Part shown: piece after piece, positions 1-64,000 of the stretch
Position numbering within the stretch: the stretch's first letter is position 1
How the letters are laid out: each line of letters begins with the position of its first letter
Origin: an uncultured Marinomonas sp.
GTDB taxonomy: Bacteria > Pseudomonadota > Gammaproteobacteria > Pseudomonadales > Marinomonadaceae
Direction of reading: 5' to 3'
Length of the DNA: 64,000 bases
NCBI GenBank assembly: GCA_947493575.1
Contig: CANLRQ010000007.1
Span: 40,208 to 104,207, forward strand
The notes under the pieces: generated by a model
Told to the model about the DNA's origin: nothing
Seen by the model: only the letters and a program-made list of their open reading frames with translations
Database searches by the model: none
Made by a program: the position numbers and the translations under genes

Positions 1-235
1 CCGCTACAGAGACTGCATTGGCGACCGTATTAGGAATATCATGGAACTTTAAATCAAGGAAAATATCGAAGCCTAATGTATGTAATTCATCTAAAATTGC
101 AGGACCAACACGAGTAAACAACTCTTTTCCAACTTTAACTCGGCACTGGGATGGGTCAAGGCGTTGTGCCATTTTCATTGCATCTTCTAAAGTAGGGTAA
201 TCTAATGCAACAACGATGGGAGACTGGCAGGACAT
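1..235 (-). CDS. pyrF: Orotidine-5'-phosphate decarboxylase, 5' part (runs off the window edge)
   Basis: Manual translation from ATG at 235: [14 protein letters not shown]...KVGKELF...[16 protein letters not shown], which includes the [15 protein letters not shown] signature. Confidence 0.95.
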
Positions 236-305
236 TATGTTTCCTCTGATTTTATATAGGTGGTTCTAAACTTTTTATAGATTTGAAATAAGTAGGTCGA
301 CTTAG

Positions 306-1478
306 TTACTCGCCTTCTAATCCATGAATCGGTTTTACTGTGCCCCAGTTTTTACAACTTGGACACTGCCAATGCAGTTGATGGCCTGAAAAGCCACATT
401 GACGACATAGGTATTTGTGTTTTACTTGAGCCAAATGTTCTATCAGCTCAAAAATAACTTGTAGATGCTCACTGTTTTGGCCTTGAGAGGTGTCCAATTG
501 CATTCTAATTAATTCTTTAAAACCTTTAATTGTTGGATGCAATTGTAATTGCTCAATTAAAAACCTCTCCGCATAATGAAGGTCATCTTTCGCATAGTGA
601 TGAGCAATTTCCATCATCAAAGAAGCTGAAGGACGGAGTTTATTTTGTTCTGTCAGGAATTTTAAATACCCTCCTGAACTCCACACCTTGTCATAACACT
701 CTTTTAATTGAGGTAATATAACGGGTATAAATTCTTTATCTTGAATCGCTACTTGTTTTAGGTCTTTTATTGCTTCCCTAAACCTTTGTTGCTCTACAAG
801 CACACCAGCAGAGCCAATACTGGCCCGAACACATTTTTCATCAACATTTAATGCGGAGATATAATGTTCGTAAGCCTTTTGTAGCTGTTCTTTATTCTGC
901 ATTGATTGGGCAATTTCACAATGATAGTGAGCCAATCGTTTAGATATTTTATCATTGTTTTTAATAATATTAAGCTGCGTGCCAATCTGAATGGCCTTAT
1001 CCCAACTTTGTTCAAACTCATACAGATCAACCAACAAGGTTAATATCATCGGTTGAAATTCTGTATTAGATCCAGCAATATTTAATAACAGACGTTCCGC
1101 GCGATCTAATAAACCAGCAGACATAAAGTCGCTAGCCAGCTCAAGTTGGACTAGACGCATTTCCCTTGGGCTGATCTCAGGCCGTGATAATAAATTTTGA
1201 TGAACGTTAATGGCTTTTTGAATTTCGCCTTTTTTGCGAAATAAATTACCTATTGTGAGATGTATTTCAAACGTCTCAGAATTGACTTGTAGTGAATCGA
1301 CAAAAGCATCTATTGCCTCAGAGTGTTGATCATTTAATAAATGATTTAACCCCCTAAAATAATCTTTCGGTATTCCTTTGTCTGTAACTTTTTTTGCTTC
1401 CTTTGGTTTTCGGTTGCCTAAAAACCAGCCAAGGGCCAAGGCAACGAAAAGGACAGCAAATAAGCCTACATCAATCAA
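306..1478 (-). CDS. lapB: LPS assembly protein B (TPR repeats plus C-terminal rubredoxin-like CxxC...CPSC)
   Basis: N-terminal TM segment, YFRGLNHLL, TPRs, CRQCGF...WQCPSC; canonical ihfB-lapA-lapB-pyrF order. Confidence 0.95.
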   Translation of the reverse strand: MIDVGLFAVLFVALALGWFLGNRKPKEAKKVTDKGIPKDYFRGLNHLLNDQHSEAIDAFVDSLQVNSETFEIHLTIGNLFRKKGEIQKAINVHQNLLSRPEISPREMRLVQLELASDFMSAGLLDRAERLLLNIAGSNTEFQPMILTLLVDLYEFEQSWDKAIQIGTQLNIIKNNDKISKRLAHYHCEIAQSMQNKEQLQKAYEHYISALNVDEKCVRASIGSAGVLVEQQRFREAIKDLKQVAIQDKEFIPVILPQLKECYDKVWSSGGYLKFLTEQNKLRPSASLMMEIAHHYAKDDLHYAERFLIEQLQLHPTIKGFKELIRMQLDTSQGQNSEHLQVIFELIEHLAQVKHKYLCRQCGFSGHQLHWQCPSCKNWGTVKPIHGLEGE

Positions 1479-1482
1479 CCCA

Positions 1483-1806
1483 TTACTCCTCGCTCACATC
1501 AAGCTCTTTAGTAATGGAGTCTTTACGAAGGTCATCCAATTCCGTTTGAGTTTTTGTAAGACGTTTTTTAAGTAATCGAACGTTTCGATCAGATCTTAGG
1601 ATAACGACAGAGCTAGAAACCAAAGCCACAATAGCCCCTAACGCAAACGCTAAGATTAAATAAAGAGCGATGCTAAATTCCGGAGATTGCCAAATAACAA
1701 AATCAAGGCGAATTAATTGAGGATTACGAACAGCAAAAAATACACCAATGACAAGTAAGGTAAAAAGAATCAATGCACCAATAATACGGTATAACCACTT
1801 TAACAT
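1483..1806 (-). CDS. lapA: LPS assembly protein A (two TM segments)
   Basis: FAVRNPQ..LDF motif, two hydrophobic helices, coiled-coil tail; position upstream of lapB. Start set at ATG 1806 (ORF track extends to 1821). Confidence 0.85.
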   Translation of the reverse strand: MLKWLYRIIGALILFTLLVIGVFFAVRNPQLIRLDFVIWQSPEFSIALYLILAFALGAIVALVSSSVVILRSDRNVRLLKKRLTKTQTELDDLRKDSITKELDVSEE

Positions 1807-1879
1807 GAGAAGACCCACCACAAAATTAATGAGGTCATTATGCCGTGATCAGCTTAAAAATTCGAGGTAAAAGGCAAAT

Positions 1880-2185
1880 TTAGTTGAGTTCTGTCAGATC
1901 TGCATTCGGATCATTTACCAACTCTCTCAATTCTTTACCTGGTTTAAAATGAGGAACGTATTTCGCATCCAATTCAACAGAATCTCCTGTTTTAGGATTA
2001 CGACCAATTCGTGGTGCTCGATAATGCAAGGAAAAACTGCCGAAACCACGTATTTCAATCCGCTCACCATAAGCCAATGCTTCAGACATATGTTCCAATA
2101 TCGCTTTCACCGCCAATTCCACATCCTTAACAGGAAGGTGTGACTGCTGATCAATAAGCAACTCTATCAACTCTGATTTTGTCAT
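1880..2185 (-). CDS. ihfB: Integration host factor beta subunit
   Basis: MTKSELIE...[26 protein letters not shown]...[12 protein letters not shown]. Confidence 0.97.
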
Positions 2186-2395
2186 CTCAATTCTCACGCC
2201 TAAATTTTGATCATACCCTAAGACTAGCTAAATCTAGAAAGAAAGCAATAAGTTAAGTCGTTTATGGGTACTTTTTTGCACTCTTTTTTAAGAAAAAATG
2301 CATAATATCCCTAAACTATAAACCTAACCACCTAGCATCGGGTTCAATGTGCTTTTATAATGCGTTAAATTTTTAATCCATTGGAAGAGAACATA

Positions 2396-2926
2396 ATGAG
2401 CTATTCGAACATTCCTGCAGGCAAAGACGTACCAAACGATATCTATGTAACGATTGAAATCCCAGCGCAAAGCTCTCCTGTAAAATATGAAATTGATAAA
2501 GACATGGACGCACTTTTAGTTGACCGTTTCATGGCCGCACCTATGTTTTACCCAGCTAACTACGGTTATATTAATAACACATTGGCTGACGACGGTGATG
2601 CGGTGGATGTGCTTGTGGTAACACCTCATCCAGTAGTACCAGGCTCTGTTATTCGCTGCCGTCCAGTTGCTGTATTAAATATGACAGATGAAGCTGGTAC
2701 AGACGCTAAATTACTTGCTGTTCCTCACGATAAATTAACAACAATTTATTCTGATGTACAAGATATGAACGATGTTCCTGAATTACTACGTAATCAAATT
2801 GAACACTTCTTTGAAAACTACAAAACACTTGAAAAGAATAAGTGGGTAAAAGTTGAAGGATGGGCAGATGCAGCCGCTGCAAAAGCCATTATTGTTGAAG
2901 GTATTGAAGCTTACAACGCTCAATAA
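2396..2926 (+). CDS. ppa: Inorganic pyrophosphatase (family I)
   Basis: [19 protein letters not shown] motif, D-AKLLAVP; start at ATG 2396. Confidence 0.96.
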
Positions 2927-2966
2927 TCATTACCTTATCTAACAAAGATAAAAATCTCGTCTAAAT

Positions 2967-3010
2967 AAAAAACCCTCAATAATAGAAATCTACTATTGAG
3001 GGTCATTTTT
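2967..3010. terminator. Probable bidirectional intrinsic terminator between convergent ppa and trxB
   Basis: ACCCTCAATA...TATTGAGGGT inverted repeat flanked by A and T runs. Confidence 0.7.
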
Positions 3011-3066
3011 AAATGAGGTTTTTTTTCGTCTACACTTTCTATAAGAATTTTTTCTCTAAACTCTTA

Positions 3067-4017
<951 letters not shown>

Positions 4018-4155
4018 TTACATCACTCCTAAATTATTAAACGGACCAGAGAGAAAAGCCTACTGGTTTTCCTATTTGGCGCGCATTGTATCAAACCGCA
4101 GCCAAAAACAGGACGAATTATTTCTATAGGGTAAATAGGGACTAACTATAAAGAA

Positions 4156-4911
4156 TCAATGTGCCTGACAAACTTTACATTTTGGATCTGAGGTCAATTT
4201 TAATTCCCGCCATTGCCCGTTAAAACCATCAAATAGTTTTAATAGCCCATGTTTTACCTGGCCACATTGACTAATTATTTTTAATGCTTCTAATGATTGC
4301 AGCACACCTATACTGCCCACAACCGGGCTAATAATACCAGATTGACTGCAATTTAATGCTTCTGAGGAGAGATTAGGGTACAAACATTGATAGCAAGGGG
4401 TGGCATTTTGATCAAAGCGAAAGCTAATAATTTGACCTTCCCAGCGAATCGCCGCCGCACTCACTAAAGGCGTTTTATGATGATAACAAAAACGATTAAT
4501 CTGTTGACGGATGGTAATGTTATCTGTGCAATCCAGTACTAAGTCAACTTGCTCAATTTGTTTCGCAAGTTCATCTTCAGACAAACGTTGATCGATTACC
4601 TCTAAACGGCTTGATGAATTCAATGCAGCCAATTGTTGCTTTGCTGCATGGACTTTCTTTTGTCCTACATTGTCTTCTCGATAAAGCACTTGACGCTGCA
4701 AATTACTATTTTCAACCACATCATCATCAACTAAAACAAGGTGGCCTATTCCTGCAGCTACTAGATACGAAGCCGCGATATTCCCTAAACCACCCACACC
4801 CACTATCAAAACACGGGCATCAAGTAGCCTTTGTTGTCCTAAATAGTCAAAGTTGGCTAATAATATCTGTCTACTGTAACGATCAAGCTGAATTTCATTC
4901 ATAAATTTCAC
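4156..4911 (-). CDS. moeB: MoeB/ThiF-family E1-like adenylyltransferase
   Basis: RYSRQI, GVGGLG, SNLQRQ, DCTDN, CYQC and C-terminal CKVC zinc motifs; moeB versus thiF not resolvable by eye. Confidence 0.8.
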   Translation of the reverse strand: MKFMNEIQLDRYSRQILLANFDYLGQQRLLDARVLIVGVGGLGNIAASYLVAAGIGHLVLVDDDVVENSNLQRQVLYREDNVGQKKVHAAKQQLAALNSSSRLEVIDQRLSEDELAKQIEQVDLVLDCTDNITIRQQINRFCYHHKTPLVSAAAIRWEGQIISFRFDQNATPCYQCLYPNLSSEALNCSQSGIISPVVGSIGVLQSLEALKIISQCGQVKHGLLKLFDGFNGQWRELKLTSDPKCKVCQAH

Positions 4912-4992
4912 TTTTTATAAAATCTTACTGTTTGTAGTAATCAATACTTTGATAAAATACTTCATTCTATTTTTAACGAGCTCCATCAACTA

Positions 4993-6291
4993 ATGAAATT
5001 TCCCGGCCGAAGAAAACTCAAACATTATTTTCCCGTTTCGCAATCCAAACCTATCTTACCGTTTTCCGAAGTTCGGCCAGATAAAGATACTTACATTGTT
5101 GGTTTAGATGAAACCATAGTTGATGTTGTTGCAAGCGTAGGTGATGAATTTTTAGAGCGCTATAATATCACTAAAGGTTTATCAAACTTAGTAGATCATC
5201 AGGTTGCCACAAAAATTTATAGTGAATTAGTAGAAAAGGGCTGTATCTCAGACCATTTTGCCGGCGGAACCATTGGTAATACGCTGCATAATTACTCAGT
5301 TCTAGCCGATGATAAATCTGTCCTTCTTGGTGTAATGTCATCCAATATCAAACTGGGCTCACCTGCTTACCACTACATTTGCCATACTAGTAGTAAAGTA
5401 GACATGAATCACTTACAGGGCGTTTCAGGGGACATTGGACGTGGTATTACACTAATAACGCCAGATGGTGAACGTACCTTTGCTATTGCACCTGGCGACA
5501 TGGATGAATTAAATGAAGACAATATTCCTGAAGATATTATTGCTGGTGCTTCCGCATTTGTAACCTGTGCTTACCCAATAAGACACCATGGAAAACCCAT
5601 TAAAAAAGCCTTAACTCAATCATTAGAATATGCCCAAAAGCACTGTATACCTGTAGTGATGTCATTAGGAACGCAGCACTTAGTCACCGAAAATCACTCT
5701 GAATTGATGGACATCATAAATGAGTACGTCGATATTTTGGCAATGAATGAGCTTGAAGCTGAAGCATTAACAGGGCATAAAGACCCACTATTAGCGGCCA
5801 ATGCGGCATTAGAATATGTTGATATGGTTTTACTAACAGCTGGTCCTAATGGTTTGTATTTATGCGGTTATGCAGATGAAGCGTCTAAACGTAAAACATC
5901 TAATCCTATTAAGTCCGGTTTACTTGAAGATTTTAATGCCTATGAATTTAGTCGTCCTATTTCGGAAAAAGAGTGTGATGAGCCTATTAAAGTCTTTTCT
6001 CATATTGACCCTTACATGGGTGGCCCTGAAAAAATAAAAAACACTAACGGGGCAGGTGATGGCGCTTTATCTGCTTTATTACACGATATTGCTGCCAACA
6101 ATTTCCATAAAGATGTTGTACCTCAATCTAGCAAACATCGGATAAACTACTTAGCCTATTCCTCCTTCGCACAGATTTGTAAATACTCCAATCGAGTCAG
6201 TTACGAAATTCTTGCTCAAAATGCCCCTCGACTTTCAAAAGGGTTACCAGAAAAAGAAGATAGCCTTGAAGAAAGCTACTGGGAGCGCTAG
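4993..6291 (+). CDS. gsk: Inosine/guanosine kinase (PfkB family)
   Basis: MKFPGRRKLKHYFPV N-terminus, GGTIGNTLHNYS, NTNGAGDGAL. Confidence 0.92.
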   Translation: MKFPGRRKLKHYFPVSQSKPILPFSEVRPDKDTYIVGLDETIVDVVASVGDEFLERYNITKGLSNLVDHQVATKIYSELVEKGCISDHFAGGTIGNTLHNYSVLADDKSVLLGVMSSNIKLGSPAYHYICHTSSKVDMNHLQGVSGDIGRGITLITPDGERTFAIAPGDMDELNEDNIPEDIIAGASAFVTCAYPIRHHGKPIKKALTQSLEYAQKHCIPVVMSLGTQHLVTENHSELMDIINEYVDILAMNELEAEALTGHKDPLLAANAALEYVDMVLLTAGPNGLYLCGYADEASKRKTSNPIKSGLLEDFNAYEFSRPISEKECDEPIKVFSHIDPYMGGPEKIKNTNGAGDGALSALLHDIAANNFHKDVVPQSSKHRINYLAYSSFAQICKYSNRVSYEILAQNAPRLSKGLPEKEDSLEESYWER

Positions 6292-6332
6292 CCATTAAAT
6301 AGCTCAGTCATTATTGAGTTATTTCGCGCATT

Positions 6333-6358
6333 AAAAAGCCAACTTTCGTTGGCTTTTT
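6333..6358. terminator. Bidirectional intrinsic terminator between gsk and cheW
   Basis: AAAAAGCCAAC-TTTC-GTTGGCTTTTT perfect hairpin. Confidence 0.85.
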
Positions 6359-6395
6359 AATTATTTCATCACATAGAAATTAGACAATGTTCAAA

Positions 6396-6902
6396 TTACA
6401 TTGCTTCAATTCCTAAGGCATCATTTCTTTCGAACATACGATCAAGTTCAAGCAAAATAACAAGTTCTTCTTCTTTCTGATAAACACCTTGAATAAACAT
6501 CAAAGCTTCATCATTACCAACACTTGGGCTTTGCTCAATTTCACCTTGATACAAGTAGAATACTTCTTGTACTGCATCAACCAAAAGGCCAACTTGTTCG
6601 CCTTCATGCTCAATAATGATAATTCGAGTGTTATCAGTAATGGTACATTCAGGTAAGCTAAAACGAACACGAGTGTCCACAACAGTTACAACATTACCAC
6701 GAAGGTTCACAATGCCTAATACATAAGCAGGCGCCCCTGGGACAGGTGCGATTTCACTGTAACGCAAAACTTCTTTAATTTGCATTACATTAATACCATA
6801 CGTTTCATCAATAAGCTTAAAAGTTAGATACTGAAGTAACTCACCTTTTTTGCTTTCCACCACGGTTTTGCTGGAATCTTTAATTGTTGCAATCTCAGAC
6901 AT
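6396..6902 (-). CDS. cheW: Chemotaxis coupling protein CheW (stand-alone)
   Basis: YLTF.L.DETYGI, PVPGAPAYVLGIVNLRGNVVTVVD. Confidence 0.93.
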   Translation of the reverse strand: MSEIATIKDSSKTVVESKKGELLQYLTFKLIDETYGINVMQIKEVLRYSEIAPVPGAPAYVLGIVNLRGNVVTVVDTRVRFSLPECTITDNTRIIIIEHEGEQVGLLVDAVQEVFYLYQGEIEQSPSVGNDEALMFIQGVYQKEEELVILLELDRMFERNDALGIEAM

Positions 6903-7018
6903 GGCTTACATCCGTTTTGATTCTGTTTAAGAGAGTAAATTTGCTAACCAATTTCACTAGCGGTTATACATAGTTTAGCGAAAAGTTAGCAGATTTACCT
7001 TATTTTTTTAAGTAACAA

Positions 7019-7888
7019 TTAGTTATCTTGTTCTATTCCTACGATAGTCCAATTAGAATTCGCATCTGTCATACTTTTTTCTAAATGCCATAATTCTTTC
7101 GTATCAGTAGTATGCTCACCTTCTTTAATCCATCCAGTGAACTCTAAACTAATAGAAGCAATTGAACCAATATATTCCCCACGAACTAAGTTAGCCGTTA
7201 CAGAAACCACTTCTGTTTTTGGCTTATCTGTACCTAACTTATTACGTTCTTCTTTTAAAAGGTTATAGAGTTCAGGAGAGACATAATCTTGAATCTCATC
7301 AAAATTATTCTCATCCCAAGCAACTTGAAGTGCTTTATAATGATTCGTTGCATCATTAACAAATGCTTCCGCATTAAAGCCAGGAGGGAACTGCATTGCT
7401 GGAGCTGATGACTGCCCACCAAAACCGCCTGTGCTTTGGCCACCTTGTTCCGGTTGATTCATATTACGGAACATTTGGTTGTCCTGTGCACCCATGCCTG
7501 CGGCTTGAGCAGCTTGACGACGTTTGGGGGCAATAAAAAACTTGTATATCAAGAATCCAACAACGGCAAACAATAATATATCGCCGAATGCAAAACCTTC
7601 AAATGCGCCACCAGCAAATAGGGTTGCAAATAAACCACCAACTAATAGACCACCTAACAAGCCGCCACCCAAACCACCTAAAAAACCACTCTTTTTATTT
7701 GTGCCTGCGGCAGCATTACCTGAAGTTTTTCCAGTAGAAGCAGGAGCCGCTGTTTGTTTTGAAGTAGAAAAACTCTTACCAAAACTTTTACCGCCACCAA
7801 ACTTCTTGGCCTCAACATCACTACTATAGCCGCCAAAGCCCAACGAGAGTGCAAAGGCGACAATCAAAGCATAAACACTTGATTTCAT
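7019..7888 (-). CDS. Tim44-like domain membrane protein
   Basis: Signal peptide, AKKFGGGKSFG, Gly-rich TM region, C-terminal Tim44-type domain (LQVAWD...ELWHL...W.IVGIEQ). Confidence 0.85.
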   Translation of the reverse strand: MKSSVYALIVAFALSLGFGGYSSDVEAKKFGGGKSFGKSFSTSKQTAAPASTGKTSGNAAAGTNKKSGFLGGLGGGLLGGLLVGGLFATLFAGGAFEGFAFGDILLFAVVGFLIYKFFIAPKRRQAAQAAGMGAQDNQMFRNMNQPEQGGQSTGGFGGQSSAPAMQFPPGFNAEAFVNDATNHYKALQVAWDENNFDEIQDYVSPELYNLLKEERNKLGTDKPKTEVVSVTANLVRGEYIGSIASISLEFTGWIKEGEHTTDTKELWHLEKSMTDANSNWTIVGIEQDN

Positions 7889-7900
7889 AACTAACTCCAA

Positions 7901-8908
7901 CTAATTAAAATTCACTAATCCAACGGATTTTCTTAATTCTTTCAACAAACTTTGAGCACGAGCACGTGCTTTTTTAGCCCCAGCTTGAAGAATTTCTTCA
8001 ACAACTTCAGGTGAAGCCATTAATTCATTATATTTTTCTCTAGCTTCTGATAATTCACTATTAACCAACTCAAACAACTCTTTCTTAGCTTGACCCCAAG
8101 CAATGCCATCGGCAAACTTTTGTCGCATTTCAGCCGTTTGCTCTGGTGTTGCAAAAGCTTGATAGATTTCAAATACTGTTGAACCTTCTGGATCTTTCGG
8201 TTCACCCGGTTCTAATAAGTTGGTTACAATCTTATTAATGGCTTTTTTCAGTTTCTTTTCACCTTCAAAAAGAGGAATAGTATTGTTATAACTCTTACTC
8301 ATTTTTCGACCGTCTAAGCCCTTTAGCAAAGACGTTTCATCCCCGACTACCGCTTCTGGTAATACAAAGTGTTGTCCAAAAATGTGATTAAAACGTCCAG
8401 CAATGTCACGCGCCATTTCAATATGCTGGATTTGATCTCGGCCTACAGGCACTTTTTTTGCGTTGAAAGCTAAAATATCAGCCGACATTAACACAGGATA
8501 GCAAAATAGCCCCATGGTAATACCATAATCCGCATCTTGATCGGCCGATACATTTTCATCTACCGCAGCTTTATATGCATGAGAGCGATTCATTAAACCT
8601 TTACCAGTCACGCAGGTAAGCAACCAATTTAGTTCCGCAATTTCTGGAATATCAGATTGACGGTAGAAAGTCGCTTTTTCAGGATCTAATCCACAAGCTA
8701 GCCAAGTGGCTGCAATTTCCAAACGAGATTGTTGAACTCTAGCTGGATCATGGCATTTTATTAATGCATGAAAATCTGCCAGAAAAAAATACGTTTCATT
8801 ACTATCAATACGACTTGCTTCAATTGATGGACGAATTGCGCCTACATAATTACCTAAATGAGGCGTGCCTGTCGTCGTAATGCCTGTTAAAACAATCTCT
8901 TTCGTCAT
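7901..8908 (-). CDS. trpS: Tryptophanyl-tRNA synthetase
   Basis: HLGN (HIGH-like), [14 protein letters not shown]. Confidence 0.96.
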
Positions 8909-9042
8909 GTGTTCCTACTTAACTCACAAATAAAATTTGATGCCTACACTAACATAATAATCTGCTTTCAAAAATCAGACTCTACTTAAAATAATTGGGA
9001 CTCTCTGAAAAAGTTCAATTACTCAACTTAAGATTCTATTGA

Positions 9043-11076
9043 TTAATCAAATATTGACCAAAGTTTATCCTTTAACCCTGACAATCTTGTTACTTTGTTG
9101 TTAATCGCAAACCGTAGCGTCTCTTCATTACCCCATATAGAAAACGCCTCTTTGGCCCTAGTTATTCCGGTATACAATAATTCTTTGGTCAAAACAGGAC
9201 TGTTTTTTTCAGGAAGAACCAGCACGACTCGATCAAACTCTGATCCTTGGGACTTATGCACTGTCATAGCGTAAACCCATTCATAATCACTCAACCGGCT
9301 TGGTAAAAAGCCTTTAATGGAACCATCACTTAACTGAAACCAGACTCTCATTGTAGTCGTCTGAGTAGAACCATTTAATGTTTCTGGCATACAAATACCA
9401 ATGTCTCCATTAAAAAGCCCTAAACTAGGATCATTACGACGAACCATGATAGCTTTCCCTGCCTCCCATGTATGGTTCAGGTTTAAATATCCTCTTTGGA
9501 AAAAGTACTGGCACAAGGATTCATTAATGGCCTCAACACCAGATTCACCCTGACGAACAGCACACAATACCTGATATTTCGAAAATAACGCAAAAAGAGA
9601 TTCAATAGATAAATTTGAGCGCACACCTTGCCAGTACTCGGCATAACCTTTTCCTAATTCACTAATGTCTAATTTTTGAGCATTGGGTTCATCAATAGAA
9701 ATTGGATGCCACTGAATACTCTCATCTGGTGAATGATGAAGACAATAAATGGCTTGTTTTTCATCGCCTTGATTGACGGCATTGGCTAATAGCCCAATAC
9801 CGCTGTTACCATCAAAGCGATAACTTTTCCTTAATAGGGTCAAATGACGACTCATCCATTGAGCGTTGTATTCTGCTCTAACGTATGAAGAAAAGTCATA
9901 ACCCAACATATGAGTTAAATAGTTCGCCCAATCTGGAGAAAAATGGACGTCATCAATGCCTGCCGTCAAATCACCTAAAACCCCGCCTGCCTCAACTGAA
10001 GCCAATTGATCTTTATCACCTAATAAGATTAATCGAGCATGAGATGGAAGCGCATCAACAAGTTTGGCCATCATAGGTAAATCAACCATTGATACCTCAT
10101 CCACTAATAAAACATCCAAATGAAGCGGATTAGCCGAGTTAAAGGTAAATTCACTGCGACCAAAGTTCGCACCTAAAAGTCGATGTAAGGTTGATGCACG
10201 CTCTGGTATGGCATTTTTAATGTTTAAATCTACTGGAAGACTTTTCTTAGCTTTGCTAATGGACTCAGTTAATCTCGCGGCCGCTTTTCCAGTAGGAGCG
10301 GTCAACTTTATGTTTAGACTGCGTTGCGCTTTGTTAGCCTGCTGTACCAATAACGCTAATAGCTTAATAACCGTTGTTGTTTTACCCGTACCTGGGCCAC
10401 CACTGATGATAGAAAACTTTTGTGCCGCAGCGGATGCCACTGCAACTTTTTGCCAATCAACTTGATTATTTTGAACCGTATTATTTTGTTCTGCCGTATT
10501 TATTGGAGAAGAAAACAGTTCGTCCAACCAGTTTTTTTCAACTGTTAACACTTCAGCTTCAGCAGACTTTCTTAAGAACTGATAAACCGTTTCTTCATAG
10601 TAAAAATATCGGCTTAAATAAAGTCGACCGTGGCTTAAAACCAATGGCTTTTTTTCAATAACAGAGGGTTGAGATGATAAAGCCTTTAACGTGTCTACGA
10701 GAGACGATTGAGACACCCTTTGAGTCCATTCATAGACAGAACCAATACCTTCAAAAGCCAACACATCTTGCCAGATTTGTTTATCCTCTTTTGATGTTCC
10801 TACAAAAGCCTCTTGAAATACCTTTTCTAGATAAACACAAACATGTCCCATACCTAAATACGCACTGCATAGAACACCCGCTAATAAGGTGGCTGCATCC
10901 GTTTCTTTTGCATGCCCCATTAAAGAGACAATCCATTGCTCATCAATCGCTCTAATTACACCAGCATTACGCCATCTTGAAATTAATTCTTTGGCAGAGA
11001 CCACATCTGGCAAATCGATATGATCACGGTTAGACAATGGGGTTGATACGGTTTTTTTGCTATTAAAATAAGTCAT
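9043..11076 (-). CDS. recD: Exodeoxyribonuclease V alpha subunit
   Basis: GGPGTGKTT, APTGKAAARL, DEVSMVD, AMTVHKSQGSEF; start MTYFNS at 11076 overlaps the recB end. Confidence 0.95.
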   Translation of the reverse strand: MTYFNSKKTVSTPLSNRDHIDLPDVVSAKELISRWRNAGVIRAIDEQWIVSLMGHAKETDAATLLAGVLCSAYLGMGHVCVYLEKVFQEAFVGTSKEDKQIWQDVLAFEGIGSVYEWTQRVSQSSLVDTLKALSSQPSVIEKKPLVLSHGRLYLSRYFYYEETVYQFLRKSAEAEVLTVEKNWLDELFSSPINTAEQNNTVQNNQVDWQKVAVASAAAQKFSIISGGPGTGKTTTVIKLLALLVQQANKAQRSLNIKLTAPTGKAAARLTESISKAKKSLPVDLNIKNAIPERASTLHRLLGANFGRSEFTFNSANPLHLDVLLVDEVSMVDLPMMAKLVDALPSHARLILLGDKDQLASVEAGGVLGDLTAGIDDVHFSPDWANYLTHMLGYDFSSYVRAEYNAQWMSRHLTLLRKSYRFDGNSGIGLLANAVNQGDEKQAIYCLHHSPDESIQWHPISIDEPNAQKLDISELGKGYAEYWQGVRSNLSIESLFALFSKYQVLCAVRQGESGVEAINESLCQYFFQRGYLNLNHTWEAGKAIMVRRNDPSLGLFNGDIGICMPETLNGSTQTTTMRVWFQLSDGSIKGFLPSRLSDYEWVYAMTVHKSQGSEFDRVVLVLPEKNSPVLTKELLYTGITRAKEAFSIWGNEETLRFAINNKVTRLSGLKDKLWSIFD

Positions 11077-14000
11077 ACTGATCTTCTTGACCAAGACCCA
11101 AGGCAGTTTGCTCCATTGAATCTTTTGCTCTATCTTTACCTGAAAATAATGCATCCATTTCTAAAACATGCTTTTTTTCCAACCGTGTTTGATAAATGCC
11201 TTGCTGGTTATTCCCATTCATTCCTCTTAAAAATAAATAAAAAACACCACCAATATGTTTATCGTAATCGTAGTCATCCAAACGTGTTGCTAAATACCTA
11301 TGTAACGCCAATGTATACAGTTGATATTGTAAATCGTATCTATGATCAGAAATTCCATCTTGCATAGCTTGGGCATGGTAGTCTTCGGAGCTATCACCTA
11401 GGTGATTTGATTTATAATCCACTACATAATAGCGCCCTTCCCACTCAAATAATAAATCAATAAATCCTTTTAACATGCCCTTTAATGGTCGATCTTGAAT
11501 ATTAGGCGCATCTTTAGAAACATTATCATAACGTCGAGCGATTCGATCTAATTGCAAGGCCTTAAAACCTGTAACAGGAATAAAAAACTCCATTTCTTTA
11601 TAAACTTGGTTTGCAGATAATGCCGCTAGCGTAAGTTCAGGCATGTGTTTATCCAACGGCGTATAAAGCATGTCTTGCAACCATAAAAACAGAACTTGAC
11701 TCCATTCTCCATAGCCTTGGCGCTCAAAATAATCCTCTATTATTGGTTGATATTGCACCTTCAATAAATCAGCAAACGTTGGAAAGTTTACCTTTTCAAT
11801 TAATGGCGTACCTTCTAATAAGTCATGCAAAAAGACGCCCGGTTTCGCCCCACGAGGAAAGTTAAACCGATTAGCTGCATCATCTTGATTTAACTCAAGT
11901 TGGATACCTGCTTCTGTAGGATTCAATGATTCAAGTGCGCTAAAAGTCGAATGCGTCTCTACAGGATTGTCTGATGAAATCAAACCTGTTTCATCGAGTC
12001 CCGGGTTCATTTCAGTTTTCTTATTACTCTCATCACCAACGACCAATGAAGAATAACTGCCTATCCACCAATCTCGTTCTATATGACCAGAGAACTCTCG
12101 ATTAGATAATATTACTGCTTGATCTTTTTCCAACCCTTTTTCAAATAAAGGGCTTTGTTTAAATACAGGCAAAGAACCCGGTACTGATCGAACAATATTT
12201 ACAGAAGGGTCAGTATCAAAAGACGCCAGTGTTGTCGCTAAAGACCCATACTCTTTATCTTCACCTGCATATAACAATGAGCCAACACCACTCAAATGCA
12301 TTTGGCAACGAACAGGCAAGGTTTTGGTGGCGGCTTTTCCTATTTCGGCACACCCAATAAAACAGGCTTCTTTTGCCCGAGTTAATGCAACATAAGCTAG
12401 GCGAATTTCCGTTGCGTAAAGCTCTTCTTCGTGTAGCTCTTTTTGCTCTTTTTCTGGACAAGGGGCAATCCATAAGGAGGACTCAGTTTCATCATGATAT
12501 AAAGCATGGTCGTCGCGGTTAGCAAAAGGCTTTAACGCAAAAGGCAGATACACTAAAGGGTATTCCAGTCCCTTACTTTTATGAATGGTAATAATTCGTA
12601 CCAGTTCCGCATCACTCTCCAACCGTATTTTCTGCTCATCACTATTGCCATCCGGTGATTGAATGACCATCAAAAAGTATCGCAATAAACTTTCTTGGGA
12701 CTCCATTTCCATGGATTTTTGTTGGAGCTTTTCTCCAAGATGCAACAAATTTGTTAACGAACGCTCTCCATTGATGCGACGGAGAATATCGCTAGCCAGT
12801 GCCAAGTCTTGAATAAAGAGTCTTAACATTGGCAGTAAACCTTGATCCAACCAAACGTCATAGTAGTGCCGAAAACGTACGGACCATTGCTCAAAATACA
12901 CGTCATCGTAATTGAATTGATCCAGTTCACTGTAAGGCTTACTTAGTAATTTAGTCGCCAATGCAGAACGCAAAGGCGTCTCTCTTCCCTGCTCATGGAT
13001 AGCATGCAAAATAATCCATAAATCACTTGCTTCTGAAGAGGCAAAAACAGAGCCTCTGTCACTCAAATACACACTATTAATGCCTCTTTCAGATAGAGAC
13101 TGTTTCATTAATTGTGCCTGCCGATAACCGGCAACCAAAATAGCAATGTCTTTGGGCATAACAGGATTTGAATGTTGTTTGTCTTTTAATGATGCCTGTC
13201 CTTGCTGGCCTTCTAACAACAACTCGTGAATATGAGTCGCTGACATTTCCGCCATACGCTCCTCATAAGTGCCAGTACTGACAACCTCATCTTGATCCAG
13301 CAGTAAAAATTGCATCGCAGGCTGAACTTGGCTTTTGCGTATAAACCCACCTTCGATAGCACGATCTTCTACAGGAATAAAAGGAATGCCATCAACCCTA
13401 AAGGGATGCGCTTGTGTCATAAACAACTGATTAACTGTTTGTATCATGGCTGCAGAAGAGCGATAGTTCGTTGACAATGAATACACAGCTGCAACGTCTT
13501 TTTTGGCAGCAAGATAGGTATAAACATCTGCGCCTCGAAACGCATAAATTGCTTGTTTAGGATCACCAATCATAATCAAGCCTAACAACTTCGGCTGAAT
13601 TTCTATCGTTTCACAATCTTGTTCTTGATGGCTTGTAGGTGGATAAATACTGGAGAAAATACGGTATTGAATCGGGTCAGTGTCTTGGAACTCATCTATC
13701 ATTGCTACTGGATACAGGTGTTGAATACGGTCGGCTAAACGCTCCCCACCTTCATTTTGTAACGCAAAATCCAAAGAGGTAAGTAAATCTGTAAACGTCA
13801 GTTTTAATGTCTGTTGTTTCCATTTAGTTAAACGCTCTTGTACCAACACCCAATAACGAGACAGCAATGCTGGTTTCACCTGATTCATATCAGGAAACAC
13901 TAAGCGCAAACTTTTAACACTTTCAAATAATGGATGCGTTGGAGCGACACCGCCTTTTTTTACATTTAATGCCAACTCAGCGGCATCAATTCGCTTTAAT

Positions 14001-14872
14001 TCATCGATTAGTGATAAAGCGTCACTTTCCCCCCATGAAAATAAGTTTCGAATCACCTTTTCACGAGCATCCATCTTTTTCGGAGTGTTGTACCAAAAAG
14101 TGGCTTTAACATCGCTGTTATCAAGTAACTCAATTACGTCTTTAGCGTGTGTTTTCCAAAGCAGCCTGACTTCTTGAATCTGCTCTTTTGCTAACTCTAA
14201 CCTCCCTTCGATATCAAAATCCGCACCTTGAATATTCACACTGGGTTGACTTTGCACACTCGCCAAGTCTTTTTGTAATGTTTGAGGAGTGTCCCAAATA
14301 TTTCTCACAATGGCGGCAAATTCAGGAGACATAGGATAGGTTTCCGAGCGCCAAACGTCTTTTACCGCGATGCTTAAGGGAATACTTTCGTCTGTTTCAA
14401 TTTCTTGTTGGAATAGCATTCGGCTTTCAAAGGCATTTTGACTGAGCATTCTCTGACAAAACCCATGAATGGTAAAAATGGCCGCTTCATCCATTTGCTT
14501 TTCTGCATTCAATAAACGTTCAACAGCCAGCTCATTTTCAGAGGAAGAAAACCGAGCAATCCAGTTGTGTAGAAAATCGTCGTCACTTTCCCCAGTTAAC
14601 AGGGCTTTTCTTGCTTGTCTAATTCGTTGACGTATTCTCCCTTTCAATTCAGCCGTAGCCGCCTCAGTAAAGGTCACTACTAGAATTTGATCCACAGTTA
14701 AAGGATAAGAAAATTCATTCTTGTCTTTTGTTGGAACCAATAAACGTAAATATAAATTGGCAATGGTATAGGTTTTTCCTGTTCCAGCACTGGCCTCAAT
14801 TAATCGCCGCCCAAACAATGGAAAAGTAAATGCATCTAAAGGTATTAACGGTCGTTCAAAAGAGGTTTTCAT
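11063..14872 (-). CDS. recB: Exodeoxyribonuclease V beta subunit
   Basis: IEASAGTGKT, IDEFQDTD, TIHKSKGLEY, C-terminal nuclease G.IDL...VVDYKSN; ATG 14872 overlaps the recC stop. Confidence 0.97.
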   Translation of the reverse strand: MKTSFERPLIPLDAFTFPLFGRRLIEASAGTGKTYTIANLYLRLLVPTKDKNEFSYPLTVDQILVVTFTEAATAELKGRIRQRIRQARKALLTGESDDDFLHNWIARFSSSENELAVERLLNAEKQMDEAAIFTIHGFCQRMLSQNAFESRMLFQQEIETDESIPLSIAVKDVWRSETYPMSPEFAAIVRNIWDTPQTLQKDLASVQSQPSVNIQGADFDIEGRLELAKEQIQEVRLLWKTHAKDVIELLDNSDVKATFWYNTPKKMDAREKVIRNLFSWGESDALSLIDELKRIDAAELALNVKKGGVAPTHPLFESVKSLRLVFPDMNQVKPALLSRYWVLVQERLTKWKQQTLKLTFTDLLTSLDFALQNEGGERLADRIQHLYPVAMIDEFQDTDPIQYRIFSSIYPPTSHQEQDCETIEIQPKLLGLIMIGDPKQAIYAFRGADVYTYLAAKKDVAAVYSLSTNYRSSAAMIQTVNQLFMTQAHPFRVDGIPFIPVEDRAIEGGFIRKSQVQPAMQFLLLDQDEVVSTGTYEERMAEMSATHIHELLLEGQQGQASLKDKQHSNPVMPKDIAILVAGYRQAQLMKQSLSERGINSVYLSDRGSVFASSEASDLWIILHAIHEQGRETPLRSALATKLLSKPYSELDQFNYDDVYFEQWSVRFRHYYDVWLDQGLLPMLRLFIQDLALASDILRRINGERSLTNLLHLGEKLQQKSMEMESQESLLRYFLMVIQSPDGNSDEQKIRLESDAELVRIITIHKSKGLEYPLVYLPFALKPFANRDDHALYHDETESSLWIAPCPEKEQKELHEEELYATEIRLAYVALTRAKEACFIGCAEIGKAATKTLPVRCQMHLSGVGSLLYAGEDKEYGSLATTLASFDTDPSVNIVRSVPGSLPVFKQSPLFEKGLEKDQAVILSNREFSGHIERDWWIGSYSSLVVGDESNKKTEMNPGLDETGLISSDNPVETHSTFSALESLNPTEAGIQLELNQDDAANRFNFPRGAKPGVFLHDLLEGTPLIEKVNFPTFADLLKVQYQPIIEDYFERQGYGEWSQVLFLWLQDMLYTPLDKHMPELTLAALSANQVYKEMEFFIPVTGFKALQLDRIARRYDNVSKDAPNIQDRPLKGMLKGFIDLLFEWEGRYYVVDYKSNHLGDSSEDYHAQAMQDGISDHRYDLQYQLYTLALHRYLATRLDDYDYDKHIGGVFYLFLRGMNGNNQQGIYQTRLEKKHVLEMDALFSGKDRAKDSMEQTALGLGQEDQYDLF

Positions 14873-17800
14873 TCTTGCTTCTCCAAATATGTGTACGCGG
14901 GCAACCACAAACTCTCACTTAGAAGAACAAACTCAGTTTGCACCTCTTCCAAATGAGAGTAGGTTCGTTGCCAATACACATCTCGGCCTTCCGAAAACTC
15001 CAAAAATGTATCGTGATAACACTTAACAGCTTTTTCCCATGCAGACTCTTCAGTCTGAGTTTTATGCATTTCACTGGCCCAAGCATCCGCTGTTTTCGCA
15101 GGCAAAGGCGTCACTCGGTTCACCCCTTGTTCAAACACCGCCCAATAACGAGACAATAGAGACAACGCGGCTTCGGCTTCCAACTTAGGCCAACACGTCT
15201 CCACAACTTCAGAAGAAGTCGTTGTTTTGAAGGATAGAAGTAGCGTTTGCATTGGTACACCTTGCGCATTAATAACCAAATGCTCAAGCCAAGTTTTCAT
15301 ACGAACTCTGGCAGTTAACGCACTTAAATGGCGAACAACTCTTCGGTCACTGTCCCAGCGATCCAACCAAGCGACCACCTTAACAAACCTCTCATGTTCT
15401 GAACGGACAAGACTTTTATATTCGTCAGAAACTCTAAAACTAAGTTGTATATCTACTTTTGGCCAAGCCATAGAGCTTTTTGCAGGTGATGCAGCGGCCA
15501 TAGAAGCGCATTGATTCAGCAGCTCTTGTAAAGACATTTCGCCAAACTCACCATAGGGAAATTGCCCACTCAGTTGCAGCTTCTGTTTAAAAGCTTGGAT
15601 ATTGCCCTCTTCATAAGCAACCAGTGCCCGCTCGCGAAAATCCAATGCAGCCAGATAATTAATAGAAAAAGGCTCGTCTTCTAATTCCTGCATTTCTCGA
15701 ATAGAAAGATAAGCTTTTAACCGCTTCTGATAAAAATATCGTGCAGGATGAGTAAAAAAGCGAATGATGTCAGTAAACTCCACTTCTTCTATCTCTTGTT
15801 CTAAATCAGGCAAACTAGCAGGAGTATTAACGACATTAGAGTTAGGGTTATTCGGTAGGCTAGCATCTTCTGATGAGATATTTTGGTTAATCGCATCGAG
15901 CCACATTTCTTCATAACTGAATAAACGGCTAGACATGGACTCCTTGTTCGCAACCAAATAATAGTCAGAGTTAAAGGGCTGTAATGAATGCTCTGTTACC
16001 AATTTCTGTAAGAGAGCTTTTTGACTCTTTTCTGGGTCTAAATGAGAATCTGTACAAAAAGCACTGCTTTGACCTATGTACTCCAATAATTCACTGACCA
16101 ATATAGACGAATTTAACTCACTGTTATCTCGAATATTACGACCAACATAACTGATATAAAATGTCTTTCTTGCAGACAGTAGCGCTTCGAGAAAGAGGTA
16201 TTTATCATCTTCCCTACGACTACGATCCCCTTTTTGATAGTTCCCTACCATCAAGTCAAAACCTACAGGGATTTTCGCCCTAGGGTATACGCCTTCATTT
16301 AATCCAAGGACACACACCACCTTAAAAGGCACGGAGCGCATTGGCATCAAGGTACAAAAGCTAATCCGCCCTGCTAAAAAGCGTTGACCGCCTTGAGGCT
16401 CTTGCAATCTAGGTATTAAAATCTGCCTTAACACTGCTAAATCTATGCACTCATTAAAGTTAGCCGTTCTCCACTCAGTTGACATTTTATCGATTTGTTG
16501 AGTCAGTAATGGCGCAAAAACATCGTCTTCATCGACTTCAAAAAAGACATCAAATAAGTCATATAAAAACTCTACCCATTCATCAGGTAATCTAGGTGAA
16601 CGCATAGCTGTCACTAGTTCATTTACCGCATTTAAAAACTGAGCAAGCTTACCAGCAACATCGGCCTCAAGGCCCTCAACTTCACCATAACTGAGCAAAT
16701 TATTCCAAACGACATCATGGCCTACGGCATAACCTAACAACATACGATTAAGTCCATTTTGCCATGTATTTTGTGTATCGACAGGCAGCGACCAATGTTC
16801 CGCAGTTGTTTGATCCAGCCCCCAACGAATACCTGACTCATTACTCCATTGACGAATGCGCTCTAACTCATCCACAGTTAACATAAAACGCGCTAATACA
16901 GCCGGTACTTCAAGAATGCTAATCAGTTCCGACAGGGTGCAGCGACTATCAAGTAAAGATAAAAGCTGTACATAAGCATCAATTAAAGGAGCTTCATGAT
17001 TTGCTTGTAAATCCACCAGTGCAAAAGGAATACGCTTATGTTCTGGCTGACATGAAAACACCGATTTAATAAATGGGCTGTACTGATTCACATCAGGCAA
17101 CATAACAATAATATCTTTAGGCGTTAGACTTTTATCTTGATCGAACATAGACAAGAGTTGGTCATGTAATACTTCCACTTCTCTTAACGCACTGTGGCAA
17201 GAATGAAACTGCACACTTTTATCGTGTGTAGCTATAAGGTGCTTATAGGAAGAGTCTGTCAAGTAACCTTCCCTTTCTTCTTTCGCACCATGATTATCCA
17301 GTGTCAGCACATCTTGCTGTAAACGCTTCAATAAAGACACACCCGCCGTATTATCTAAAGCTTCTATATCAATATAGTCTTCAAATACATCTAACTGATT
17401 ATCGGCTAAATCCATCAGCTGCAATATGTAATCTCGCCCAAGCCTGCCCCATGAAGATAACAGTGGGTTAGCGTCTAAATGCAATTTTTCTAAAGTCAGT
17501 CCAGGCTTATTGGGTTGACGTTTAATTTGACGATTTAAATATTGCTTATCAACAACATCCCCCCAATAAAACTGACTTGGATTCAGTACAAAAAGGTGAA
17601 CTTCAATCCAACCTGATTTTGCTAGAACCTTTAAAGCATTTAGTGTGTTTGGTGGTAAAGATGAAACACCAAATACAAAGATTCTATCAGGCAATGTTGC
17701 TGGTTTTTTTGCATTGAGAGTGGCTTCTTGGAGAGCCTCAACTAAGTTAGCACGATGAAATAAAGACCCATTATCGAGTGAGACATCGGCAACCAAATCT

Positions 17801-18321
17801 CGCCACAAAATTGCTTGCCAAGGTTGTTTTTCAGTAACTCGATTGATCTCATCAATAGACTGATCGTTTGCTTCCCAAGCCGATATCCAGTCAGGTCGAT
17901 ACACCAAATATTGATCGTAAATATCAGCAATGCTTGCGCACAGTTGATAAAGACGCATCTGGCTGGAATCTTCTTGTAAATACCAAGTTAAAGCTGCAAA
18001 TTCATCTTGCTCTAAACGTTCCGGCAACACCCGCATTAATCGCCAAATAAGGTAGGGTTTGTTAAACTCACTTTGTAATGGAATGTCTGGAATACTTTTT
18101 TGAAAACATTGCCAAACAAAAGTAGAAGGTAAAGGAAATACAACACCAGCATTAATACCTTGTTGCTCTGCTAAAGTCATTTTTAGCCATTGAGCCATGC
18201 CCGGACTTTGAACTAGAATGTGTTCGGATTCGAAAGCATTTTGGGGTGGAGAAAGCGCCAGTATTTTGTTTAAAACAACAGCAAGGTCTTCAAGATGGTT
18301 TCCAGAATAAACACTGAACAT
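14869..18321 (-). CDS. recC: Exodeoxyribonuclease V gamma subunit
   Basis: ILVQSPGMAQWLK, NPLLSSWGRLGRD, TLMPMRSVPFKVVCVLGLN. Confidence 0.97.
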   Translation of the reverse strand: MFSVYSGNHLEDLAVVLNKILALSPPQNAFESEHILVQSPGMAQWLKMTLAEQQGINAGVVFPLPSTFVWQCFQKSIPDIPLQSEFNKPYLIWRLMRVLPERLEQDEFAALTWYLQEDSSQMRLYQLCASIADIYDQYLVYRPDWISAWEANDQSIDEINRVTEKQPWQAILWRDLVADVSLDNGSLFHRANLVEALQEATLNAKKPATLPDRIFVFGVSSLPPNTLNALKVLAKSGWIEVHLFVLNPSQFYWGDVVDKQYLNRQIKRQPNKPGLTLEKLHLDANPLLSSWGRLGRDYILQLMDLADNQLDVFEDYIDIEALDNTAGVSLLKRLQQDVLTLDNHGAKEEREGYLTDSSYKHLIATHDKSVQFHSCHSALREVEVLHDQLLSMFDQDKSLTPKDIIVMLPDVNQYSPFIKSVFSCQPEHKRIPFALVDLQANHEAPLIDAYVQLLSLLDSRCTLSELISILEVPAVLARFMLTVDELERIRQWSNESGIRWGLDQTTAEHWSLPVDTQNTWQNGLNRMLLGYAVGHDVVWNNLLSYGEVEGLEADVAGKLAQFLNAVNELVTAMRSPRLPDEWVEFLYDLFDVFFEVDEDDVFAPLLTQQIDKMSTEWRTANFNECIDLAVLRQILIPRLQEPQGGQRFLAGRISFCTLMPMRSVPFKVVCVLGLNEGVYPRAKIPVGFDLMVGNYQKGDRSRREDDKYLFLEALLSARKTFYISYVGRNIRDNSELNSSILVSELLEYIGQSSAFCTDSHLDPEKSQKALLQKLVTEHSLQPFNSDYYLVANKESMSSRLFSYEEMWLDAINQNISSEDASLPNNPNSNVVNTPASLPDLEQEIEEVEFTDIIRFFTHPARYFYQKRLKAYLSIREMQELEDEPFSINYLAALDFRERALVAYEEGNIQAFKQKLQLSGQFPYGEFGEMSLQELLNQCASMAAASPAKSSMAWPKVDIQLSFRVSDEYKSLVRSEHERFVKVVAWLDRWDSDRRVVRHLSALTARVRMKTWLEHLVINAQGVPMQTLLLSFKTTTSSEVVETCWPKLEAEAALSLLSRYWAVFEQGVNRVTPLPAKTADAWASEMHKTQTEESAWEKAVKCYHDTFLEFSEGRDVYWQRTYSHLEEVQTEFVLLSESLWLPAYTYLEKQE

Positions 18322-18428
18322 AGTCTTCCTTATTGTTGTTTATTACAGACAAATCAAGATATATGAACAATAAAACAATATGATACAACAAGTAAGCTAC
18401 AATAATGTAGAAAGAGGGAATGTAAAAA

Positions 18429-18504
18429 TGGTGGAGCCTAGGAGGATCGAACTCCTGACCTCAACGCTGCCAGCGTTGCGCTCTCCCAGCTGAGCTAAGG
18501 CCCC
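18429..18504 (-). tRNA. tRNA-Ala (anticodon GGC)
   Basis: Reverse strand GGGGCCTTAGCTCAGCTGGGAGAGCGCAACGCTGGCAGCGTTGAGGTCAGGAGTTCGATCCTCCTAGGCTCCACCA; 76 nt, encoded CCA. Confidence 0.97.
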
Positions 18505-18520
18505 ATTTCATTTTGCGAAA

Positions 18521-18549
18521 ATAGTAATCACAGTTTAATATAGAGTCAA
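18521..18549 (-). promoter_or_regulatory. Sigma70-type promoter for tRNA-Ala
   Basis: TTGACT-17 nt-TACTAT on the minus strand just upstream of the tRNA. Confidence 0.65.
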
Positions 18550-18660
18550 TAGGCGTATCTTAATAAAATGGACTTTATTTCTTTTATTGCTCCGCTTAAG
18601 ACAAATAGAAAATTTTTTTATTATGGATGCCTGTGAAGCATCTTATATAACCCCTAAAAG

Positions 18661-19896
18661 GTGACTGATTTGACAGCTCCAAACAAACCATTAAACGACC
18701 TTATGATGGCTCAGCAGCCTATTTTTGATGCCAATAACACGTTATTTGGTTACGAGCTTTTATTCAGAGGACAAAACGAAGACTTTGCCGACTTTTTCGA
18801 TGGTGAGAAAGCAACCAGTCAAGTACTTATTAACTTATGCCTCGGTATCACAGAGTTAAATGTACAGTTGAATACTCCTTTATTCATAAACATGACAGGT
18901 AACCTACTCCTTTCAGATGCATTTTTCCCCATTGACCCCTCCCAAGTTTTTGTTGAAATTTTAGAAGAGCAAGAAATCACAAACGATTTAATTCAAAAAG
19001 TCGCAGCTTGGCATGAAGTTGGCTATGAGTTTGTTTTAGATGACTATCAGTTTTCACGCGATTACGATCCTCTATTACCTTTAGTTAAAATGGTGAAAGT
19101 AGATGTCTTAGCAACACACCCTACTCAGTATAAAAACGAAATTGACGCTTTATTAGCACGAGGTATTATTTTAGTTGCTGAAAAAGTAGAAAACTTAGAA
19201 ATGCTCGCTCTTTGTAAAAAAATGGGGTTCACTCTATTCCAAGGCTATTACCTACAAAAACCCAGTATCATAAAAGGAAGAAAAATTGATTCTGCGGTGC
19301 AAATGGCAGTTGAGTTGGTCAGTGAGCTTCAGAACCCAAATATTAGTATAGATAAAGTAGCCAAGCTGGTTGAGAAAAACCCCAAGCTTTCTTATCAACT
19401 ATTGAGAATTCTTAATAGCCCTATTTGTGGCATCCCTAAAAAAGTTGAAAGCATTAAAGAAGCCGTTATTTTTATTGGGCTTAATCAAATTAAAAAATGG
19501 GCTTTGTTAATTACGCTTACTTCAGCATCAAGTCAGCCTATTGAAATGTTTCGAGTAATATTAACTCGTGCTCACTGCTGTCAGGCTATGTGCCGTATTA
19601 ATGGACAGGTAAACGAAGACACAGGGTTTATTGCTGGAATCATGTCTGGAATCGATGCGATTTTAGCCATGGAAAAGCAAGAGGCACTCGATCAAATTGC
19701 AATAAGCAGCACTCTTAAAGGCGTCATCCTTAATTACGAAGGGGAGATAGGTAAGTACCTGAAAGTCATTCAATCTTTAGAGAAAAACAACTGGGATGAC
19801 ATCTCCAACTTACCCCAAAAAACGAAAATCATGCTCAGCAGATGTTATGGTGAAGGCGTACTTTGGGCAAATTCAACACTTACATCATTACAGTAA
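18661..19896 (+). CDS. EAL-like plus HDOD domain signalling protein
   Basis: QQPIFD, GYELLFR, LDDY, AEKVE, FQGYY; then an HDOD-type region (NPKLSYQLLRILNSP). Confidence 0.88.
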   Translation: MTDLTAPNKPLNDLMMAQQPIFDANNTLFGYELLFRGQNEDFADFFDGEKATSQVLINLCLGITELNVQLNTPLFINMTGNLLLSDAFFPIDPSQVFVEILEEQEITNDLIQKVAAWHEVGYEFVLDDYQFSRDYDPLLPLVKMVKVDVLATHPTQYKNEIDALLARGIILVAEKVENLEMLALCKKMGFTLFQGYYLQKPSIIKGRKIDSAVQMAVELVSELQNPNISIDKVAKLVEKNPKLSYQLLRILNSPICGIPKKVESIKEAVIFIGLNQIKKWALLITLTSASSQPIEMFRVILTRAHCCQAMCRINGQVNEDTGFIAGIMSGIDAILAMEKQEALDQIAISSTLKGVILNYEGEIGKYLKVIQSLEKNNWDDISNLPQKTKIMLSRCYGEGVLWANSTLTSLQ

Positions 19897-19934
19897 TTTT
19901 TATAACAGCAAAAAATCTGCAAATTTAAATACCA

Positions 19935-21188
19935 TCACGCAGGGGCCTTTTCAAGCCAATCAATCATACCCTGCCCTGCGTGATACCCACTTGCAAAACA
20001 AGCTGTAAGCAAATACCCACCTGTTGGCGCTTCCCAATCCAACATTTCACCGGCACAGAACACACCATTACGTGCTTTGAGCATTAAGTCTTCAGTAAGG
20101 GCGTCTCGTTTAACGCCACCAGCACTACTAATTGCATTTTTTATATCAAAACAATCAGTAAGAGTTAATGGAAAGTATTTTAAGCAATTAGCCACAGCTT
20201 CAGGAATGTTCATTTCATCAGAGGATAACCGTTCTCTTAATAACATACTTTTAGCCCCTTCCAACTTAAGTCTCTTTTTTAAAAAGCTCGTTATCGAAGA
20301 CTTCCCTCTTGGTTTTAACAGTCGCTTTACTATTTCTTCTTTAGATAAGTCAGGCATTAAATCAATCAGAATTTGCGCTTGGCCGGCAATAGCCATTTTT
20401 TCTCGAATGGCTGATGAGTGCGCATAGATCAAGCTACCCTCTATACCAAACTCATCAATCATCACATCTCCTTTCACACCATTTTTTCCTACGGGGTTCC
20501 CTTCCATAGATATAGCGACTCCTTTCAATGCTACCCCTTTATTAGTGCTGGAAAAGATCTCACTCCAATGGCATTTAAAACCACAATTTGCTGGGCGAAA
20601 CGAACGAAATGTATTTTCATCCGTTAGGGACTTAACCCAAGAAGCATCAGAACCTAAGGAAGGCCAACTGGCTCCTCCTAATGCAAACAAAACCGATTTA
20701 GCTTGAACCAAAACAGATTGATCCAAATTCTGGAAGTGTAATGCTTTACCATGCCAACCAACCCATTTATGACGAGCATGAAACACAACGCCTTGTTGCT
20801 TTAATCTCTGAACCCATTTTCTTAGTAATGGTGCGGCTTTCATCTCAATAGGAAAAATACGACCGGAAGTGCCTACAAATGTCTCAATTCCCAGCTCTTC
20901 TATCCAAGACTGTAAATCATTGCCATTAAAAGAATCCAACCACTCCGATACCCACTCATTTGCTTCATAAAAACGTTTTCTAAAGAGTTCCTCAGGTTCT
21001 GAATGGGTAATATTCATGCCGCCTTTACCAGCTAATAAAAACTTCCTTGCTACCGACGGCATGGCATCGTAAATAGACACTTGATAACCCGCCTTTGCTA
21101 ACGTTTCCGCAGCCATCAACCCTGTAGGACCAGCACCAACAACCACAACATCATTAGTAACCACATTTGAAGAATCTAAAACAGACAT
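19935..21188 (-). CDS. NAD(P)/FAD-dependent oxidoreductase, HI0933/BaiN-like flavoprotein
   Basis: GAGPTGL, RKFLLAGKGGMNITHSE, GEMLDWEAPTGGYLL. Confidence 0.88.
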   Translation of the reverse strand: MSVLDSSNVVTNDVVVVGAGPTGLMAAETLAKAGYQVSIYDAMPSVARKFLLAGKGGMNITHSEPEELFRKRFYEANEWVSEWLDSFNGNDLQSWIEELGIETFVGTSGRIFPIEMKAAPLLRKWVQRLKQQGVVFHARHKWVGWHGKALHFQNLDQSVLVQAKSVLFALGGASWPSLGSDASWVKSLTDENTFRSFRPANCGFKCHWSEIFSSTNKGVALKGVAISMEGNPVGKNGVKGDVMIDEFGIEGSLIYAHSSAIREKMAIAGQAQILIDLMPDLSKEEIVKRLLKPRGKSSITSFLKKRLKLEGAKSMLLRERLSSDEMNIPEAVANCLKYFPLTLTDCFDIKNAISSAGGVKRDALTEDLMLKARNGVFCAGEMLDWEAPTGGYLLTACFASGYHAGQGMIDWLEKAPA

Positions 21189-21300
21189 ATAACCACCAAA
21201 AACTAAGTGCTCATAGTATAAATCAGTTTTTACTGAGAGCGCCCCGATTTCATAAAAAGATATTTTTATTCGAAAAAGACATTTTTTTTATTCTAAAGCA

Positions 21301-21328
21301 TTGACATAGATATAGAAATCCATAGAAT
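21301..21328 (+). promoter_or_regulatory. Sigma70 promoter of tRNA-Leu followed by a GC-rich discriminator
   Basis: TTGACA (21301)-16 nt-TAGAAT (21323), then GTGCGCCAC. Confidence 0.75.
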
Positions 21329-21345
21329 GTGCGCCACGTTTCAAG

Positions 21346-21431
21346 GCCAGTGTGGTGGAATTGGTAGACACGACGGATTCAAAATCCGTTGCCTAATAAG
21401 CGTGGCGGTTCGAGTCCGCCCACTGGTACCA
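21346..21431 (+). tRNA. tRNA-Leu (anticodon CAA)
   Basis: GCCAGTG...CACTGGT acceptor stem plus ACCA end, anticodon arm ACGGA-TTCAAAA-TCCGT, long variable arm, GGTTCGAGTCC T-loop; 86 nt. Confidence 0.96.
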
Positions 21432-21436
21432 ATTAG

Positions 21437-21474
21437 AAAGCCCGTATAGATTTTAATCTGTACGGGCTTTTTTT
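21437..21474 (+). terminator. Intrinsic terminator after tRNA-Leu
   Basis: AAAGCCCGTA...TACGGGCTTT hairpin followed by a T run. Confidence 0.85.
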
Positions 21475-21761
21475 ATGCCTATCTAAAAGTAATTTTTTAA
21501 TCACAAGCCATCTCCATTCAAAAAAACGGTTCTCCACGATAACCACTAGAATACTCATGAACACAGCTGAGTAGTCTATCTCACCAAATCTCTAAATTTT
21601 AAGTACTTTATTCAAGGTTTTATGGTGTTCTATTTTATTGACTCGCTGGCCTTTAAGGGACAAAATATTGGTCGGGATACTGGTAGTCATGTATTTGTTA
21701 TATGTGAAGTTGTGAGAAGCCTTACATTTCAACAGATTACATGGCTATCAGCTATCTTTTC

Positions 21762-22664
21762 TCACTCATCTAACCGTAGAAGAACCTTTATTTTTTCCCT
21801 TAATAACTCCCTAAAAGCAATAACGGTCGGTGTTACTTGCTGCCTATTAGGACACACCAAATAAAGCTCAACAGGCGGTGCTTGGTAGCTGGTTAAAACA
21901 GGAATTAAACGTCCATTCTGCACATCTGAGAAAACATCAATTTCTGACCGATAAGCAATTCCATGACCAGCAATAGCCCATCTTTTAACAATATCCGTAT
22001 CATTACAAACTCGATTGCCAGAAACTTTAACCTTTAAATTAGACATTGCGTTCTGGTATTCCCAAAGATCAAATAACCGTCCATTGGTTCGGTATAACAG
22101 GCAAGTATGTTTTCTAAGTTCTTCGGGGTATTTTGGTTCACCGTAGGTAGCTAAGTAATCGGGAGAAGCACAAGTAATACGTTTTAACGTGGCAATATGA
22201 AACGCTATCAAGTTTGAATCCTGAGGTTTACCATATCTAAGGGCAAGATCTACCTTATCCTCAAAAAAGTTTGACAACACATCACTCACGGTCAAATCGA
22301 TTGCTAAAGCAGGATATAGTCCTAGCATTTCATCTATCCATGGCATAAGAATATTTCTACCGAAGTCCGACGAGACAGATAACCTTAAATTGCCAGCGAT
22401 ACACCCCATAGACTCATTAGCACTCACTAACCCCAACTCTAAAGAGGCAAGCGCCTGCTGACAATGAAATAGAAACTTTTCACCAGCAAGTGTAATGCGT
22501 AACTGCCTCGTACTACGAATAAATAACTGAACTCCTAACTCTTGCTCTAACCGTTTCAGAGCTGAGCTTGCTGCAGCCGTTGTAATACCAGTTTGTTTAG
22601 CCGATGCGGTTATGCTGCCTGACTGAGCTATTTGTACAAATAATGTAAGATCTGATGTATTCAT
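21762..22664 (-). CDS. LysR-family transcriptional regulator
   Basis: N-terminal HTH (GSITASA...LKRLEQELGVQLFIRSTR), substrate-binding domain; divergent from the oxidoreductase. Confidence 0.93.
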   Translation of the reverse strand: MNTSDLTLFVQIAQSGSITASAKQTGITTAAASSALKRLEQELGVQLFIRSTRQLRITLAGEKFLFHCQQALASLELGLVSANESMGCIAGNLRLSVSSDFGRNILMPWIDEMLGLYPALAIDLTVSDVLSNFFEDKVDLALRYGKPQDSNLIAFHIATLKRITCASPDYLATYGEPKYPEELRKHTCLLYRTNGRLFDLWEYQNAMSNLKVKVSGNRVCNDTDIVKRWAIAGHGIAYRSEIDVFSDVQNGRLIPVLTSYQAPPVELYLVCPNRQQVTPTVIAFRELLREKIKVLLRLDE

Positions 22665-22786
22665 TGTTAACTTATTTTTAATAGTATATCAATTATTACC
22701 CTGTTTTTAGTGTAGCTAAAAACATCAATAATAGCTCTATCACTCCTATTCAAATCAATCGTCATGTTGAGACAAAGGGCATAAAT

Positions 22787-24022
22787 ATGAAAAATATAGA
22801 CACCTTAGCGAATACGCCTCTTACTCTACCTTGCGGTGTAGTGTTAAAAAATAGATTAGCTAAGTCGGCCATGTCAGACTCATTAGGAGATGGAAAAGGT
22901 AATCCAACTCATTTACAAATGAGGCTGTATGAGAAATGGGCACAGGGAGGAATCGGCTTATCTATCATAGGAGAAGTCCAAGTTGATCCCAGGTATCCAG
23001 AAAAGCCCGGTAATCTTACTCTTGGTCCAAGCAGCGACAAGAAAGGTTTAATTGAGCTCACAAAACGAGCATCTATTAAGGGAGTCCATATATGGCCACA
23101 GCTTGGCCATGCAGGTGCCTTATCTCATGCGCCTATAAGTCAAGCGAAAGGTCCATCTGCATTGAATATAGAATCTCTTCATTGTGAAGGTATGACAGTC
23201 GAAGAAATAGAAGAATTACCGAAAGTCTATGCAAGCGCTGCAAGTATTGCCAAAGAAGTAGGTTTTACTGGTGTACAAATTCATGCTGGTCATGGCTTTT
23301 TATTAAGTCAGTTCCTTTCCCCTTTATTTAACCTGAGAAAGGATAAATACGGAGGCAGTATTGAAAACCGTAGCCACATAATCCTAACTATTATCGAAGC
23401 TGTGCGCCTAGTTGTAGGGCCAAATTACCCGATCTCAATCAAAATTAATGCGTCTGATTTACTTGAAGGGGGTTTAACGGAGACCGACGCATTAGCGCAT
23501 ATTCGTCTCTTAGACAAAACCAGTTTGGACCTCATTGAAATCAGCGGTGGAACCTACTTCCCCGGGGCAAAATCAAGCTCAGATAGTTTAAGCAAAGGTG
23601 TTTACTACAAAGACTTTGCTAAAAGGGCAAAAGCCATCACAGGAATTCCTCTTATGCTTACTGGTGGTGTAAAAAACCTGACAGATGCACTCTCACTGTT
23701 ATCTGGCTCTTCATTATCAAACTCTTCATTTTCAGGTAATGATGCAGACCTAGTCGGTTTAGCGCGCGCTATGGTACTCAACCCAAATTTGGCTAATGAT
23801 TGGTTTGAGAATATCAATCAAGTACTCGACTTCCCTCGCTTTGATTCCCCACCAAAAGAAGGGATCACCGCATGGTATACAATGAGAATGAATGCCATTG
23901 CGTTGGATAAAGAAAATGACTTTTCACCCTCTTTAACTCTCGCCCTAGATAAATATTTAAAAAGAGATGAAGAGCGTTCTTTTACATGGAAACAGGAATT
24001 TTATAAAGATGACTCAATATAA
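22787..24022 (+). CDS. NADH:flavin oxidoreductase (Old Yellow Enzyme family)
   Basis: LKNRLAKSAMS, GFTGVQIHAGHGFLLSQFLSP, YGGSIENR. Confidence 0.92.
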   Translation: MKNIDTLANTPLTLPCGVVLKNRLAKSAMSDSLGDGKGNPTHLQMRLYEKWAQGGIGLSIIGEVQVDPRYPEKPGNLTLGPSSDKKGLIELTKRASIKGVHIWPQLGHAGALSHAPISQAKGPSALNIESLHCEGMTVEEIEELPKVYASAASIAKEVGFTGVQIHAGHGFLLSQFLSPLFNLRKDKYGGSIENRSHIILTIIEAVRLVVGPNYPISIKINASDLLEGGLTETDALAHIRLLDKTSLDLIEISGGTYFPGAKSSSDSLSKGVYYKDFAKRAKAITGIPLMLTGGVKNLTDALSLLSGSSLSNSSFSGNDADLVGLARAMVLNPNLANDWFENINQVLDFPRFDSPPKEGITAWYTMRMNAIALDKENDFSPSLTLALDKYLKRDEERSFTWKQEFYKDDSI

Positions 24023-24272
24023 GCTTGAACTCTCCTCAATAGCGCTAAAACTTACACAGATAAAATCATTCCATGGAAAAATAGACTGCTTATTAGGCAT
24101 AGATTAAATTCATAGGATGTTGCTACAATAAAAGTGAATGATTAACACCATTCAAAGATATGAAAAAGGATAAGGTCTGAAGACCTTCGATATAAAACAT
24201 GTATTATAAGCAGCGTTCGAGTGATGCTCTTACTTTGATTGCTGCTATATAGATTTATCATTGGGATAAAAA

Positions 24273-25250
24273 ATGGAAATTTTACAACGTTTAACCTCTA
24301 TATTTAATCGTAAGAACAGCTCAATAAATCCTGCTACTCAACAATATGAAGAAAAAACTGTCGCTTTAGAAGGTGATAGGATCTTCTTACATGGCCATTC
24401 TTTTTATGTAGACCCATTAGACAGTTTGGGACTGAGAGACAATCCTATTTTTGAGTATGAAGAAACAAAGCTCTGTAATGCTCTTATTTCTCAAGGTGAT
24501 ATTTGCTTAGATATCGGAGCTAATATCGGTTATTACACTTCACTCTTTTCAACTATCGTTGGCACTAGTGGAAAAGTCATCGCGGTAGAGCCTGATCCTG
24601 AAAACTATGCGTTATTGGAATTGAACTGCACTCCTTATATAAAAAACACTCATAATATTTCCTTACATCAAGTTGCGTTAAGTGATGCTAATGGCGAAGC
24701 ACTGCTATTTAAAAGCAAGGATAATCATGGCATGCACAGATTGTATTCTTCCGTTTGTTGCTCAAATGAATCTTCGGAGGTTCAAGTAATTAGAGGTGAT
24801 GATCTACTTACCGGCCCTGTTGATTTTATCAAAATAGACATTGAAGGATATGAGTTATCAGCTCTTAAAGGTTTAAAAGACACCATAAACGCTTCACAGA
24901 ACATTAAAATAATTACTGAATTTTCCCCTTTATCTATTAGCGAAGCGGGCTTTTTATCAAGAGATGTCATCAAAGTTTTAGTTGACTATGATCTAGTCCC
25001 TTTAGAAAATAAAGACGGTAACTGGGTTTCAATCCCTTCCAGTGAATTATTAAAAGCTGCCGATATTGCAGATAGTATTAACATTACCGATTTAACCCAA
25101 AACATGTCGGATAAAAGCAATCAAGAAATAGCAGAAGCCGCACAAAATGCATTAATAGACACACAATATCCAAGACCCCTACTCGAGAATCTTTTATGGG
25201 TACGTCCTTCATCACTAGAGGAAACATTGAGCAAACTGTCATTAAATTAA
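24273..25250 (+). CDS. FkbM-family SAM-dependent methyltransferase
   Basis: LDIGANIGYY, VIAVEPDP, FIKIDIEGYE. Confidence 0.88.
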   Translation: MEILQRLTSIFNRKNSSINPATQQYEEKTVALEGDRIFLHGHSFYVDPLDSLGLRDNPIFEYEETKLCNALISQGDICLDIGANIGYYTSLFSTIVGTSGKVIAVEPDPENYALLELNCTPYIKNTHNISLHQVALSDANGEALLFKSKDNHGMHRLYSSVCCSNESSEVQVIRGDDLLTGPVDFIKIDIEGYELSALKGLKDTINASQNIKIITEFSPLSISEAGFLSRDVIKVLVDYDLVPLENKDGNWVSIPSSELLKAADIADSINITDLTQNMSDKSNQEIAEAAQNALIDTQYPRPLLENLLWVRPSSLEETLSKLSLN

Positions 25251-25330
25251 ATTCATCCAAATCATATTGTCACTTGAATTCAAGTCAGAAAATTTAAGAA
25301 AACACAGCAAGCGCTTTTATAATTAGGAAA

Positions 25331-25807
25331 GTGATGATAGAAATTCATAGATTAACAGAAGCTCATATAGAATCCGTCAAGAAAGTTCGTTTGCTAGAGG
25401 AGCAAATACAGTTTTCATCAACTGCTGAAGACTTTTTATCTGATGAAACAGAAAGCACTCATTTACATGTAATTCAATGGAATAAGATTACAGTAGGCTT
25501 CTTTAAATTAGATCTAAACTATACCTCAAACTACGACTTTTGCCCTAACAACACCATAGGATTAAGAAAGTTTGCCATCGATAAAGATCAACAAGGTAAA
25601 GGACTAGGGAAACAATCCATTAAAGCACTGTTTACCTATTTGAAAGAACATTACCCGACTTATCAATTCCTTTATTTAACTGTCAATACCAGAAACTCAG
25701 GTGCCGCAACTTGCTATGAGAAAAGTGGCTTTGAATATACGAATGAGATGTACCTTGGAGGGGATTTTGGCCCTCAACATGTTATGAGAAAGCAAATAAC
25801 AGCCTAA
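25331..25807 (+). CDS. GNAT-family acetyltransferase
   Basis: FAIDKDQQGKGLG acetyl-CoA motif, LTVNTRNSGAATCYEKSGF. Confidence 0.88.
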   Translation: MMIEIHRLTEAHIESVKKVRLLEEQIQFSSTAEDFLSDETESTHLHVIQWNKITVGFFKLDLNYTSNYDFCPNNTIGLRKFAIDKDQQGKGLGKQSIKALFTYLKEHYPTYQFLYLTVNTRNSGAATCYEKSGFEYTNEMYLGGDFGPQHVMRKQITA

Positions 25808-25892
25808 TCAATTAGGTATTCATATTTCAGAAAGCAAGACAAATGAGAGAAAGAGCCACGATTAGCAACTCTTAAACTGATGTCGCTTTAAG

Positions 25893-26456
25893 CTAAAACT
25901 CATAGCCAAGGGTTGCACCAAACCCAGTGCCACCAGCGTCTCTCTCTTGACCATTAAGTGTAACATCCACACTGGTATATCTTACATCCACCCCAAGAGT
26001 CCAACGCTGAGCAAATGAGTAATCCACTCCACCACCGACCCAATAGCCAACACCGGTATCATCATAGGTTGTTTTACTACCTGAGTTATTGGTTTCCAAT
26101 TCAGCAGTAACAAAACTGACACCGCCACCTACATAAGGAGAGATCGCCCCAGCTAGCTCAGGTGCTTTAAAACGTACACCAAGGTTAACTTCCCCTGTCG
26201 ATGTTTCTGTTTTTACCGAACTACCTGACTCATTACCACTGCCATACACATCCACAGCCAAACCAACGGGTGAAGCGGATGGAAAGTAGGAATAAAGAAA
26301 ACCTACCGTATCCATTGAGTCGTCTTTCCCCCATTCAGCATCTAACGATTTTGTCCCAAGCATTACTTTAAAACTTGATGAACTGTCTGCTGCACTCACA
26401 CTTCCTATAGAAAAAGTTAAGATAGATCCTGCTATAACCCATGTTTTAAATTTCAT
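25893..26456 (-). CDS. Outer-membrane beta-barrel protein (8-stranded, OmpA/OmpW-like)
   Basis: Signal peptide, alternating beta strands, PYVGGG, terminal YEF. Confidence 0.85.
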   Translation of the reverse strand: MKFKTWVIAGSILTFSIGSVSAADSSSSFKVMLGTKSLDAEWGKDDSMDTVGFLYSYFPSASPVGLAVDVYGSGNESGSSVKTETSTGEVNLGVRFKAPELAGAISPYVGGGVSFVTAELETNNSGSKTTYDDTGVGYWVGGGVDYSFAQRWTLGVDVRYTSVDVTLNGQERDAGGTGFGATLGYEF

Positions 26457-26533
26457 TTTTGTCTCCTAGTTAAAGATATATTGATTCGCTCAACATCACT
26501 CTGACTAGGTTACCTATCGGTGTTACTCCCCAC

Positions 26534-26551
26534 ATCACCACATGATGTGAT
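26534..26551. promoter_or_regulatory. Imperfect palindrome, candidate operator for the MalT-like regulator
   Basis: ATCACCACATGATGTGAT (14/18 self-complementary) upstream of the beta-barrel gene; an extra CATCAC half-site near 26493. Confidence 0.4.
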
Positions 26552-26555
26552 TTTG

Positions 26556-29141
26556 TTATTTTTCCTCTGAAAATATTGCTAATTTTTTGGCTTTATTAAT
26601 AGCGGCTCGACGGTTATTAACCGTCAATTTTGAATAAATGTTTTTGGTATGTGTTCTAAGAGTATTTAAACTAATAAATAAACGTAACGCGATTTGTGGA
26701 CCGGTTAACTCAGAATCCAACCACTGCAATACTTCCCGTTCTTTTGCACTGAGCGGGTCAAGTAATGCAACTTCAACCTGTGACCTTTGAACAATGTTTT
26801 GATTCACAATTTGATTAACTAAATGGTGTCTTTCAAAAAACTGCTTTAGTACCTTAATTTCTGTCATCCATGCAGTATTATTGTGTTCTGTCAGCTCACC
26901 AAGAAGCTCTTTAAGGCTGGCTTTTGCCTGCTCTGTATGGCCATTTAAGTCATCACTGAGTGCTTTAATTAAAAGAGTAATACAATGGTTATTTGGCGTA
27001 CTATCAATCTCACTATCGACAGTAAAAAGCGTTTCTATTGACTTAACAGAATCTAGTGAAGCAAGTAAATATGGTACATATAAGTGACCACCTATATGAA
27101 GAGGCTGAGTAACCTTAGGCTGCTGCTTTAACTGGGTGACATTACCTTGATTTAGCTGCAAAACGGCTTTCCAGAAAGCAGGAGGTCTATGGCAAGGAGT
27201 GGGGCTGAGATGGAATAAATGTTCGGCTTCAATAAAGTAGTTCAATGCTTTTTCAAACTTATTATGCGCACTTTCTATTCGGCCATTCAGTAAAGGGTAT
27301 CGGTATTTCGCTTCCGGCATTGAGCCTTTAACCCCAAACTGATTGGCCATATCAAGATTGACTGTTGCCTTATCAACACTCCCTTGTTCGAATTCAATTT
27401 CAGCTAAGAGTAAATACGCATCCGCACTGCCTTCTATTGTATAACCAGAGCCCATATCGGTAATCTCTATTGCGTGCTCTATGACATTTTTTGCCTGATT
27501 TAACCATCCAAATTGATAGTAAAAATCCGCCAGCAAAAAACGACTTGTTATTTGAGCACTCAAGTCTTTTGAACGATCCATATTATTAACTGATGACAAC
27601 AAACTTTTGCGAGCATCCTCTATATTACCGTCTCTCCATAATGCAATACCTGCAAGAGCTTTTGCAGCCCCACGCCATACAGACTCATCAGGAGATAAAA
27701 AAGCCAATGCGCTGCGGGTTCTTTCCATTACTACTTCAGTATTACCTTGGGCCGCGTAAATATACGCCTCTCCAATATTAACCACACCAAATGCCGTGCA
27801 TTCTGCGATTGATAGCTCCGCTTTAGGTCGTTCTAATTGTTGTCTTGTTCTATCTAATAAATACATCCCTTTTTCAGGATCATGAGAAAGTAATGCCAAA
27901 CCATAATAACCAGATAAAACTGGATGATTCTGTAAAATCGAATCACTGACCTCTGCCAGCCAACCAATTAATTGTGAATCATGATGGTTTGCTCTCTGAG
28001 TTGGCCAGTGAGCTTCAATTAGCTCAACCACTTGAGACGTCTCATTCGATAAAAAACCATACTTTACCGCTTCAATGAGTCTGTGTTGTTCAGCGTACCA
28101 AGTTGCAGCTCGCCAATAAATTTGCTGCTTTTCATAGTCCGCTAAATGCGCATGCACCTTCAAAACATCGGCAAATAAGTGATGATATCGATACCATATG
28201 CGCTCACTATCAAGAGAAATTAAAAACACATTATTCTGCTCAAGATAACTAAGATACTGAGCACAATGTGGACGCTTTAAAGCATAATCACACAACTCTG
28301 CTGAAAACTCAGACAAGACAGAAGTTTCAAAAAGAAACTGGCGTATCTCCTCTGGCAGACGGGTCAATACTTCTTCCGTTAGGTAGTCCAAAATATATGA
28401 ATGCGCCCCTCTAATACGAGCTACTGCTAAAGCTTGATCTGCTTGCCCCCGCAATGCCAGAGCCGAAAGTTGCAGACCCACAGCCCAACCTTCCGTATTC
28501 TTATTTGCTAGCGTTGAGCATTCACTATTATCTATATTGTTCATAGGAAGTTGAAACAGAGCCTGAGCCTCTGCATCACTAAAGCGTAAGTCAGCCGCTC
28601 GAATTTCAAGCAACTCACCTTGTACTCGCAGTTTTGCTAAGGATAAATTAGGATCTTTACGAGTGATAAGCAATAAGTGAAGATTACTGGGAGACTGCTC
28701 TAATAAAGCATGCAACAAAGGCTTAATATCCTCAGAGTCAACAAGGTGATAATCATCCAAAATGAGAACAATGTCTGTCGAATAATAAGTGAATTCACTT
28801 AATAAACTGGACAGTACTTCACTGGCATTCACCTCCCCGACACCTTGCACCAAGCTCCACGCTTCGTCTCCTAAGGTAGAGTCCATTTCTTTAATGGCGG
28901 CAACAAGATAGGTTAAAAATACGTCTGGATTCTTATCATTAGAATCAAGCGATAACCACGCATATTTAATACTTTGTTCAGAACACCAAGACGCAACTAG
29001 GTGAGACTTGCCAAAACCAGCAGGTGCCGAAATTATGGTCAGTTTTTGTCTAACTACTTTATCAAGCTGCGGTATCAGCGCCTTCCTTCTAACAAAATCT
29101 ACTTTCGGTAATGGTCTGTGCAGTTTGGTTTTTATGATCAT
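26556..29141 (-). CDS. MalT-like LuxR-family STAND transcriptional regulator
   Basis: IIKTKLHRP N-terminus, P-loop APAGFGKS, LILDDYH, TPR-like region, C-terminal LuxR HTH (LFISLNTLRTHTKNIYSKL); start at ATG 29141. Confidence 0.92.
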   Translation of the reverse strand: MIIKTKLHRPLPKVDFVRRKALIPQLDKVVRQKLTIISAPAGFGKSHLVASWCSEQSIKYAWLSLDSNDKNPDVFLTYLVAAIKEMDSTLGDEAWSLVQGVGEVNASEVLSSLLSEFTYYSTDIVLILDDYHLVDSEDIKPLLHALLEQSPSNLHLLLITRKDPNLSLAKLRVQGELLEIRAADLRFSDAEAQALFQLPMNNIDNSECSTLANKNTEGWAVGLQLSALALRGQADQALAVARIRGAHSYILDYLTEEVLTRLPEEIRQFLFETSVLSEFSAELCDYALKRPHCAQYLSYLEQNNVFLISLDSERIWYRYHHLFADVLKVHAHLADYEKQQIYWRAATWYAEQHRLIEAVKYGFLSNETSQVVELIEAHWPTQRANHHDSQLIGWLAEVSDSILQNHPVLSGYYGLALLSHDPEKGMYLLDRTRQQLERPKAELSIAECTAFGVVNIGEAYIYAAQGNTEVVMERTRSALAFLSPDESVWRGAAKALAGIALWRDGNIEDARKSLLSSVNNMDRSKDLSAQITSRFLLADFYYQFGWLNQAKNVIEHAIEITDMGSGYTIEGSADAYLLLAEIEFEQGSVDKATVNLDMANQFGVKGSMPEAKYRYPLLNGRIESAHNKFEKALNYFIEAEHLFHLSPTPCHRPPAFWKAVLQLNQGNVTQLKQQPKVTQPLHIGGHLYVPYLLASLDSVKSIETLFTVDSEIDSTPNNHCITLLIKALSDDLNGHTEQAKASLKELLGELTEHNNTAWMTEIKVLKQFFERHHLVNQIVNQNIVQRSQVEVALLDPLSAKEREVLQWLDSELTGPQIALRLFISLNTLRTHTKNIYSKLTVNNRRAAINKAKKLAIFSEEK

Positions 29142-29251
29142 GCGTTTTCTCCTAATTCGCAACGCCTCAATATAAGTTATCAAGCCCATAGAATAAAAAA
29201 AATCATCATATAATGTGATTCTGTTCTAAATTGCTAACTTTAATACTAATA

Positions 29252-29428
29252 GCAATCTTTGCACTAAGTCATAAGCGACGACATGAAGAGGCAAAAACAT
29301 GAGGTAAAAAGATGAGGTAAAAAAATGAGGCCAAAACAAACGAAAAAGCAGAGTTTATGAGCTATAAACGAGTATTTTGATTCTTTTTAACAAAATATTA
29401 GCAAACCTAGTAATCATTCAAAGGCTTC
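29252..29428. mobile_element. MITE family A, degenerate copy with 5-bp TSD TAATA
   Basis: Ends resemble GAGACCTTTGCAC/GTGCAAAGGTCTC; TAATA directly on both flanks; internal 13-bp tandem units (ATGAGGTAAAAA). Confidence 0.75.
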
Positions 29429-29715
29429 TAATACTATGAGTGTGTTTTTATACATGCAGATAAAGCCCTTTTATTTACTTAATAAAAAATAATCGAGATG
29501 TCTTATAATTCAGATACAAAATAACTGTTGTTTTATTATGACTTTTATCATTATCATTAAAACGACTTAAGTTTAGAAAGCAGCTACTAAAAGCAGCTAC
29601 TATAATAGGGAAACACAGTTGTTAAGAGACTCGCTATGCTTAAAAGCCATGCTACTTTGATAGCCTTAACCAACATGTACCCCATTCACTCAAGCGTCCT
29701 ACTCTGGTATGTCTT

Positions 29716-30573
29716 ATGAAAAATCGCACGTTTAATTTACAATCGGAAAGTGTACTTATTAGAAATAATGTCCATGTTTCAGGAAGTGGGGAACAAACCA
29801 TTTTACTTGCCCATGGTTTTGGCTGTGATCAAAATATGTGGCGTTTTATGCAACCTAGTCTAGAGGAGCACTTTAAAGTAGTGGTCTTCGATTATGTAGG
29901 CTGTGGAAAATCACAACTTTCATCTTATGACCCGCATCGTTATAAATCATTAGAAGGGTACGCCTTAGACATTATTGAAATATGTGATGCCCTTAATCTA
30001 AAAGATGTGTTTTTTGTTGGCCATTCAGTAAGTTCCATTATCGGATTAATCGCGTCAAAACAACGTAACGACTTGTTTAGCAATATGGTTTTAGTTTGTC
30101 CTTCCCCATGCTTCTTAAACCTAGCTCCAGAATATTACGGAGGATTTGATAAAGAAGACCTCCAAGAACTTATTAACTTAATGGATAAAAATTATATAGG
30201 TTGGGCAAATTACCTCGCTCCATTAGTAATGGGTCAATCGAATTCGGAAGAGCTAACCTCCGAACTAACGGAAAGCTTTTGCTCTACCGACCCAAAATAT
30301 TCAAAACCATTCGCAAAAGCGACTTTCTTTTCAGACTATCGAGATATACTTTCTAAGATCAATACACCCTGCCTTATTTTACAAAGCGCAAACGACTCTT
30401 TAGCCGCAGTTGAAATTGGAGTATATATGTCCAATACATTACAAAAAGCAGAGTTATCCGTTATTGAAGCAAAAGGCCATTGTCTACATATGACAGAGCC
30501 TAACCAAGTGATACAAAATATGATGTCTTACCTTGGACTTAAATTTAAGAATACTCAAGAACCCACAGCATGA
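29716..30573 (+). CDS. RsbQ/KAI2-like alpha/beta hydrolase
   Basis: LAHGFGCDQNMW, GHSVS nucleophile elbow, SPCFLN, GHCLH. Confidence 0.88.
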   Translation: MKNRTFNLQSESVLIRNNVHVSGSGEQTILLAHGFGCDQNMWRFMQPSLEEHFKVVVFDYVGCGKSQLSSYDPHRYKSLEGYALDIIEICDALNLKDVFFVGHSVSSIIGLIASKQRNDLFSNMVLVCPSPCFLNLAPEYYGGFDKEDLQELINLMDKNYIGWANYLAPLVMGQSNSEELTSELTESFCSTDPKYSKPFAKATFFSDYRDILSKINTPCLILQSANDSLAAVEIGVYMSNTLQKAELSVIEAKGHCLHMTEPNQVIQNMMSYLGLKFKNTQEPTA

Positions 30574-31457
30574 TAGAAAACTTCCCGTGTGGTTTATTTG
30601 TAAGTAATATCAATGAAAGACAGATTGAATTTGCAAATAGCCATATTTGCACCACGCTTTCATATAAAAAAGCCGATTTTATTGGCCTTGATGTAAATAT
30701 AATGTTTAGTAAGGCCTCATTAATTTTTCTCGAAAGTTATGTGTATCCCACCCTTTTAAAGGAGAATGAGTTATCTGAAATACAACTGACAATGATCGAT
30801 AAAAACGGTAAAAAAATTCCAATTGTTGCTAATATTAATCATCAAGATGAGGCTGTTTTTTGGTCTACTTTTACCGCAGTAAACCGCGATAAACATTATC
30901 AAGAATTGCTGGATGTACGAGATCAACTGGAACAACAAACAGAAGTACTAAACTTAGCGGCAGCAACAGACCCTCTTACTCATTTATTTAATAGACGATC
31001 TGCAATCGAAAAAACAGAGCAGGCTATTCAAGAGTCTTGTAAAAATAGCTTACCATTAACTATTGCCATGCTCGATATAGACTATTTTAAAAAAATAAAC
31101 GATAAACTTGGCCATGTAAAAGGCGATGAGATTCTCGTTAAAGTAGCAAAAGCATTAAATAAGCAATGCCAAAAATACGATTTCGCCGTAAGATGGGGTG
31201 GTGAAGAATTTTTAATGGTATTTTATAGCGCATCTCACCAAGACGCCGAAGAGATTTGCCAATCAATACATGCAAACATCAATAGTATTTTAGTATTCGA
31301 TCAACCTCTTACTGTTAGTATCGGTGCCGTTATCTATGATCTTACCCCTGATAAAAAGATCACCATTGATCAAATAATAGAAAAAGCCGACGGGCTTATG
31401 TATCAAGCAAAACAAAATGGTAGAAATCAGACAAATTTACACAAGGTTTCATTCTAG
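30570..31457 (+). CDS. PAS-like plus GGDEF diguanylate cyclase
   Basis: ATGA overlap with the hydrolase; TDPLTHLFNRR, MLDIDYFKKIND, RWGGEEF active site. Confidence 0.9.
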   Translation: MIENFPCGLFVSNINERQIEFANSHICTTLSYKKADFIGLDVNIMFSKASLIFLESYVYPTLLKENELSEIQLTMIDKNGKKIPIVANINHQDEAVFWSTFTAVNRDKHYQELLDVRDQLEQQTEVLNLAAATDPLTHLFNRRSAIEKTEQAIQESCKNSLPLTIAMLDIDYFKKINDKLGHVKGDEILVKVAKALNKQCQKYDFAVRWGGEEFLMVFYSASHQDAEEICQSIHANINSILVFDQPLTVSIGAVIYDLTPDKKITIDQIIEKADGLMYQAKQNGRNQTNLHKVSF

Positions 31458-31594
31458 AGAAACCGCCACCCTAGTTAGAATAAGTTTAACTAGGGTGTAT
31501 TTTCCTTTTCAATATACTCTTAATGTCGCCATGCATAGCGCGGTTGTTGGAATTCAGGTACTCTACTCAAAATCGCCTATACCACGAGTCATTC

Positions 31595-32884
31595 ATGAGT
31601 TTTTCAGCCCTTCATTTACACCCAACATTATTAACAACACTAGATCAGTTAGGCTACGACAAGCCAACACAAATCCAAAAGCAATCCATTCCTCTTATCC
31701 TAAAAGGCAGAGATGTGGTTGCAGCAGCGCAAACAGGCACAGGTAAAACAGCCGCCTTTTGTTTGCCATTACTGCAAAACTTAACCAAAGGAAAACGTGG
31801 CCCAGCCAACACGGTTCGATGTCTTATTTTAGCGCCAACGCGAGAATTAGCCGCGCAAATTGGTGACAGCGTTCGTACCTACAGTAAAGGCCTGAATTTA
31901 CGCAGCCAAACAGTTTATGGTGGAGTGCAATTACATCCTCAAATAAATGGTTTAAAACGCGGTGCTGATGTTCTTGTGGCAACGCCTGGTCGCCTCATGG
32001 ATTTGGTTCAACAGGGGGCAATTCACTTTTCCCATTTAGAATTTTTAGTTCTGGATGAAGCGGATCGCATGTTGGATTTAGGCTTTGAAAAATCATTAAA
32101 CGAGCTGCTAACTCTCATCCCAAAGCAGCGTCAAACACTAATGTTTTCCGCCACTTATTCGGATCACATTCGCCAACTTGCCAAACTATGGTTGTCTGAT
32201 CCAACAGAAGTGGCCGTCAGTAAAAGCAATCAGGTCGCCAATACCGTTCGTCACCAACTCTATCCCGTGGACAAAGCTCGAAAAGCTGAATTATTAGCCG
32301 AACTATTAGAGCGCCAACATTGGGAACAAGCACTTATTTTTGCGCGTACTAAGCGAGGTGCAGATGAGGTAACCGAGATTTTGTTGTCTCAAGGTTTCAG
32401 TGTGGCCGCCATTCACGGGGACAAATCACAACCTGTTCGTCTTAGTACCTTAGAGAAATTCAAATCGGGTAAATTGGCCTACCTAATTGCAACAGACATT
32501 GCTGCTCGCGGTTTGGACATTCAGAGTTTGCCTGTAGTGATCAATTTGGATTTACCCCATGTCGCTGAGGATTACATTCATCGTATTGGCAGAACCGGAC
32601 GAGCGGGACAAGAAGGCAGAGCCGTGTCTTTAGTTTGTGCAGATGAGTTTGAATCATTACAAGCCATTGAAGTACTGTTAAAAGCGCGCATCAATCGTCG
32701 AGAAATCCCCGGCTTTGAACCTGATCATCGTGTGCCAGATTCTCACCCTAGATCACAAAAGAAATCAGTAAAGCCTAATAAGGCTAACAAAACAAAACAA
32801 CCTATAGAAAAACCTGATGTAACAGAAGGCCCGGGGTTAAGAAGCAGCCCCTTTGCAAAATTAAATTCCTCAAAGAAAAAATAA
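31595..32884 (+). CDS. DEAD-box RNA helicase (RhlE-like)
   Basis: AQTGTGKT, PTRELA, DEAD, SAT, ARGLD, HRIGRTGR; start MSFSAL at 31595. Confidence 0.95.
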   Translation: MSFSALHLHPTLLTTLDQLGYDKPTQIQKQSIPLILKGRDVVAAAQTGTGKTAAFCLPLLQNLTKGKRGPANTVRCLILAPTRELAAQIGDSVRTYSKGLNLRSQTVYGGVQLHPQINGLKRGADVLVATPGRLMDLVQQGAIHFSHLEFLVLDEADRMLDLGFEKSLNELLTLIPKQRQTLMFSATYSDHIRQLAKLWLSDPTEVAVSKSNQVANTVRHQLYPVDKARKAELLAELLERQHWEQALIFARTKRGADEVTEILLSQGFSVAAIHGDKSQPVRLSTLEKFKSGKLAYLIATDIAARGLDIQSLPVVINLDLPHVAEDYIHRIGRTGRAGQEGRAVSLVCADEFESLQAIEVLLKARINRREIPGFEPDHRVPDSHPRSQKKSVKPNKANKTKQPIEKPDVTEGPGLRSSPFAKLNSSKKK

Positions 32885-32942
32885 CAGTTAAGCCATATTC
32901 AACAACTTAAACTCAAAAATAAAGAAGCTTGTCTATTACTCA

Positions 32943-32963
32943 GAGACCTTTGCACGAAGCCAT
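32943..32963. mobile_element. Solo terminal repeat of MITE/IS family A
   Basis: GAGACCTTTGCACGAAGCCAT; no partner end with a matching TSD found. Confidence 0.55.
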
Positions 32964-33203
32964 AAGTAGTCATAAAACGAAACAGCAATAAAAGCCGCCA
33001 GTGTCATGTTCCATATTTTTGGTGTACGAGTTTATGGCTACCGCAGCCATTCACGGGACCAAATGATCGCAGCCCTACAAGTTGGGCTGCCTTGGTTACC
33101 TTGGCAAAATGCGCTGCACTAATTTCGCCAGTTTTAAATATCACCTTCCCTTGTTTTCATCTCTGCATTTTTTCGAAGATGAGGCGTATCAAAACGCTGA
33201 TAA

Positions 33204-33506
33204 CTAAAACCCTTTATAGCTTTGAATCAGTTCATCGTTTACAAAAAGTTCATAACAATGGGGGCGGATGCCGCCAAAAATAAGTGGTCGGGTGCGTTCC
33301 AATCGAACCTTATGTTTTTCCTCTGTACCAACTTCAAATTCGAAGGTCTTTTTTAAATTTATGGATAGATTAGACGCGTGATTAGCGGTGCTTTTAAATG
33401 ATTTCAGATCGCCATTTTCAAGATAAGAAAGGCTACCTGTTATCCAATTTCTCTGAATAATCAGATGCGTTTTTTCTTTGTCGCCAAGTATTACCTTCAG
33501 GTTCAT
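33204..33506 (-). CDS. Small hypothetical beta-rich protein (100 aa)
   Basis: ORF MNLKVILG...YKGF; the ORF-track start at 33563 falls inside a MITE, so ATG 33506 is preferred. Confidence 0.6.
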   Translation of the reverse strand: MNLKVILGDKEKTHLIIQRNWITGSLSYLENGDLKSFKSTANHASNLSINLKKTFEFEVGTEEKHKVRLERTRPLIFGGIRPHCYELFVNDELIQSYKGF

Positions 33507-33550
33507 ATTTTTTCCAATGTAACGATCAATGAGGTTCTGTGTAAAACAGT

Positions 33551-33652
33551 GAAACCTTTGCACGAAGTCATGAGAGATGGCACGAAGTCATGAGCGATGA
33601 TGAGTCTGTTTCAACAAAGTATTAGCAAGCGCAATAGTCGTGCAAAGGTCTC
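33551..33652. mobile_element. MITE family A, 102 bp, 5-bp TSD ACAGT
   Basis: GAAACCTTTGCACG...CGTGCAAAGGTCTC TIRs; ACAGT on both flanks; internal 20-bp tandem duplication. Confidence 0.85.
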
Positions 33653-33771
33653 ACAGTATAATTCGATTCGATCTACACGTCTTTCTCTTATATCTGCAAT
33701 GCCGTGTAATAGTGTTTCTTCGCGTATCCTTTATTCTTTGACACAACAAGTCTCAATACCGTTAGCGTTTA

Positions 33772-33859
33772 GAAACCTTTGCACTAAGTCATGAGCGATG
33801 ATAAGACGAGTCTGTTTTTAACAGAGTATTAGCAAGCCTAGTAGTCGTGCAAAGGTTTC
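33772..33859. mobile_element. MITE family A, 88 bp, 5-bp TSD GTTTA
   Basis: GAAACCTTTGCAC...GTGCAAAGGTTTC TIRs; GTTTA on both flanks. Confidence 0.85.
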
Positions 33860-33895
33860 GTTTAATAACAAATCATACATAAAAAGGATGAGGAT

Positions 33896-34234
33896 ATGAG
33901 CACAGCAGACGGACGCATTGCATTAAATGCAACATTGTTAAAAGAACAACGAAAAAAGTTTGGACTCAGTCAAGAAAAATTGGCGGAAGCGTGTTTAAAA
34001 CAGGGGCTGTCAGTTTCTGTATCTTCCATCAAGCGAGCTGAGCTAGGCATGAATGTTTTGTACCGGACGGCAACTCAGTTAGCTGCTTTTTATAGTATTT
34101 CACTCGATAAACTCTTAGCAAACACAGCCCCAATAAATGCCCCTTCCAAAGAATTAAAAACACCGTCTATATTCCCTTATTACAAAAAACCTTTATTAAC
34201 CATAGTATTGGAAATTGGTCCTCAACCTTATTAA
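33896..34234 (+). CDS. XRE-family HTH protein, possibly the truncated N-terminus of a larger regulator
   Basis: LKEQRKKFGLSQEKLAE...SIKRAE HTH; the reading frame stays open after the TAA into an IS5-type mini element. Confidence 0.65.
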   Translation: MSTADGRIALNATLLKEQRKKFGLSQEKLAEACLKQGLSVSVSSIKRAELGMNVLYRTATQLAAFYSISLDKLLANTAPINAPSKELKTPSIFPYYKKPLLTIVLEIGPQPY

Positions 34235-34281
34235 ACACAAGCAGAAAGCATTGAAACCTGTATTAATGACTTCAATGCTAG

Positions 34282-34344
34282 AGAAGGTACGAATAGCAGG
34301 CTTTTATCCACATGCTTAGGCAAAAGGGCTTATTCGAACCTTCC
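34282..34344. mobile_element. Minimal IS5-type MITE relic (family B)
   Basis: AGAAGGTACGAATAG...CTTATTCGAACCTTCC ends; interior matches the right end of 43108-43369; flanks CTAG/CAAG. Confidence 0.65.
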
Positions 34345-34352
34345 CAAGAAGA

Positions 34353-35474
34353 TTACGCACTTGCTCGACTTCTTTGCGGCTGATGAACATGGCCATTTCG
34401 CCTTTGCCAAAAGGGGTGGTTTGGCCAGCGTTGCTCTTTTTGATAAATCCCTTGCTTAATATTCAGATATTCATCAAAAATACGTAGCGTATCATTTTGA
34501 TAGTGCTTCACGGCATCTGGGTCATCCCCCATCAAAGCATGAACGCCATGACAAGCACTGCTCATTGCAAAACCAATCCCCATGGAAGAAACAGGATCAA
34601 ACGATACTACAGAATCACCAATAGCAAGAAACTTATTAGGAAAGTCAGAAACATAATATTGACTATGAGCCTGTTTAACCCAAAGCTTAGATTGGGTTGA
34701 AACACTGCCTTGCAAGTGAGAGCTCAAAGCCTTAGTTGCCGCAAGACATTGGTTCCATTGCTCTTTACGATTAAGCTGCATCTCTTTCATCACATCCATG
34801 TCGGTAAAGCAGGTCACCACTGCCAAGTCGCGAGATAACCCCGCCATATACCACCAGCCATATTCACAACTTTCTATTCGTTGCAGTTGTTCAAAGCCCT
34901 GATTTGGATGTTCAATAAAGGTTCCAATACCCACTAACTGATCAGAGACAGTACGCTCAAGCCCTAACGCTTTGCCAATTTTACTTTGGCGACCAGAAGC
35001 ATCAATAAGGTATTCACTTTGAAATTGCAGAGCGCCTTCATCAGGATGGACAACCTCAACCTGCCACGTCGCATCCTGCTGGCTGATGTCCATTTGTTTG
35101 CAACGGGGAATGACCGTACCACCCCGCTCCACCATGGTCATCAGCAAGGTTTCATCAAAAAGAGCACGATCTAATTGGTAAGTAGCACCTTGAGTGGTGA
35201 ACAAACTGTGATGATTGCTTTGAATGTCACTGCCCCAATAACTTTCCTTGCCGTAGTTCGGCACAAAACACCCTTCACCAAATTCACTGCGAGGGATCTC
35301 AAGATATTCCAAAAAATCAAAGGTGCTATGAGATACTTGCTCACCAATGCGTTGCTGGGTGAAATCCCCTCGTTCCAGCAACAACACCGATTTTTTATGG
35401 TGCAGCATCAATGAAAGCGCACAAGCGGCCCCAGCGGGACCGCCTCCTATCACAATGACGTCATAGGTCGCCAT
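34353..35474 (-). CDS. lodB: FAD-dependent flavoprotein needed for CTQ cofactor biogenesis in LodA
   Basis: GGGPAG, IDASGR, IGDSVVSFDPVSSMGI; directly downstream of lodA. Confidence 0.9.
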   Translation of the reverse strand: MATYDVIVIGGGPAGAACALSLMLHHKKSVLLLERGDFTQQRIGEQVSHSTFDFLEYLEIPRSEFGEGCFVPNYGKESYWGSDIQSNHHSLFTTQGATYQLDRALFDETLLMTMVERGGTVIPRCKQMDISQQDATWQVEVVHPDEGALQFQSEYLIDASGRQSKIGKALGLERTVSDQLVGIGTFIEHPNQGFEQLQRIESCEYGWWYMAGLSRDLAVVTCFTDMDVMKEMQLNRKEQWNQCLAATKALSSHLQGSVSTQSKLWVKQAHSQYYVSDFPNKFLAIGDSVVSFDPVSSMGIGFAMSSACHGVHALMGDDPDAVKHYQNDTLRIFDEYLNIKQGIYQKEQRWPNHPFWQRRNGHVHQPQRSRASA

Positions 35475-35477
35475 AAT

Positions 35478-37670
35478 TTACCCTCTCATCCTAGTACCTG
35501 AACGGTGCAGAATATTGCTGGTTCGAATCGGCTTAAAGGCGCGTTTCTCGAAATAATCTGCCATCAAGCGCCCTTTCGCTGTCCCTTTTCCTTCCAGAGA
35601 CTCTTTTTGAGCATTAATAAAGAACACAGGCAAGGTAGTGTCATTGTCATCAGAGTTGCCACTGATTTGCCCAACCCCAATTTCTTTGAAATCAAACAGT
35701 TCATTGTTTCTTTCAGATTCGGTGAAATAAGGGAAGCCTTCGTTATTCGAGTTGCGATTTCGAATAAACGCCAATGCAGACCAATGCTCGACCATCTGTC
35801 CATAGCTATTAATGCCACGGGCATAATTGATCTGTTGACCCGCAGGCAGATGACTATGAAGCTGACCAGCAACATCCAACTCACCTGTTAACACATCCCA
35901 AGGGCTTTGTGGCGGCCACCAGTAGCTGTAATACGCCGGTGGCAGAGGCGTTTTTGGCTCCACGTCTTTCGTTGCTGAAACATGAGACTTATCTGGAACG
36001 GAGACACCATCAGGTAAATCACCCCATGTGTAGACCGTTTCCGTTACCTGTACTTCGGTTTGGGTGGCTTTATTGACTTGAGGCTCACTGAAATTAACCG
36101 TTTGAATCGTACAGTTGAAGAAATCTGCCTGCCAAGGGCACGCCATACGTTTGGTTAAATCACCCGGTTCACAGCCACCGCCTTCACATTCATCACGGCT
36201 TGGTGACAAACCGTTTGCTGTAAAATAGGTCTCGTCTTCAAAGTGTTTAATTTTATAAGCATCTTCATACAATTCTGAATTTTGAAGACTCCACGTCACC
36301 TCAATGCCCGGACACATTGGCAAGCCAACACAATTACCAATACTTGCTGTGTCTATTTGATTAACAGGAAGTGCAGCCGAACCACTCACAACAAACAAAC
36401 CTTCAGCCCATTGTTTTAACAAGAACATTTGCGTCGCATCCAATGCGAGAAACTTCTCTACAATGTTGTCAGTCAGATCATAAGAATTTGCACTGCTCAC
36501 AGAATTACTGCCTGAGTTCATTGGCATCATCGGCAATATATCGCCTTCCGCAGAATCACTCATCAGTTGTTGCTGAGGCTGATCGTAATCTCCAATGACC
36601 TTATTATCTAACTGACGAAAGTAATTGTAATACTTCATTCGGTTAGCCTGATTAGTCGGGCTGTTATCACGATAATCAAATTGGAAAGAGAAGAATCCAC
36701 TCATGGATTGGACATTTGAAACCCACTGATAGGCACCAATACGCTGGACTATCGGTAAAATATCGCGTTCAAAGTCAGCAACATAAGCGCCATTGAATCC
36801 CATATTCTCTGTACCATAGGTATCAACATTGTACAGATCTGGCACTAGGTTAAAGTTGCGAACACCCACATCAAAAAAGGTATCGTTCAGGTTTGAAATA
36901 TTGACAATCTCAGGGGCAAAATCTGGGGAACCAACGACAACCCACGCTTTCTCTGTGTCCTGCGGCGCGTTATCGTATGTTACGACACAAGAGACTGATC
37001 CATCTGAAATATCATCATACCAATCGTCACCACCACCGTAACCTTCTAGATCGGTATTACCACCAGCAAACCCATAGCCACCTAAGACAATCAAACGCCC
37101 CTGACTGTCCGTACGCAACGTCCCTAAGCTGGTAAACTCTGGCGAACCTTGGCTCAATTCACCTTCAGGGTAAGAGGAATGAGTATAACTGCTAGGGATA
37201 TTCGTGATGCTCACTTCCACTTCAGCAAGGCTACCACTAATAACCCGCGGCCCTAAATCAATAATCAGCCCTTGTCTTGCTGATTCGTCTTCAATCGACG
37301 CATTACGCCAAGGCACTCCTCGATTGAGATAACTGTTTTCATCACCATAAAGCAAGTTGCCATTCAGCTCTCTAAACTCATACCATGCGGCTTTTTTATT
37401 CGCTAAATGAACCGTCCATTCAATGTTAGTGACATTCGCTGACCCCAAGGTTAACTCGTTGTTGTCTTCATCAAAAATTTTAAAAACTTGACCCTGACGA
37501 CGAATACAACCCGCTTCGTCCTTGAAGTTAATAACCTCCGTCGTCGGCAATAAATTTGCATCAGGTTCATAAGGCAAACCGCCAATTTTAATCGGGTTTA
37601 ATACAAAATCATTACTCTCGGCATTACCCAACCGAGCAACACCAACTGAAGGATGAACTGAAATTGTCAT
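35478..37670 (-). CDS. lodA: L-lysine epsilon-oxidase (LodA, CTQ quinoprotein; marinocine/AlpP-like)
   Basis: SVHPSVGVARLG, HLANKKAAWY, PGDLTKRMACPWQADF (catalytic Asp and CTQ Cys), YWWPPQSPW (CTQ Trp), C-terminal RSGTRMRG as recalled for Marinomonas LodA. Confidence 0.95.
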   Translation of the reverse strand: MTISVHPSVGVARLGNAESNDFVLNPIKIGGLPYEPDANLLPTTEVINFKDEAGCIRRQGQVFKIFDEDNNELTLGSANVTNIEWTVHLANKKAAWYEFRELNGNLLYGDENSYLNRGVPWRNASIEDESARQGLIIDLGPRVISGSLAEVEVSITNIPSSYTHSSYPEGELSQGSPEFTSLGTLRTDSQGRLIVLGGYGFAGGNTDLEGYGGGDDWYDDISDGSVSCVVTYDNAPQDTEKAWVVVGSPDFAPEIVNISNLNDTFFDVGVRNFNLVPDLYNVDTYGTENMGFNGAYVADFERDILPIVQRIGAYQWVSNVQSMSGFFSFQFDYRDNSPTNQANRMKYYNYFRQLDNKVIGDYDQPQQQLMSDSAEGDILPMMPMNSGSNSVSSANSYDLTDNIVEKFLALDATQMFLLKQWAEGLFVVSGSAALPVNQIDTASIGNCVGLPMCPGIEVTWSLQNSELYEDAYKIKHFEDETYFTANGLSPSRDECEGGGCEPGDLTKRMACPWQADFFNCTIQTVNFSEPQVNKATQTEVQVTETVYTWGDLPDGVSVPDKSHVSATKDVEPKTPLPPAYYSYWWPPQSPWDVLTGELDVAGQLHSHLPAGQQINYARGINSYGQMVEHWSALAFIRNRNSNNEGFPYFTESERNNELFDFKEIGVGQISGNSDDNDTTLPVFFINAQKESLEGKGTAKGRLMADYFEKRAFKPIRTSNILHRSGTRMRG

Positions 37671-37952
37671 ATCTTTCTCCTGCTTCTTACACTGAAATCC
37701 ATGGGCACGTTTGTTGAGATTTCAGCAAAGCAGGCAACGCATTTTTAAACAGTATCAGTTTGGTGTCACTTGTCGTTTTCCTTGCAGTTTGGCTCTGCTT
37801 GTTTGCTGATGTTTGTTTATTGATTTTTTTATTGAGGGAAGTAAGCATCTTTAATATAGCAGGAAGAACAACTAAAGAAGCCTTCCCGCATTGAGAAAGA
37901 ATATACAAAGACAAAAGATGGAGTACGAGAGTAACGATCTATCGAGGTGCAA

Positions 37953-38252
37953 CTACTTATGTTCCACCACTTTCAATTCAAAATTCAATGACTTAAGCAC
38001 TTTCATCACGGTATCAAATTGAGGCCGAGAGCCGACACGCAATGCTTTGTAAAGGCTTTCTCTACCCAGCCCAGTGTCTTTGGCTATTTGAGTCATTCCT
38101 CGTGCTTTTGCTATATAACCTAATGCGTGAATCAGCTCATTATAATCGCCCTCTTCCAGAACCATTGATAAATACGCCGCACTGTCTTCATCTGTGCGAA
38201 GTTGTTCTGCCATATCAAAGCGAGTCAGATTCTTTATGTTACTCATGGCCAT
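37953..38252 (-). CDS. Addiction-module antidote (HTH antitoxin), without an intact toxin
   Basis: FDMAEQL, ALGYIAKARGMTQIAKDTGLGRESLYKAL..G..PQFDTVMKVL. Confidence 0.88.
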   Translation of the reverse strand: MAMSNIKNLTRFDMAEQLRTDEDSAAYLSMVLEEGDYNELIHALGYIAKARGMTQIAKDTGLGRESLYKALRVGSRPQFDTVMKVLKSLNFELKVVEHK

Positions 38253-38321
38253 TGCCTCTCTTCTAATTGCTTAGCTCGATGCCTCGCTATCTCTATGTCT
38301 TTATTTTGTGTAATTAAGTAT
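38231..38321 (+). repeat. Direct repeat copy 1 (91 bp): antitoxin start plus upstream relic
   Basis: Near-identical to 39298-39394 (3 substitutions, one 6-bp indel). Confidence 0.9.
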
Positions 38322-38449
38322 GCTCGTATTATTTAGTTTAACGAGCCAAGGTGGTTGGTTAACTCGGCGGCTCAGCCCTCTTCATAAATTGCATGAAGTC
38401 AACTTAACGCGTATATTTTCATTTCGCTTTTTTATCTCAAGGAAGACTT

Positions 38450-38986
38450 GTGAGCAAACCCTTTTTCATGCCTTTTTCCTTTGAAGGACAGCTTTATGAA
38501 TTTGACCATTTAGAGCCTTTCCATATAAAAATAGACAGTGAAAAAGCAAAGAGAGAGCTCAGAATACAAGTCACTTTTTCTAACCACTGCTTCTCTTACA
38601 CACGTATAGATGAACCATGGTCAACCGTATTAGACAAAAATGAAAGTAGACCTCGAGTATTTTGCCCCACTCGATATAGGCTTTCACTTCAATTGCCTGA
38701 CATCATCCAACGATTAAATGACCCTAGCATCAAAGTGCATCAAACGTGGCACAGACGGAATTGGGTATATTCTATGAAAATAGAAGACCCATCAGGCCCA
38801 TACCATGTATTTTTCGAGATCAAAAAATCCCCTAAGCACAAATCAAAGTACCAAGAATTAAGCCTACACGTTGAAAGTGCATATCATGAAGATGAGGGAA
38901 GAGCACCCAATGTGGTCGGTACAATGAAGTTCCATATTTTATGCAACAACACGTACTTAGGGAGGAAGGTCTCAACAAAAAAATAA
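38450..38986 (+). CDS. Hypothetical 178-aa protein, possibly a RelE/BECR-like RNase fold
   Basis: Intact ORF with RBS (AAGGAAG, GTG start); FSNHCF and YHVFF...LSLHVESAY patterns; the fold call is a guess. Confidence 0.6.
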   Translation: MSKPFFMPFSFEGQLYEFDHLEPFHIKIDSEKAKRELRIQVTFSNHCFSYTRIDEPWSTVLDKNESRPRVFCPTRYRLSLQLPDIIQRLNDPSIKVHQTWHRRNWVYSMKIEDPSGPYHVFFEIKKSPKHKSKYQELSLHVESAYHEDEGRAPNVVGTMKFHILCNNTYLGRKVSTKK

Positions 38987-38995
38987 AAATCAGAC

Positions 38996-39138
38996 ATAAA
39001 AAAAGCGCTTACGCGCTTATTTTATACTAATAAATAGTAAATCCAGACACCACTCCGACTTTCGTCTTGGTCAACCTTGCGTCAACACTGGTCACCCAGC
39101 TGGGGAACGTTCAATCTCATCTGGTCAGTCGCTCCGAT
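38996..39138 (-). ncRNA. Candidate ~140-nt structured ncRNA convergent with the 178-aa ORF
   Basis: Locally GC-rich; promoter-like TTTAAA-17-TAGTAT upstream; GAC-GAAA-GTC and CCCAGCTGGG hairpins; TGACCA x3; own terminator. Confidence 0.35.
38998..39024. terminator. Bidirectional terminator, stronger on the minus strand
   Basis: Minus strand reads AAGCGC-GTAA-GCGCTT followed by a T run. Confidence 0.75.
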
Positions 39139-39297
39139 AGTGTAATACTAGAATATAATGACCTTTCTTTAAAATTGATTCTGACTATCAAAAAATCAAA
39201 AATCATAGAATCAGCGAACGCGGGTGAACGCTTTTATATAATGGCTATAGCGTTAACGGTGTATTTATTCGATACCAAAGCGGAATGGCAGACAGGC

Positions 39298-39394
39298 TCT
39301 TTATGTTACTCATAGCCATTACCTCTCTTCTAATTGCTTAGCTCGATGCCTAGCTATCTCTATGCCTATGTCTTTATTTTGTGTAATTAAGTAT
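39298..39394 (+). repeat. Direct repeat copy 2 (97 bp)
   Basis: Matches 38231-38321; carries MAMSNIK, which then diverges into a 24-codon dead-end ORF. Confidence 0.9.
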
Positions 39395-39541
39395 ACCGGT
39401 CACTCGTACAACTATTGTTCAAATTAACGACCTAATAAGAATACAATCCATCTATTTAAGTCAGATATTTTATACACAAATAAAAGTAACACATTGAAAT
39501 ATAAGCATTAAGTATATGGATGGCTCGTATTATTCATAGCA

Positions 39542-41689
39542 TCAACAGTCTCGCTTGATGATTTCCCCTAACATAAATTTAACAGCTAAAGGCAGTTCAT
39601 CATCTTTTAAAACTAATATTTCTTTCAAGTGTTTCTCCTGAACTTTTAATCTTCCAGACCATATTGCCAGAAGAAACTCTAAACAACCTTCACCTTGAGG
39701 GTCATCACTATGTTTTACAACAGTAATAATAATATCCGTAATCTGTCTACTGAAACCTTCATCAACAGCGTAATTTAGCTCTGTTGGTTTTGCAGATCTA
39801 AGCAAACATGCTTGAATCACACCATCATTAAAACGATCAAAACACACTGGGCTTAACAGAGTAGAATGATATGTAGTGGCTAAGCCTTTATCATTTTCAA
39901 TTCTTAAGTCGTGAAGAATTGATTGAATAGTCCAGTAAACATCAGATTGAGAAGATTCACTGTTTTCTAGGCCAAGTCCCAGCCAAAAAGCAAATGTACC
40001 TCTTAAAGATAGTTTTGCATCAGTTGGTGACTTTAAGAATAGCTCGTCTTGACTGGAGAAATTATTGAGTTCGTGTAGTCGATCTTTTAGTAATGGAGGC
40101 AACTTGCCAATATCATCCGATAGTGGATCTTCTATTTCATCAAATACAGAAAGCTTTTCTCGTTCAATATCCCAAGGGGTAAGTGCTTTTTCACGCAACC
40201 TAGGTAAATAACAAGTTTGAAGCGGGATGAGTTCATGGCCGCCTAAACACAGATCTTTCCTAAGTTGTTCAAAAGCATCAAGAGTCGGAAGTTTAGAAAA
40301 TCCAACCAAGTAAGTAATTGTCGCTGAAGATTTTATCCCTCTTAATTTTCTTGCCGTTGCAAGTAACTTTCTGCCAGATGTTATTGCACTAGCAACAACC
40401 ATTACCGAGCTATGACCTTTTAAATCATCTTCTGTTACGTCGTTATAGCAAACTACGTATTCAGAAGGAGCTTTGGCAATTTTAACTATTTCATCGGCTA
40501 GTGATTTAGCAGCATCATCGTCAAGGCAAATTACTTTGCTAATATCCTTTGAAAAGTGTTTATTTACTTTTTTGATTAAAGGCTTTCTGAATGCATCTGA
40601 TCCTGATTCAAGCAACGCTTTTACATCAACGAAAAAATGTTCTCGATCCCAGTTATCGCTTGGCGCTGTATTGAATTTGAGAAGTTTCTTAGTAGCAAAC
40701 GCCTTAAAGAATTTTTTTCTATCTTCATTAAAATCTGTCTTTTTAATAACCAATAGCTCATGTTTTGGGGTTTCAGGTATGAACTGCTCTCCTTCAATTT
40801 TAATAAGCTTAGAGCCACCTTCACATAACTTACAGCCAGAGGGATCAACTGATTTAATTTCACCTACAGCTTCTGATATGTCGAAGATTGCTTCTTGCTT
40901 CTCTTTAATTCGAGAGTAAAACAGCGTAATAATGTTGGAAGACTTAAAAGTGTGTTCATGTGTTAATTTGTGCGCCAGGCCACCACTAGTGGTGGCTGAA
41001 ATGACCACTAAACTGTCATCATCTTCAAGAAAGCTATAAGGCTTGTTAAAAACAGAATAGGACTCAAAACTTTCAATAATAGGGAATTTTTCACCAAACC
41101 TTTTACTTAATTGAATAGCGATACTAACTAAGAAAGAAATTGATGAAGTGTCCACATAAATGCGCTTAATATTCGACTTAAGGTAGGGGAGTAAACCAAT
41201 AGCTAAAAATGCAACTTCAATACCGGAGGTAAATAAGTTTGATGCACGTATAAACTTATCGCAGTGATCACCAGATGGCTTTAGAAAGTGATAACTTGGC
41301 AAAGAAGTTATTAGGCCTTTTCTATTCTCAAATATTGATTCAGCACCAGTAGTTAAAAGCTGGGAGGAAAAACAAAACTCTTCATTGGAGTCGGAATTGT
41401 TAATTCGACCCGTAGAAGTAACTGTTAAAAAGGATACTTTATCCGAAAAAGTACCAATCCATGAGTCTATTTCATCTGCAAAAAAGCTATCGGAAGTAAG
41501 CTCTTCTTTCACTGCTGAGGATAGATCATACCCCATCAAATACACTCGTTGAGGTATTAGGTTTTCATCTACATCCTCTTTAATCACTTTCGTTAAAGAT
41601 GACACTTCAAAGTCAGAGTGACAAAATACGACTAAAGATTGTCTGTGTTCATTTGTTTCTTGAAATCTAAAAGTAAAATAATTACTCAT
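39542..41689 (-). CDS. Tandem degenerate phosphoribosyltransferase-fold protein
   Basis: HFLKPSGDHCDKFI (OPRTase-like loop), LVVISATTSGG and VMVVASAITSGRKL (PRPP-loop-like, lacking the acidic DD), CxxC between the two domains. Confidence 0.6.
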   Translation of the reverse strand: MSNYFTFRFQETNEHRQSLVVFCHSDFEVSSLTKVIKEDVDENLIPQRVYLMGYDLSSAVKEELTSDSFFADEIDSWIGTFSDKVSFLTVTSTGRINNSDSNEEFCFSSQLLTTGAESIFENRKGLITSLPSYHFLKPSGDHCDKFIRASNLFTSGIEVAFLAIGLLPYLKSNIKRIYVDTSSISFLVSIAIQLSKRFGEKFPIIESFESYSVFNKPYSFLEDDDSLVVISATTSGGLAHKLTHEHTFKSSNIITLFYSRIKEKQEAIFDISEAVGEIKSVDPSGCKLCEGGSKLIKIEGEQFIPETPKHELLVIKKTDFNEDRKKFFKAFATKKLLKFNTAPSDNWDREHFFVDVKALLESGSDAFRKPLIKKVNKHFSKDISKVICLDDDAAKSLADEIVKIAKAPSEYVVCYNDVTEDDLKGHSSVMVVASAITSGRKLLATARKLRGIKSSATITYLVGFSKLPTLDAFEQLRKDLCLGGHELIPLQTCYLPRLREKALTPWDIEREKLSVFDEIEDPLSDDIGKLPPLLKDRLHELNNFSSQDELFLKSPTDAKLSLRGTFAFWLGLGLENSESSQSDVYWTIQSILHDLRIENDKGLATTYHSTLLSPVCFDRFNDGVIQACLLRSAKPTELNYAVDEGFSRQITDIIITVVKHSDDPQGEGCLEFLLAIWSGRLKVQEKHLKEILVLKDDELPLAVKFMLGEIIKRDC

Positions 41690-42906
41690 TACGCTAAATC
41701 CTTAGCATCAGTCTTATCATAAAGTGGGATTAATACAGTTATTGCAACCCCCCTTAATTCAGGATGTTCTGTTAAACGGCTAGAACAAATCTCATTTGTT
41801 TCCCAATCAGAAAAGTCGAAATTATCTTCTTCATTCGAGGTAAAAGGTTGGTTGGCAAAATCTCTAAATACCGATAGCTTGTTGGAACGAACCTTCATAA
41901 ATCCATTGAGATTAGTTAAGTTTGCCATTACTGCTGGAAGTCCATTTCCTTTAATTTCATTATTTGTTGACGAGCTACGAAATTGAAAACATTTCTTAAG
42001 AATTTGATACTGCTGGTTGATATCTATGTCCTTTAAATCCCCTTCGTTTGGGTGATCGGCAAGCCAGCGCCCACAGTAACCCAGCCCAGAATCAACTATA
42101 CTCATTTCTACAAATCGTCGTGAAGAGCTCTCACTGGTAGAGAGTTTTGATATGTAGTTTTTAAAATTCAGATCTTGCTCTACGGCATTATTAATTGCGT
42201 CATTGGTTAAATTAATTCCATATGTATAAATTACTCGGGTTGCTGGTTTTATCCATGTATTTCGATCAACACCACGGCTACCGTGTTCATGCGTGTTCAT
42301 AAATAATTCGTAGAACATGCGACCCAAGCTATTAATGCTGCCTTGATTGGGGAGAACGCCTCCACCTGCAACTTTTGAAGATTGCTCAACCATAGACTTA
42401 ATGATGCTTGTAATCTGTCCTATATTTTTAGGTGCAGGGTGGTAACCTGGAGCAACATCATAAAAGTTCCTATCAAATCCTTTTGTGCTGTGGTCAACAA
42501 AAGAATACCAACATAACCTTCCACGGCTCTGACCATATATTTCTGATGGTTGTTTTTCTATTGCAATTTTAGCAAGTTGGTTTGCTTCATTTCTTATATT
42601 AGGTTCTTCTTCACTTGGCAATTCCGTTTGCTTTGCCATCATCAAAGCGGTAAATTTATGGGGTTGTACAATAATGTCTTCAAGTGCTTCACTTTTAGTT
42701 TTAACACTTGGTTTAATTACAACTTTTCGTTCGTTGTTAAAATTAGCCCAAGTATTAACTGATTGTATTGCGCTAGCGAATCCACCAAAAGCAAATTTAC
42801 TACTACCAACTGGTATTTGAAGTGCATCTAAATGATCAGACTTATCCAGTTTTTCTTGAAACCCTTTAATTTTCCCTAAATCTAAAGTAGAAGGAAATAA
42901 AATCAT
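41689..42906 (-). CDS. GHKL/HATPase_c domain protein with a possible N-terminal STAS-like region
   Basis: ELFMNTHEHG (N box), SIVDSGLG (G1), GNGLP (G2), GVAIT (G3); stop overlaps the downstream start (TAATG). Confidence 0.75.
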   Translation of the reverse strand: MILFPSTLDLGKIKGFQEKLDKSDHLDALQIPVGSSKFAFGGFASAIQSVNTWANFNNERKVVIKPSVKTKSEALEDIIVQPHKFTALMMAKQTELPSEEEPNIRNEANQLAKIAIEKQPSEIYGQSRGRLCWYSFVDHSTKGFDRNFYDVAPGYHPAPKNIGQITSIIKSMVEQSSKVAGGGVLPNQGSINSLGRMFYELFMNTHEHGSRGVDRNTWIKPATRVIYTYGINLTNDAINNAVEQDLNFKNYISKLSTSESSSRRFVEMSIVDSGLGYCGRWLADHPNEGDLKDIDINQQYQILKKCFQFRSSSTNNEIKGNGLPAVMANLTNLNGFMKVRSNKLSVFRDFANQPFTSNEEDNFDFSDWETNEICSSRLTEHPELRGVAITVLIPLYDKTDAKDLA

Positions 42907-43107
42907 TTATTCCACCATCTTAGCTTGTTTTGAGCATTGAAAATATACATTAATAATCCTTATACTGTTTTTATAAAAACCATATCATCAAGTATTAATT
43001 TAATATTAAAATAATTTTTACCATTTTATATACCTCTGATTTTCAAGCCGTTTTCACTTCTATTTTTTCTGCATTCTACATTAAATTAGTAATACCTTAG
43101 CATTTAG

Positions 43108-43369
43108 GGAAGGTGCGAATAAGTCTACTAAGACTCAGTCTTTCAGAGAAACCGTCAAATAAGGCACGATTCTGCAGGAATGTTAATACCTTTCAAAGAG
43201 TCGTAACGAAATGTGGCGTTTTCTCTGAAAGACCTGCAGGGCATGGTCTAAAAGCCGGTATTCTTTGTTGAGTATCTCGAAAATAGGCCAGCTATTCACA
43301 TTCGATACTCGCCTCGAATAGCAGGCTTTTATCCACATGCTGAGACAAGAGGACTTATTCGCACCTTCC
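43108..43369. mobile_element. IS5-type MITE (family B), complete 262-bp copy
   Basis: Perfect 16-bp TIRs GGAAGGTGCGAATAAG/CTTATTCGCACCTTCC, the IS5 terminal sequence as recalled; TTAG duplicated on both sides; no ORF. Confidence 0.92.
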
Positions 43370-43657
43370 TTAGCTTAGACTGAAATTTATTATCATATTT
43401 AATTAGAAAAATTTAAAGAGTGTTTTTTATACTCTACTATAAATTCTTACTACTCGCATAATAAGATATTTTTTAAATAAACGTATTATTAGAATCGTTA
43501 AAATTTTATGATGTTAGCCACCTTTCCTCATTTGGTAACTCTTTCATTTTTATGAAGTTTAATTACCTCATCAAAAAAAACAGCGTTAATCAACATATAC
43601 ACCATGTTTTCTACCTATGTTCTTCTTTCCAAAGGTCGCTTGTAGTAGCATAAAACC

Positions 43658-43888
43658 ATGAAAAAATTATTGGATACCTCGCCCAAGCCTTTGTCTGAAA
43701 GGGAGCTGCAAGACATTGAAAGCATCGCCGTCACCTTGCGTGATCTGCTTGATGATTTTATGCAAGACAGGACAGGGAAAAAAGCAAAATACCGCATCAA
43801 CAAAATCATTTTGTTTGGCAGCCATGCGAAAGGCACGTGGGTTAATGATCCGAATTACTTGAGAGCCAACTTTAAAACAAAGCTTTAA
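43658..43888 (+). pseudogene. Truncated nucleotidyltransferase (MNT, probably from an MNT-HEPN fusion)
   Basis: IILFGSHAKGTWVNDP matches GSxAxG..V.D, but the ORF ends before the DxD motif. Confidence 0.7.
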
Positions 43889-44185
43889 TTAAATTTTCAA
43901 ACTAACACAGTACATTCAAGTACTGCTTTGTTTATGTTTATTCATAAGAAATACTCAATAATTGCACTAGGCAGATACGCAAAATACCCTTAGTATCAAT
44001 GAGTCTAATGATGCTCTCTTTTTAAGGATCAAAAAGAACTGATCATAAAGTTAGGCTCTGTCTCTCATTCAGTTACCTCCATTTAAAAGAACTGATGTAT
44101 TTCTATCATTAAAAGCCTATACATAGCGAAACATAGATAAATTCGCCTTTGGCATTTTGACACCTTAGGGGTTACGGTTCATACT

Positions 44186-44464
44186 ATGATAAAAAGTTTC
44201 ATTCACAAGGGGCTGCAAAAATATTATTTCTCTGGTGTCACGTCTGGCATTCAAGTTAATCATGAAAAAAAGCTTCGGTTAATTCTAACGAATTTAGACC
44301 AAGCGGAATGTCCAGAAGACATGGATCTACCGGGATTGTTTATGCATAAGCTTAAAGGTGACCGAAAAGAGATCTGGTCTGTTCGTGTAAATGGCAATTG
44401 GCGCATAACCTATCGCTTTGTCGGACGCGATGTTGAAATAGTAAACTATGAGGATTATCACTAA
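44186..44464 (+). CDS. higB: HigB-type (RelE superfamily) toxin
   Basis: [14 protein letters not shown]-like [22 protein letters not shown]. Confidence 0.92.
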
Positions 44465-44760
44465 TGTCTATGCATAACCCAGCTCATCCCGGTGAAATAT
44501 TAAAAGAGCTTATCATTGATCCAATGGACTTAACGATTACCGCCGCTGCACAGCACCTGGATGTTAGTCGTAAAACACTGTCTAAAGTACTAAATGCTAA
44601 AGGCGCTATTACTCCTGAAATGGCAATTCGATTAGAGTTGGTTTTTGGAACCCCTTCCGCCGATCATTGGTTACGCCTACAAAATGCTTTTGATTTATGG
44701 CAAGCACGCCAACATCAAAGCACAATGCAAGTATCACCCTATGTTTTTCAAACAACCTAA
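44464..44760 (+). CDS. higA: HigA antitoxin (HTH)
   Basis: [27 protein letters not shown]; TAATG coupling to the toxin. Confidence 0.92.
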
Positions 44761-44853
44761 TGACTGAAAAGCCCACAGTGTTGTTCCTTATTTTTACTCA
44801 TCTACAGCACTAACCAGGAATGAAAATGAGTCTTTCAAAGAAAACGTTACATT

Positions 44854-45001
44854 GAGACCTTTGCGCGACTATTACGCTTGCTAATACTTTGTTAAAAACA
44901 GGCTCAAAATGCTCATTTATAACACACATTTCTGCAGAATCGTGCTTTATTTGACGGCTTCTCTGATAGACTGAGGCTTAGTAGACTCATTCGCTCCTTC
45001 C
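44854..45001. mobile_element. Chimeric MITE relic: a family A end fused to a family B (IS5-type) end
   Basis: 44854-44922 is the inverted end of family A (GAGACCTTTGCGCGACTATTACGC); ~44928-45001 matches the inverted left end of 43108-43369. Confidence 0.7.
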
Positions 45002-45047
45002 TTGGTATCTATGGGTATTATTACTAACGTTCAAAAAAGGAATCAAC

Positions 45048-45674
45048 ATGACGTTTGAAATATGGTTAATGTTTTCTGCCGCCGCATTTTTAAATATTAT
45101 CAGCCCCGGCCCAGCCATCATACTTGCCATATCAAATGGTGTGTCTTCTAGCGCAAAGGCGGTTTTTGCCTCGTCAATCGGCAACATTGTTGGATTATTG
45201 GTTCTTTCTACTGTGTCTATGTTTGGCTTAGGGCTACTTTTGCAAACATCCGCCGTGTTGTTTACCGTACTCAAGTTTATTGGTGCAGGTTATTTAATCT
45301 ACCTTGGTATAAAGAAGTTTCGCAGTACGGACACCTTTTTCACCGACGACACGTTAGCGCCTGTTGAACAGGTTCAATACACCAAAAAGTTCAAAGAAGC
45401 ACTGCTAGTGGCTGTGACCAATCCAAAAGCAACTTTATTCTTTATCGCGTTTTTCCCTATCTTTATGGACACTAGCGCTCCTGCTTTACCCCAGTTTACG
45501 ATTATGACCATTACTTTTATGAGCATTTCCTTCCTTAGCCTAATGACATACGGATTAATCGCAAAAGCAGCGAGACACTGGTTTAAAAATCAAAGCATAG
45601 TAAAAGCCTTTCACCGCGTTACAGGTGGTATCTTTATGGGATTTGGCGTTGCGCTGTTGCAGGTGAGAAACTGA
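45048..45674 (+). CDS. LysE/RhtB-family amino-acid exporter
   Basis: SPGPAII, GAGYLIYLG, TNPKA, hydrophobic helices. Confidence 0.9.
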   Translation: MTFEIWLMFSAAAFLNIISPGPAIILAISNGVSSSAKAVFASSIGNIVGLLVLSTVSMFGLGLLLQTSAVLFTVLKFIGAGYLIYLGIKKFRSTDTFFTDDTLAPVEQVQYTKKFKEALLVAVTNPKATLFFIAFFPIFMDTSAPALPQFTIMTITFMSISFLSLMTYGLIAKAARHWFKNQSIVKAFHRVTGGIFMGFGVALLQVRN

Positions 45675-45705
45675 GCCGCATAAGCCTTACATTCAAGGGT
45701 AAGCA

Positions 45706-46626
45706 ATGAACAAAGAATACAAAGCCCGCATAGATAGAGTCATTCAATATATTGAAAGCAACCTGAACAAAACACTTTCCTTGACAGAAGTGGCGGAGGT
45801 GAGTTGTTTTTCTATTTACCACTTTCATCGTATTTTTACTGCGATTATGGATGAGACCCTAAATGACTATATTGGGCGACGAAGGCTTGAAAAGGCCATT
45901 TGTTTGTTGATTTTTCAACCGGAGAAACCCATTACTCATGTGGCGCTTGAAAGCGGTTTCTCATCAAGCGCCAATTTTGCAAAAGCCGTTAAGCTCTATT
46001 TCGGTTTCAGCCCTTCCGAAATTAGAAATCCGCAAAAAATCAAACAAAATAGCAAGATTGGAAAAATATCTAGCAAGTATGGAAAAGCGTTTAACCCAAG
46101 CGATTTGTATCCTACTCGTATCACTAATGGAGTGATCAACCCAACAAGAGTAGATGATATGAATATTGAAATAAGAGAAATAGCCCACCAACGAGTTTGT
46201 ACTTTGGCGTCAGAGGGAGGTTATGCTACTGAAGCAGTTTACGCGGCATGGGACAAGCTTATTGCTTGGGCATCAAACAATGGCATTCAAGAAAGCGAGC
46301 AAAAACGATTTGCCTTTGCTTTTGACAACCCGACTGTTACTCCCATAGAGAAATGCCGTTATGATGCATCCATTGTGATCGATAACGAGATGTCTGTTAA
46401 ACCGCCCTTCGTTGTATCTGAAATACCGAAAGGAAAATACGCAGTGCTCTATTTTAAGGGATTACCTGAAGAGACATTAAATGCTCAATTAAGTATCTAT
46501 TCGGACTGGTTACCAAATAGCGGCTTTGAGCCAGACAACTTCCCTATGCTAGAAAACTATTTTAACGACGCCAGAGTTGATGGTTATCTAGAGATGGAAA
46601 TTTACGTTAAGATTAAATCACTTTAA
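45706..46626 (+). CDS. AraC-family regulator with a GyrI-like effector domain
   Basis: FSIYHFHRIF, ALESGFSSSANF HTH; FDNP.VTP.EKCRYDA and YSDWLPNSG GyrI-like region. Confidence 0.9.
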   Translation: MNKEYKARIDRVIQYIESNLNKTLSLTEVAEVSCFSIYHFHRIFTAIMDETLNDYIGRRRLEKAICLLIFQPEKPITHVALESGFSSSANFAKAVKLYFGFSPSEIRNPQKIKQNSKIGKISSKYGKAFNPSDLYPTRITNGVINPTRVDDMNIEIREIAHQRVCTLASEGGYATEAVYAAWDKLIAWASNNGIQESEQKRFAFAFDNPTVTPIEKCRYDASIVIDNEMSVKPPFVVSEIPKGKYAVLYFKGLPEETLNAQLSIYSDWLPNSGFEPDNFPMLENYFNDARVDGYLEMEIYVKIKSL

Positions 46627-46651
46627 CTCTGTTCAATGACTTTCTATCTAG

Positions 46652-46829
46652 GGAAGTTGCGAATACATCCTCTTGCTTCAGTATGTGGATAAAAGCCGGC
46701 TATTCGAGGCGAGTATCGAATGTGAATAGCTGGCCTATTGTCTAGATGCTCAACAAAGAATGCTCAGCAAAGAAAGACAAGCTTTTAGACCATGCCCTGT
46801 GAGGCTTAGTAGACTTATTCGCATCTTCC
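46652..46829. mobile_element. IS5-type MITE (family B), internally deleted and inverted relative to 43108
   Basis: GGAAGTTGCGAATAC...CTTATTCGCATCTTCC ends; flanks CTAG/CTAA. Confidence 0.8.
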
Positions 46830-46883
46830 CTAATTAATTGGATAGAACAACAAGTAATTCAATATGTTTAAAAGGACCTTTTC

Positions 46884-48077
46884 ATGGACACAATACAAAC
46901 TGCAAAGCATGACATAGCCACAACACAATGGTCGGATATTATTCTGTTGTGGTTTGTAGGTGTTTTTGCAGCCATGCAATTTGCCAAGTTCTCGATCTCA
47001 TACGACAACCTTATTATTACTTATAATATGAGTGGCGCATCGATAGGAGCCTTGTTATCCATTGTCGGTGCTATTGGGTTGGTATTTGGTGTGGTTTCAG
47101 GTGTCTTATCGGGGCATTTAGGCTACCGTAAAGTGCTTATTGGCTCCTTATGCATTGGAGGAGCTATGTCACTGCTTCAATCCACATTACCTCCCTACTC
47201 TGTTTTAATGACAAGCCGAATTATCGAAGGTATTTCCCATCTTGGAATTGTTGTTGCAGCTCCCACCTTGATGCTTCGCCATTCATCTGAAAATGCTCAA
47301 TCCTTAGTTATGGGATTATGGGGGACGTTTTTCGGTGTGGCATTTGCGATTACGGGCTGGGCTGGAGGTATGCTATTACCTGTTTATGGATCATCTGGAC
47401 TATTCCTAACCCATGCCATTATCTCAATCCCTTTAATCACCTACTTTTTAATTTTCTCAAAAGAATCTGCTAAACAAACAATAGCTGGATCAATACCTTC
47501 TATCAGAGCCTTGTTTTTATCCACGATAAAAGTGTATGCAAACCCAAGAACCTGTTTACCAGGTGTCGTATTTTTATTCCAAACCAGCATGTTTGTGGCG
47601 TTATTAACATTTGTGCCTAGAATATCCTCCGATGATTCAGTAAAAAATCTGCTGCTCATTTTGCTCCCATTATGCAGCATTGCTGGCACGTTTTTATCTG
47701 GAGCACTATCACAGTACCTATTACGACCACCAAACCTACTTGCTATGGCCTATTTCTGTGTCGCTTTGGCCACTTTTTCAGTTGTTGCCTTTGAAAATGA
47801 ACCTCAACTATTTCTTTATAGCGCATTCTTTTTATTGTTAATGTCTGGAGTAGTTCAGGGAGCGACTTTCACATTGATCCCCTTTCTAGCAAAGAATGAA
47901 TCAGAGCAAGCCATGAGTAATGGTGCAATTGCACAGCTCGGCAACTTAGGCGCAACCATAGGCCCACCGGTGTTTGCCTATGGCATTGACATTAATGGCA
48001 CTCAAGGGATGTTTTTAATCGTGGTGATTTTATGTATTGCAGGGTGTTGTGTTGGGCTTTTATCTCGACGCTATTAA
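46884..48077 (+). CDS. MFS transporter
   Basis: About 12 hydrophobic segments, SRIIEG, CynX/NimT-like WGTFFG motif. Confidence 0.85.
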   Translation: MDTIQTAKHDIATTQWSDIILLWFVGVFAAMQFAKFSISYDNLIITYNMSGASIGALLSIVGAIGLVFGVVSGVLSGHLGYRKVLIGSLCIGGAMSLLQSTLPPYSVLMTSRIIEGISHLGIVVAAPTLMLRHSSENAQSLVMGLWGTFFGVAFAITGWAGGMLLPVYGSSGLFLTHAIISIPLITYFLIFSKESAKQTIAGSIPSIRALFLSTIKVYANPRTCLPGVVFLFQTSMFVALLTFVPRISSDDSVKNLLLILLPLCSIAGTFLSGALSQYLLRPPNLLAMAYFCVALATFSVVAFENEPQLFLYSAFFLLLMSGVVQGATFTLIPFLAKNESEQAMSNGAIAQLGNLGATIGPPVFAYGIDINGTQGMFLIVVILCIAGCCVGLLSRRY

Positions 48078-48095
48078 TGAAGGTTTATTTAAAAA

Positions 48096-48231
48096 TTCAT
48101 TAACCCATTTTTCAGCTGTTAATGGATTATCTAAAAAAATTATTCGCAAGAAACGAACGCCTACTATAAGAAAGTTAATACAAAAAAGCCAAGCCCGTAT
48201 TTTTAATAGGAAGCTTGGCTTAGGTTTGTCT
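48096..48231 (+). repeat. Direct repeat bounding the RM cassette (copy 1), containing a terminator hairpin
   Basis: Near-identical to 61770-61920; includes AAAAAAGCCAAGC...GCTTGGCTT. Confidence 0.92.
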
Positions 48232-48237
48232 ATAAAT

Positions 48238-51200
48238 TCAGACCGCTCTATTCTTCTTAAAATTCTCAGCCTGCGTAAAAATTTCTTTGTATACTTCATC
48301 ACGGCTTACTGGTGGGTAGCCAAACCTAGCGAGTAGCATGATCAAATCAACTTTTAACTCGGCTTTAATATCGTCACGGTTATTCCAGTCGGTATATTTG
48401 GCTTTATCATCGACCACTTCTTTCACCGCTTGTGATAGCTCAATCAGTTTATCGTCTGGGTAGGTAAAGTCATACTTAACAGCTAACGATTTAAGAATGT
48501 CGTAAAAAGCTTTTTCCTCAAAGCTAATACCTAAGTCATCGTTAGAGTCCATCTCAGTTTTAAGATCGGTAAACATATTGATAATCTCGTCAGAGAAGTC
48601 TTCTAATACTTCGCTCACCAATACATCTTCTTCTTTTCGCTCATTGTACTTTTCAACTAAAGCCTTAAAGCGTTTAGTGAAATCGACTCCCTGAGCAAGA
48701 TTAACCTTCTTCATTTCATCAATGGCTTTAGCGAGCATTTTTTGCAGTAACATTATCTTGGTATTGGGCAGCTTTATCTTGTCAATTTTGGCCAAATAAT
48801 CTTCATCAAAAATATCAATTTCGCCATCATCATTACCAAGTTTGAATATTTCTTCTACTCCATCACTGTTAAGTGCTTCTGCAATCATTTCTCGCACTTT
48901 TACGTTCATTTGTGTCGTATCGGGTGCATCACCTTTAGTTAGTTTGTAGATAATAGATCGCACAGCAAGGTAAAAATGAATAAAATCACGCTCGTTTTGC
49001 GATAGCTTTTCACTACCACAACATACGTCATAAGCCGCTTTTAAACGCTTAACTAACGCCATAAAGCGCTTCTCAAGTTTGCCGACAGAAAGCACAAATT
49101 CAGCCGCATTATTTAAGCAATTTAACTGCGCCACTGGCTCACCCGTGAAATAAGGTGACGAGTCAAATTTATGGAAAATTCGATTAAGTAGGTCTAAGTG
49201 ATCTTTAACGGCAATAACCGACTGGTTGATATCCTCAAAATTAGTTTCTTCTGACTTCGAAAATTGCGCCAACGCTTTATTCATCGCCGTTTTAATACCG
49301 ATGTAATCAACCACTAAACCTTTATGCTTGCCTGCAAATTTGCGGTTAACACGAGAGATGGTTTGAATAAGATTATGTTTTTGCAGTGGTTTATCAATAT
49401 AAATGGTATCAAGAAAGGGGACATCAAAACCGGTCAGCCACATATCAACGACAATGGCGATCTTAAAATTAGACTTATCATTTTTAAACTGTCGGTCTAA
49501 CTCTTTACGGTACTCTTTTGTACCCAGTAAATTGTATAAGGCCTCAGGATCATCTTTGCCACGTGTCATTACCATTTTGACACGCTCCATTGGTTTGGCT
49601 AACTTTTCTGCGCTGATGTCTCCCTTACGCTCTTGTTCTGTATACTGAGTAGCGTCTTCAGCTTCTTTAATTTCGAACCATTCAGGGCGTAACTCTTCAA
49701 GTTCCTGATAAAATAGGTAAGCAATCTCACGTGAACTACTGACAAACATGGCTTTACCTTTTATGGTCGAACCTTCATTGACGCGTGCTTCGTAGTGTTC
49801 AACAAAATCTTTAGCAAGAGTACGGATACGATCAGGATCGCCCAAAATCGAGTTCATACTCGAAGTCGCTTTTTTGCTTTCTTCTATTTGATGTTCATTC
49901 GTACCCGCTTCTTCACACTGCTTATAATAGGCTTCTATCTCTTCTAACTTGGCATTATTGAGTAATACTTTTGCCGCACGCCCTTCATAAACAATACGAA
50001 CTGTTATTTCATCTTTAACCGACTCTGACATGGTATAAGCATCAATAACCTTACCAAATACGTCTAACGTGGCATCAATAGGCGTACCAGTAAAACCAAC
50101 GAAAGTCGCGTTAGGTAATGAGTCATGCAAGTACTTAGCAAAGCCATATGTGCGCCTCACTCCAGCATTAGGGCCTGTTTCACTGATTGAAATTTTTTGG
50201 TCTAAATTTACTTGGCTCCGATGCGCTTCATCTGAAATACAAATAACATTAGTACGCCTAGTCAACAGCTCAATGTCTTCGGTAAACTTATGAATAGTGG
50301 TTAAAAATACCCCTCCACTTTGCCTACCTTTAAGCAACTCTCTTAATTTGTCACGACTTTCAACATTCAAAATATGATCATCACCAATATAGCTTTTAGC
50401 GTTAGAAAACTGCTTGGATAACTGATCATCTAAATCCGTTCTATCGGTAATTAATACGATGGTCGGGCTTTCAAACTCAACACTTTTCATTAATAAGCGG
50501 GACAAAAACTGCATGGTAAAGCTTTTACCGCAACCCGTTGCACCAAAGTAAGTGCCGCCTTTACCACTACCGCCAGCAACACTTCCATCAAGCGAAATTA
50601 ACTTTCGCTCTTTTTTAATATTTTCATAGAGCTTTCTAGAAGCATAATACTGCGGATAACGACACACTATTTTTACTTCGTCTTTAGATTTATCAGGAAA
50701 GTAAATAAAGTTGCGAATCACATCACATAAACGCGCTTTATCAAACAGCCCTTGCAACATAGTATGTAGGCCATTAATTCCGTCTTGCTCAATTGATTCA
50801 TCGCCTGTCACTTTGCGCCATGCATAGTAAAAATCATAGGGTGCAAAAACATTACCCATTTTGTTATTTACCCCATCACTGATAATACACAGGGCATTGA
50901 AAACAAAAAGTTGCGGAATATCGCGGCGATAGCGAATAGTTAATTGTTCATAGGCATGATGTAATGAAGCTTGCTCTTCCCGAATCGCGCTCTTAAATTC
51001 AAACACCACTACAGGTAAACCGTTGATGTACAAAATACCATCGGGAATACGTTTTGAATTATCAGCAGATGGGCTATCAATCTCTAACTGATTAACGATT
51101 TTAAAAATATTATGTGGTGCATTGCCTTTCTTTAGATCAGTAAATTGATACACAGCAGCAGGCTCAGCCGCCATAGTTAAAGGCTGTTCGGCTGGCAAAG

Positions 51201-51573
51201 TGAGCCCTTTATCTTCCGCTACTTCGTCATAATCAATCAGCTGAATGTATAAATCCTTTTTCGACGCTTCACCCGGCTTACTGCCAGATTCTCGTTTTAA
51301 TAAAAAACCATCACTTAACCATTTACAGAAGGTTTTATTACTTTCATATAAGTCACCTACAGGCAAGGTTTCGAGCTGTAGGATAATGCTGTCAATTTCA
51401 CCTGTGGTGATTTCATCAGCAGCATAGCGATTAGCTAAATAGGTTCGCAAGTCATCTTTAATGAGCACTTGTTCTGGCGAACGAATTAGCTCGACTCCTG
51501 AGGTGTAGGGAAAGCCTTGCTCACCAAGTAACTCGATAATGGCTGCTTCTAATTGTGCTTCTGTAAATTTCAT
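48238..51573 (-). CDS. hsdR: Type I restriction enzyme R subunit
   Basis: PDGILYINGLPVVVFEFK nuclease motif, GATGCGKS, DEAH, FTGTP, VDMWLTGFDVP, QTISRVNR; start ATG 51573. Confidence 0.96.
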   Translation of the reverse strand: MKFTEAQLEAAIIELLGEQGFPYTSGVELIRSPEQVLIKDDLRTYLANRYAADEITTGEIDSIILQLETLPVGDLYESNKTFCKWLSDGFLLKRESGSKPGEASKKDLYIQLIDYDEVAEDKGLTLPAEQPLTMAAEPAAVYQFTDLKKGNAPHNIFKIVNQLEIDSPSADNSKRIPDGILYINGLPVVVFEFKSAIREEQASLHHAYEQLTIRYRRDIPQLFVFNALCIISDGVNNKMGNVFAPYDFYYAWRKVTGDESIEQDGINGLHTMLQGLFDKARLCDVIRNFIYFPDKSKDEVKIVCRYPQYYASRKLYENIKKERKLISLDGSVAGGSGKGGTYFGATGCGKSFTMQFLSRLLMKSVEFESPTIVLITDRTDLDDQLSKQFSNAKSYIGDDHILNVESRDKLRELLKGRQSGGVFLTTIHKFTEDIELLTRRTNVICISDEAHRSQVNLDQKISISETGPNAGVRRTYGFAKYLHDSLPNATFVGFTGTPIDATLDVFGKVIDAYTMSESVKDEITVRIVYEGRAAKVLLNNAKLEEIEAYYKQCEEAGTNEHQIEESKKATSSMNSILGDPDRIRTLAKDFVEHYEARVNEGSTIKGKAMFVSSSREIAYLFYQELEELRPEWFEIKEAEDATQYTEQERKGDISAEKLAKPMERVKMVMTRGKDDPEALYNLLGTKEYRKELDRQFKNDKSNFKIAIVVDMWLTGFDVPFLDTIYIDKPLQKHNLIQTISRVNRKFAGKHKGLVVDYIGIKTAMNKALAQFSKSEETNFEDINQSVIAVKDHLDLLNRIFHKFDSSPYFTGEPVAQLNCLNNAAEFVLSVGKLEKRFMALVKRLKAAYDVCCGSEKLSQNERDFIHFYLAVRSIIYKLTKGDAPDTTQMNVKVREMIAEALNSDGVEEIFKLGNDDGEIDIFDEDYLAKIDKIKLPNTKIMLLQKMLAKAIDEMKKVNLAQGVDFTKRFKALVEKYNERKEEDVLVSEVLEDFSDEIINMFTDLKTEMDSNDDLGISFEEKAFYDILKSLAVKYDFTYPDDKLIELSQAVKEVVDDKAKYTDWNNRDDIKAELKVDLIMLLARFGYPPVSRDEVYKEIFTQAENFKKNRAV

Positions 51574-51824
51574 TATTTTATAACCTTCCAATGGCCTGTT
51601 TTAGCAGAGCCTACACATTCAATATAATTATGATCTTGAAGCACTTTAAGATGCCGTTCAATGGTGCGCAATGACTTATTTAAATGCATAACCAACGCCT
51701 GTATTGTTATATTGAGCGTTTGTTGTAATCGCAATAACAACTGCTGTTGTAACTTAGAGAGTTTTACCCCTTCATTTTGGTTAGCAGCACTTGTGACGAC
51801 TGCATCAAGGATCACCTGTAACAT
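51573..51824 (-). pseudogene. C-terminal relic of a Fic-type protein with a winged-HTH tail
   Basis: IEFMLQVILDAV (frame open upstream of the Met), then an HTH ending GSAKTGHWKV; no Fic catalytic motif left. Confidence 0.55.
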
Positions 51825-51845
51825 AAACTCAATGCGTGGAACGAA

Positions 51846-53279
51846 TTAAAAGCACACTGAAAAATGTGTTTTTAGTAGCTTCATCATATTACGCTTTGCC
51901 TTATGTTGTTTGATGATTTGGCTGATCATAAGCTGTAGTTCGTCACAATGATTACCTTGCAGATTTTTTTCTAGCGTGAGCAATAAATCGGTTGCCTGTT
52001 GATAGGCTTGGTTGTTGCCATGATCAACCGTGGATAACACGACTCGACAATAAAGGTCGATGGCTTCTTGTGGCTGTTCCGCCACAATTAAATCGGCTAA
52101 TGTAAGCAGCTTACTCGACTCGGCTTTATGTGATTTTACCCATAAACGGGCTTTATCCAATTGCTGATGATATAGGTAAAAACTTAGTAACGAATCCGTA
52201 TCTCTAAATCGCTTCCCATAACCATTTTCAATTTGATTATCTTGAAAGATTTGCTCAACTTTAGTTTGATACTGTTCATCAATCACCCCCGTTTTTTGCT
52301 CCAGAGCAATTAATGATTTATAACCTGCAAAGTTCGGGCTTTGAGTAAATAGTTGCCACGCCAACTGCCACGCTTGGGTATATTCTTTTAAGGCAAGGCG
52401 CAACTCCACTTCAAATTTTTGGCAGCTAATTTTTGCTCGGCCGTTTTCGGCTGCGCCATAGGCTTTTTTTAACCAGTGTTCAGCTTCTAATGGGTCGTTA
52501 TTAACACATAATTTCGCAATTTCAAGGAAGTTTCTTTCATCGTAAGCGGACATTGCCATCAAACGGCATTGCTCTTGCCAATCATTATTTTGTTGCGCCT
52601 CTTTAATCAGAGGTTTAATTAAACGCTCGAAGGCGTACCTTGTCTTCCACTCACTTAAATCCATGCCTTGTTGCTGGCGTTTTTGAACTTCAATTTGGCA
52701 CAAAGCAACAAAATTATTATGCACTTGTTGTGTTAAGTTAAAGTCTTCTGGTACAGACGGAAAAACATCGTATTTGTATTCTTTATAATGCTCAAATATC
52801 CACTGGGCTTTTTCATCATCTGACCAAGCTTGCTGGTTAAATAAGTGACTTAACCGTTGATTTAATTCACCCTCTATATATAAACGATCACCGCCAGAGT
52901 CATCTACTTGCTCCAACACGGTATTTAGCCGAACAAGTGCATACAAGTTAAGTTGCCACTGTTTATCAATGGGTAACCTATCTATCGCAGTAAAAATATC
53001 AACAAACATATTATCACTGTGATTAAAGTAAGCACTGGCCTCGGCATAGCCCCAAACCTGCTTTTTCGGCAAGGCTTTGGTGATCATTTTTTTTATCTCA
53101 CCAAAACTTAACCCACCTTGATCGTTTAACATGGCAAGCTGCCAACGGCTTTGCTCCTCGGCAGACTCGCCAATATAATTAAGGATAATCTCACTCAGCT
53201 CATCAACCGATTTTTGTGTAAACCAGCTTTGTAGCTGTTTCATGATAGGGTGTTCTTCGTCGTCATAGGTTTTCATCAT
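51846..53279 (-). CDS. Hypothetical alpha-helical/TPR-like protein resembling SWIM-associated proteins, no SWIM motif visible
   Basis: 477-aa open frame, helical repeats, C-terminal HKAKRNMMKLL. Confidence 0.6.
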   Translation of the reverse strand: MMKTYDDEEHPIMKQLQSWFTQKSVDELSEIILNYIGESAEEQSRWQLAMLNDQGGLSFGEIKKMITKALPKKQVWGYAEASAYFNHSDNMFVDIFTAIDRLPIDKQWQLNLYALVRLNTVLEQVDDSGGDRLYIEGELNQRLSHLFNQQAWSDDEKAQWIFEHYKEYKYDVFPSVPEDFNLTQQVHNNFVALCQIEVQKRQQQGMDLSEWKTRYAFERLIKPLIKEAQQNNDWQEQCRLMAMSAYDERNFLEIAKLCVNNDPLEAEHWLKKAYGAAENGRAKISCQKFEVELRLALKEYTQAWQLAWQLFTQSPNFAGYKSLIALEQKTGVIDEQYQTKVEQIFQDNQIENGYGKRFRDTDSLLSFYLYHQQLDKARLWVKSHKAESSKLLTLADLIVAEQPQEAIDLYCRVVLSTVDHGNNQAYQQATDLLLTLEKNLQGNHCDELQLMISQIIKQHKAKRNMMKLLKTHFSVCF

Positions 53280-53281
53280 AG

Positions 53282-53416
53282 TTATGCTTCTGTCGCGGCT
53301 GTGATTTTAGTGTTGTTGTCAACGGGCAGGGTTAATTCACCTGTGATATAGGAATAGCCTTGCTCAGCCAGCAATTCGATAATGGCTACTTCTAATTGTG
53401 CTTCGGTAAACTTCAT
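53282..53416 (-). pseudogene. hsdR 5' stub (44-codon mini-ORF)
   Basis: MKFTEAQLEVAIIELLAEQGYSYITG matches the hsdR N-terminus at 20/26 aa, then diverges. Confidence 0.85.
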
Positions 53417-53417
53417 G

Positions 53418-54128
53418 CTACTTATTCCTTGCCAGCATATTCATAATTAGGCGAATAATGGTTTCTTTTTGTTCTGGGGCTGACTCAGCCACCAGCAACG
53501 TTAACGCAGCTAAACCCGTATCATTAATAATGGGTTAATGATTATCTCGGTATAAATGCCCATTACGGTAAAGAAAGTCGACAAATAAAAACGCCCCACT
53601 ACGTTTATTACCATCAGCAAAAGGATGATTTTTCACCACGAGCGTGTAGCGACTGACAATTTCAGCTAAGCCTTGGCTTTCATTTTTAGCGATTTCAGGA
53701 TTATTCAAGGCTTTATTAATCAGTGTTAAGGCTTGCTCTAACTCGTTACTATTTTGCTCAAAGCGTTGTTGGTTAATCGCATAACCTTTTATTAAGTAGT
53801 CTTTTAAGCGCGCGGTGGCCCATTGTCTAAAGCGCACCCCTTGTTTCGATTTAACCCGATAACCAACTGAAATAATAACATCTAAATTGTAATGATCGAC
53901 TTGGTAAACTTTACCGTCTTCAGTAGTTGTTGCATATTTTGCAACAACTGAATCAGCTATCAATTCATCTTCTTTAAATATATTACGAATATGGCGAGAA
54001 ATAACAGACTTGTCTCGGCCAAATAATAACACCATCTGTGCCTGCGATAGCCAAACGGTATCTCCTTGCAAAGCAAGAGCAAGTTCTAATACGCCATCTT
54101 CATTTTTATAAATTTCAATTTGTTTCAT
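53418..54128 (-). pseudogene. RhuM-like plus Fic/Doc domain gene with a premature stop and an apparent internal deletion
   Basis: RhuM-like YNLDVIISVGYRVKS.QG..FRQWA; Fic HPFADGNKR; in-frame TAA at 53535-53537, then PIINDTGLAALTLLVAES...* in the same frame. Confidence 0.8.
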
Positions 54129-54130
54129 AG

Positions 54131-54193
54131 CTAACCTTGCTCACCAAATAACCCTATAATAGCTGCTTCTAATTGTGCTCCTGTGAATTTCAT
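54131..54193 (-). pseudogene. hsdR 5' stub (20-codon mini-ORF)
   Basis: MKFTGAQLEAAIIGLFGEQG*, 17/20 aa identical to the hsdR N-terminus. Confidence 0.85.
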
Positions 54194-54216
54194 ATCATTC
54201 TTTTGCCATACTGCAT

Positions 54217-54729
54217 TTAATTAACAAGTAACCCATAATTTCTTGCCATTCCTTCGTTAATAACGGCTATATCAGATCTAGAAATCCCCCATAATTTTGC
54301 CTGCCTAATAAACAACGAACGTAATTTTTCCGATAAAAGCGGTAAAACATGATTAGGTGCATCAGGTATAACTAACACGAGTTTAAAGCGAATAGTAGAC
54401 CAATCAAGCTGCAATAAAGGTTGGCTAAGCTCTTCGTTGACCTGAGCTAATTTCCCTAATTTTCCCATTGAGGTCGAAACCACTGAATTTTCCAATTTTT
54501 CAAATATTTCTAGAAAATAACCGTCAAACTTTTCTTTTGATTGTTGTGGATTAGGAACACTACTTTTGGCTTCTACAAACCAAAGCAACTGTTTTGCATT
54601 GTCGTGCCAGACAAATTCGCAACTTTTAATACCTTTACTCTTTAAAACAAATTCTGATTTTTCTATTTCAAACACATCACCATCTTGGAATTCTCCAAAG
54701 TTTAGGCCTGACTCTTCTATTTGAATCAC
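54217..54729 (-). CDS. Hypothetical protein, putative PD-(D/E)xK nuclease fold
   Basis: KSCEF...WFVEAKSS pattern (acidic residue followed by ExK); 2 bp from the ATPase gene. Confidence 0.55.
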   Translation of the reverse strand: MIQIEESGLNFGEFQDGDVFEIEKSEFVLKSKGIKSCEFVWHDNAKQLLWFVEAKSSVPNPQQSKEKFDGYFLEIFEKLENSVVSTSMGKLGKLAQVNEELSQPLLQLDWSTIRFKLVLVIPDAPNHVLPLLSEKLRSLFIRQAKLWGISRSDIAVINEGMARNYGLLVN

Positions 54730-54731
54730 GG

Positions 54732-55745
54732 TTAAACTCCCTGAAATTCTTGCTCAAACAAACGCACTGACTCATTAATAATCTCATTATCAGGTAAACC
54801 CTCATTACGTAATGATGAAACGCTCCATACACCCTCATTATCGGGACTGAAACAATTTACGTCTGTTGATTGCTTGGCAATAATTGCTAATTTTTTGATT
54901 ACATAATAAGAATGTGTAGCGATAAAAAATTGAATACCTTTGTCAGCTAGCGCTTGAACAATATCAAGGAGCTGAACTATAGCTGTTGGATGAAGTGCTG
55001 ATTCCGGTTCATCGATAAAAACAACAGAATCAGGAGTTAAAAAACGATTGCCGAGTAAAATATCAAGAATGGCAATTTTCTTAATACCTTCGGCAGTATT
55101 ATGTATTGAAAATTTTGCCTTGCCTTTACGGTATAGCCACTTTGCATTTGTTTGGTCATATTCTATACGCCCCTGAAACATATCTTCCAAGCTCTTTCTT
55201 GAATCTGAAAATGCTCTATAGTTCCGACCACTTTGTGTTGGGTTTTGTAATGCTACTACTAAATCAGCATACGTTGCATCATAGCCAAATACGCGATCTT
55301 GTACTGCACTTTTTAGAATAACTTGGCTTAATGACAAAACTTCTTTTGGAGGTAAAAATATCGAATTAGCCAACCTAGGGGATAAGTTATTATGTAAAGG
55401 GGTTACTTTCTTATGTGTACTGTGTCCGAATTCAAAAGCCAAGCTTGTGTTGTCACATGTTGTAAATGATGTTTTTAATTTATTATCTTTACCATTACGA
55501 ACTAAATCACTTAATTTTTCAGTTTGAAATGTCCAATAGAGTTTATCACTCAATACTTCTGAGAAATCTCGGTTATCGTCACCACGACCAAACTCTTCTT
55601 GTGAACGTATAATGCTGTATAACAGTTTCAACAAAAACGTCTTACCACTACTGTTCTGCCCTATAATGAGGTTGATGGGACTTAAGCTATTTACAATCAC
55701 CTCTTTAATTGGACCGCAATTTTGAATACTAAACTCTTTAATCAC
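54732..55745 (-). CDS. ABC/SMC-like ATPase (AAA_15/AAA_21 type)
   Basis: Walker A GQNSSGKT, signature-like AEGIKK, Walker B/D-loop FIDEPESALHP, H-loop ATHS. Confidence 0.88.
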   Translation of the reverse strand: MIKEFSIQNCGPIKEVIVNSLSPINLIIGQNSSGKTFLLKLLYSIIRSQEEFGRGDDNRDFSEVLSDKLYWTFQTEKLSDLVRNGKDNKLKTSFTTCDNTSLAFEFGHSTHKKVTPLHNNLSPRLANSIFLPPKEVLSLSQVILKSAVQDRVFGYDATYADLVVALQNPTQSGRNYRAFSDSRKSLEDMFQGRIEYDQTNAKWLYRKGKAKFSIHNTAEGIKKIAILDILLGNRFLTPDSVVFIDEPESALHPTAIVQLLDIVQALADKGIQFFIATHSYYVIKKLAIIAKQSTDVNCFSPDNEGVWSVSSLRNEGLPDNEIINESVRLFEQEFQGV

Positions 55746-55804
55746 TTAGTTTCCCCCCTGCAAAGTATGTGCTAATGGTAATTGATTTAATAAGTAGAAA
55801 AAAC

Positions 55805-57220
55805 TCATTGTGCAGCGTCCTTGTTTATCGTCAACTCGCCTGAGATGAGTTTTGGTAGTAATGTATCCCTGAGTTTTTCCAATGATTTTATACTATTGTT
55901 GTTACTCAATAGTTTGGCTGAAAAAGTATTTAACGTTTTATTGAATTCTAATAAAACAGTTTCATCAGGTAAAAGGAACTGAATACTCCTAAGAGCTTTT
56001 AGAGAAATATATTTTTGGGTCGTTCCAGCAAGCAATGAATCAATATGGTTTTGCATACTTTGACTTTTTAAAAGCTGATAAAAATAATGCTTTAGCGTTT
56101 CCTTTTCTGAGGTTCTTAGAAGCCCAATATTCTTAATAGCGAAATCTACATTCTGTTGTATAACTAGATATGGAACACCTACAGTACCAATCATGGTGAT
56201 TAATATATCACCGCTTTCAACCCTACTCCTAGCATTAACCTTTTTGTAGTCTTCTTCACTAATTAAGTAAGCATCTTCAATTTTCAAACTACCATCAGTG
56301 ATATGCTTTGAGGTTATTAATGGGTAGCCTAAATCACTTTTTTTAGGCGAGTCATGTGTGCCATCTCTTACATCAATTTCTTTACCACTAATTGCTAACT
56401 TCCAACCAATAGGTATCCAGCCGTTGATGCCGATTGATGGTTCATCGGTTTGTTCAAATTCGCTTGGGAAGAGTTGACGAATGTCTTTGGGCAGTGGTTT
56501 GGTTCCATGCTCTCCATTAGCAATTTGTTGTTGCACTTGTTGGCGTTGCTGTTGTCTAAAAAGTGCTTTTTTCTGCAAGGCTTCTGGGAAGTCGTTAACC
56601 GCCATACCGCTAGCAAGTGCGTTGTCAAAAACAGGATCAAAATCAACAAACCAGCTTTTAAATAACGCTTGCGCCATTTGCTCTAGGGTTTGGTTGGTTT
56701 GGGTGTTGTGTTTAATTTTTTGGTCTAAAACATAAAGTGTATTTCCAATAGATTTTTGATGCTTAAAGGAGGGAAAATTAAATTTTAGAGAAAGAATATC
56801 ACCAACTTTTATACTAGGTTGAGCAGCCCCTCGATTTAAATTAGTTAAGCTAACTCTATTGCCTCTCAAAAGGTAATAGAGAAATAAATTATCAAATCCC
56901 TCTTTAGTTCTTAGACCTATTGTATTTTGTATAATTATACATTGCTCTTCAGGGCTAATCGCTACCTTTCCATAACCGTTACCTACTAACGTAAGTAATA
57001 CATCTTTAGGTTGGTTATATTTACGAATAAATGTTTCGTAAAGATCTGGGCTTATATATCTTTTAACTTCACTTAATTTTGGTTCGCCTTCGCTTATTAT
57101 TAAATAGTTATCAATTACAGGTATTCCTGTATCAGAGTAACTACTAGGATTTCTTCCCCTATTATCGATCACCAAATCTACAATTTCTGAAAGAGTAAAT
57201 TCTTGCCATTTATTCACCAT
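55805..57220 (-). CDS. hsdS: Type I RM specificity subunit
   Basis: Two TRDs, conserved KIKHNTQTNQTLEQMAQALFKSWFVDFDPV and LRDTLLPKLISGEL. Confidence 0.95.
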   Translation of the reverse strand: MVNKWQEFTLSEIVDLVIDNRGRNPSSYSDTGIPVIDNYLIISEGEPKLSEVKRYISPDLYETFIRKYNQPKDVLLTLVGNGYGKVAISPEEQCIIIQNTIGLRTKEGFDNLFLYYLLRGNRVSLTNLNRGAAQPSIKVGDILSLKFNFPSFKHQKSIGNTLYVLDQKIKHNTQTNQTLEQMAQALFKSWFVDFDPVFDNALASGMAVNDFPEALQKKALFRQQQRQQVQQQIANGEHGTKPLPKDIRQLFPSEFEQTDEPSIGINGWIPIGWKLAISGKEIDVRDGTHDSPKKSDLGYPLITSKHITDGSLKIEDAYLISEEDYKKVNARSRVESGDILITMIGTVGVPYLVIQQNVDFAIKNIGLLRTSEKETLKHYFYQLLKSQSMQNHIDSLLAGTTQKYISLKALRSIQFLLPDETVLLEFNKTLNTFSAKLLSNNNSIKSLEKLRDTLLPKLISGELTINKDAAQ

Positions 57221-57281
57221 AACCTAACTCCTCCAAGTTTTGGCAAATCGCTTTATCTAACTTCTCGGCCTGCTCCATTTG
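57210..57281 (-). pseudogene. hsdM 3' stub overlapping the hsdS start
   Basis: QMEQAEKLDKAICQNLEELGYGE* versus the true hsdM end QMEQAEELDKAIRQNLEVLGYGN* (19/23 aa). Confidence 0.88.
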
Positions 57282-57321
57282 CCACTGCTGTTGATTTGAG
57301 CAAGGGGTTTTGTTGCATGTG

Positions 57322-58383
57322 CTATTCATATTCACCGTCCTGTGCTTGTTGCTGTTGTTCGAGCTGCTGTTGTACACGCTCTCGCTCTTTTTCTAGCTCA
57401 ATACGCAGTTCTTCTTCGCTGGGTAAATAGGGTAAGTATTTGGCGGCAAACAGCTGCTTTTGCTCGCTCAGTACAGAGTATTTTACGACCGCTTCACTTT
57501 TTTCACTGCACAGTACTAAACCTATGGTTGGGTTATCGTTTGGTTCTTTCATTTGCTCGTTGTATAGTCGAATATAGGTATCCATTTGCCCTACATCTTG
57601 ATGCTTTAATTTGCCAACTTTTAAATCGACCAGTAAAAAACATTTAAGCTTGAAGTTGTAAAAAACCAAATCAATGTAAAAGTCTTCATCGTCAAAACGT
57701 ATTCGCTGTTGACGCTCAACAAACGCAAAGCCTTTACCTAGCTCTAATAAAAATTGCTGTAAATTATTGATAATACCTTGTTCAAGGTCGGACTCTTGAT
57801 AGCTTTTGTCCTGTAAATTTAAAAAGTCGAGTATGTAAGGATCGCGCAAGTAATCTTTGTTGGTCTCTGCTAATGCTTGCGTTTTTTCTGTGGCTTCTTG
57901 TTCTACGGGCAGCTTCTCTTTACTTGCTAATAAGCGTTCGTAATAGAGGTTGCCTTTCTGCCGTTCGAGTGCTCTGACACTCCAGTTTTGTTGTAGCGCC
58001 TCTTGTTGATACCAATGCCGGGCGTTTTTATTTTCTATGCGGGCTAACACATTGTAATGTGACCAACTTAATTCGAGAGACACTGTCTCCTGTTTTTCAA
58101 ACGCCTGATAAAAACGGCGCATATTACGCAAGTTAGAAATATCAAAACCTTTACCAAAGTCTGCTGTTAGCTGTTTTGAAAGTTGCTGTAACTGTGCCTT
58201 GCCATATTCGGCTCTACTTTTACCTTGCTGCTCGTCTTCTACAATTAAGCGGCCAATATGCCAATAGGCTTGCACCATGGCACTATTAACGGTTTGTTTA
58301 ACTTGGCTGCGCGCGTTAGCAATAATCTGTGTTATTTCTGCTATTAATTGCTTTTGATTATTCGCCGATACTTTACTTGCCAT
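57322..58383 (-). CDS. YhcG/DUF1016-family PD-(D/E)xK nuclease-domain protein
   Basis: AYWHIGRLIVE, LSWSHY, RDPYILDFL, FLLELGKGFAFV.RQ, IDLVFY...VDLKVG; start MASKV at 58383. Confidence 0.92.
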   Translation of the reverse strand: MASKVSANNQKQLIAEITQIIANARSQVKQTVNSAMVQAYWHIGRLIVEDEQQGKSRAEYGKAQLQQLSKQLTADFGKGFDISNLRNMRRFYQAFEKQETVSLELSWSHYNVLARIENKNARHWYQQEALQQNWSVRALERQKGNLYYERLLASKEKLPVEQEATEKTQALAETNKDYLRDPYILDFLNLQDKSYQESDLEQGIINNLQQFLLELGKGFAFVERQQRIRFDDEDFYIDLVFYNFKLKCFLLVDLKVGKLKHQDVGQMDTYIRLYNEQMKEPNDNPTIGLVLCSEKSEAVVKYSVLSEQKQLFAAKYLPYLPSEEELRIELEKERERVQQQLEQQQQAQDGEYE

Positions 58384-59848
58384 GATCCAATACCTCCCAA
58401 TGGCCAGTTTTGGCTGAGCCATGACGCTTGATATAGTTATGTTTTTTTAACCACTTTATATTATTTTCTATGGCAGTTTTGCTGATGCTGATTATGTGTG
58501 CCAACTCTGTGGCGGAAATAGTGTTATTTTTCATGATTGCTATCATAATTTTTTTACGGTTATCGCCCAACCTATCACCCAACCCATCACCCAACCTATC
58601 ACCCAACCTATCACCCAACTTATCAATTGCCTTGGTAGATGTTTTGTTATCTAACGGTTTTTTTTGTGACTTGTTCTTGTTAACGACTTGGGTATTTATT
58701 CTAGGAAATTCCCAATCAATAAAGTCCCCAGTTTCTGTTAATGTTGGCAAAGCAACATCGGTATCTTGGCAATATTGCTTAATACGCGCTATGCCACTGC
58801 CCCATTGTTCAACAAGGTTAAGCTGTTTAAATACTCGGGCAATCACTGTGTTACGAATTTCTGAGCGGCCTTTAAGCACGTCACTCATTGTTAAACCGTT
58901 AGGTAAGCCACCTGGGGAAACAATGTTTAAAATATCATCGTAAACGCCTATTTTTATATCACGACCAACATTACTGTAATCTCGGTGCATAACGGCATTT
59001 AATAGGGCTTCGCGAATTGCGGGAATGGGGATTTCATAGGTGTCGGTTCGTTGTAAGCCTAACACCTCTGCATGTAAATGAAGGTGATTTTTGATAAAAG
59101 CTTCGGCTTGTTCTAATTGGCTAAAAATATCATTGCTATATTCTTTTTTATCTATAAATACAGCCATGGTATTACCTTTAAAACGACTGCACTTAATTTC
59201 TACATGCTCATAATGCCCCAATAAAATAAGCAAACCTATTGTGGGATACAGCTTATTAGCTGAATTTGAGCGGTCGTATTTTATCAGCTTGAGGTTTAAT
59301 AATTGCTGCTGATCAAGTGATTTATTTAATTGGTTAAACCTTGAGGTTAGGGGCGTTAAGTCAAGTTGGTCTAACTCTACCTCGTAGTCTATTTGTTCAT
59401 CAAAACTTATATTGCGCCTTTGTAACTCAAGTTCGGCTATTTTTTCTTGTCCAGCTACACGGTTGGTTGCGGCTAAACGAATATAACAAGCGGGAGCTTT
59501 GCCTTGTTGTTTTAGGTAATAGGGTAGCGATGGACCTCGAAAGACTTCAATCACTAAAAGCTCTACATTGTTAATATTTTCAATATAGATTTCGGGTAAT
59601 AATGTTGGCGCGCAGTAATCATAAATAATGGATGACACCCGATCTTTTAATTCAAAAATATCAACGTCACCCAAGCCAATTAAGCCGCGTTGGTCGTCAA
59701 CACCTATTATTAATTTACCACCCGCCGTGTTAGCAAAAGCGACTAAGGTTTTAGCTAATGCATCACCTTTAGGAAGTTGCTGCTTAAACTCTAGTACTTT
59801 AGATTCACCCTGCTGTATTTCAATATATAAAGGGTGCTTAATTTCCAT
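58373..59848 (-). CDS. Schlafen/AlbA_2 domain plus HATPase_c_4 plus wHTH protein (RM-associated ATP-binding protein)
   Basis: GESKVLEFK...VAFANTAGGKLIIGVDD; REALLNAVMHRDY; SPGGLP; RNTVIARVF; EQWGSGI. Confidence 0.88.
   Translation of the reverse strand: MEIKHPLYIEIQQGESKVLEFKQQLPKGDALAKTLVAFANTAGGKLIIGVDDQRGLIGLGDVDIFELKDRVSSIIYDYCAPTLLPEIYIENINNVELLVIEVFRGPSLPYYLKQQGKAPACYIRLAATNRVAGQEKIAELELQRRNISFDEQIDYEVELDQLDLTPLTSRFNQLNKSLDQQQLLNLKLIKYDRSNSANKLYPTIGLLILLGHYEHVEIKCSRFKGNTMAVFIDKKEYSNDIFSQLEQAEAFIKNHLHLHAEVLGLQRTDTYEIPIPAIREALLNAVMHRDYSNVGRDIKIGVYDDILNIVSPGGLPNGLTMSDVLKGRSEIRNTVIARVFKQLNLVEQWGSGIARIKQYCQDTDVALPTLTETGDFIDWEFPRINTQVVNKNKSQKKPLDNKTSTKAIDKLGDRLGDRLGDGLGDRLGDNRKKIMIAIMKNNTISATELAHIISISKTAIENNIKWLKKHNYIKRHGSAKTGHWEVLDHGK
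58561..58620. repeat. In-frame 12-bp VNTR (5 copies, encoding LGDR-like units)
   Basis: TATCACCCAACC x5 with single variants. Confidence 0.9.
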
Positions 59849-61508
59849 AACCCAGCACCTCCAAATTTTGACGAATCGCTTTGTCTAGCTCTTCTGCCTG
59901 TTCCATTTGGCTATATAAGGTTTGGCTTAGCTCTTTCATTTTAACTTCAAATGGGACGCCATCGTCTTCAATTTCGGCAGCACCCACGTAACGACCCGGT
60001 GTTAATACGTAATCGTTGGCTTTGATGGACGTTCTCGGCTTCCTGCCTTCCACGTCACTAGTACTTCCCTGTACGTCGTCATCAAGTGGCACACTGGCAC
60101 AAAAGCCTGCGATATCCTGATAATCGCCATCGAGTTTTTTCCATTCATGGTAGGTACGAGCGATTTCAGCGATATCATCTGTGGTTAATTCTTTATTGGT
60201 ACGGCTGATCATTGAGCCCATTTCACGAGCATCAATAAATAAGGTTTCACCTTGGCGGTTGCGGGTCGCTCCTGTGCGTCCTGCACCCGCGACATTAGTG
60301 TTTCCTTGCACGTCATAGCCTGCGGTGCCTTTCTTGTTTTTGGTGATAAACCATAAACACACTGGAATTTGTGTGGTGTAGAAAAGCTGCCCCGGTAAGG
60401 CGATCATACAATCCACTAGGTCTTGCTCGATGATTTTTTGGCGAATGGCACCTTCACCGCTGGTATTTGAGCTCATTGAGCCATTGGCTAGTACAAAACC
60501 CGCGGTGCCGTTTTCACTGAGTTTTGAGATCATGTGCATGATCCACGCGTAGTTGGCATTGCCTGTTGGTGGTACATCAAAGCCCGCCCAACGGCCATCG
60601 TCGACTAATTCACTATCAGAGCGCCATTGTTTTTGGTTGAATGGTGGATTTGCCATGATAAAGTCAGCTTTTAAATCTGGGTGTTGGTCTTTAAAAAAGC
60701 TGTCTCCGGCCACTTCACCTAAATTACCTGAAATACCGCGAACTGCTAGGTTCATTTTGGCTAGCTTGTAGGTGGTGTTGGTGTATTCCTGACCGTAAAT
60801 TGAAATGTCTTTGCGGTTGCCTTTGTGGCTGTCGATAAACTTTAACGACTGCACAAACATACCACCTGAGCCACAACAGGGATCGTAAATTTTACCTTTA
60901 TAAGGCTCTATCATTTCAGCAATGAGTGCTACCACTGATTTTGGCGTATAGAACTCTCCCCCGCCTTTACCTTCGCTTGAGGCAAACTTACCTAAGAAAT
61001 ATTCGTAAACTCGACCAACTAAATCTTCCTCGGTCATTTCACATTCGCTAGCCGCAGTGTCGATGTTGTTAATCGTATCGATAAGTGAGGCAAGCTTGCT
61101 GGTAACAAGCCCTAAACGGCTAAAATAGTTTTCTGGTAATGCACCTTTTAATGACGGGTTGTTCTTTTCAACCGTGTGCAATGCGGTATCAATTTTTACC
61201 GCAATGTCGTCTTGCTTCATGTTCTTTTTTATAAAGGTCCAACGAGCCTCTTCTGGCAGATAGAACACGTTGTCCTGCATGTAAAACTCAACTTGGTCAA
61301 TAAAGTCACCCATGCCACCGTCAATCAAGGCTTGGCGTTTGTCTTCAAACTTATCACTGATAAATTTTAAGAAAATAAGACTTAATACCACATGCTTGTA
61401 TTCAGACGATTCAACACTACCACGTAGCTTATTCGCGGTATCCCATAAGGTTTCTTCAAAATTGGTGTTATTGGAAGCGCTACTTTTTTTGCTTTTAGCG
61501 GTTGTCAT
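59838..61508 (-). CDS. hsdM: Type I RM methyltransferase subunit (m6A)
   Basis: GEFYTP, DPCCGSGG, ANPPFN, LTPGRYVG; start MTTAKS at 61508. Confidence 0.96.
   Translation of the reverse strand: MTTAKSKKSSASNNTNFEETLWDTANKLRGSVESSEYKHVVLSLIFLKFISDKFEDKRQALIDGGMGDFIDQVEFYMQDNVFYLPEEARWTFIKKNMKQDDIAVKIDTALHTVEKNNPSLKGALPENYFSRLGLVTSKLASLIDTINNIDTAASECEMTEEDLVGRVYEYFLGKFASSEGKGGGEFYTPKSVVALIAEMIEPYKGKIYDPCCGSGGMFVQSLKFIDSHKGNRKDISIYGQEYTNTTYKLAKMNLAVRGISGNLGEVAGDSFFKDQHPDLKADFIMANPPFNQKQWRSDSELVDDGRWAGFDVPPTGNANYAWIMHMISKLSENGTAGFVLANGSMSSNTSGEGAIRQKIIEQDLVDCMIALPGQLFYTTQIPVCLWFITKNKKGTAGYDVQGNTNVAGAGRTGATRNRQGETLFIDAREMGSMISRTNKELTTDDIAEIARTYHEWKKLDGDYQDIAGFCASVPLDDDVQGSTSDVEGRKPRTSIKANDYVLTPGRYVGAAEIEDDGVPFEVKMKELSQTLYSQMEQAEELDKAIRQNLEVLGYGN
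60027..60077 (-). repeat. 51-bp in-frame repeat insertion in hsdM (DVQGSTSDVEGRKPRTS)
   Basis: Related to 60264-60314 (18/24 nt identical at the 5' end, same length). Confidence 0.7.
60264..60314 (-). repeat. 51-bp in-frame repeat insertion in hsdM (DVQGNTNVAGAGRTGAT)
   Basis: Interrupts the FITKNK...R.GETLFIDAR region; related to 60027-60077. Confidence 0.7.
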
Positions 61509-61546
61509 GTGCTTTCGTCCTTTAAAAATTTTCACTTTTATACTTA

Positions 61547-61686
61547 AAGGCCTGTGCACGAAGTTATGAGCGATGATAAGACGAGGCAAAAACAGACGAA
61601 AAAGCGGAGTTTATAAATTATAAATACACATTTTGAGTCTATTTTTAACAAAGTATTAGCAAGCGTAATAGTCGTGCAAAGGTCTC
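61547..61686. mobile_element. MITE family A, 140 bp, 5-bp TSD ACTTA, in the hsdM upstream region
   Basis: AAGGCCTGTGCACG...CGTGCAAAGGTCTC; ACTTA on both flanks. Confidence 0.85.
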
Positions 61687-61769
61687 ACTTAAATTTTTTA
61701 TCAATGGCTCGATGTAACGATACGTCCCACTTCAGGCATACTTTCAAGCAGCGCTACTTTATCAAAAAC

Positions 61770-61920
61770 TTCATTAACCCATTTTTCAGCTGCTAATGGA
61801 TTATCTAGAAAAAATTATTCGCAAGAAACGAACGCCTACTATAAGAAAGTTACTATAAAAAAGTTACTATAAAAAAGCCAAGCTCGTATTTTTAATAGGA
61901 AGCTTGGCTTAATGTTGTCT
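61770..61920 (+). repeat. Direct repeat bounding the RM cassette (copy 2), includes the likely dcd terminator
   Basis: Matches 48096-48231, with an extra ~14-bp tandem duplication (AAGTTACTATAAAA). Confidence 0.92.
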
Positions 61921-61946
61921 CAGTCTACTGGTATTTAGCTTTATGA

Positions 61947-62540
61947 TTAACGCAGTTTTTCATCATTACTAATACGACTACCGACAGCAGAACTCTGGTC
62001 ACGGTACTTGGCGTTGTCCCGTTTATTATAAGGGCGGTCGGCTGGGCCAGACATGGTTTCGAAGTTAATCGCGCCAATGGTCATTCCGGGACGCACGGCA
62101 AGGGGAAGTTTACCGCCGTTTAAAAATTCTAACACGATGCCACCACTCCAACCGGGATCAATTCTGTGTGCGGTAACGTGTACCATTAACCCCAATCTCG
62201 CCAGTGAAGAACGGCCATCTAACCAGCCTACTAAATGTTCTGGTAAGGTAATGGATTCTTTCGTGACTCCTAGCACCAATTCACCGGGATGGATAAAGAA
62301 AGGCTCGCCATCTGGTAAGATAATTTCATCTCCCATTACCGATTCTATGGTTTTGTTTAACGCTTCTTTAGGGCCACTAAGATCCAGATAAGGTGCGGGG
62401 TGCCCTTGAAAAACTCGAAATGAATTCCCCAAGGTTAGATCAACAGACACACCACTGATGGCCGCATTTTCAGGTCTTGGCTCAATGGATATTACGCCTT
62501 CATCTAGGGCGGCTATGATATCTCGGTCACACAAACGCAT
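61947..62540 (-). CDS. dcd: dCTP deaminase
   Basis: [31 protein letters not shown]...LE. Confidence 0.96.
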
Positions 62541-62549
62541 TAATTTTCC

Positions 62550-63626
62550 TTAGTCATCACTCATGCCTATGATTGGCATTTCAAAAGAAGTATTTGAATT
62601 GGCAAGAGTAGCACCAAGCTTACGTGCAATCGAATGATAAATTGCAGCGACGTCACTTTTTTCATCTTTAACTACAGGAGGAATACCCGCATCACTTTGT
62701 TTACGAATGGCTAAACTAAGTGGCAGTTTGCCCAATACATTCACATCAAATTCTTCTGCCAACGCATCTCCACCTTCATCACCAAAAATGGCTTCATGAT
62801 GGCCGCAATTAGAACAAATGTGTGTCGACATGTTTTCCACCACACCCAATACTGGAATCTGTACTTTGCGGAACATTTCAATTCCACGACGTGCATCCAA
62901 CAAGGCAATGTCTTGTGGTGTGGTGACTATGACCGAGCCTGCAACAGGTACCTTTTGTGATAACGTCAGTTGAATGTCCCCAGTACCCGGTGGCATATCA
63001 ACAAATAAGAAGTCTAGGTCGTCCCAGTCCGTTTGTGTCAGCAACTGCATTAACGCCCCCGTGACCATAGGCCCACGCCAAGCAACAGGCGTATCTTTGG
63101 TCATCAAAAAGGCCATGGACATCACCTGTACACCGTGAGCTACTGGTGGAATAAAGAATTTTTCGTCACGCACTTGAGGGCGAGTGTCCGCATCAAAACC
63201 CAACATCATCCCTTGGCTCGGGCCGTAAATGTCCGCATCTAAAATACCGACTTTAGCGCCTGCTTGAGCCATCGCCAAAGCAAGGTTAACGGTTGTTGTT
63301 GATTTACCTACTCCACCTTTACCTGATGCCACGGCAATCACATTTTTCACACCCGTCATACCGGGTAAATTGCCTTGTGTGCCGTATGTACCGATTTGGC
63401 TTACGATGGTTAAATTAATTGGACGAGTTTCACCCAATTGCCCAAGTGTGGCTTGAATACGAGCAACTAAACTGTCTTGCTCTGTTTGTGCCGCATAAGG
63501 CAAGTTAAGTGTCAGATTAATTGACTCAGGTAGGCTTGTCAGTTGCCAAACATCACCATAAGCTGTGTTTAAGTTTTCATCTTGCAATGCTTTTAATTCA
63601 GACACTATTTGCAGGTCAGTCAGCAT
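62550..63626 (-). CDS. apbC: Fe-S cluster carrier ATPase ApbC/Mrp
   Basis: SGKGGVGKST, DADIYGPS, WRGPM, DMPPGTGD, ENMS..ICSNC. Confidence 0.95.
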   Translation of the reverse strand: MLTDLQIVSELKALQDENLNTAYGDVWQLTSLPESINLTLNLPYAAQTEQDSLVARIQATLGQLGETRPINLTIVSQIGTYGTQGNLPGMTGVKNVIAVASGKGGVGKSTTTVNLALAMAQAGAKVGILDADIYGPSQGMMLGFDADTRPQVRDEKFFIPPVAHGVQVMSMAFLMTKDTPVAWRGPMVTGALMQLLTQTDWDDLDFLFVDMPPGTGDIQLTLSQKVPVAGSVIVTTPQDIALLDARRGIEMFRKVQIPVLGVVENMSTHICSNCGHHEAIFGDEGGDALAEEFDVNVLGKLPLSLAIRKQSDAGIPPVVKDEKSDVAAIYHSIARKLGATLANSNTSFEMPIIGMSDD

Positions 63627-63950
63627 GAAACGCTTCTCCTAAAATAAAATATGGGAAGTACAGCTAAGAATACTCCATTAATTGTGAAAAAATGGGGGCA
63701 TTTACCATAAAAGCAAGCCCAGCACTTGCACCTATTTCAGTGGTTCTTATAATTACGCGGTTAGATTTTAGCAGCGTCACGATTCTTACTTTCTTCTATT
63801 GTCGTACTTTTGCAATAAAAGGCCACTTTAGGTGCTGAAAAGGCTCGTCCGCCACACTCAAATCCGTAAATTTTTCTTTTTTTGACTTACCTATTTACCC
63901 GTCACAGAAAAGTTTACTGAATGTCATCATATTTAATAGGCTTACGTAAA

Positions 63951-64000
63951 ATGGCTCACTCGCAACGCAAAATTTTAGTTACTAGCGCCCTTCCATATGC
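63951..64000 (+). CDS. metG: Methionyl-tRNA synthetase, N-terminus only (runs off the window edge)
   Basis: MAHSQRKILVTSALPY; conserved divergent apbC-metG arrangement. Confidence 0.88.
   Translation, partial: MAHSQRKILVTSALPY

What the first reader, a model, noticed from the sequence alone, without database searches (positions are those of the whole stretch)
39542..42906. Two-gene HATPase plus tandem degenerate-PRTase operon: strongest candidate for an undescribed defence or conflict system
Seen: two translationally coupled, AT-rich ORFs (TAATG). The 405-aa protein has a full GHKL box set (ELFMNTHEHG, DSGLG, GNGL, GVAIT), but I see no His-phosphoacceptor domain, no TM segment and no partner response regulator. 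The 715-aa protein has an OPRTase-like F.KPSG.H loop and two PRPP-loop-like motifs (VVISATTSG, VVASAITSG) that lack the usual acidic DD pair, with a CxxC between them and a ~150-aa helical C-terminus. The neighbours are TA modules, MITEs and a type I RM cassette. Established: PRTase folds occur in ShosTA, PsyrTA and DprA-PRTase defence systems, a HATPase is the sensor in Detocs, and HATPase/STAS-PRTase conflict loci have been predicted computationally. This architecture does not match the validated systems I recall. Inference: the ATPase senses infection or switches the PRTase-fold protein, which binds or depletes nucleotides or PRPP, or acts as a toxic scaffold.
Basis: partly seen in the sequence, partly recalled or inferred. 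Interest (0 to 1): 0.8.

Follow-up and report, generated by a model that had tools for sequence, protein, structure and literature searches.

The report
Catalogued but untested two-gene defence candidate
The two overlapping genes are real and encode a kinase-type ATPase and a protein built from two crippled phosphoribosyltransferase folds; the pair moves between bacteria as a unit and often sits in defence islands, but it is already listed as the untested phage-defence candidate PDC-M65, so this is a new copy of a catalogued candidate and not an undescribed system.

Summary

The domain calls also hold, mostly at fold level. Protein A keeps an invariant GHKL box set across phyla and gives weak GHKL fold hits. 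Protein B matches OPRTase, APRT and PyrR folds at Foldseek probability 1.0. It has two PRT-like halves that lack the acidic DD pair, followed by a strongly conserved, family-specific helical C-terminal domain.

"Undescribed" does not hold. Both proteins match PADLOC-DB models PDC-M65A (E 6.5e-42) and PDC-M65B (E 9.2e-124). PDC-M65 is one of 145 candidates that Payne et al. (2024) predicted from embedding in RM, BREX and DISARM loci. I found no experimental test of it.

New here: the A-B order is fixed in every locus with enough flanking DNA, across at least five phyla. The nucleotide match to the closest relatives stops at the gene ends, so the cassette is the mobile unit. About half of the loci have RM, DISARM-like, Hma, pAgo, Wadjet, Septu or Qat genes beside the pair.

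A defence function is likely (about 0.55). The mechanism is inferred only.

The parts
41689..42906 (-). Gene A (405 aa), PDC-M65A: an N-terminal alpha/beta domain of unknown function followed by a C-terminal kinase-type GHKL ATPase domain
   Evidence: ORF. PADLOC PDC-M65A at E 6.5e-42 over residues 4-396. AF2 model with pLDDT 85, pTM 0.89. 148 homologues.
42352..42906 (-). A residues 1-185: N-terminal alpha/beta domain, with no recognisable family
   Evidence: Secondary structure. No Pfam, NCBIfam or PDB sequence hit. The conserved block LP...FGG.A.AIQ..TW is visible.
41692..42351 (-). A residues 186-405: GHKL (Bergerat) ATP-binding domain. N box at 42280-42309, G1 DxGxG at 42079-42093, G2 KGxGL at 41938-41952, G3 G....(L)IP at 41725-41751.
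   Evidence: E200, N204, D272, G274, G276, G322, L323 and G386 are invariant in 53 and 35 divergent sequences. Foldseek: CckA CA domain at E 0.014, prob 0.99, then topo VI-B, CheA P4 and MprB. Weak Pfam HATPase_c hits in 8 of 77 members.
41687..41691 (-). TAATG stop/start overlap (translational coupling)
   Evidence: In related loci the A stop and B start overlap by 4 nt in 21 cases and by 1 nt in 6 cases, out of 43.
39542..41689 (-). Gene B (715 aa), PDC-M65B
   Evidence: ORF. PADLOC PDC-M65B at E 9.2e-124 over residues 1-703. AF2 model with pLDDT 85.5, pTM 0.70. 190 homologues, all named 'hypothetical', none with a Pfam domain.
41378..41689 (-). B residues 1-104: small N-terminal alpha/beta domain, function unknown
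   Evidence: Secondary structure; no family hit.
40790..41377 (-). B residues 105-300: PRT-like domain 1. OPRTase-like hood motif HFxKPSGxHC at 41261-41290, PPi-loop VDTSS at 41138-41158, PRPP-loop LVVISATTSG at 40982-41014 (Ser-Ala in place of Asp-Asp), CxxC at 40823-40834.
   Evidence: Foldseek hits to OPRTase, APRT, PyrR and HGPRT at prob 1.0, E 1e-5 to 1e-2, target TM 0.45-0.60; viral PRTases also match. H134, S139, R148, D180, T181, S231, A232 and S235 are invariant across phyla. Which residues align to the PRTases is inferred from motifs and secondary structure, because Foldseek gave no residue ranges.
40190..40768 (-). B residues 308-500: PRT-like domain 2, more degenerate (loop VVASAITSGR at 40370-40405)
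   Evidence: hhalign of domain 1 against domain 2 profiles: 120 columns in register, P 3.2e-4, probability 39%. G439, L449 and R450 are invariant.
39545..40189 (-). B residues 501-715: family-specific, mostly helical C-terminal domain holding the most conserved block of the protein (SPxCFDRFNDGxIQ at about 39821-39850)
   Evidence: R596, P614, F617, R619, N621, D622, G623, Q626, R631, E637, Y640, S647, E667, E671 and F672 are invariant. A profile search of 1.84 billion representatives gave 854 hits; among the 150 listed, the full-length ones (about 700-800 aa) carry the domain at their C-terminus and the rest are shorter (125-620 aa) with the match at or near their own end, consistent with fragments. 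No other fusion partner was recognised.

Best explanation
The 3.37-kb cassette is a member of PDC-M65, a candidate phage-defence family already listed in PADLOC. It is a self-contained, horizontally mobile two-gene module.

Shown:
- A is a kinase-type GHKL ATP-binding protein. It has no DHp/phospho-His domain and no receiver partner.
- B has an N-terminal alpha/beta domain, two tandem PRTase-fold domains in which the catalytic Asp-Asp is replaced by invariant Ser-Ala (or Gly/Ser-Ala), and a highly conserved helical C-terminal domain recognised only in this family.
- The two genes are always adjacent, usually translationally coupled, and co-evolve.

Inferred function: a stand-alone anti-phage or anti-mobile-element defence, probably of the abortive-infection or toxin-antitoxin type.

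Inferred mechanism, stated as a commitment rather than a result:
1. A and B form a complex.
2. A uses ATP to hold or switch B, either by nucleotide-dependent clamping or by Ser/Thr phosphorylation of B's serine-rich strand-loop-helix sites (VDTSS, SATTSG, AITSG).
3. B's first PRT-like pocket, conserved for phosphate binding but not for PRPP chemistry, binds a phosphoribosyl or nucleotide ligand as the signal.
4. B, through its conserved C-terminal domain or by sequestering the ligand, is the growth-arresting effector.
For: Family membership: full-length PADLOC hits to both models. PDC-M65 was assigned by embedding in BREX, DISARM and type I RM loci.

Domain calls.

Fixed two-gene unit:
- A lies directly upstream of B on the same strand in every one of about 50 loci that have upstream DNA, spanning Gamma- and Betaproteobacteria, Planctomycetota, Bacteroidota, Verrucomicrobiota and Acidobacteria.
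- A and B pairwise identities correlate at r = 0.97.
- No third gene recurs apart from the RM genes and, in four Alteromonadales loci, the adjacent gcvTHP housekeeping genes.

Mobility:
- The 88-90% nucleotide match to Pseudoalteromonas and Psychrosphaera loci covers only 39555-42909; the flanks are unrelated.
- In Pectobacterium the pair is a bare insertion between malQ and malP.
- In Vibrio vulnificus it is flanked by integrases.
- It is on 13 plasmids and in no phage record.
- It was found in only 62 of about 185,000 species genomes.

Defence neighbourhood:
- hsdRMS directly upstream in 7 loci.
- A SNF2 helicase plus a DrmMI-like methylase, often with an HNH gene, in about 10 loci.
- HmaC, pAgo and LmuB-like genes.
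- Wadjet, HerA, PtuB, OloB, DpdF, mad8 and other PDCs among the remaining loci.
- A Qat system beside a distant pair on P. aeruginosa pBJ86.
- In the window itself, HigBA and a type I RM locus packed with HEC-02, PDC-S02, PDC-S05/S23 and PDC-S62.

Prior: sister candidates from the same screen were confirmed in 7 of 9 tests and 4 of 8 tests.

B as the costly partner: B is broken with A intact in 5 loci and survives only as remnants in 5 more, while A is broken with B intact in 1.
Against: - No experiment exists for any member.
- No recognisable nuclease, pore, NADase or other known effector is present.
- At sequence level B is not a PRTase. Pfam gives nothing, PDB profiles give nothing, and hhalign against E. 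coli OPRTase gives P of about 0.3.
- The window protein A is below the Pfam HATPase_c threshold, and its fold hits are weak (best E 0.014).
- Phosphorylation, complex formation and ligand binding were not tested. No multimer prediction was available.
- Some loci sit in ordinary metabolic surroundings (malPQ, gcvTHP), and about half show no known defence gene within three genes.
- No RNA data exist for this locus.
Confidence: 0.55

Rival explanations
1. A toxin-antitoxin or addiction-type module whose main role is to stabilise or compete between mobile elements and genomic islands, with no specific anti-phage activity.
For: The unit is compact, translationally coupled and mobile. It is found on 13 large plasmids and beside integrases. 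It lies among TA modules and MITEs in the window. B decays far more often than A.
Against: At 405 and 715 aa the proteins are far larger than classical TA pairs. There is no DNA-binding antitoxin domain. The pair recurs inside or next to RM, DISARM and Hma loci, which is the signature used to find true defence systems. The boundary between TA and abortive-infection defence is also soft, so this rival overlaps the main reading.
Confidence: 0.2
2. An accessory or regulatory subunit pair of the DNA-modification systems it sits in (type I RM, DISARM-like, Hma), and not an independent system.
For: In 7 loci the pair follows hsdR-hsdM-hsdS on the same strand. In about 10 loci it follows a SNF2 helicase and a DrmMI-like methylase. 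In L010 it lies between hsdS and hsdM. HmaC is directly upstream in L016.
Against: The host systems are of several unrelated kinds. Most loci have no such partner. In the window the pair is 5.3 kb from hsdR, separated by unrelated cargo genes and MITEs. The cassette moves alone. Payne et al. showed that embedded cassettes usually work independently.
Confidence: 0.08
3. A housekeeping or regulatory pair in nucleotide metabolism, for example a PRPP- or nucleotide-sensing regulator with its ATPase.
For: PRT folds without catalysis act as ligand sensors in PurR and PyrR (established knowledge), and PyrR is among the fold hits. Some loci lie next to metabolic genes such as malPQ and gcvTHP.
Against: Distribution is extremely patchy, with 62 of about 185,000 species across unrelated phyla. 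Close relatives sit in different genomic places. Pseudogenes are frequent. There is no DNA- or RNA-binding domain, and no conserved metabolic neighbour outside one Alteromonadales hotspot.
Confidence: 0.05
4. B is a degenerate SF2-helicase-like or other tandem-Rossmann NTPase and not a PRT-fold protein, so the PRTase resemblance is only topological.
For: Foldseek lists helicases among the matches: Brr2 and PcrA in the PDB library, and several SF2/SNF2 helicases in the viral library at E 1e-4 to 1e-2.
Against: Most of those hits have low probability (0.1-0.5; two reach 0.85), very low TM and rmsd above 20 A, whereas dozens of PRTases score probability 1.0 with rmsd 5-7 A. There are no Walker A/B or helicase motifs. 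The hood, PPi-loop and PRPP-loop motifs fall in PRTase order.
Confidence: 0.03

Closest known systems
PDC-M65 (PADLOC-DB v2.0.0; Payne, Hughes, Fineran & Jackson 2024, bioRxiv 10.1101/2024.01.29.577857, cassette CAS_00195)
   Same: Both proteins are full-length matches to the two family models, in the same order and on the same strand. The RM and DISARM neighbourhood that defined the candidate is recovered independently here.
   Different: Nothing differs at family level; this is one more member. In the window the pair is not embedded but lies 5.3 kb from a type I RM locus. In what I could read of the source, PDC-M65 has no mechanism or test; its family-annotation tables were not read. The GHKL plus tandem pseudo-PRT plus novel C-terminal domain description comes from this analysis.
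ShosTA, PsyrTA (RqlHI) and type III retron PRTase effectors
   Same: They are defence systems that use a PRT-fold protein, in two-gene or TA-like organisation.
   Different: Those PRTases keep the catalytic DD motif (PMC5512222) and pair with DprA, a RecQ-like helicase or a reverse transcriptase. B has Ser-Ala instead of DD, two PRT halves and extra domains, pairs with a GHKL ATPase, and gives no PADLOC hit to those families.
Detocs and Ambrosia (defence systems containing a histidine-kinase-type ATPase)
   Same: They place a HATPase-type ATP-binding domain in a defence context.
   Different: Those are true phosphorelays with DHp/Hpt and receiver domains. A has no DHp, no receiver is nearby, and there is no PADLOC Dtc hit.
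SpoIIAB/RsbW-type GHKL Ser/Thr kinases with STAS partners (partner switching)
   Same: A stand-alone kinase-type GHKL domain without DHp is encoded next to its probable protein partner. B has serine-rich strand-loop-helix sites that resemble the STAS phospho-site in layout.
   Different: There is no sequence or fold hit to SpoIIAB, RsbW or STAS. A carries an extra 185-aa N-terminal domain. There is no PP2C phosphatase or sigma factor nearby. This is only an analogy for how the pair might work.
Non-catalytic PRT-fold ligand sensors (PyrR, PurR) and the two-PRT-domain layout of PRPP synthetase
   Same: The PRT fold is used for binding phosphoribosyl or nucleotide ligands, and two PRT-like halves occur in tandem.
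   Different: There is no RNA- or DNA-binding function or domain, no sequence similarity and no metabolic context. PyrR appears only as a fold hit.

Membership tests
PDC-M65 (PADLOC candidate system) | Protein matching the PDC-M65A model | tested here: met
   E 6.5e-42, residues 4-396 on profile positions 6-394 of 398.
PDC-M65 (PADLOC candidate system) | Adjacent same-strand protein matching the PDC-M65B model | tested here: met
   E 9.2e-124, residues 1-703 on profile positions 1-748 of 763. The genes overlap by 1 nt.
PDC-M65 (PADLOC candidate system) | Anti-phage activity | not testable with these tools
   No experiment was found for this family.
GHKL / Bergerat-fold ATPases (protein A) | N box (E..N), G1 (DxGxG), G2 (GxGL) and G3 motifs in order | tested here: met
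   All are present and invariant in divergent alignments.
GHKL / Bergerat-fold ATPases (protein A) | Significant match to a curated HATPase model or fold | tested here: inconclusive
   The window protein has no Pfam hit. Eight of 77 relatives hit HATPase_c weakly, best E 0.0024. Foldseek's best match is the CckA CA domain at E 0.014, prob 0.99. The PDB sequence profile gives nothing.
Two-component sensor histidine kinase | DHp/HisKA domain with phospho-acceptor His, and a cognate receiver protein | tested here: not met
   No HisKA, Hpt or REC domain in A, B or their neighbours. The GHKL domain is preceded by an alpha/beta domain, not a helical hairpin.
Type I phosphoribosyltransferases (protein B) | PRT fold | tested here: met
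   More than 40 OPRTase, APRT, PyrR and HGPRT structures match at prob 1.0, target TM 0.45-0.60. Viral PRTases also match.
Type I phosphoribosyltransferases (protein B) | PRPP-binding motif with two adjacent acidic residues before the phosphate loop | tested here: not met
   The motifs are LVVI-SA-TTSG and MVVA-SA-ITSG. S231 and A232 are invariant across phyla.
Type I phosphoribosyltransferases (protein B) | Sequence-level match to Pribosyltran or a solved PRTase | tested here: not met
   No Pfam hit in any of 69 members. The PDB profile search is empty. hhalign against E. coli OPRTase gives P 0.25-0.32.
ShosTA / PsyrTA / retron-PRTase / Detocs | Match to the system's protein models and presence of the partner gene (DprA, RecQ-like helicase, RT, DtcB/C) | tested here: not met
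   PADLOC returns only PDC-M65A/B at E up to 1. No such partner is present in the window or in related loci.
SpoIIAB/RsbW-STAS partner-switching modules | GHKL Ser kinase phosphorylating a STAS-fold partner, with a PP2C phosphatase | not tested
   There are no fold or sequence hits to these families. No recurrent phosphatase neighbour was seen. Phosphotransfer needs an experiment.

The most novel reading that the evidence does not exclude
PDC-M65 is a genuine immune system with a mechanism not yet seen. A DHp-less kinase-type GHKL ATPase controls, by phosphorylation or ATP-dependent clamping, a pseudo-enzyme made of two PRT folds. That pseudo-enzyme senses a phosphoribosyl or nucleotide signal and acts through an effector domain that has no relatives outside the family.
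Probability: 0.3. Interest if true: 0.7.

Novelty: new member of a known kind. Interest (0 to 1): 0.45.

Why it matters
PDC-M65 is one of many catalogued but untested defence candidates. This analysis gives it what I could not find for it in the source: a four-part domain map and a list of invariant residues to mutate. It also supplies evidence that the two genes alone are the mobile functional unit, and an independent confirmation of its defence-island association across phyla. If it protects against phages, it would add a GHKL-plus-pseudo-PRTase pairing and a new effector or sensor domain to the known immune repertoire. It would also be another case of a nucleotide-metabolism fold reused as a non-catalytic module. 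If it does not protect, it marks a limit of guilt-by-embedding.

Tried and rejected
- Single-sequence Pfam and NCBIfam scans: nothing significant for either protein.
- Single-sequence and profile searches against PDB sequences: only noise.
- Per-member Pfam scans: weak HATPase_c for A; no Pribosyltran for B.
- hhalign of B's two PRT-like halves against E. coli OPRTase. I recalled the sequence and then verified it as identical to 1ORO. The result was not significant, although the motifs fall in the expected register.
- A regex search for canonical PRTases in the 1.3 Mb of fetched DNA, meant to build a comparison profile: none found, because the pattern was too strict.
- A third protein search with a divergent A alignment (A5): no new relatives and no alternative partners.
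- A profile search with the C-terminal domain of B: only the same architecture came back, so there is no functional clue from fusions.
- Viral fold library: PRTases and low-confidence helicases; nothing for the C-terminal domain.
- ART-like (R-S-E) and HEPN-like (Rx4-6H) readings of the C-terminal conserved residues: considered and dropped, because the domain is predicted to be all-helical and the motif spacing does not fit.
- A Zn site formed by H142/C143 and C286/C289: could not be tested, since no coordinates were available, and it is weakened because the CxxC is not conserved in distant members.
- RNA evidence for co-transcription: no RNA runs hold this sequence.
- Promoter and terminator scan: at background level, with only a bidirectional terminator at 39003-39018, which lies downstream of B and also follows the 178-aa ORF on the + strand.


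Full report
**1. Observation**

The two ORFs are as described: 405 aa at 41689..42906 and 715 aa at 39542..41689, both on the minus strand. The junction reads gcgTAATGagt, so the stop and start codons share one base. Every quoted motif is at the stated place. GC is 0.362 for the pair against 0.392 for the window, a mild dip. Neither protein has a convincing TM segment. No HisKA, Hpt or REC domain is present in the pair or its neighbours.

The stated neighbours are real:
- HigB/HigA at 44186-44760.
- An HI1420-type antitoxin at 37953-38252.
- MITE-like elements with 21-nt terminal inverted repeats at 43105-43372 and 46649-46832. There were 5 matches where none is expected by chance.
- A type I RM locus at 48238-61589.

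**2. Identity**

Pfam and NCBIfam give nothing for either protein. PADLOC-DB v2 does: PDC-M65A at E 6.5e-42 and PDC-M65B at E 9.2e-124, both essentially full length.

PDC stands for phage defence candidate. Payne et al. (bioRxiv 10.1101/2024.01.29.577857) derived 145 such candidates from cassettes embedded in BREX, DISARM and type I RM loci. PDC-M65 is cassette CAS_00195 (FAM_00905>>FAM_02964) in their supplementary table. They tested only the Hma-embedded candidates (HEC). No searchable paper text mentions PDC-M65, and the follow-up papers that tested PDCs did not include it. The pair is therefore already named, but only as a prediction without annotation or test.

**3. Protein A**

There are 148 homologues of about 395-405 aa. 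Most are named 'hypothetical'; a few carry the UniRef name 'ATP-binding protein'. The AF2 model is confident (pLDDT 85, pTM 0.89) and shows an N-terminal alpha/beta domain (residues 1-185) and a C-terminal alpha/beta sandwich.

Foldseek's best PDB matches are GHKL domains: the CckA CA domain (E 0.014, prob 0.99), topo VI-B, CheA P4, MprB and MORC. All are weak. Eight of 77 relatives touch Pfam HATPase_c weakly.

The strongest evidence is conservation. In alignments that include Bacteroidota, Planctomycetota and Burkholderiales members at 17-25% identity, these residues are invariant or nearly so:
- E200 and N204 (N box).
- D272, G274 and G276 (G1).
- G320, G322 and L323 (G2).
- G386 and P394 (the final G..T.LIP strand typical of kinase-type GHKL domains).
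- R224 and C306.

A is thus a DHp-less, kinase-type GHKL ATP-binding protein. Whether it is a protein kinase or only an ATPase is open.

**4. Protein B**

There are 190 homologues of about 710-730 aa, all named 'hypothetical', none with a Pfam domain. The AF2 model has pLDDT 85.5 and pTM 0.70.

Foldseek against the PDB returns more than 40 type I PRTases (OPRTase, APRT, PyrR, HGPRT) at probability 1.0, E 1e-5 to 1e-2 and target TM 0.45-0.60. The viral library returns PRTases as well. Helicase hits also appear, mostly at low probability (two reach 0.85) and all with rmsd above 20 A. I treat them as the generic resemblance of two tandem Rossmann-like domains.

From secondary structure and motifs I divide B into four parts:
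- Residues 1-104: a small alpha/beta domain.
- Residues 105-300: PRT-like domain 1, with an OPRTase-like hood motif (HFxKPSGxHC), a PPi-loop (VDTSS) and a PRPP-loop (LVVISATTSG).
- Residues 308-500: PRT-like domain 2 (VVASAITSGR).
- Residues 501-715: a helical domain.

Profile-profile alignment of the two PRT-like halves gives 120 columns in register at P 3.2e-4. This is modest support for a tandem duplication.

The acidic Asp-Asp pair that defines catalytic PRTases, including those of mobile elements (PMC5512222), is replaced by invariant Ser-Ala. At sequence level B is not recognisable as a PRTase. B therefore has the fold but fails a defining catalytic feature. I call it PRT-like, not a PRTase.

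The most conserved part of the whole protein is the C-terminal domain, with R596, P614, F617, R619, N621, D622, G623, Q626, R631, E637, Y640, S647, E667 and E671 invariant. A profile of this domain finds 854 clusters among 1.84 billion representatives. Among the 150 listed, the full-length proteins (about 700-800 aa) carry it at their C-terminus and the shorter ones (125-620 aa) match at or near their own end, so I recognised no other fusion. The CxxC is lost in distant members.

**5. The pair as a unit**

A genome scan found 62 loci among about 185,000 species. They span Gamma- and Betaproteobacteria, Planctomycetota, Bacteroidota, Verrucomicrobiota and Acidobacteria. Wherever upstream DNA exists, A lies directly upstream of B on the same strand. 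The stop and start codons overlap by 4 nt in 21 cases and by 1 nt in 6 cases, out of 43. A and B pairwise identities correlate at r = 0.97. No third gene recurs apart from the RM genes and, in four Alteromonadales loci, the adjacent gcvTHP housekeeping genes.

The 88-90% nucleotide match between the window and the closest loci (Pseudoalteromonas sp. EB27, Psychrosphaera saromensis) covers only 39555-42909. That is exactly the two genes, and the flanks are unrelated. Other settings:
- In Pectobacterium colocasium the pair is a bare insertion between malQ and malP.
- In Vibrio vulnificus it lies between integrases.
- It occurs on 13 plasmids and in no phage record.

B is frameshifted or interrupted with A intact in L023, L024, L026, L029 and L053. 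It survives only as a C-terminal remnant in five further loci. A is broken with B intact only in L036. This pattern suggests that B is the costly partner. It is an inference, and some of the loci are MAGs.

**6. Neighbourhood**

- hsdR-hsdM-hsdS lies directly upstream on the same strand in L005, L006, L012, L019 and L026. It is on the opposite strand in L030, and it brackets the pair in L010.
- A SNF2 helicase (DpdE/DrmD-like) plus a DrmMI-like methylase, often with an HNH gene, flanks the pair in about ten loci.
- HmaC is directly upstream in L016, pAgo is nearby in L029, and an LmuB-like ATPase is nearby in L018.
- Among the loci without RM genes, close neighbours include Wadjet JetC/JetD, HerA, Septu PtuB, Olokun OloB, DpdF, mad8 and other PDCs.
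- A distant pair on P. aeruginosa megaplasmid pBJ86 abuts a Qat system.

Roughly half of the loci therefore carry known or candidate defence genes within a few genes. In the window the pair is not embedded. It lies 5.3 kb beyond hsdR, separated by MFS, AraC/GyrI and LysE genes, HigBA and MITEs. The RM locus itself is packed with HEC-02, PDC-S02, PDC-S05/S23 and PDC-S62 cassettes.

**7. Function and mechanism**

Defence, or more broadly conflict with mobile elements, is the best-supported function. It rests on context, mobility and decay pattern, and on the success rate of sister candidates: 7 of 9 HECs and 4 of 8 PDC/HEC candidates. I put it at about 0.55.

The mechanism is inferred. The ATP site of A and the phosphate-binding pocket of PRT-like domain 1 are both under strict constraint, while the PRPP-chemistry residues are absent. 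The C-terminal domain of B has the residue pattern of an active or binding site. My committed model has four steps:
1. A and B form a complex.
2. A uses ATP to restrain or switch B, either by clamping or by Ser/Thr phosphorylation of B's serine-rich strand-loop-helix sites.
3. B's pocket reads a phosphoribosyl or nucleotide ligand.
4. B arrests growth through its C-terminal domain or by sequestering the ligand.

No step of this model was tested here. The rivals are TA/addiction without phage specificity, an accessory role for RM-type systems, a metabolic regulator, and a helicase-like reading of B. Each is scored separately with its evidence.

**8. Comparison and novelty**

The pair is a member of PDC-M65 (tests met). 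It is not a histidine kinase two-component system, not a catalytic PRTase, and not ShosTA, PsyrTA, a retron PRTase effector or Detocs (tests not met). The SpoIIAB/RsbW-STAS partner switch and the PyrR/PurR-type sensors are analogies for how it might work, not families it belongs to.

This instance is a new member of a known, catalogued candidate kind. The family remains uncharacterised experimentally, which is where its residual interest lies.

Noticed in passing
window 48238-61589: The type I RM locus (hsdR 48238-51591, hsdS 55805-57220, hsdM 59838-61589) carries at least five embedded cassettes. They are PDC-S62 (51846-53279), a RhuM/Fic protein matching PDC-S23/S05 (53535-54128), HEC-02 B+A (54217-55745), a DUF1016/YhcG nuclease matching PDC-S02 (57322-58422), and an SLFN-AlbA_2/HATPase_c_4/wHTH protein (58373-59848). 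It is a textbook case of guilt-by-embedding.
   Followed up: partly
window 43105-43372, 46649-46832, 34327-34347, 44926-45000: MITE-like elements share the terminal inverted repeat TAGGGAAGGTGCGAATAAGTC (5 matches, none expected by chance). A 75-nt arm at 44926-45000 is inverted relative to 43109-43183, so the HigBA module (44186-44760) is bracketed by these repeats.
   Followed up: partly
window 38223-38321 and 39290-39394: A direct repeat of about 100 nt (88-92% identical) brackets the unannotated 178-aa ORF at 38450-38986. It duplicates the 5' end and upstream region of the HI1420-type antitoxin gene (37953-38252), whose partner toxin gene seems to be missing. The 178-aa protein has no Pfam or PADLOC hit.
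   Followed up: no
window 34353-37670: A LodA-like L-lysine epsilon-oxidase (730 aa) and a LodB-like flavoprotein (373 aa) lie just beyond the island. This points to a marine Alteromonadales-type host. Near-identical DNA turns up in sea-ice, biofilm and seawater metagenomes.
   Followed up: no
L014 8820-12166 and 17861-21254: One Pseudomonas locus carries two divergent PDC-M65 pairs about 6 kb apart on opposite strands. The second resembles the pair next to the Qat system on P. aeruginosa plasmid pBJ86 (L068).
   Followed up: no
L023, L024, L026, L029, L053 (B broken); L036 (A broken); L033, L043, L056, L060, L062 (B remnants): B is inactivated much more often than A, and only C-terminal stubs of B remain at several DISARM-like or HNH-containing loci. 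L026 has an insertion of about 1.1 kb inside B.
   Followed up: partly
window 9043-18321: Three large minus-strand genes (703, 1281 and 1150 aa) have RecD-like and UvrD-like helicase hits. They are probably the housekeeping recBCD genes and not a defence system.
   Followed up: no
window 43658-43888: A 76-aa ORF between the MITE and higB has no family hit. It may be a fragment of a larger gene.
   Followed up: no

What the first reader, a model, noticed from the sequence alone, without database searches (positions are those of the whole stretch)
48096..61920. Whole 13.5-kb type I RM cassette bracketed by long direct repeats of the dcd terminator region
Seen: 48096-48231 and 61770-61920 are near-identical and in the same orientation. 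One follows hsdR and the other follows dcd, so hsdR uses a copy of the dcd terminator. No recombinase lies inside. Established: some RM loci are known to be flanked by long target duplications. Inference: the cassette integrated by a Campbell-type or long-duplication event, can loop out by RecA, and is retained by post-segregational killing.
Basis: partly seen in the sequence, partly recalled or inferred. Interest (0 to 1): 0.7.

Follow-up and report, generated by a model that had tools for sequence, protein, structure and literature searches.

The report
Restriction cassette flanked by duplicated terminator
A horizontally acquired type I restriction-modification and phage-defence gene cluster in a Marinomonas chromosome sits between two copies of about 150 bp of the sequence that normally follows the dcd gene; this is a further example of a known way restriction genes insert, not a new mechanism.

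Summary
Window 48084-48231 and 61758-61920 are direct repeats, about 95% identical apart from a 14-nt and a 1-nt indel, and they bracket a 13.5-kb type I RM cassette with no recombinase. Each copy carries a hairpin plus U6 terminator on the minus strand, 6 nt after hsdR and 26 nt after dcd. The repeat is not multicopy: there are two copies in the window, none in 90 related loci or in JGI metagenome contigs, and it has single-copy depth in a run that holds a 98.6%-identical relative. The cassette is foreign: HsdR is 89-91% identical to Alteromonadales proteins but only 73% to the best Marinomonas hit, and DNA homology stops at the hsdR stop codon. No clean empty site was found; the closest genome is only 80% identical in DNA. 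The repeat holds part of a parE toxin pseudogene that continues past the edge of the right copy only. That argues against a simple staggered-cut target duplication and favours homology-driven (Campbell-like) integration or a multi-step history. Six differences show the duplication is not fresh. Retention by post-segregational killing is unlikely, because type I systems examined do not show it. Verdict: a new member of a known kind (RM units flanked by long direct repeats), of modest interest.

The parts
48084..48231 (.). Left copy of the direct repeat (strict core 48096-48222), between the MFS stop codon (48075-48077) and the hsdR stop codon (48238-48240).
61758..61920 (.). Right copy of the direct repeat (strict core 61770-61911), 26 nt downstream of the dcd stop codon. 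It contains an extra 14-nt tandem unit at 61846-61873.
48186..48221 (-). Hairpin followed by U6: an intrinsic-terminator-like structure that now ends hsdR and faces the convergent MFS gene.
   Evidence: -17.5 kcal/mol, z -3.5. The simple terminator scan missed it because its loop is longer than 8 nt.
61875..61910 (-). The same hairpin followed by U6, serving as the dcd terminator.
   Evidence: (missed by the simple scan)
61704..61814 (-). Fragment of a parE toxin pseudogene, corresponding to residues about 22-53 of 75-87-aa ParE-family proteins. Its first 15-19 codons lie inside the right repeat copy and the rest lies outside it.
48096..48140 (-). Truncated copy of the same parE fragment in the left repeat copy (LDNPLTAEKWVNE). 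Beyond it the sequence is the 3' flank of the MFS gene.
61520..61690 (.). MITE-like multicopy element with terminal inverted repeats, lying between the hsdM start and the parE fragment. It is not part of the duplication.
   Evidence: (depth above 1000 in run X1)
59838..61508 (-). hsdM, the type I methyltransferase. The start codon is probably the ATG at 61508.
58373..59848 (-). Embedded gene encoding a protein with Schlafen/AlbA_2, HATPase_c_4 and wHTH domains.
57322..58422 (-). Embedded YhcG/DUF1016 PD-(D/E)xK nuclease (PADLOC candidate PDC-S02).
55805..57220 (-). hsdS, the specificity subunit, with two target-recognition domains.
54217..55745 (-). Embedded two-gene system HEC-02: the ABC-type ATPase HEC-02A (54732-55745) and HEC-02B (54217-54729).
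   Evidence: bioRxiv 10.1101/2024.01.29.577857
53417..54128 (-). rhuM/fic gene with an internal deletion: 197 aa are readable, against 324-326 aa in relatives.
51846..53279 (-). Embedded gene for a 477-aa protein (PADLOC candidate PDC-S62).
51573..51824 (-). Gene for an 83-aa HTH protein.
48238..51573 (-). hsdR, the type I restriction subunit.
61947..62540 (-). dcd (dCTP deaminase), a backbone gene whose 3' flank was duplicated.
46884..48077 (+). MFS transporter gene, convergent with hsdR. It belongs to the accessory region, because it is not next to dcd in any other Marinomonas examined.

Best explanation
The window is chromosomal DNA of an unsampled Marinomonas species. The 3' flank of dcd is a variable region across the genus. 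In this strain it has accumulated about 28 kb of accessory modules, the dcd-proximal one being a type I RM operon with embedded defence genes imported from an Alteromonadales-type lineage.

The two repeats are a duplication of about 150 bp of native dcd-downstream sequence. This sequence consists of the dcd terminator hairpin, an A/T-rich spacer, and the first part of a decayed parE toxin gene. The right copy is the original, because it is continuous with the rest of the parE remnant. The left copy is derived: it is cut off inside parE and joined to the 3' flank of the MFS gene at an A-run microhomology.

The most likely route (inferred, not shown) has two steps. First, a DNA fragment carrying the RM cassette together with dcd-flank sequence (MITE, parE remnant, terminator) circularised. 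Second, it recombined by homology, Campbell-style, with the resident copy of that flank. An alternative version is that the flank was duplicated at insertion and the left copy was later trimmed. Either way the imported hsdR, which arrived with essentially no 3' non-coding DNA, now ends at a working-looking copy of the dcd terminator. This terminator also separates hsdR from the convergent MFS gene.

The repeats could support rare RecA-dependent deletion or amplification of the cassette. Persistence is better explained by the defence benefit than by addiction.
For: Shown:
- The repeats are real and unique. They have no hit in 90 related loci totalling 1.65 Mb or in JGI metagenome contigs. In run X1 the dcd-linked copy has depth 4.2, like its flanks, whereas the neighbouring MITE has depth above 1000.
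- Both copies carry a hairpin plus U6 terminator.
- The cassette is foreign. HsdR is 89-91% identical in protein to Catenovulum, Psychrobium, Thalassotalea and Pseudoalteromonas, against 73% for the best Marinomonas hit. DNA identity of 85-90% to those cassettes stops at about window 48243 (the hsdR stop codon is at 48238-48240) and at 61469 (the hsdM start is at 61508). The repeat is absent from those cassettes, and they lie in unrelated contexts.
- There is no recombinase in the cassette, nor among the window ORFs that were scanned.
- The parE remnant crosses the left edge of the right copy. A 37-aa fragment matches ParE-family proteins over query residues 3-34 (E = 2.3e-6 against 1.84 billion proteins). 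Three of the four hits scanned exceed the Pfam ParE cut-off. The left copy shares only the first ~15 residues.
- The dcd 3' flank is variable. In Marinomonas phaeophyticola dcd is followed by the homologue of window ORF 33204-33563. In other species a cobW-like gene follows dcd directly or after 1-5 extra genes.
- A 98.6%-identical relative in run X1 lacks most of the cassette. Coverage of the cassette is about 10% or less, against 50-90% of the backbone. It also lacks the MFS|repeat junction.
- The MFS|left-repeat junction has independent support from a metagenome contig in run X2 (215 nt, 1 mismatch).
Against: No genome or read set shows the predicted empty site (MFS, one repeat, dcd) or a circular or excised form. 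The donor that would have carried both the cassette and dcd-flank sequence is hypothetical. In X1 the MFS gene is followed by a MITE copy, not by the repeat, and the contigs are too short (about 4x depth) to link MFS to dcd, so the ancestral arrangement is unknown. X1 and X25 also hold a few 98-99%-identical pieces of 49.2-54.1 kb, so related cassette variants exist in that population and the history may be more complex. The six differences between the copies could reflect either age or hybrid origin; the data cannot tell which. The rest of the genome, outside the 64-kb window, could not be searched for further copies.
Confidence: 0.5

Rival explanations
1. Classical insertion with long target duplication (Nobusato 2000; Furuta 2010). 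A linear RM unit entered a site MFS-[150 bp]-dcd at staggered breaks about 150 bp apart, and gap filling duplicated the target on both sides.
For: RM genes flanked by unique direct repeats longer than 30 bp, with no mobility gene, is exactly the published signature. Published repeat lengths range from 46 to 423 bp, and the cases include a type I system interrupted by a regulator and an ATP-binding protein (PMC2853133). The foreign DNA ends within about 6 nt of the left copy. Inside the cassette, modules also sit next to 52-77-nt duplications of the hsdR 5' end.
Against: The insert would have to begin, at its hsdM end, with a MITE and about 55 nt that continue in frame the parE remnant located in the target. 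That would be an implausible coincidence. If the MITE and parE extension were target sequence instead, they should lie beside the left copy, not the right one. No empty site was found.
Confidence: 0.2
2. The two copies were not made by the insertion. One possibility is that a later local duplication or template switch copied the dcd terminator region to the end of hsdR, perhaps selected because hsdR and the convergent MFS gene lacked a terminator. The other is that the cassette landed by chance between two pre-existing copies.
For: The copies differ at 6 positions, so their age relative to the insertion is unknown. The left copy's outer junction is a microhomology-type joint. Furuta et al. list chance insertion between repeats as a class.
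Against: The unit is locus-specific sequence (the dcd terminator plus one particular truncated parE) and exists only as these two copies. A separate 150-bp copy landing exactly at the 6-nt gap after an imported hsdR would be a second rare event.
Confidence: 0.15
3. Site-specific integration by an integrase acting in trans, with the repeats as attL and attR. A homologous cassette in Psychrobium sits at a tRNA-Ser gene in this manner.
For: The Psychrobium cassette (L007 2878-13318) is flanked by direct repeats of the tRNA-Ser 3' end plus its terminator. There are 2.6 tandem units at 2261-2574 and a copy at 13510-13629. No integrase is found among the genes called within 10 kb on either side.
Against: Here the repeat contains no tRNA or gene 3' end. 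No integrase was found among the scanned ORFs of the window. The 5% divergence and indels spread along the unit do not define a core site.
Confidence: 0.1
4. Assembly artefact: the contig was wrongly joined at a repeated sequence.
For: The P(L)|hsdR junction and the hsdM-MITE-parE-P(R) junction have no independent read support in public runs.
Against: The copies differ by SNPs and indels, so they would not collapse in assembly. The MFS|left-copy junction and the right-copy|dcd junction are each seen in independent runs (X2 and X1).
Confidence: 0.03

Closest known systems
RM gene complexes inserted with long target duplication (Nobusato et al. 2000; Furuta, Abe and Kobayashi 2010, PMC2853133). 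One example is Haemophilus influenzae 86-028NP, where type I hsdM/S/R genes interrupted by a regulator and an ATP-binding protein are flanked by 46-bp repeats.
   Same: An RM operon with embedded non-RM genes lies between unique direct repeats longer than 30 bp, with no integrase or transposase, and is of horizontal origin.
   Different: No empty site is available here. The repeat, at about 150 bp, is longer than in the type I example. A pseudogene continues from the right copy into the supposed insert, which the simple model does not predict.
Campbell-type integration of circular DNA, and tRNA-linked genomic islands with att direct repeats.
   Same: Direct repeats flank the inserted DNA. One copy restores the 3' flank (terminator) of the upstream gene. 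The homologous Psychrobium cassette sits at tRNA-Ser with such repeats.
   Different: There is no integrase, no tRNA and no defined core site. The homology would have had to be carried by the incoming DNA itself.
Type I RM systems with embedded defence genes ('guilt by embedding', bioRxiv 10.1101/2024.01.29.577857; PrrC/Rlo-type insertions).
   Same: HEC-02A/B, PDC-S02, PDC-S62 and rhuM-family genes are nested between hsdM, hsdS and hsdR.
   Different: That work concerns gene content, not how the operon or its inserts entered. The words duplication and recombination do not occur in its text.
Amplification or deletion of RM units through flanking long direct repeats (reference 84 cited in PMC2853133).
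   Same: The architecture would allow RecA-dependent loop-out or tandem amplification.
   Different: Nothing was observed here. The copies are about 95% identical, with perfect identity blocks of at most 37 nt.

Membership tests
RM insertion with long target duplication (Furuta 2010 criteria) | RM genes flanked by direct repeats longer than 30 bp | tested here: met
   Copies of 148 and 163 nt; the core is about 95% identical.
RM insertion with long target duplication (Furuta 2010 criteria) | The repeat is not a high-copy element or IS | tested here: met
   Two copies in the window; none in 90 loci or in JGI metagenome contigs; single-copy depth in run X1. The remainder of the source genome was not available.
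RM insertion with long target duplication (Furuta 2010 criteria) | No linked integrase, transposase or prophage | tested here: met
   Pfam, PADLOC and NCBIfam searches on all cassette ORFs of at least 80 aa, and Pfam on the ORFs scanned elsewhere in the window.
RM insertion with long target duplication (Furuta 2010 criteria) | A related genome shows the empty site with a single copy of the repeat | tested here: inconclusive
   The closest genome is 80% identical in DNA and is not syntenic after dcd. Relative X1 mostly lacks the cassette but shows MFS|MITE, with contigs too short to link across.
RM insertion with long target duplication (Furuta 2010 criteria) | The duplicated target is bounded by the insert on its inner sides, so no target sequence continues into the insert | tested here: not met
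   The parE remnant continues about 18 codons beyond the left edge of the right copy.
Campbell-type or site-specific integrative island | An integrase, or a demonstrable circular form or excision junction | not testable with these tools
   No integrase was found. No raw reads of this strain exist in public runs.
Type I restriction-modification system | Intact hsdM, hsdS (two target-recognition domains) and hsdR genes in one locus | tested here: met
   Full-length matches in Pfam and PADLOC. HsdR is 89-91% identical to annotated HsdR proteins. Enzyme activity was not tested.
Post-segregational-killing (addiction) RM module | Loss of the genes kills the cell line | not tested
   The literature states that the type I systems examined do not display post-segregational killing (PMC3874152).
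MITE / REP-type multicopy repeat | Many dispersed copies and terminal inverted repeats | tested here: not met
   The 150-bp unit has only two copies. By contrast the adjacent element at 61520-61690 does meet the criterion.

The most novel reading that the evidence does not exclude
This family of hsdM-hsdS-hsdR defence cassettes may spread between orders of marine Gammaproteobacteria as recombinase-less units. Each insertion would duplicate 50-150 bp of local sequence. At the outer level this is the terminator region of the upstream host gene: the dcd terminator here, and the tRNA-Ser 3' end plus terminator in Psychrobium. At the inner level it is the first 52-77 nt of hsdR each time a new defence module is embedded. 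If so, one long-duplication insertion mechanism would build nested defence islands.
Probability: 0.15. Interest if true: 0.6.

Novelty: new member of a known kind. Interest (0 to 1): 0.3.

Why it matters
RM and defence islands that move without their own recombinase are poorly understood mechanistically. This locus adds a clean type I example in a marine bacterium. Its boundaries are tight: the foreign DNA ends within a few bases of the hsdR stop codon. The duplicated unit is locus-specific and supplies a terminator to the imported operon. A pseudogene acts as an internal marker showing which copy is ancestral. That marker separates simple target duplication from homology-driven integration, a distinction most published cases cannot make. 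The nested duplications of the hsdR 5' end hint at how embedded defence genes get inside type I operons. None of this changes the current picture. It is a useful, testable example rather than a discovery.

Tried and rejected
1. Exact-protein look-ups for the window's dcd and MFS proteins found nothing on record.
2. The closest MFS homologues (63-77% identical) lie in unrelated contexts, so the MFS side cannot supply an empty site.
3. The genome-contig scan with dcd did not return the source genome. The closest species, Marinomonas phaeophyticola, is too distant for intergenic comparison.
4. Two metagenome scans with repeat cores gave 0 hits.
5. Searches of sequencing runs found no run holding this strain. 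The best was X1, with a 98.6%-identical relative at about 4x depth and only short contigs. The reported joint 48092->61638 rests on 22 nt of a multicopy MITE and is offset by about 19 nt from colinearity, so I do not accept it as an excision junction.
6. The word-indexed protein search with the 41-aa parE fragment returned nothing. The exhaustive HMMER search was needed instead.
7. GC content does not separate the cassette from the backbone.
8. The simple terminator scan missed the hairpin because of its long loop. The promoter-like hits inside the repeat are not above the shuffle expectation, so they are only a lead.
9. Two more hsdR-homologue loci (Litorilituus, Thalassotalea) extend beyond the 10-kb flanks, so their boundaries could not be examined.
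10. The multicopy-element explanation for the 150-bp unit was rejected.
Full report
OBSERVATION. Alignment and repeat finding give a strict core of 48096-48222 versus 61770-61911. Weaker similarity extends to 48084-48231 versus 61758-61920. In the core there are four substitutions, a 1-nt indel and a 14-nt tandem unit (AAAGTTACTATAAA, 61846-61873) present only in the right copy. The perfect identity blocks are 23, 14, 37, 13 and 27 nt long. Two core motifs each occur exactly twice in the 64-kb window, with none expected by chance. The left copy (L) lies between the stop codon of a plus-strand MFS gene (48077) and the stop codon of minus-strand hsdR (48238-48240). The right copy (R) ends 26 nt from the stop codon of minus-strand dcd. 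On the minus strand both copies fold into the same hairpin followed by UUUUUU, so hsdR does end at a copy of the dcd terminator.

WHAT LIES BETWEEN THE COPIES. All genes are on the minus strand. In order they are:
- hsdM (59838-61508);
- a Schlafen/AlbA_2-HATPase_c_4-wHTH gene (58373-59848);
- a YhcG/DUF1016 nuclease gene (57322-58422);
- hsdS (55805-57220);
- an ABC-type ATPase gene and a 170-aa partner gene (54217-55745);
- a damaged rhuM/fic gene (53417-54128);
- a gene for a 477-aa protein (51846-53279);
- a gene for an 83-aa HTH protein (51573-51824);
- hsdR (48238-51573).

PADLOC names the embedded genes HEC-02A/B, PDC-S02, PDC-S62 and PDC-S23/S05. HEC-02 is an experimentally validated two-gene defence system, and type I RM operons often carry embedded genes (bioRxiv 10.1101/2024.01.29.577857). 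No integrase or transposase is found in the cassette, nor among the window ORFs that were scanned. The remainder of the window is ordinary chromosome, including lapB, recBCD, lodAB and higBA.

ORGANISM AND ORIGIN OF THE CASSETTE. Backbone proteins point to Marinomonas. The best named MFS hits are 63-70% identical and belong to Marinomonas species. The dcd protein is 95% identical to that of M. phaeophyticola. The source genome is not in the genome collection. In contrast, HsdR is 89-91% identical to proteins of Catenovulum, Psychrobium, Thalassotalea, Pseudoalteromonas and Litorilituus, and only 73% identical to the best Marinomonas protein. At the DNA level hsdR is 85% and hsdM 90% identical to the Psychrobium and Catenovulum loci. 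That homology stops at about window 48243, three bases inside hsdR, and at 61469, thirteen codons into hsdM. The 150-bp repeat is absent from those loci, which lie in unrelated genomic contexts. The cassette is therefore horizontally acquired, and the repeat is local sequence, not cargo.

THE REPEAT IS NOT A MULTICOPY ELEMENT.
- The unit has no match in 90 fetched loci totalling 1.65 Mb, which include 27 Marinomonas dcd loci.
- Two core patterns have no exact match in JGI metagenome contigs.
- In run X1, which holds a relative whose backbone differs at about 1.4% of positions, the dcd-linked copy sits on a contig of depth 4.2, like its flanks. The element immediately beside it (window 61520-61690) reaches depths above 1000 with 213 contigs.
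- That neighbouring element is a MITE-like repeat with terminal inverted repeats. It has further copies at 29237-29424, 33555-33865 and 44853-44922, and in other Marinomonas species.

WHAT THE REPEAT IS MADE OF. Read on the minus strand, the unit is the dcd terminator hairpin, an A/T-rich spacer with repeated TTATAGTA(A/G) motifs, and then an open frame LDNPL(A/T)AEKWVNE. In the right copy this frame continues beyond the repeat as VFDKVALLESMPEVGRIVTSSH*. An exhaustive HMMER search of the 37-aa fragment against 1.84 billion proteins found five hits, four of them 75-87-aa proteins. The best hit has E = 2.3e-6, is 62% identical, and aligns query residues 3-34 to protein residues 22-53. Three of those four small proteins exceed the Pfam ParE_toxin cut-off, and the fourth (20.5 bits) falls just below it. 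The fragment alone gives a sub-threshold ParE hit spanning profile positions 19-48. The edge of the repeat falls at residues 15-19 of this fragment, so the parE pseudogene runs across the left edge of the right copy. The left copy shares only the first ~15 residues and then becomes the 3' flank of MFS. The right copy is therefore the ancestral one, continuous with older local sequence. The left copy is a truncated derivative joined to the MFS flank at an A-run.

SEARCH FOR AN EMPTY SITE. None was found.
- The MFS gene is not next to dcd in any other Marinomonas examined.
- In M. phaeophyticola synteny (apbC-dcd, 80% DNA identity) stops at the dcd stop codon. The next gene there is the homologue of window ORF 33204-33563. 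About 28 kb of the window (33.6-61.9 kb) is therefore accessory relative to that species.
- Across 27 Marinomonas loci a cobW-like gene follows dcd directly in five. It follows after one to five extra genes in others and is replaced in the rest. The dcd 3' flank is thus a variable region genus-wide.
- In run X1 the backbone on both sides is 50-90% covered at 96% identity or more, but the cassette is covered at about 10% or less. Nothing is covered from 54.2 to 60.2 kb at that threshold, and the 3' kilobase of hsdR is nearly absent even at 80%.
- The X1 contig from MFS matches the window to 48092 and then enters a MITE copy, not the repeat. The tool's joint 48092->61638 rests on 22 nt of that multicopy element and is about 19 nt out of register, so I do not read it as an excision junction.
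- The X1 contig from dcd carries the right part of the repeat without the 14-nt unit and ends inside the repeat.
- No X1, X25 or X37 contig covers the parE part, even at 80%.
- A 215-nt metagenome contig in run X2 reproduces the MFS|left-copy junction with one mismatch.
- A few 98-99%-identical pieces of 49.2-54.1 kb occur in X1 and X25, so related cassette variants circulate in that population.

In short, alleles without this insertion seem to exist, but the predicted MFS-one repeat-dcd allele is not demonstrated.

MECHANISM. A simple staggered-cut target duplication around an RM-only insert predicts that any target sequence continuing beyond the duplicated unit lies outside the left copy. 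Here the MITE and the parE continuation lie inside, next to the right copy. If they were part of the insert, their in-frame continuity with the parE piece in the target would be a coincidence. A Campbell-like event fits the order of parts. In that event a circularised fragment carrying [terminator-parE remnant-MITE-hsdM...hsdR] recombines within the about 150-bp homology with a resident MFS-[terminator-truncated parE]-dcd site. It also fits the truncated left copy and the scattered differences between copies. A duplication of a longer flank followed by microhomology-mediated trimming of the left copy fits equally well. I give this homology-driven or multi-step reading 0.5, classical long target duplication 0.2, an unrelated later duplication or pre-existing copies 0.15, integrase in trans 0.1, and misassembly 0.03.

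The six differences between the copies (about 3% substitutions; the backbone differs from X1 by about 1.4%) show the event is not fresh. RecA-dependent loop-out remains possible through 23-37-nt identity blocks but is untested. Post-segregational killing is not a good explanation for retention. [quoted passage not shown] The benefit of defence is the simpler explanation.

COMPARISON WITH KNOWN CASES. RM units flanked by long, unique direct repeats without mobility genes are an established class, with repeats of 46-423 bp and RM types I-IV. The class includes an H. influenzae type I operon interrupted by a regulator and an ATP-binding protein (PMC2853133). This locus meets three of that class's criteria. 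It fails one (target sequence continues into the insert), and the key criterion (an empty site) is left open. It is best filed as a new member of a known kind, with a useful internal marker of polarity.

A PARALLEL AND A LEAD. The homologous cassette in Psychrobium (L007 2878-13318) is flanked by direct repeats of the tRNA-Ser(tga) 3' end plus its terminator. There are 2.6 tandem units at 2261-2574 and a copy at 13510-13629, with an about 75-nt core at about 96% identity. No integrase is found among the genes called within 10 kb on either side. Inside the window's cassette the first 77 nt of hsdR occur three times (51497-51573, 53340-53416 and 54117-54193), each time downstream of an embedded module. 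The middle copy is preceded by the 3' end of rhuM/fic, exactly as at the true hsdR start in Psychrobium and Catenovulum. Catenovulum also has an extra 52-nt copy. These nested duplications suggest that embedded defence genes enter type I operons by the same kind of duplicative or homology-based insertion. This was only partly followed up.

Noticed in passing
window 51497-51573, 53340-53416, 54117-54193; L006 8899-8950 and 10002-10053: The first 52-77 nt of hsdR (encoding MKFTEAQLEAAIIELL...) are present three times in the window. Each copy lies just downstream of an embedded defence module. The middle copy is preceded by the rhuM/fic 3' end, as at the real hsdR start in relatives. Catenovulum has one extra copy. 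This suggests nested insertions with duplication of the hsdR 5' end.
   Followed up: partly
window 61520-61690; also 29237-29424, 33555-33865, 44853-44922; a second family at 43237-43373, 46647-46800, 34290-34349; a third at 43108-43183, 44926-45001, 46800-46829: MITE-like intergenic repeats with terminal inverted repeats (about TGAGACCTTTGCACGA) sit at nearly every module boundary of the accessory region. They reach depth above 1000 in run X1 and occur in other Marinomonas species. One lies about 26 nt upstream of the hsdM start codon and may carry its promoter.
   Followed up: partly
window 33564-61946: About 28 kb between dcd and ORF 33204-33563 is accessory relative to Marinomonas phaeophyticola, where those two genes are adjacent. 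It contains an HTH gene, lodAB, a 715-aa plus 405-aa gene pair, higBA, LysE, an AraC/GyrI-like regulator, MFS, and the RM cassette. MITE copies in the same orientation lie at both ends.
   Followed up: partly
L007 2197-2574 and 13510-13629: The homologous RM cassette in Psychrobium sp. nBUS_13 is integrated next to tRNA-Ser(tga). It has 2.6 tandem 120-nt units of the tRNA 3' end plus terminator upstream and one copy downstream. No integrase is found within 10 kb.
   Followed up: partly
window 34353-37670: A lodA/lodB-like pair (L-lysine epsilon-oxidase plus a flavoprotein), the Marinomonas antimicrobial oxidase type.
   Followed up: no
window 44186-44760: An intact-looking higB/higA toxin-antitoxin pair, followed by a MITE copy.
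   Followed up: no
window 39542-42906: Two overlapping large ORFs (715 aa and 405 aa) with no Pfam or NCBIfam match, in a low-GC stretch (about 36%). They could be an unknown accessory or defence pair.
   Followed up: no
window 58561-58625: Five in-frame 12-nt tandem units (TATCACCCAACC) inside the Schlafen/AlbA_2 ORF, just before its C-terminal wHTH domain. They form a repeated 4-aa linker.
   Followed up: no
window 53417-54128: The rhuM/fic gene has lost about 90 internal codons compared with the 324-326-aa genes in Catenovulum and Psychrobium, and is probably a pseudogene.
   Followed up: partly
window 48163-48192 and 61852-61881 (minus strand): A sigma-70-like site (TTGGCT, 18 nt, TATAGT) overlaps the descending arm of the terminator in both copies. 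In the right copy it points towards parE, the MITE and hsdM. It may be the former parDE promoter. The number of such sites is not above the shuffle expectation.
   Followed up: no
runs X1 and X25, window 49275-49530, 50951-51214, 51783-52155, 53926-54123: Isolated contigs 98-99% identical to parts of hsdR, the PDC-S62 gene and rhuM occur in samples whose main relative lacks most of the cassette. One contig joins hsdR at 50609 to unrelated terminator-like DNA. The locus seems polymorphic in that population.
   Followed up: partly

What the first reader, a model, noticed from the sequence alone, without database searches (positions are those of the whole stretch)
51571..59909. Integrase-free cassette array in the RM operon: cargo genes punctuated by duplicated hsdR starts and an hsdM end
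Seen, in transcription order: hsdM, Schlafen-ATPase, YhcG, [hsdM 3' stub 57210-57281, still overlapping the hsdS ATG], hsdS, ABC-ATPase, nuclease-like gene, [hsdR stub 54131-54193], RhuM-Fic pseudogene, [hsdR stub 53282-53416], 477-aa protein, Fic relic, hsdR. Each hsdR start lies directly after a cargo stop (24 bp, 1 bp, or TAATG overlap). The stubs differ from hsdR and from each other (17/20 and 20/26 aa), so they probably came from different donor alleles. Inference: cargo is added serially by recombination anchored on conserved hsd gene ends, each arriving already coupled for translation and leaving a scar. Older cargo decays. This behaves like an integron for RM-linked defence genes but without attC or IntI, and the stub peptides might themselves be translated.
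Basis: partly seen in the sequence, partly recalled or inferred. Interest (0 to 1): 0.78.

Follow-up and report, generated by a model that had tools for sequence, protein, structure and literature searches.

The report
Recombination scars in a restriction-modification operon
A bacterial restriction-modification operon carrying extra anti-phage genes contains short leftover pieces of its own core genes, and these mark the points where differently loaded versions of the operon were spliced together by recombination, without any integrase.

Summary
The minus-strand operon 61508-48238 reads hsdM, SLFN-ATPase, YhcG, hsdM-3' stub, hsdS, HEC-02A/B, hsdR-5' stub A, decayed RhuM-Fic, stub B, PDC-S62 (477 aa), Fic relic, hsdR. 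The stubs are far above chance: 3 hits against 0 expected for the hsdR start, and 2 against 0 for the hsdM end.

New findings:
- Stub B is a chimera. hsdR codons 1-26 are fused in frame, at a TCAGGnGAATTA microhomology, to the last ~18 codons of an hsdS. In five other genomes that hsdS tail sits directly before S62.
- Each stub preserves a junction that is intact elsewhere: HEC-02B-hsdR, RhuM-Fic-hsdR, hsdS-S62, hsdM-YhcG.
- L010 and L002 form a before/after pair. The stub is the recipient's old hsdR start, and the cargo arrives with its own hsdR start.
- Stubs recur in independent assemblies but are uncommon.
- Stub ORFs bridge stop to start between neighbouring genes.

Best explanation: recombination between differently loaded hsd operons. 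Exchange is normally scarless, through the conserved hsd gene ends. Occasional out-of-register microhomology joins add cargo and leave stubs. The stubs persist because they carry the downstream gene's translation start region.

The integron analogy is loose. Embedding of defence genes in such operons is already known (Payne 2024). The scars and the mechanism were not found described.

The parts
59838..61508 (-). hsdM (type I methyltransferase), intact. Its stop overlaps the ATG of the next gene by 11 nt.
   Evidence: Pfam N6_Mtase 1.5e-101 and HsdM_N. PADLOC MTase_I. ATG read from the sequence.
58373..59848 (-). Cargo 1: SLFN_AlbA_2 / HATPase_c_4 / wHTH protein (491 aa). Contains a 12-nt x 5.4 tandem repeat (LGDR linker).
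   Evidence: Pfam. Tandem repeat 58561-58625.
58373..58400 (-). Micro-scar. The last 8 codons of the SLFN ORF (EVLDHGK*) plus the YhcG ATG equal an hsdM-3'-end/YhcG-start junction, about 22/26 nt by eye against L007.
   Evidence: Sequence comparison with L007 5425-5460.
57322..58383 (-). Cargo 2: YhcG/DUF1016 PD-(D/E)XK nuclease (PADLOC PDC-S02).
   Evidence: Pfam YhcG_C 6.7e-57 and DUF1016_N. PDC-S02 1.2e-145.
57210..57329 (-). Relay ORF (39 codons). Its ATG overlaps the YhcG stop by 8 nt and its stop overlaps the hsdS ATG by 11 nt. Its last 23 codons (57281-57210) are the hsdM 3' stub.
   Evidence: tblastn E 5e-7. Equivalent ORFs in L007, L020, L059 and L076/77 (a called 31-aa gene).
55805..57220 (-). 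hsdS (specificity subunit), intact. Its C-terminal tail is ..LISGELTINKDAAQ*.
   Evidence: Pfam Methylase_S, two stretches. PADLOC Specificity_I.
54217..55745 (-). Cargo 3: HEC-02A (ABC/AAA_21 ATPase, 55745-54732) and HEC-02B (170 aa, 54729-54217).
   Evidence: PADLOC HEC-02A 2.8e-147 and HEC-02B 4.1e-52. The same pair, with an hsdS tail before it and an hsdR stub after it, is in L084.
54131..54193 (-). hsdR 5' stub A. 20 hsdR codons then TAG. Lies 23 nt after the HEC-02B stop and 2 nt before the RhuM-Fic ATG.
53418..54128 (-). Cargo 4: RhuM-Fic pseudogene. In-frame 267-bp internal deletion and an in-frame TAA at 53535-53537. The natural stop lies 1 nt before stub B.
   Evidence: Alignment with the intact 324-aa genes of L002 and L001. 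Pfam. One internal stop.
53339..53416 (-). Stub B, part 1: hsdR codons 1-26. This is the hsdR start that natively follows RhuM-Fic.
   Evidence: tblastn E 5e-8. The native RhuM-Fic-hsdR junction is seen in L001, L002 and L076.
53282..53338 (-). Stub B, part 2: last ~18 codons of an hsdS (ELTLPVDNNTKITAATEA*), fused in frame to part 1 at a TCAGGnGAATTA microhomology. It carries the region just upstream of the S62 start codon.
   Evidence: Comparison with the hsdS ends directly upstream of S62 in L001, L007, L045, L065 and L076.
51846..53279 (-). Cargo 5: 477-aa PDC-S62 family protein, from the clade lacking the SWIM domain.
   Evidence: PADLOC PDC-S62 1.5e-172, profile positions 100-565 of 566. 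Homologues of 477-482 aa without the SWIM domain, and 564-592 aa with it.
51573..51824 (-). Fic relic. The last 83 codons (wHTH) of a Fic-wHTH gene. Its stop overlaps the hsdR ATG (TAATG).
   Evidence: 61% identity to the C-terminus of the 335-aa Fic protein of L007.
48238..51573 (-). hsdR (restriction subunit), intact, 1111 aa counted from MKFTEAQ.
   Evidence: Pfam HSDR_N, SWI2_SNF2, T1R_D3-like and T1RH-like_C. PADLOC REase_I.
48084..48231 (.). Left copy of a ~150-bp direct repeat flanking the whole 13.7-kb hsd island. Starts 7 nt after the hsdR stop.
   Evidence: the repeat finder D2/D4/D5, 90-96% identity. Sequences.
61758..61920 (.). Right copy of the island-flanking direct repeat. It holds the terminator-like hairpin that follows dcd and, by my reading, the start of a ParE-like relic.

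Best explanation
The locus is one tightly packed type I restriction-modification operon. Its slots (hsdM to hsdS, and hsdS to hsdR) hold anti-phage genes of the kind already known to be embedded in such systems. The array was built by recombination between related hsd operons that carried different cargo.

Two modes of exchange:
- Scarless replacement (usual). Crossovers fall in the conserved hsd gene ends that flank a slot: the hsdM 3' end, the LLPKLISGEL-coding end of hsdS, and the hsdR 5' end. Cargo is swapped and no scar remains.
- Scarred addition (occasional). One crossover is homologous and the other is an out-of-register join at a few bases of microhomology. This resembles homology-facilitated illegitimate recombination. 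The left part of one operon, running into the first 20-26 codons of its hsdR, is then joined to the right part of another, starting inside the gene that preceded its cargo. Both cargo sets are kept and short hsd fragments are left at the seam.

Why stubs form and persist. Neighbouring genes overlap or lie within 23 nt of each other, so there is essentially no neutral intergenic DNA to insert into. Only products that bring along the 3' end of the former upstream gene stay expressed, because that end carries the ribosome-binding region of the downstream gene. This is why the stubs persist as small ORFs running from the stop of one gene to the start of the next.

What is shown and what is inferred:
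- Shown: the anatomy, the chimeric scar, the native junctions elsewhere, the before/after pair, the recurrence, and the decay of cargo.
- Inferred: the homologous crossover on the other side, the route of DNA entry, and that stub ORFs are translated and matter for expression of the downstream gene.
For: 1. Stub B is a direct hsdR-5'::hsdS-3' fusion at a shared TCAGG(T/C)GAATTA. Its hsdS tail (..GELTLPxDNxKxTAATEA) is the tail that immediately precedes S62 in L001, L007, L045, L065 and L076.
2. Every stub keeps a junction that is intact elsewhere:
   - HEC-02B, ~25 nt, hsdR: L084.
   - RhuM-Fic, hsdR: L001, L002, L076.
   - hsdM end overlapping the YhcG start: L007, L076.
   - Fic, hsdR: L007, L080-83.
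3. Before/after pair. L010 has c461, 26 nt, hsdR(ATG). L002 has the same genes, then c461, 26 nt, stub, RhuM-Fic, hsdR(TTG).
   - The stub differs from the L010 hsdR at about 3 of the first ~52 nt and is 66/78 identical to it, against 57/78 to its own hsdR.
   - The TTG-start hsdR allele travels with RhuM-Fic in L001, L002 and L076.
4. Third-position bias of stub-versus-resident differences (20/35, p = 0.003).
5. Nearest relatives change segment by segment along the locus. Scaffold genes are mostly 84-94% nt identical across genera, while the cargo in the same slots differs.
6. Stub ORFs bridge stop to start in the window, L007, L020, L059 and L076. L076 keeps a 37-aa ORF made of the first and last codons of RhuM-Fic.
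7. No integrase or transposase nearby, no Rfam hit, and only short, imperfect, scattered inverted repeats.
Against: - The homologous half of each event is inferred from mosaic similarity, not seen directly.
- For the window itself there is no before/after pair, and the stubs are too short to assign donors: stub-resident identity equals ordinary between-allele identity.
- Three of the seven loci with cargo between hsdM and hsdS have no detectable stub, so a stub is not required for expression.
- Recurrence of the same stub+cargo modules in different contexts also fits the rival view that stubs serve as homology arms. Examples: YhcG+stub in 4 loci, HEC-02+stub in 2, the scar+S62 in 2.
- No expression or read data exist for this organism.
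Confidence: 0.68

Rival explanations
1. Integron-like cassette system run by general recombination. The stubs are functional, portable homology arms. A cargo gene flanked by an hsd fragment can be moved by RecA into any related hsd operon, or looped out between the stub and the resident gene. Stubs would then be the working 'sites' of a cassette exchange system rather than passive scars.
For: - The same cargo+stub modules recur next to different neighbours:
  - YhcG + hsdM stub in the window (after SLFN), L007, L076 and L020, whose hsdR is only 65% identical.
  - HEC-02AB + hsdR stub of nearly the same length in the window and L084.
  - The hsdR::hsdS scar + S62 after RhuM-Fic in the window and after a reverse transcriptase in L080-82.
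- Stubs are direct repeats of 60-78 nt at 79-88% identity to the resident gene ends.
- The whole island is also flanked by 150-bp direct repeats.
Against: - Most cargo boundaries in 75 related loci have no stub.
- The stubs are diverged and partly decayed, for example two Glu-to-Gly changes in stub A and decay in the L002 stub.
- Breakpoints differ between loci: codon 5, 20-21, 26 and ~200.
- No excision or empty-site product was seen. The only reads available are low-similarity metagenome contigs.
- Recurrence is equally explained by inheritance of an old scar followed by ordinary recombination around it.
Confidence: 0.2
2. Local tandem duplications of the hsdR start and the hsdM end within this one locus, followed by neutral decay. 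Cargo was inserted separately.
For: The copies are direct repeats in one operon, and their identity to the resident gene (79-88%) could reflect age.
Against: - Stub B is fused to an hsdS tail of a different type from the resident hsdS.
- Each stub sits at a junction that is native in other genomes.
- Differences are third-position biased.
- Homologous scars occur in other genera.
- The L002 stub matches L010 better than its own hsdR.
Confidence: 0.03
3. The stub ORFs encode functional peptides in their own right, for example HsdR N-terminal or HsdM C-terminal mimics that modulate assembly of the restriction complex.
For: - The stub ORFs are open, start at or near upstream stops, and are conserved as ORFs in several loci.
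- The HsdM C-terminal stub peptide is fairly conserved (QxEQAExLDKAIxQNLExLGYGE).
Against: - Conservation is strongest over the last ~9 codons, which hold the GGAGG ribosome-binding site and the overlapping hsdS start.
- Stub A has non-conservative changes and stub B is a chimera with no common sequence.
- The upstream extensions of the relay ORFs are unrelated between loci.
Confidence: 0.04
4. Assembly or annotation artefact.
For: One apparent hsdS duplicate in L022 did prove to be a scaffold-gap artefact: identical sequence on both sides of an N run.
Against: - The window copies are diverged, in frame and precisely placed.
- There are no N runs in the stub regions that were read.
- Equivalent scars are present in isolate genomes and in several independent metagenome assemblies.
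Confidence: 0.01

Closest known systems
Defence genes embedded in type I RM, BREX, DISARM and Hma systems ('guilt-by-embedding', Payne et al. 2024 bioRxiv 10.1101/2024.01.29.577857). Classic cases: PrrC in EcoprrI, TgvAB in Vibrio cholerae VPI-2, RloF in a Campylobacter jejuni type I RM operon.
   Same: - Cargo genes nested between hsd genes on the same strand.
- All intact cargo except the SLFN protein match the HEC/PDC models derived from that work strongly (HEC-02, PDC-S02, PDC-S05/S23, PDC-S62). The SLFN protein has only weak PADLOC hits.
- HEC-02 relatives were listed there among the tested Hma-embedded candidates.
   Different: That work catalogues what is embedded and leaves open how and why embedding arises. 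Its text has no mention of recombination or truncation, and systems with pseudogenes were filtered out. Here the hsd fragments at cargo boundaries give a record of how the array was assembled.
Integron cassette arrays (IntI, attI, attC)
   Same: A same-strand array of mostly promoterless adaptive genes behind a common upstream region. Genes are gained and lost as modules. Short repeated sequences punctuate the array.
   Different: - No IntI, and no attC-like structured sites.
- The repeats are fragments of the flanking coding genes.
- There is no single insertion point.
- Joins are at microhomology, and stubs are rare rather than obligatory.
Homology-facilitated illegitimate recombination during natural transformation (de Vries and Wackernagel 2002, Acinetobacter; also described in Streptococcus pneumoniae and Pseudomonas stutzeri). 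Cited from my own knowledge; not checked in the library.
   Same: One homologous anchor plus one join at a few bases of microhomology. Foreign DNA is added next to the anchor. This explains why the stub is the recipient's old gene start while the cargo brings a new one (L010/L002).
   Different: - Described from laboratory selections, not as the builder of defence-gene arrays.
- Dependence on transformation or RecA is untested here.
- Here both partners are collinear operons, so the product keeps one working copy of each hsd gene.
Phase-variable type I systems with silent partial hsdS genes (for example the pneumococcal SpnD39III/ivr locus; epigenetic invertons, PMC7672463)
   Same: Partial hsd gene copies lie inside or beside a type I locus and are substrates or products of recombination.
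   Different: Those are inverted hsdS target-recognition-domain copies shuffled by a dedicated recombinase to change specificity. Here the copies are direct-repeat fragments of hsdR, hsdM and hsdS ends at cargo boundaries, and no recombinase is present.
Genomic islands flanked by a duplicated gene end (for example tRNA 3' ends at att sites)
   Same: Insertion restores a working copy of the target gene and leaves a partial duplicate at the other end. The whole hsd island here also has 150-bp flanking direct repeats.
   Different: Islands use a site-specific integrase and a fixed att core. Here breakpoints vary and no integrase is present.

Membership tests
Type I restriction-modification system (hsdM-hsdS-hsdR) | HsdM with N6 methyltransferase domain, HsdS with two target-recognition regions, HsdR with nuclease, SF2 motor and C-terminal domains, each intact and present once. 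| tested here: met
   Pfam and PADLOC hits over full length. No internal stops in hsdS or hsdR or in the hsdM ORF.
Type I restriction-modification system (hsdM-hsdS-hsdR) | Sequence-specific methylation and restriction activity. | not testable with these tools
   Needs methylome sequencing or restriction assays.
Embedded defence systems (Payne et al. 2024) | Non-system genes nested between genes of a multi-gene defence system, on the same strand. | tested here: met
   Five cargo units between hsdM and hsdR, all on the minus strand.
Embedded defence systems (Payne et al. 2024) | Cargo matches HEC/PDC candidate models. | tested here: met
   HEC-02A 2.8e-147, HEC-02B 4.1e-52, PDC-S02 1.2e-145, PDC-S23 7.8e-80, PDC-S62 1.5e-172. 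The SLFN protein has only weak hits.
Embedded defence systems (Payne et al. 2024) | Anti-phage activity of the cargo. | not testable with these tools
   Needs plaque assays. The paper's discussion places HEC-02-type systems among its tested candidates.
Integron | IntI tyrosine recombinase gene adjacent to the array. | tested here: not met
   No recombinase domain in ORFs within 12 kb to the left. dcd and an mrp-like gene lie to the right. None inside the island.
Integron | attC recombination site (imperfect inverted repeat) at the end of each cassette. | tested here: not met
   Inverted repeats in the region are short (18-32 nt), 72-83% complementary and scattered, not at cargo ends. The boundaries instead hold hsd coding fragments.
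Integron | Promoterless cassettes in one orientation, read from a common upstream promoter. | tested here: inconclusive
   One orientation and tight spacing. Promoter-like and terminator-like sites are not above the shuffled expectation. No transcript data.
Homology-facilitated illegitimate recombination product | Novel joint at a short microhomology between otherwise unrelated positions. | tested here: met
   hsdR codon 26 joined to hsdS codon about -18 at TCAGG(T/C)GAATTA. SLFN end joined to the hsdM end at GAGGT.
Homology-facilitated illegitimate recombination product | Homologous crossover (anchor) on the other side of the inserted DNA. | tested here: inconclusive
   Nearest neighbours change along hsdR and hsdM, and the TTG-start hsdR allele is linked to RhuM-Fic. 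No crossover point is mapped.
Homology-facilitated illegitimate recombination product | A pre-insertion state exists in which the recipient gene is intact at the same place. | tested here: met
   L010 against L002. Not available for the window itself.
Homology-facilitated illegitimate recombination product | Dependence on RecA and DNA uptake. | not testable with these tools
   Needs genetics.
Phase-variable hsdS shufflon | Inverted partial hsdS copies plus a site-specific recombinase. | tested here: not met
   All hsd fragments are direct repeats and no recombinase is present.
Integrase-mediated genomic island | Flanking direct repeats (att) and an integrase. | tested here: not met
   150-bp direct repeats flank the island, but there is no integrase.

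The most novel reading that the evidence does not exclude
Fragments of hsd gene ends act as portable homology arms. Defence genes embedded in type I RM operons would then form a RecA-driven, integrase-free cassette exchange network across genera. Stub-bounded modules (YhcG+hsdM stub, HEC-02+hsdR stub, the hsdR::hsdS scar+S62) would be gained, stacked and lost by general recombination, and relay ORFs would be kept by selection so that each new arrival is expressed at once.
Probability: 0.22. Interest if true: 0.78.

Novelty: new variant of a known kind. Interest (0 to 1): 0.55.

Why it matters
That defence genes are embedded inside restriction-modification and related systems is established and is used to discover new defences. 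How the genes get there, and why they sit so precisely, is stated to be unexplored.

These scars give a readable assembly history:
- Arrays grow by splicing differently loaded operons at their conserved gene ends.
- Tight translational packing dictates which products survive.
- Decayed cargo leaves short bridging ORFs.

If this is general, it explains three things:
- How defence repertoires turn over without mobile-element machinery.
- That hsd fragments can be used as markers to date and order acquisitions.
- Why pipelines that discard loci with pseudogenes or tiny ORFs remove exactly the informative cases.

Tried and rejected
- Donor assignment by nearest allele. The stubs are 53/60, 65/78 and 57/72 identical to the resident genes, the same as the average between alleles of different genera. 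No donor can be named for the window's stubs.
- An apparent hsdS 3' duplicate in L022 is identical sequence on both sides of an N run. It is a scaffold-gap artefact and was dropped.
- Sequencing runs. No run of this genome is indexed. Two runs hold only 5-9% of the sampled words, as short, diverged contigs.
  - A metagenome contig joining 53436 to 51567 fits a relative with the native RhuM-Fic-hsdR junction. It is not evidence of excision.
  - A 22-nt-sided 'empty site' joint (48092 to 61638) lies in a region of very high depth in that run, so it was not trusted.
- The exact-match look-up of the window's own 477-aa protein found nothing.
- HEC-02B homologues are few (8 proteins). Of the two contexts read, one (L085) is outside any hsd operon, so only L084 was informative.
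- The ParE-like relic in the island-flanking repeat has no similarity to the ParE next to the hsd remnants in Catenovulum L083.
- Whether the L080-82 scar is the same event as stub B (with internal deletions) or an independent join could not be decided.
- Literature searches for hsd remnants, truncated hsdR, illegitimate recombination or hotspots in type I loci found embedding and hotspot descriptions only.
- Rfam: no hit.

Full report
**1. What is there**

All genes of interest lie on the minus strand. They form one tightly packed unit between an MFS transporter gene (46884-48077, plus strand) and dcd (62540-61947).

Order of transcription:

| Element | Coordinates | Identity |
|---|---|---|
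| hsdM | 61508-59838 | type I methyltransferase |
| Cargo 1 | 59848-58373 | SLFN_AlbA_2/HATPase_c_4/wHTH, 491 aa |
| Cargo 2 | 58383-57322 | YhcG/DUF1016, PADLOC PDC-S02 |
| Small ORF | 57329-57210 | 39 codons; last 23 codons copy the hsdM end |
| hsdS | 57220-55805 | specificity subunit |
| Cargo 3 | 55745-54732 and 54729-54217 | HEC-02A ATPase and HEC-02B |
| Stub A | 54193-54131 | 20 hsdR codons, then TAG |
| Cargo 4 | 54128-53418 | broken RhuM-Fic gene |
| Stub B | 53416-53282 | 44-codon ORF |
| Cargo 5 | 53279-51846 | 477 aa, PDC-S62 |
| Fic relic | 51824-51573 | 83 codons, winged-helix |
| hsdR | 51573-48238 | restriction subunit |

The three hsd genes are intact with full domain sets. 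Every junction is either an overlap (11, 11, 8, 11 and 1 nt) or a gap of 1-23 nt. The one exception is hsdS to HEC-02A, at 59 nt. Promoter-like and terminator-like sites are not above the shuffled expectation. There is no Rfam hit. No integrase or transposase lies within 12 kb on the left or in the island, and housekeeping genes lie on the right.

**2. Are the stubs real?**

Yes.
- A 33-nt hsdR-start pattern with up to 3 mismatches hits exactly three times, against 0.00 expected.
- A 28-nt hsdM-end pattern hits twice, against 0.00 expected.
- The repeat finder reports the three hsdR starts as one family of 77 nt, at 84% and 77% identity.
- tblastn gives E = 5e-8, 7e-5 and 5e-7 for the three stubs.

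The RhuM-Fic gene is a pseudogene. Compared with the intact 324-aa genes of L002 and L001 it has an in-frame 267-bp deletion and an in-frame TAA 39 codons before the natural stop. The 83-codon relic is the C-terminus of a Fic-wHTH protein that is intact (335 aa, Fic domain plus HTH_24) at the same position in L007.

**3.

*Stub B is a chimera.* Codons 1-26 are hsdR (MKFTEAQLEVAIIELLAEQGYSYITG). The remainder (ELTLPVDNNTKITAATEA*) is the end of an hsdS. In L001, L007, L045, L065 and L076 an intact hsdS ends ..LLPKLISGELTLPADNxKxTAATEAY.. and directly abuts or overlaps the start of the S62 gene. The join lies where the hsdR sequence (..TCAGGTG..GAATTA..) and the hsdS sequence (..TCAGGCGAATTAACC..) share a short run of bases. 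S62 therefore came with about 57 nt of its native upstream gene, and was fused out of register to the start of an hsdR that followed RhuM-Fic.

*A fourth small scar.* The last 8 codons of the SLFN gene plus the YhcG start (GAGGTATTGGATCATGGCAAGTAA) equal the hsdM-end/YhcG-start junction of L007 (GAGGTGTTGGGTTATGGCAAATAA).

*The 477-aa protein is not locally truncated.* Full-length family members (564-592 aa) carry an N-terminal SWIM zinc finger. A clade of 477-482-aa proteins lacking it exists in Catenovulum, Pseudoalteromonas and Colwellia.

*The whole island has flanking repeats.* The 13.7-kb island is flanked by ~150-bp direct repeats at 90-96% identity. They contain the terminator-like hairpin that follows dcd and, by my reading, the start of a ParE-like relic.

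**4. Related loci**

A scan of one genome per species with HsdR gave 75 loci. The closest, at about 90% amino-acid identity, are marine Alteromonadales: Psychrobium, Catenovulum, Thalassotalea, Colwellia, Pseudoalteromonas and Paraglaciecola.

I searched each locus with its own HsdR N-terminus and HsdM C-terminus:
- hsdR start stubs occur in 2 of 71 loci: the window (two stubs) and L002 (one).
- hsdM end stubs occur in 4 of 57 loci: the window, L007, L020 and L059. L076/L077, found through S62 homologues, also have one.
- In the gammaproteobacterial subset, hsdS follows hsdM directly in about 22-26 loci.
- Of the 7 loci with cargo between hsdM and hsdS, 4 have the stub.

Cargo between hsdS and hsdR is present in most loci, almost always without an hsdR stub. 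Stubs are therefore recurrent but are the exception. One apparent hsdS duplicate, in L022, is a scaffold-gap artefact and was discarded.

**5. Each stub preserves a junction that is native elsewhere**

| Element in the window | Native junction seen in |
|---|---|
| Stub A | L084: hsdS relic (tail ..GEITINIEVA*, like the window's ..GELTINKDAAQ*), HEC-02A (90% aa), HEC-02B (75% aa), 29 nt, then a 63-nt hsdR start followed by unrelated DNA |
| Stub B, hsdR part | RhuM-Fic directly followed by hsdR in L001, L002 and L076 |
| Fic relic | Fic directly followed by hsdR in L007 and L080-83 |
| hsdM stub | The ordinary hsdM/hsdS overlap |

L007 and L076 are simpler versions of the window:
- L007: hsdM, YhcG, hsdM stub, hsdS, S62, Fic, hsdR.
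- L076: hsdM, YhcG, hsdM stub, hsdS, S62, RhuM-Fic relic, hsdR.

The window can be read as segments of at least four differently loaded operons joined end to end.

**6. A before/after pair**

L010 (a Colwellia MAG) has hsdS, a DUF4917 protein, a 1645-aa NERD/kinase/helicase protein, a 461-aa protein, 26 nt, then hsdR starting with ATG. L002 (Catenovulum) has the same genes and the same 26 nt. It then has a stub, RhuM-Fic, and an hsdR starting with TTG.
- The stub differs from the L010 hsdR at about 3 of the first ~52 nt. It then decays and ends near codon 26.
- It is 66/78 identical to the L010 hsdR but only 57/78 identical to its own resident hsdR.
- The TTG-start allele accompanies RhuM-Fic in L001, L002 and L076.

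The stub is therefore the recipient's old gene start, and the cargo arrived together with its own hsdR start. This is the layout expected when one crossover is homologous, inside hsdR, and the other is an illegitimate join just upstream of the incoming cargo.

**7. Are the stubs old duplicates or different alleles?**

Stub-to-resident identity (88%, 83%, 79%) equals the mean identity between alleles of different genera, so no donor can be named. The differences are, however, biased to third codon positions: 20 of 35, binomial p = 0.003. True alleles show 84% of their differences at third positions. The pattern fits divergence as working alleles plus later decay. It does not fit neutral decay of a local duplicate.

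**8. Mosaicism**

In 300-nt steps the nearest relative changes repeatedly along the locus. For example, the first part of YhcG is 78-79% identical to L007/L076 while its last part is 91% identical to L076. S62 is 88% identical to its best matches at its start and 77-80% further on. The hsd scaffold genes are mostly 84-94% identical in nucleotide sequence to loci from several genera whose slots hold quite different cargo.

The hsdS tail after the conserved LLPKLISGEL goes with the downstream cargo. The TLPADN..TAATEAY tail precedes S62, and the TINxxA tail precedes HEC-02. This fits routine, scarless exchange of cargo by homologous crossovers in the conserved hsd ends. Stubs would arise only when a crossover is out of register.

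**9. Why the stubs persist**

Genes overlap or nearly touch, so the ribosome-binding region of each gene lies in the end of the gene before it. A moved gene stays expressed only if that end travels with it. An insertion between a cargo stop and an overlapping hsdR start must fall inside hsdR and must bring a new hsdR start.

The stub ORFs are open and run from stop to start:
- In the window, L020 and L059 the ATG of the hsdM-stub ORF overlaps the stop codon of the upstream cargo, and in L076 it lies just upstream of that stop. In the window, L020 and L076 the ORF's own stop overlaps the hsdS ATG.
- In L059 a 211-aa gene follows the stub, with hsdS after it. In L007 a shortened YhcG reads in frame into the stub.
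- L076 keeps a 37-codon ORF made of the first ~24 and last ~13 codons of RhuM-Fic, exactly bridging S62 and hsdR.
- The window's Fic relic does the same.

Selection to keep the operon translated throughout, for coupling and to avoid polarity, is a reasonable inference. It is not shown, and three loci with cargo between hsdM and hsdS have no detectable stub.

**10. Comparison with what is known**

Embedding of defence genes in type I RM, BREX, DISARM and Hma systems is established (Payne et al. 2024). PrrC and TgvAB are worked examples. The cargo here matches the models from that work, apart from the SLFN protein, which has only weak hits. That paper says the significance and origin of embedding remain to be explored, does not mention recombination or truncation, and filtered out loci with pseudogenes. 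My literature searches found no description of hsd fragments at cargo boundaries.

The integron comparison fails on its defining features: there is no IntI and no attC. The mechanistic resemblance is to homology-facilitated illegitimate recombination, cited from my own knowledge (de Vries and Wackernagel 2002).

**11. Verdict**

The stubs are recombination scars at conserved hsd ends, and in the one resolvable case (L002) the stub comes from a different allele. They mark splicing of operon segments, not a cassette-capture system.

A more ambitious reading is that stubs serve as portable homology arms for RecA-driven cassette exchange. The recurrence of stub+cargo modules in different contexts suggests this, and the evidence does not exclude it. 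I give it about 0.2.

Noticed in passing
window 48084-48231 and 61758-61920: The whole 13.7-kb hsd island is flanked by ~150-bp direct repeats (90-96% identity). The repeat holds the terminator-like hairpin that follows dcd and, by my reading, the start of a ParE/RelE-like relic. The left copy begins 7 nt after the hsdR stop, so the repeat would supply hsdR with a terminator. There is no integrase. This may be the same duplication-on-insertion theme at island scale.
   Followed up: partly
window 58561-58625: A 12-nt tandem repeat (5.4 copies, 92% matches) inside the SLFN gene encodes a (LGDR)n linker between the HATPase_c_4 domain and the C-terminal winged helix. It could vary in length by slippage.
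   Followed up: no
L020 3870-3925: Three tandem copies of GGGGAATAAAGAAGT lie at the hsdM-end/YhcG-start junction. The unit repeats the ATGGGGAATAA motif that normally forms the hsdM stop/hsdS start overlap.
   Followed up: no
L083 (Catenovulum maritimum) 1-14600, directly upstream of L002: A remnant of a second hsd operon tail lies immediately upstream of a complete BrxR-hsdM-hsdS-...-hsdR operon. The remnant is a 98-codon hsdS tail, S62, Fic-wHTH, and about 200 codons of hsdR split into two ORFs. A Phd/ParE pair and three adjacent genes sit further upstream. Two of the three have integrase-domain hits (one of them faint), so this may be a recombinase-in-trio element.
   Followed up: partly
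L080-L082, about 110 nt upstream of S62 (e.g. L081 9913-10000): Another hsdR-start::hsdS-tail scar (ATGAAATTTACAG followed by ..ETLPADNNSKTTVATEE) lies between a 552-aa reverse transcriptase (RVT_1) gene and S62. It is either a decayed copy of the window's stub B or an independent event.
   Followed up: partly
L001 8850-9030: A YhcG relic (the SWSHYRAL motif read in one frame) lies between S62 and RhuM-Fic. This is one more decayed cargo gene in a related operon.
   Followed up: no
HsdR C-terminus, e.g. window 48300-48400 and L012, L028, L036 around 13100: The HsdR C-terminal segment (KAELKVDLIMLLARFGYPP) weakly resembles the HsdR N-terminus (KFTEAQLEAAIIELLGEQGYPY), with E of 3e-3 to 8e-3 in a small database. 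This may be an internal repeat of a short helical motif, or chance.
   Followed up: no
window 61551-61690: In run X2 (organism A) this stretch upstream of hsdM attracts contigs at depths of hundreds. That suggests a high-copy short repeat, or low-complexity AT-rich sequence, in that organism.
   Followed up: no
window 35478-37670: A LodA-type L-lysine epsilon-oxidase gene (LodA_N and LodA_C domains).
   Followed up: no
L022 8235-8335: Identical hsdS 3' sequence on both sides of a run of N. This is a scaffold-gap duplication that mimics a stub, and is a caution for automated stub surveys.
   Followed up: yes
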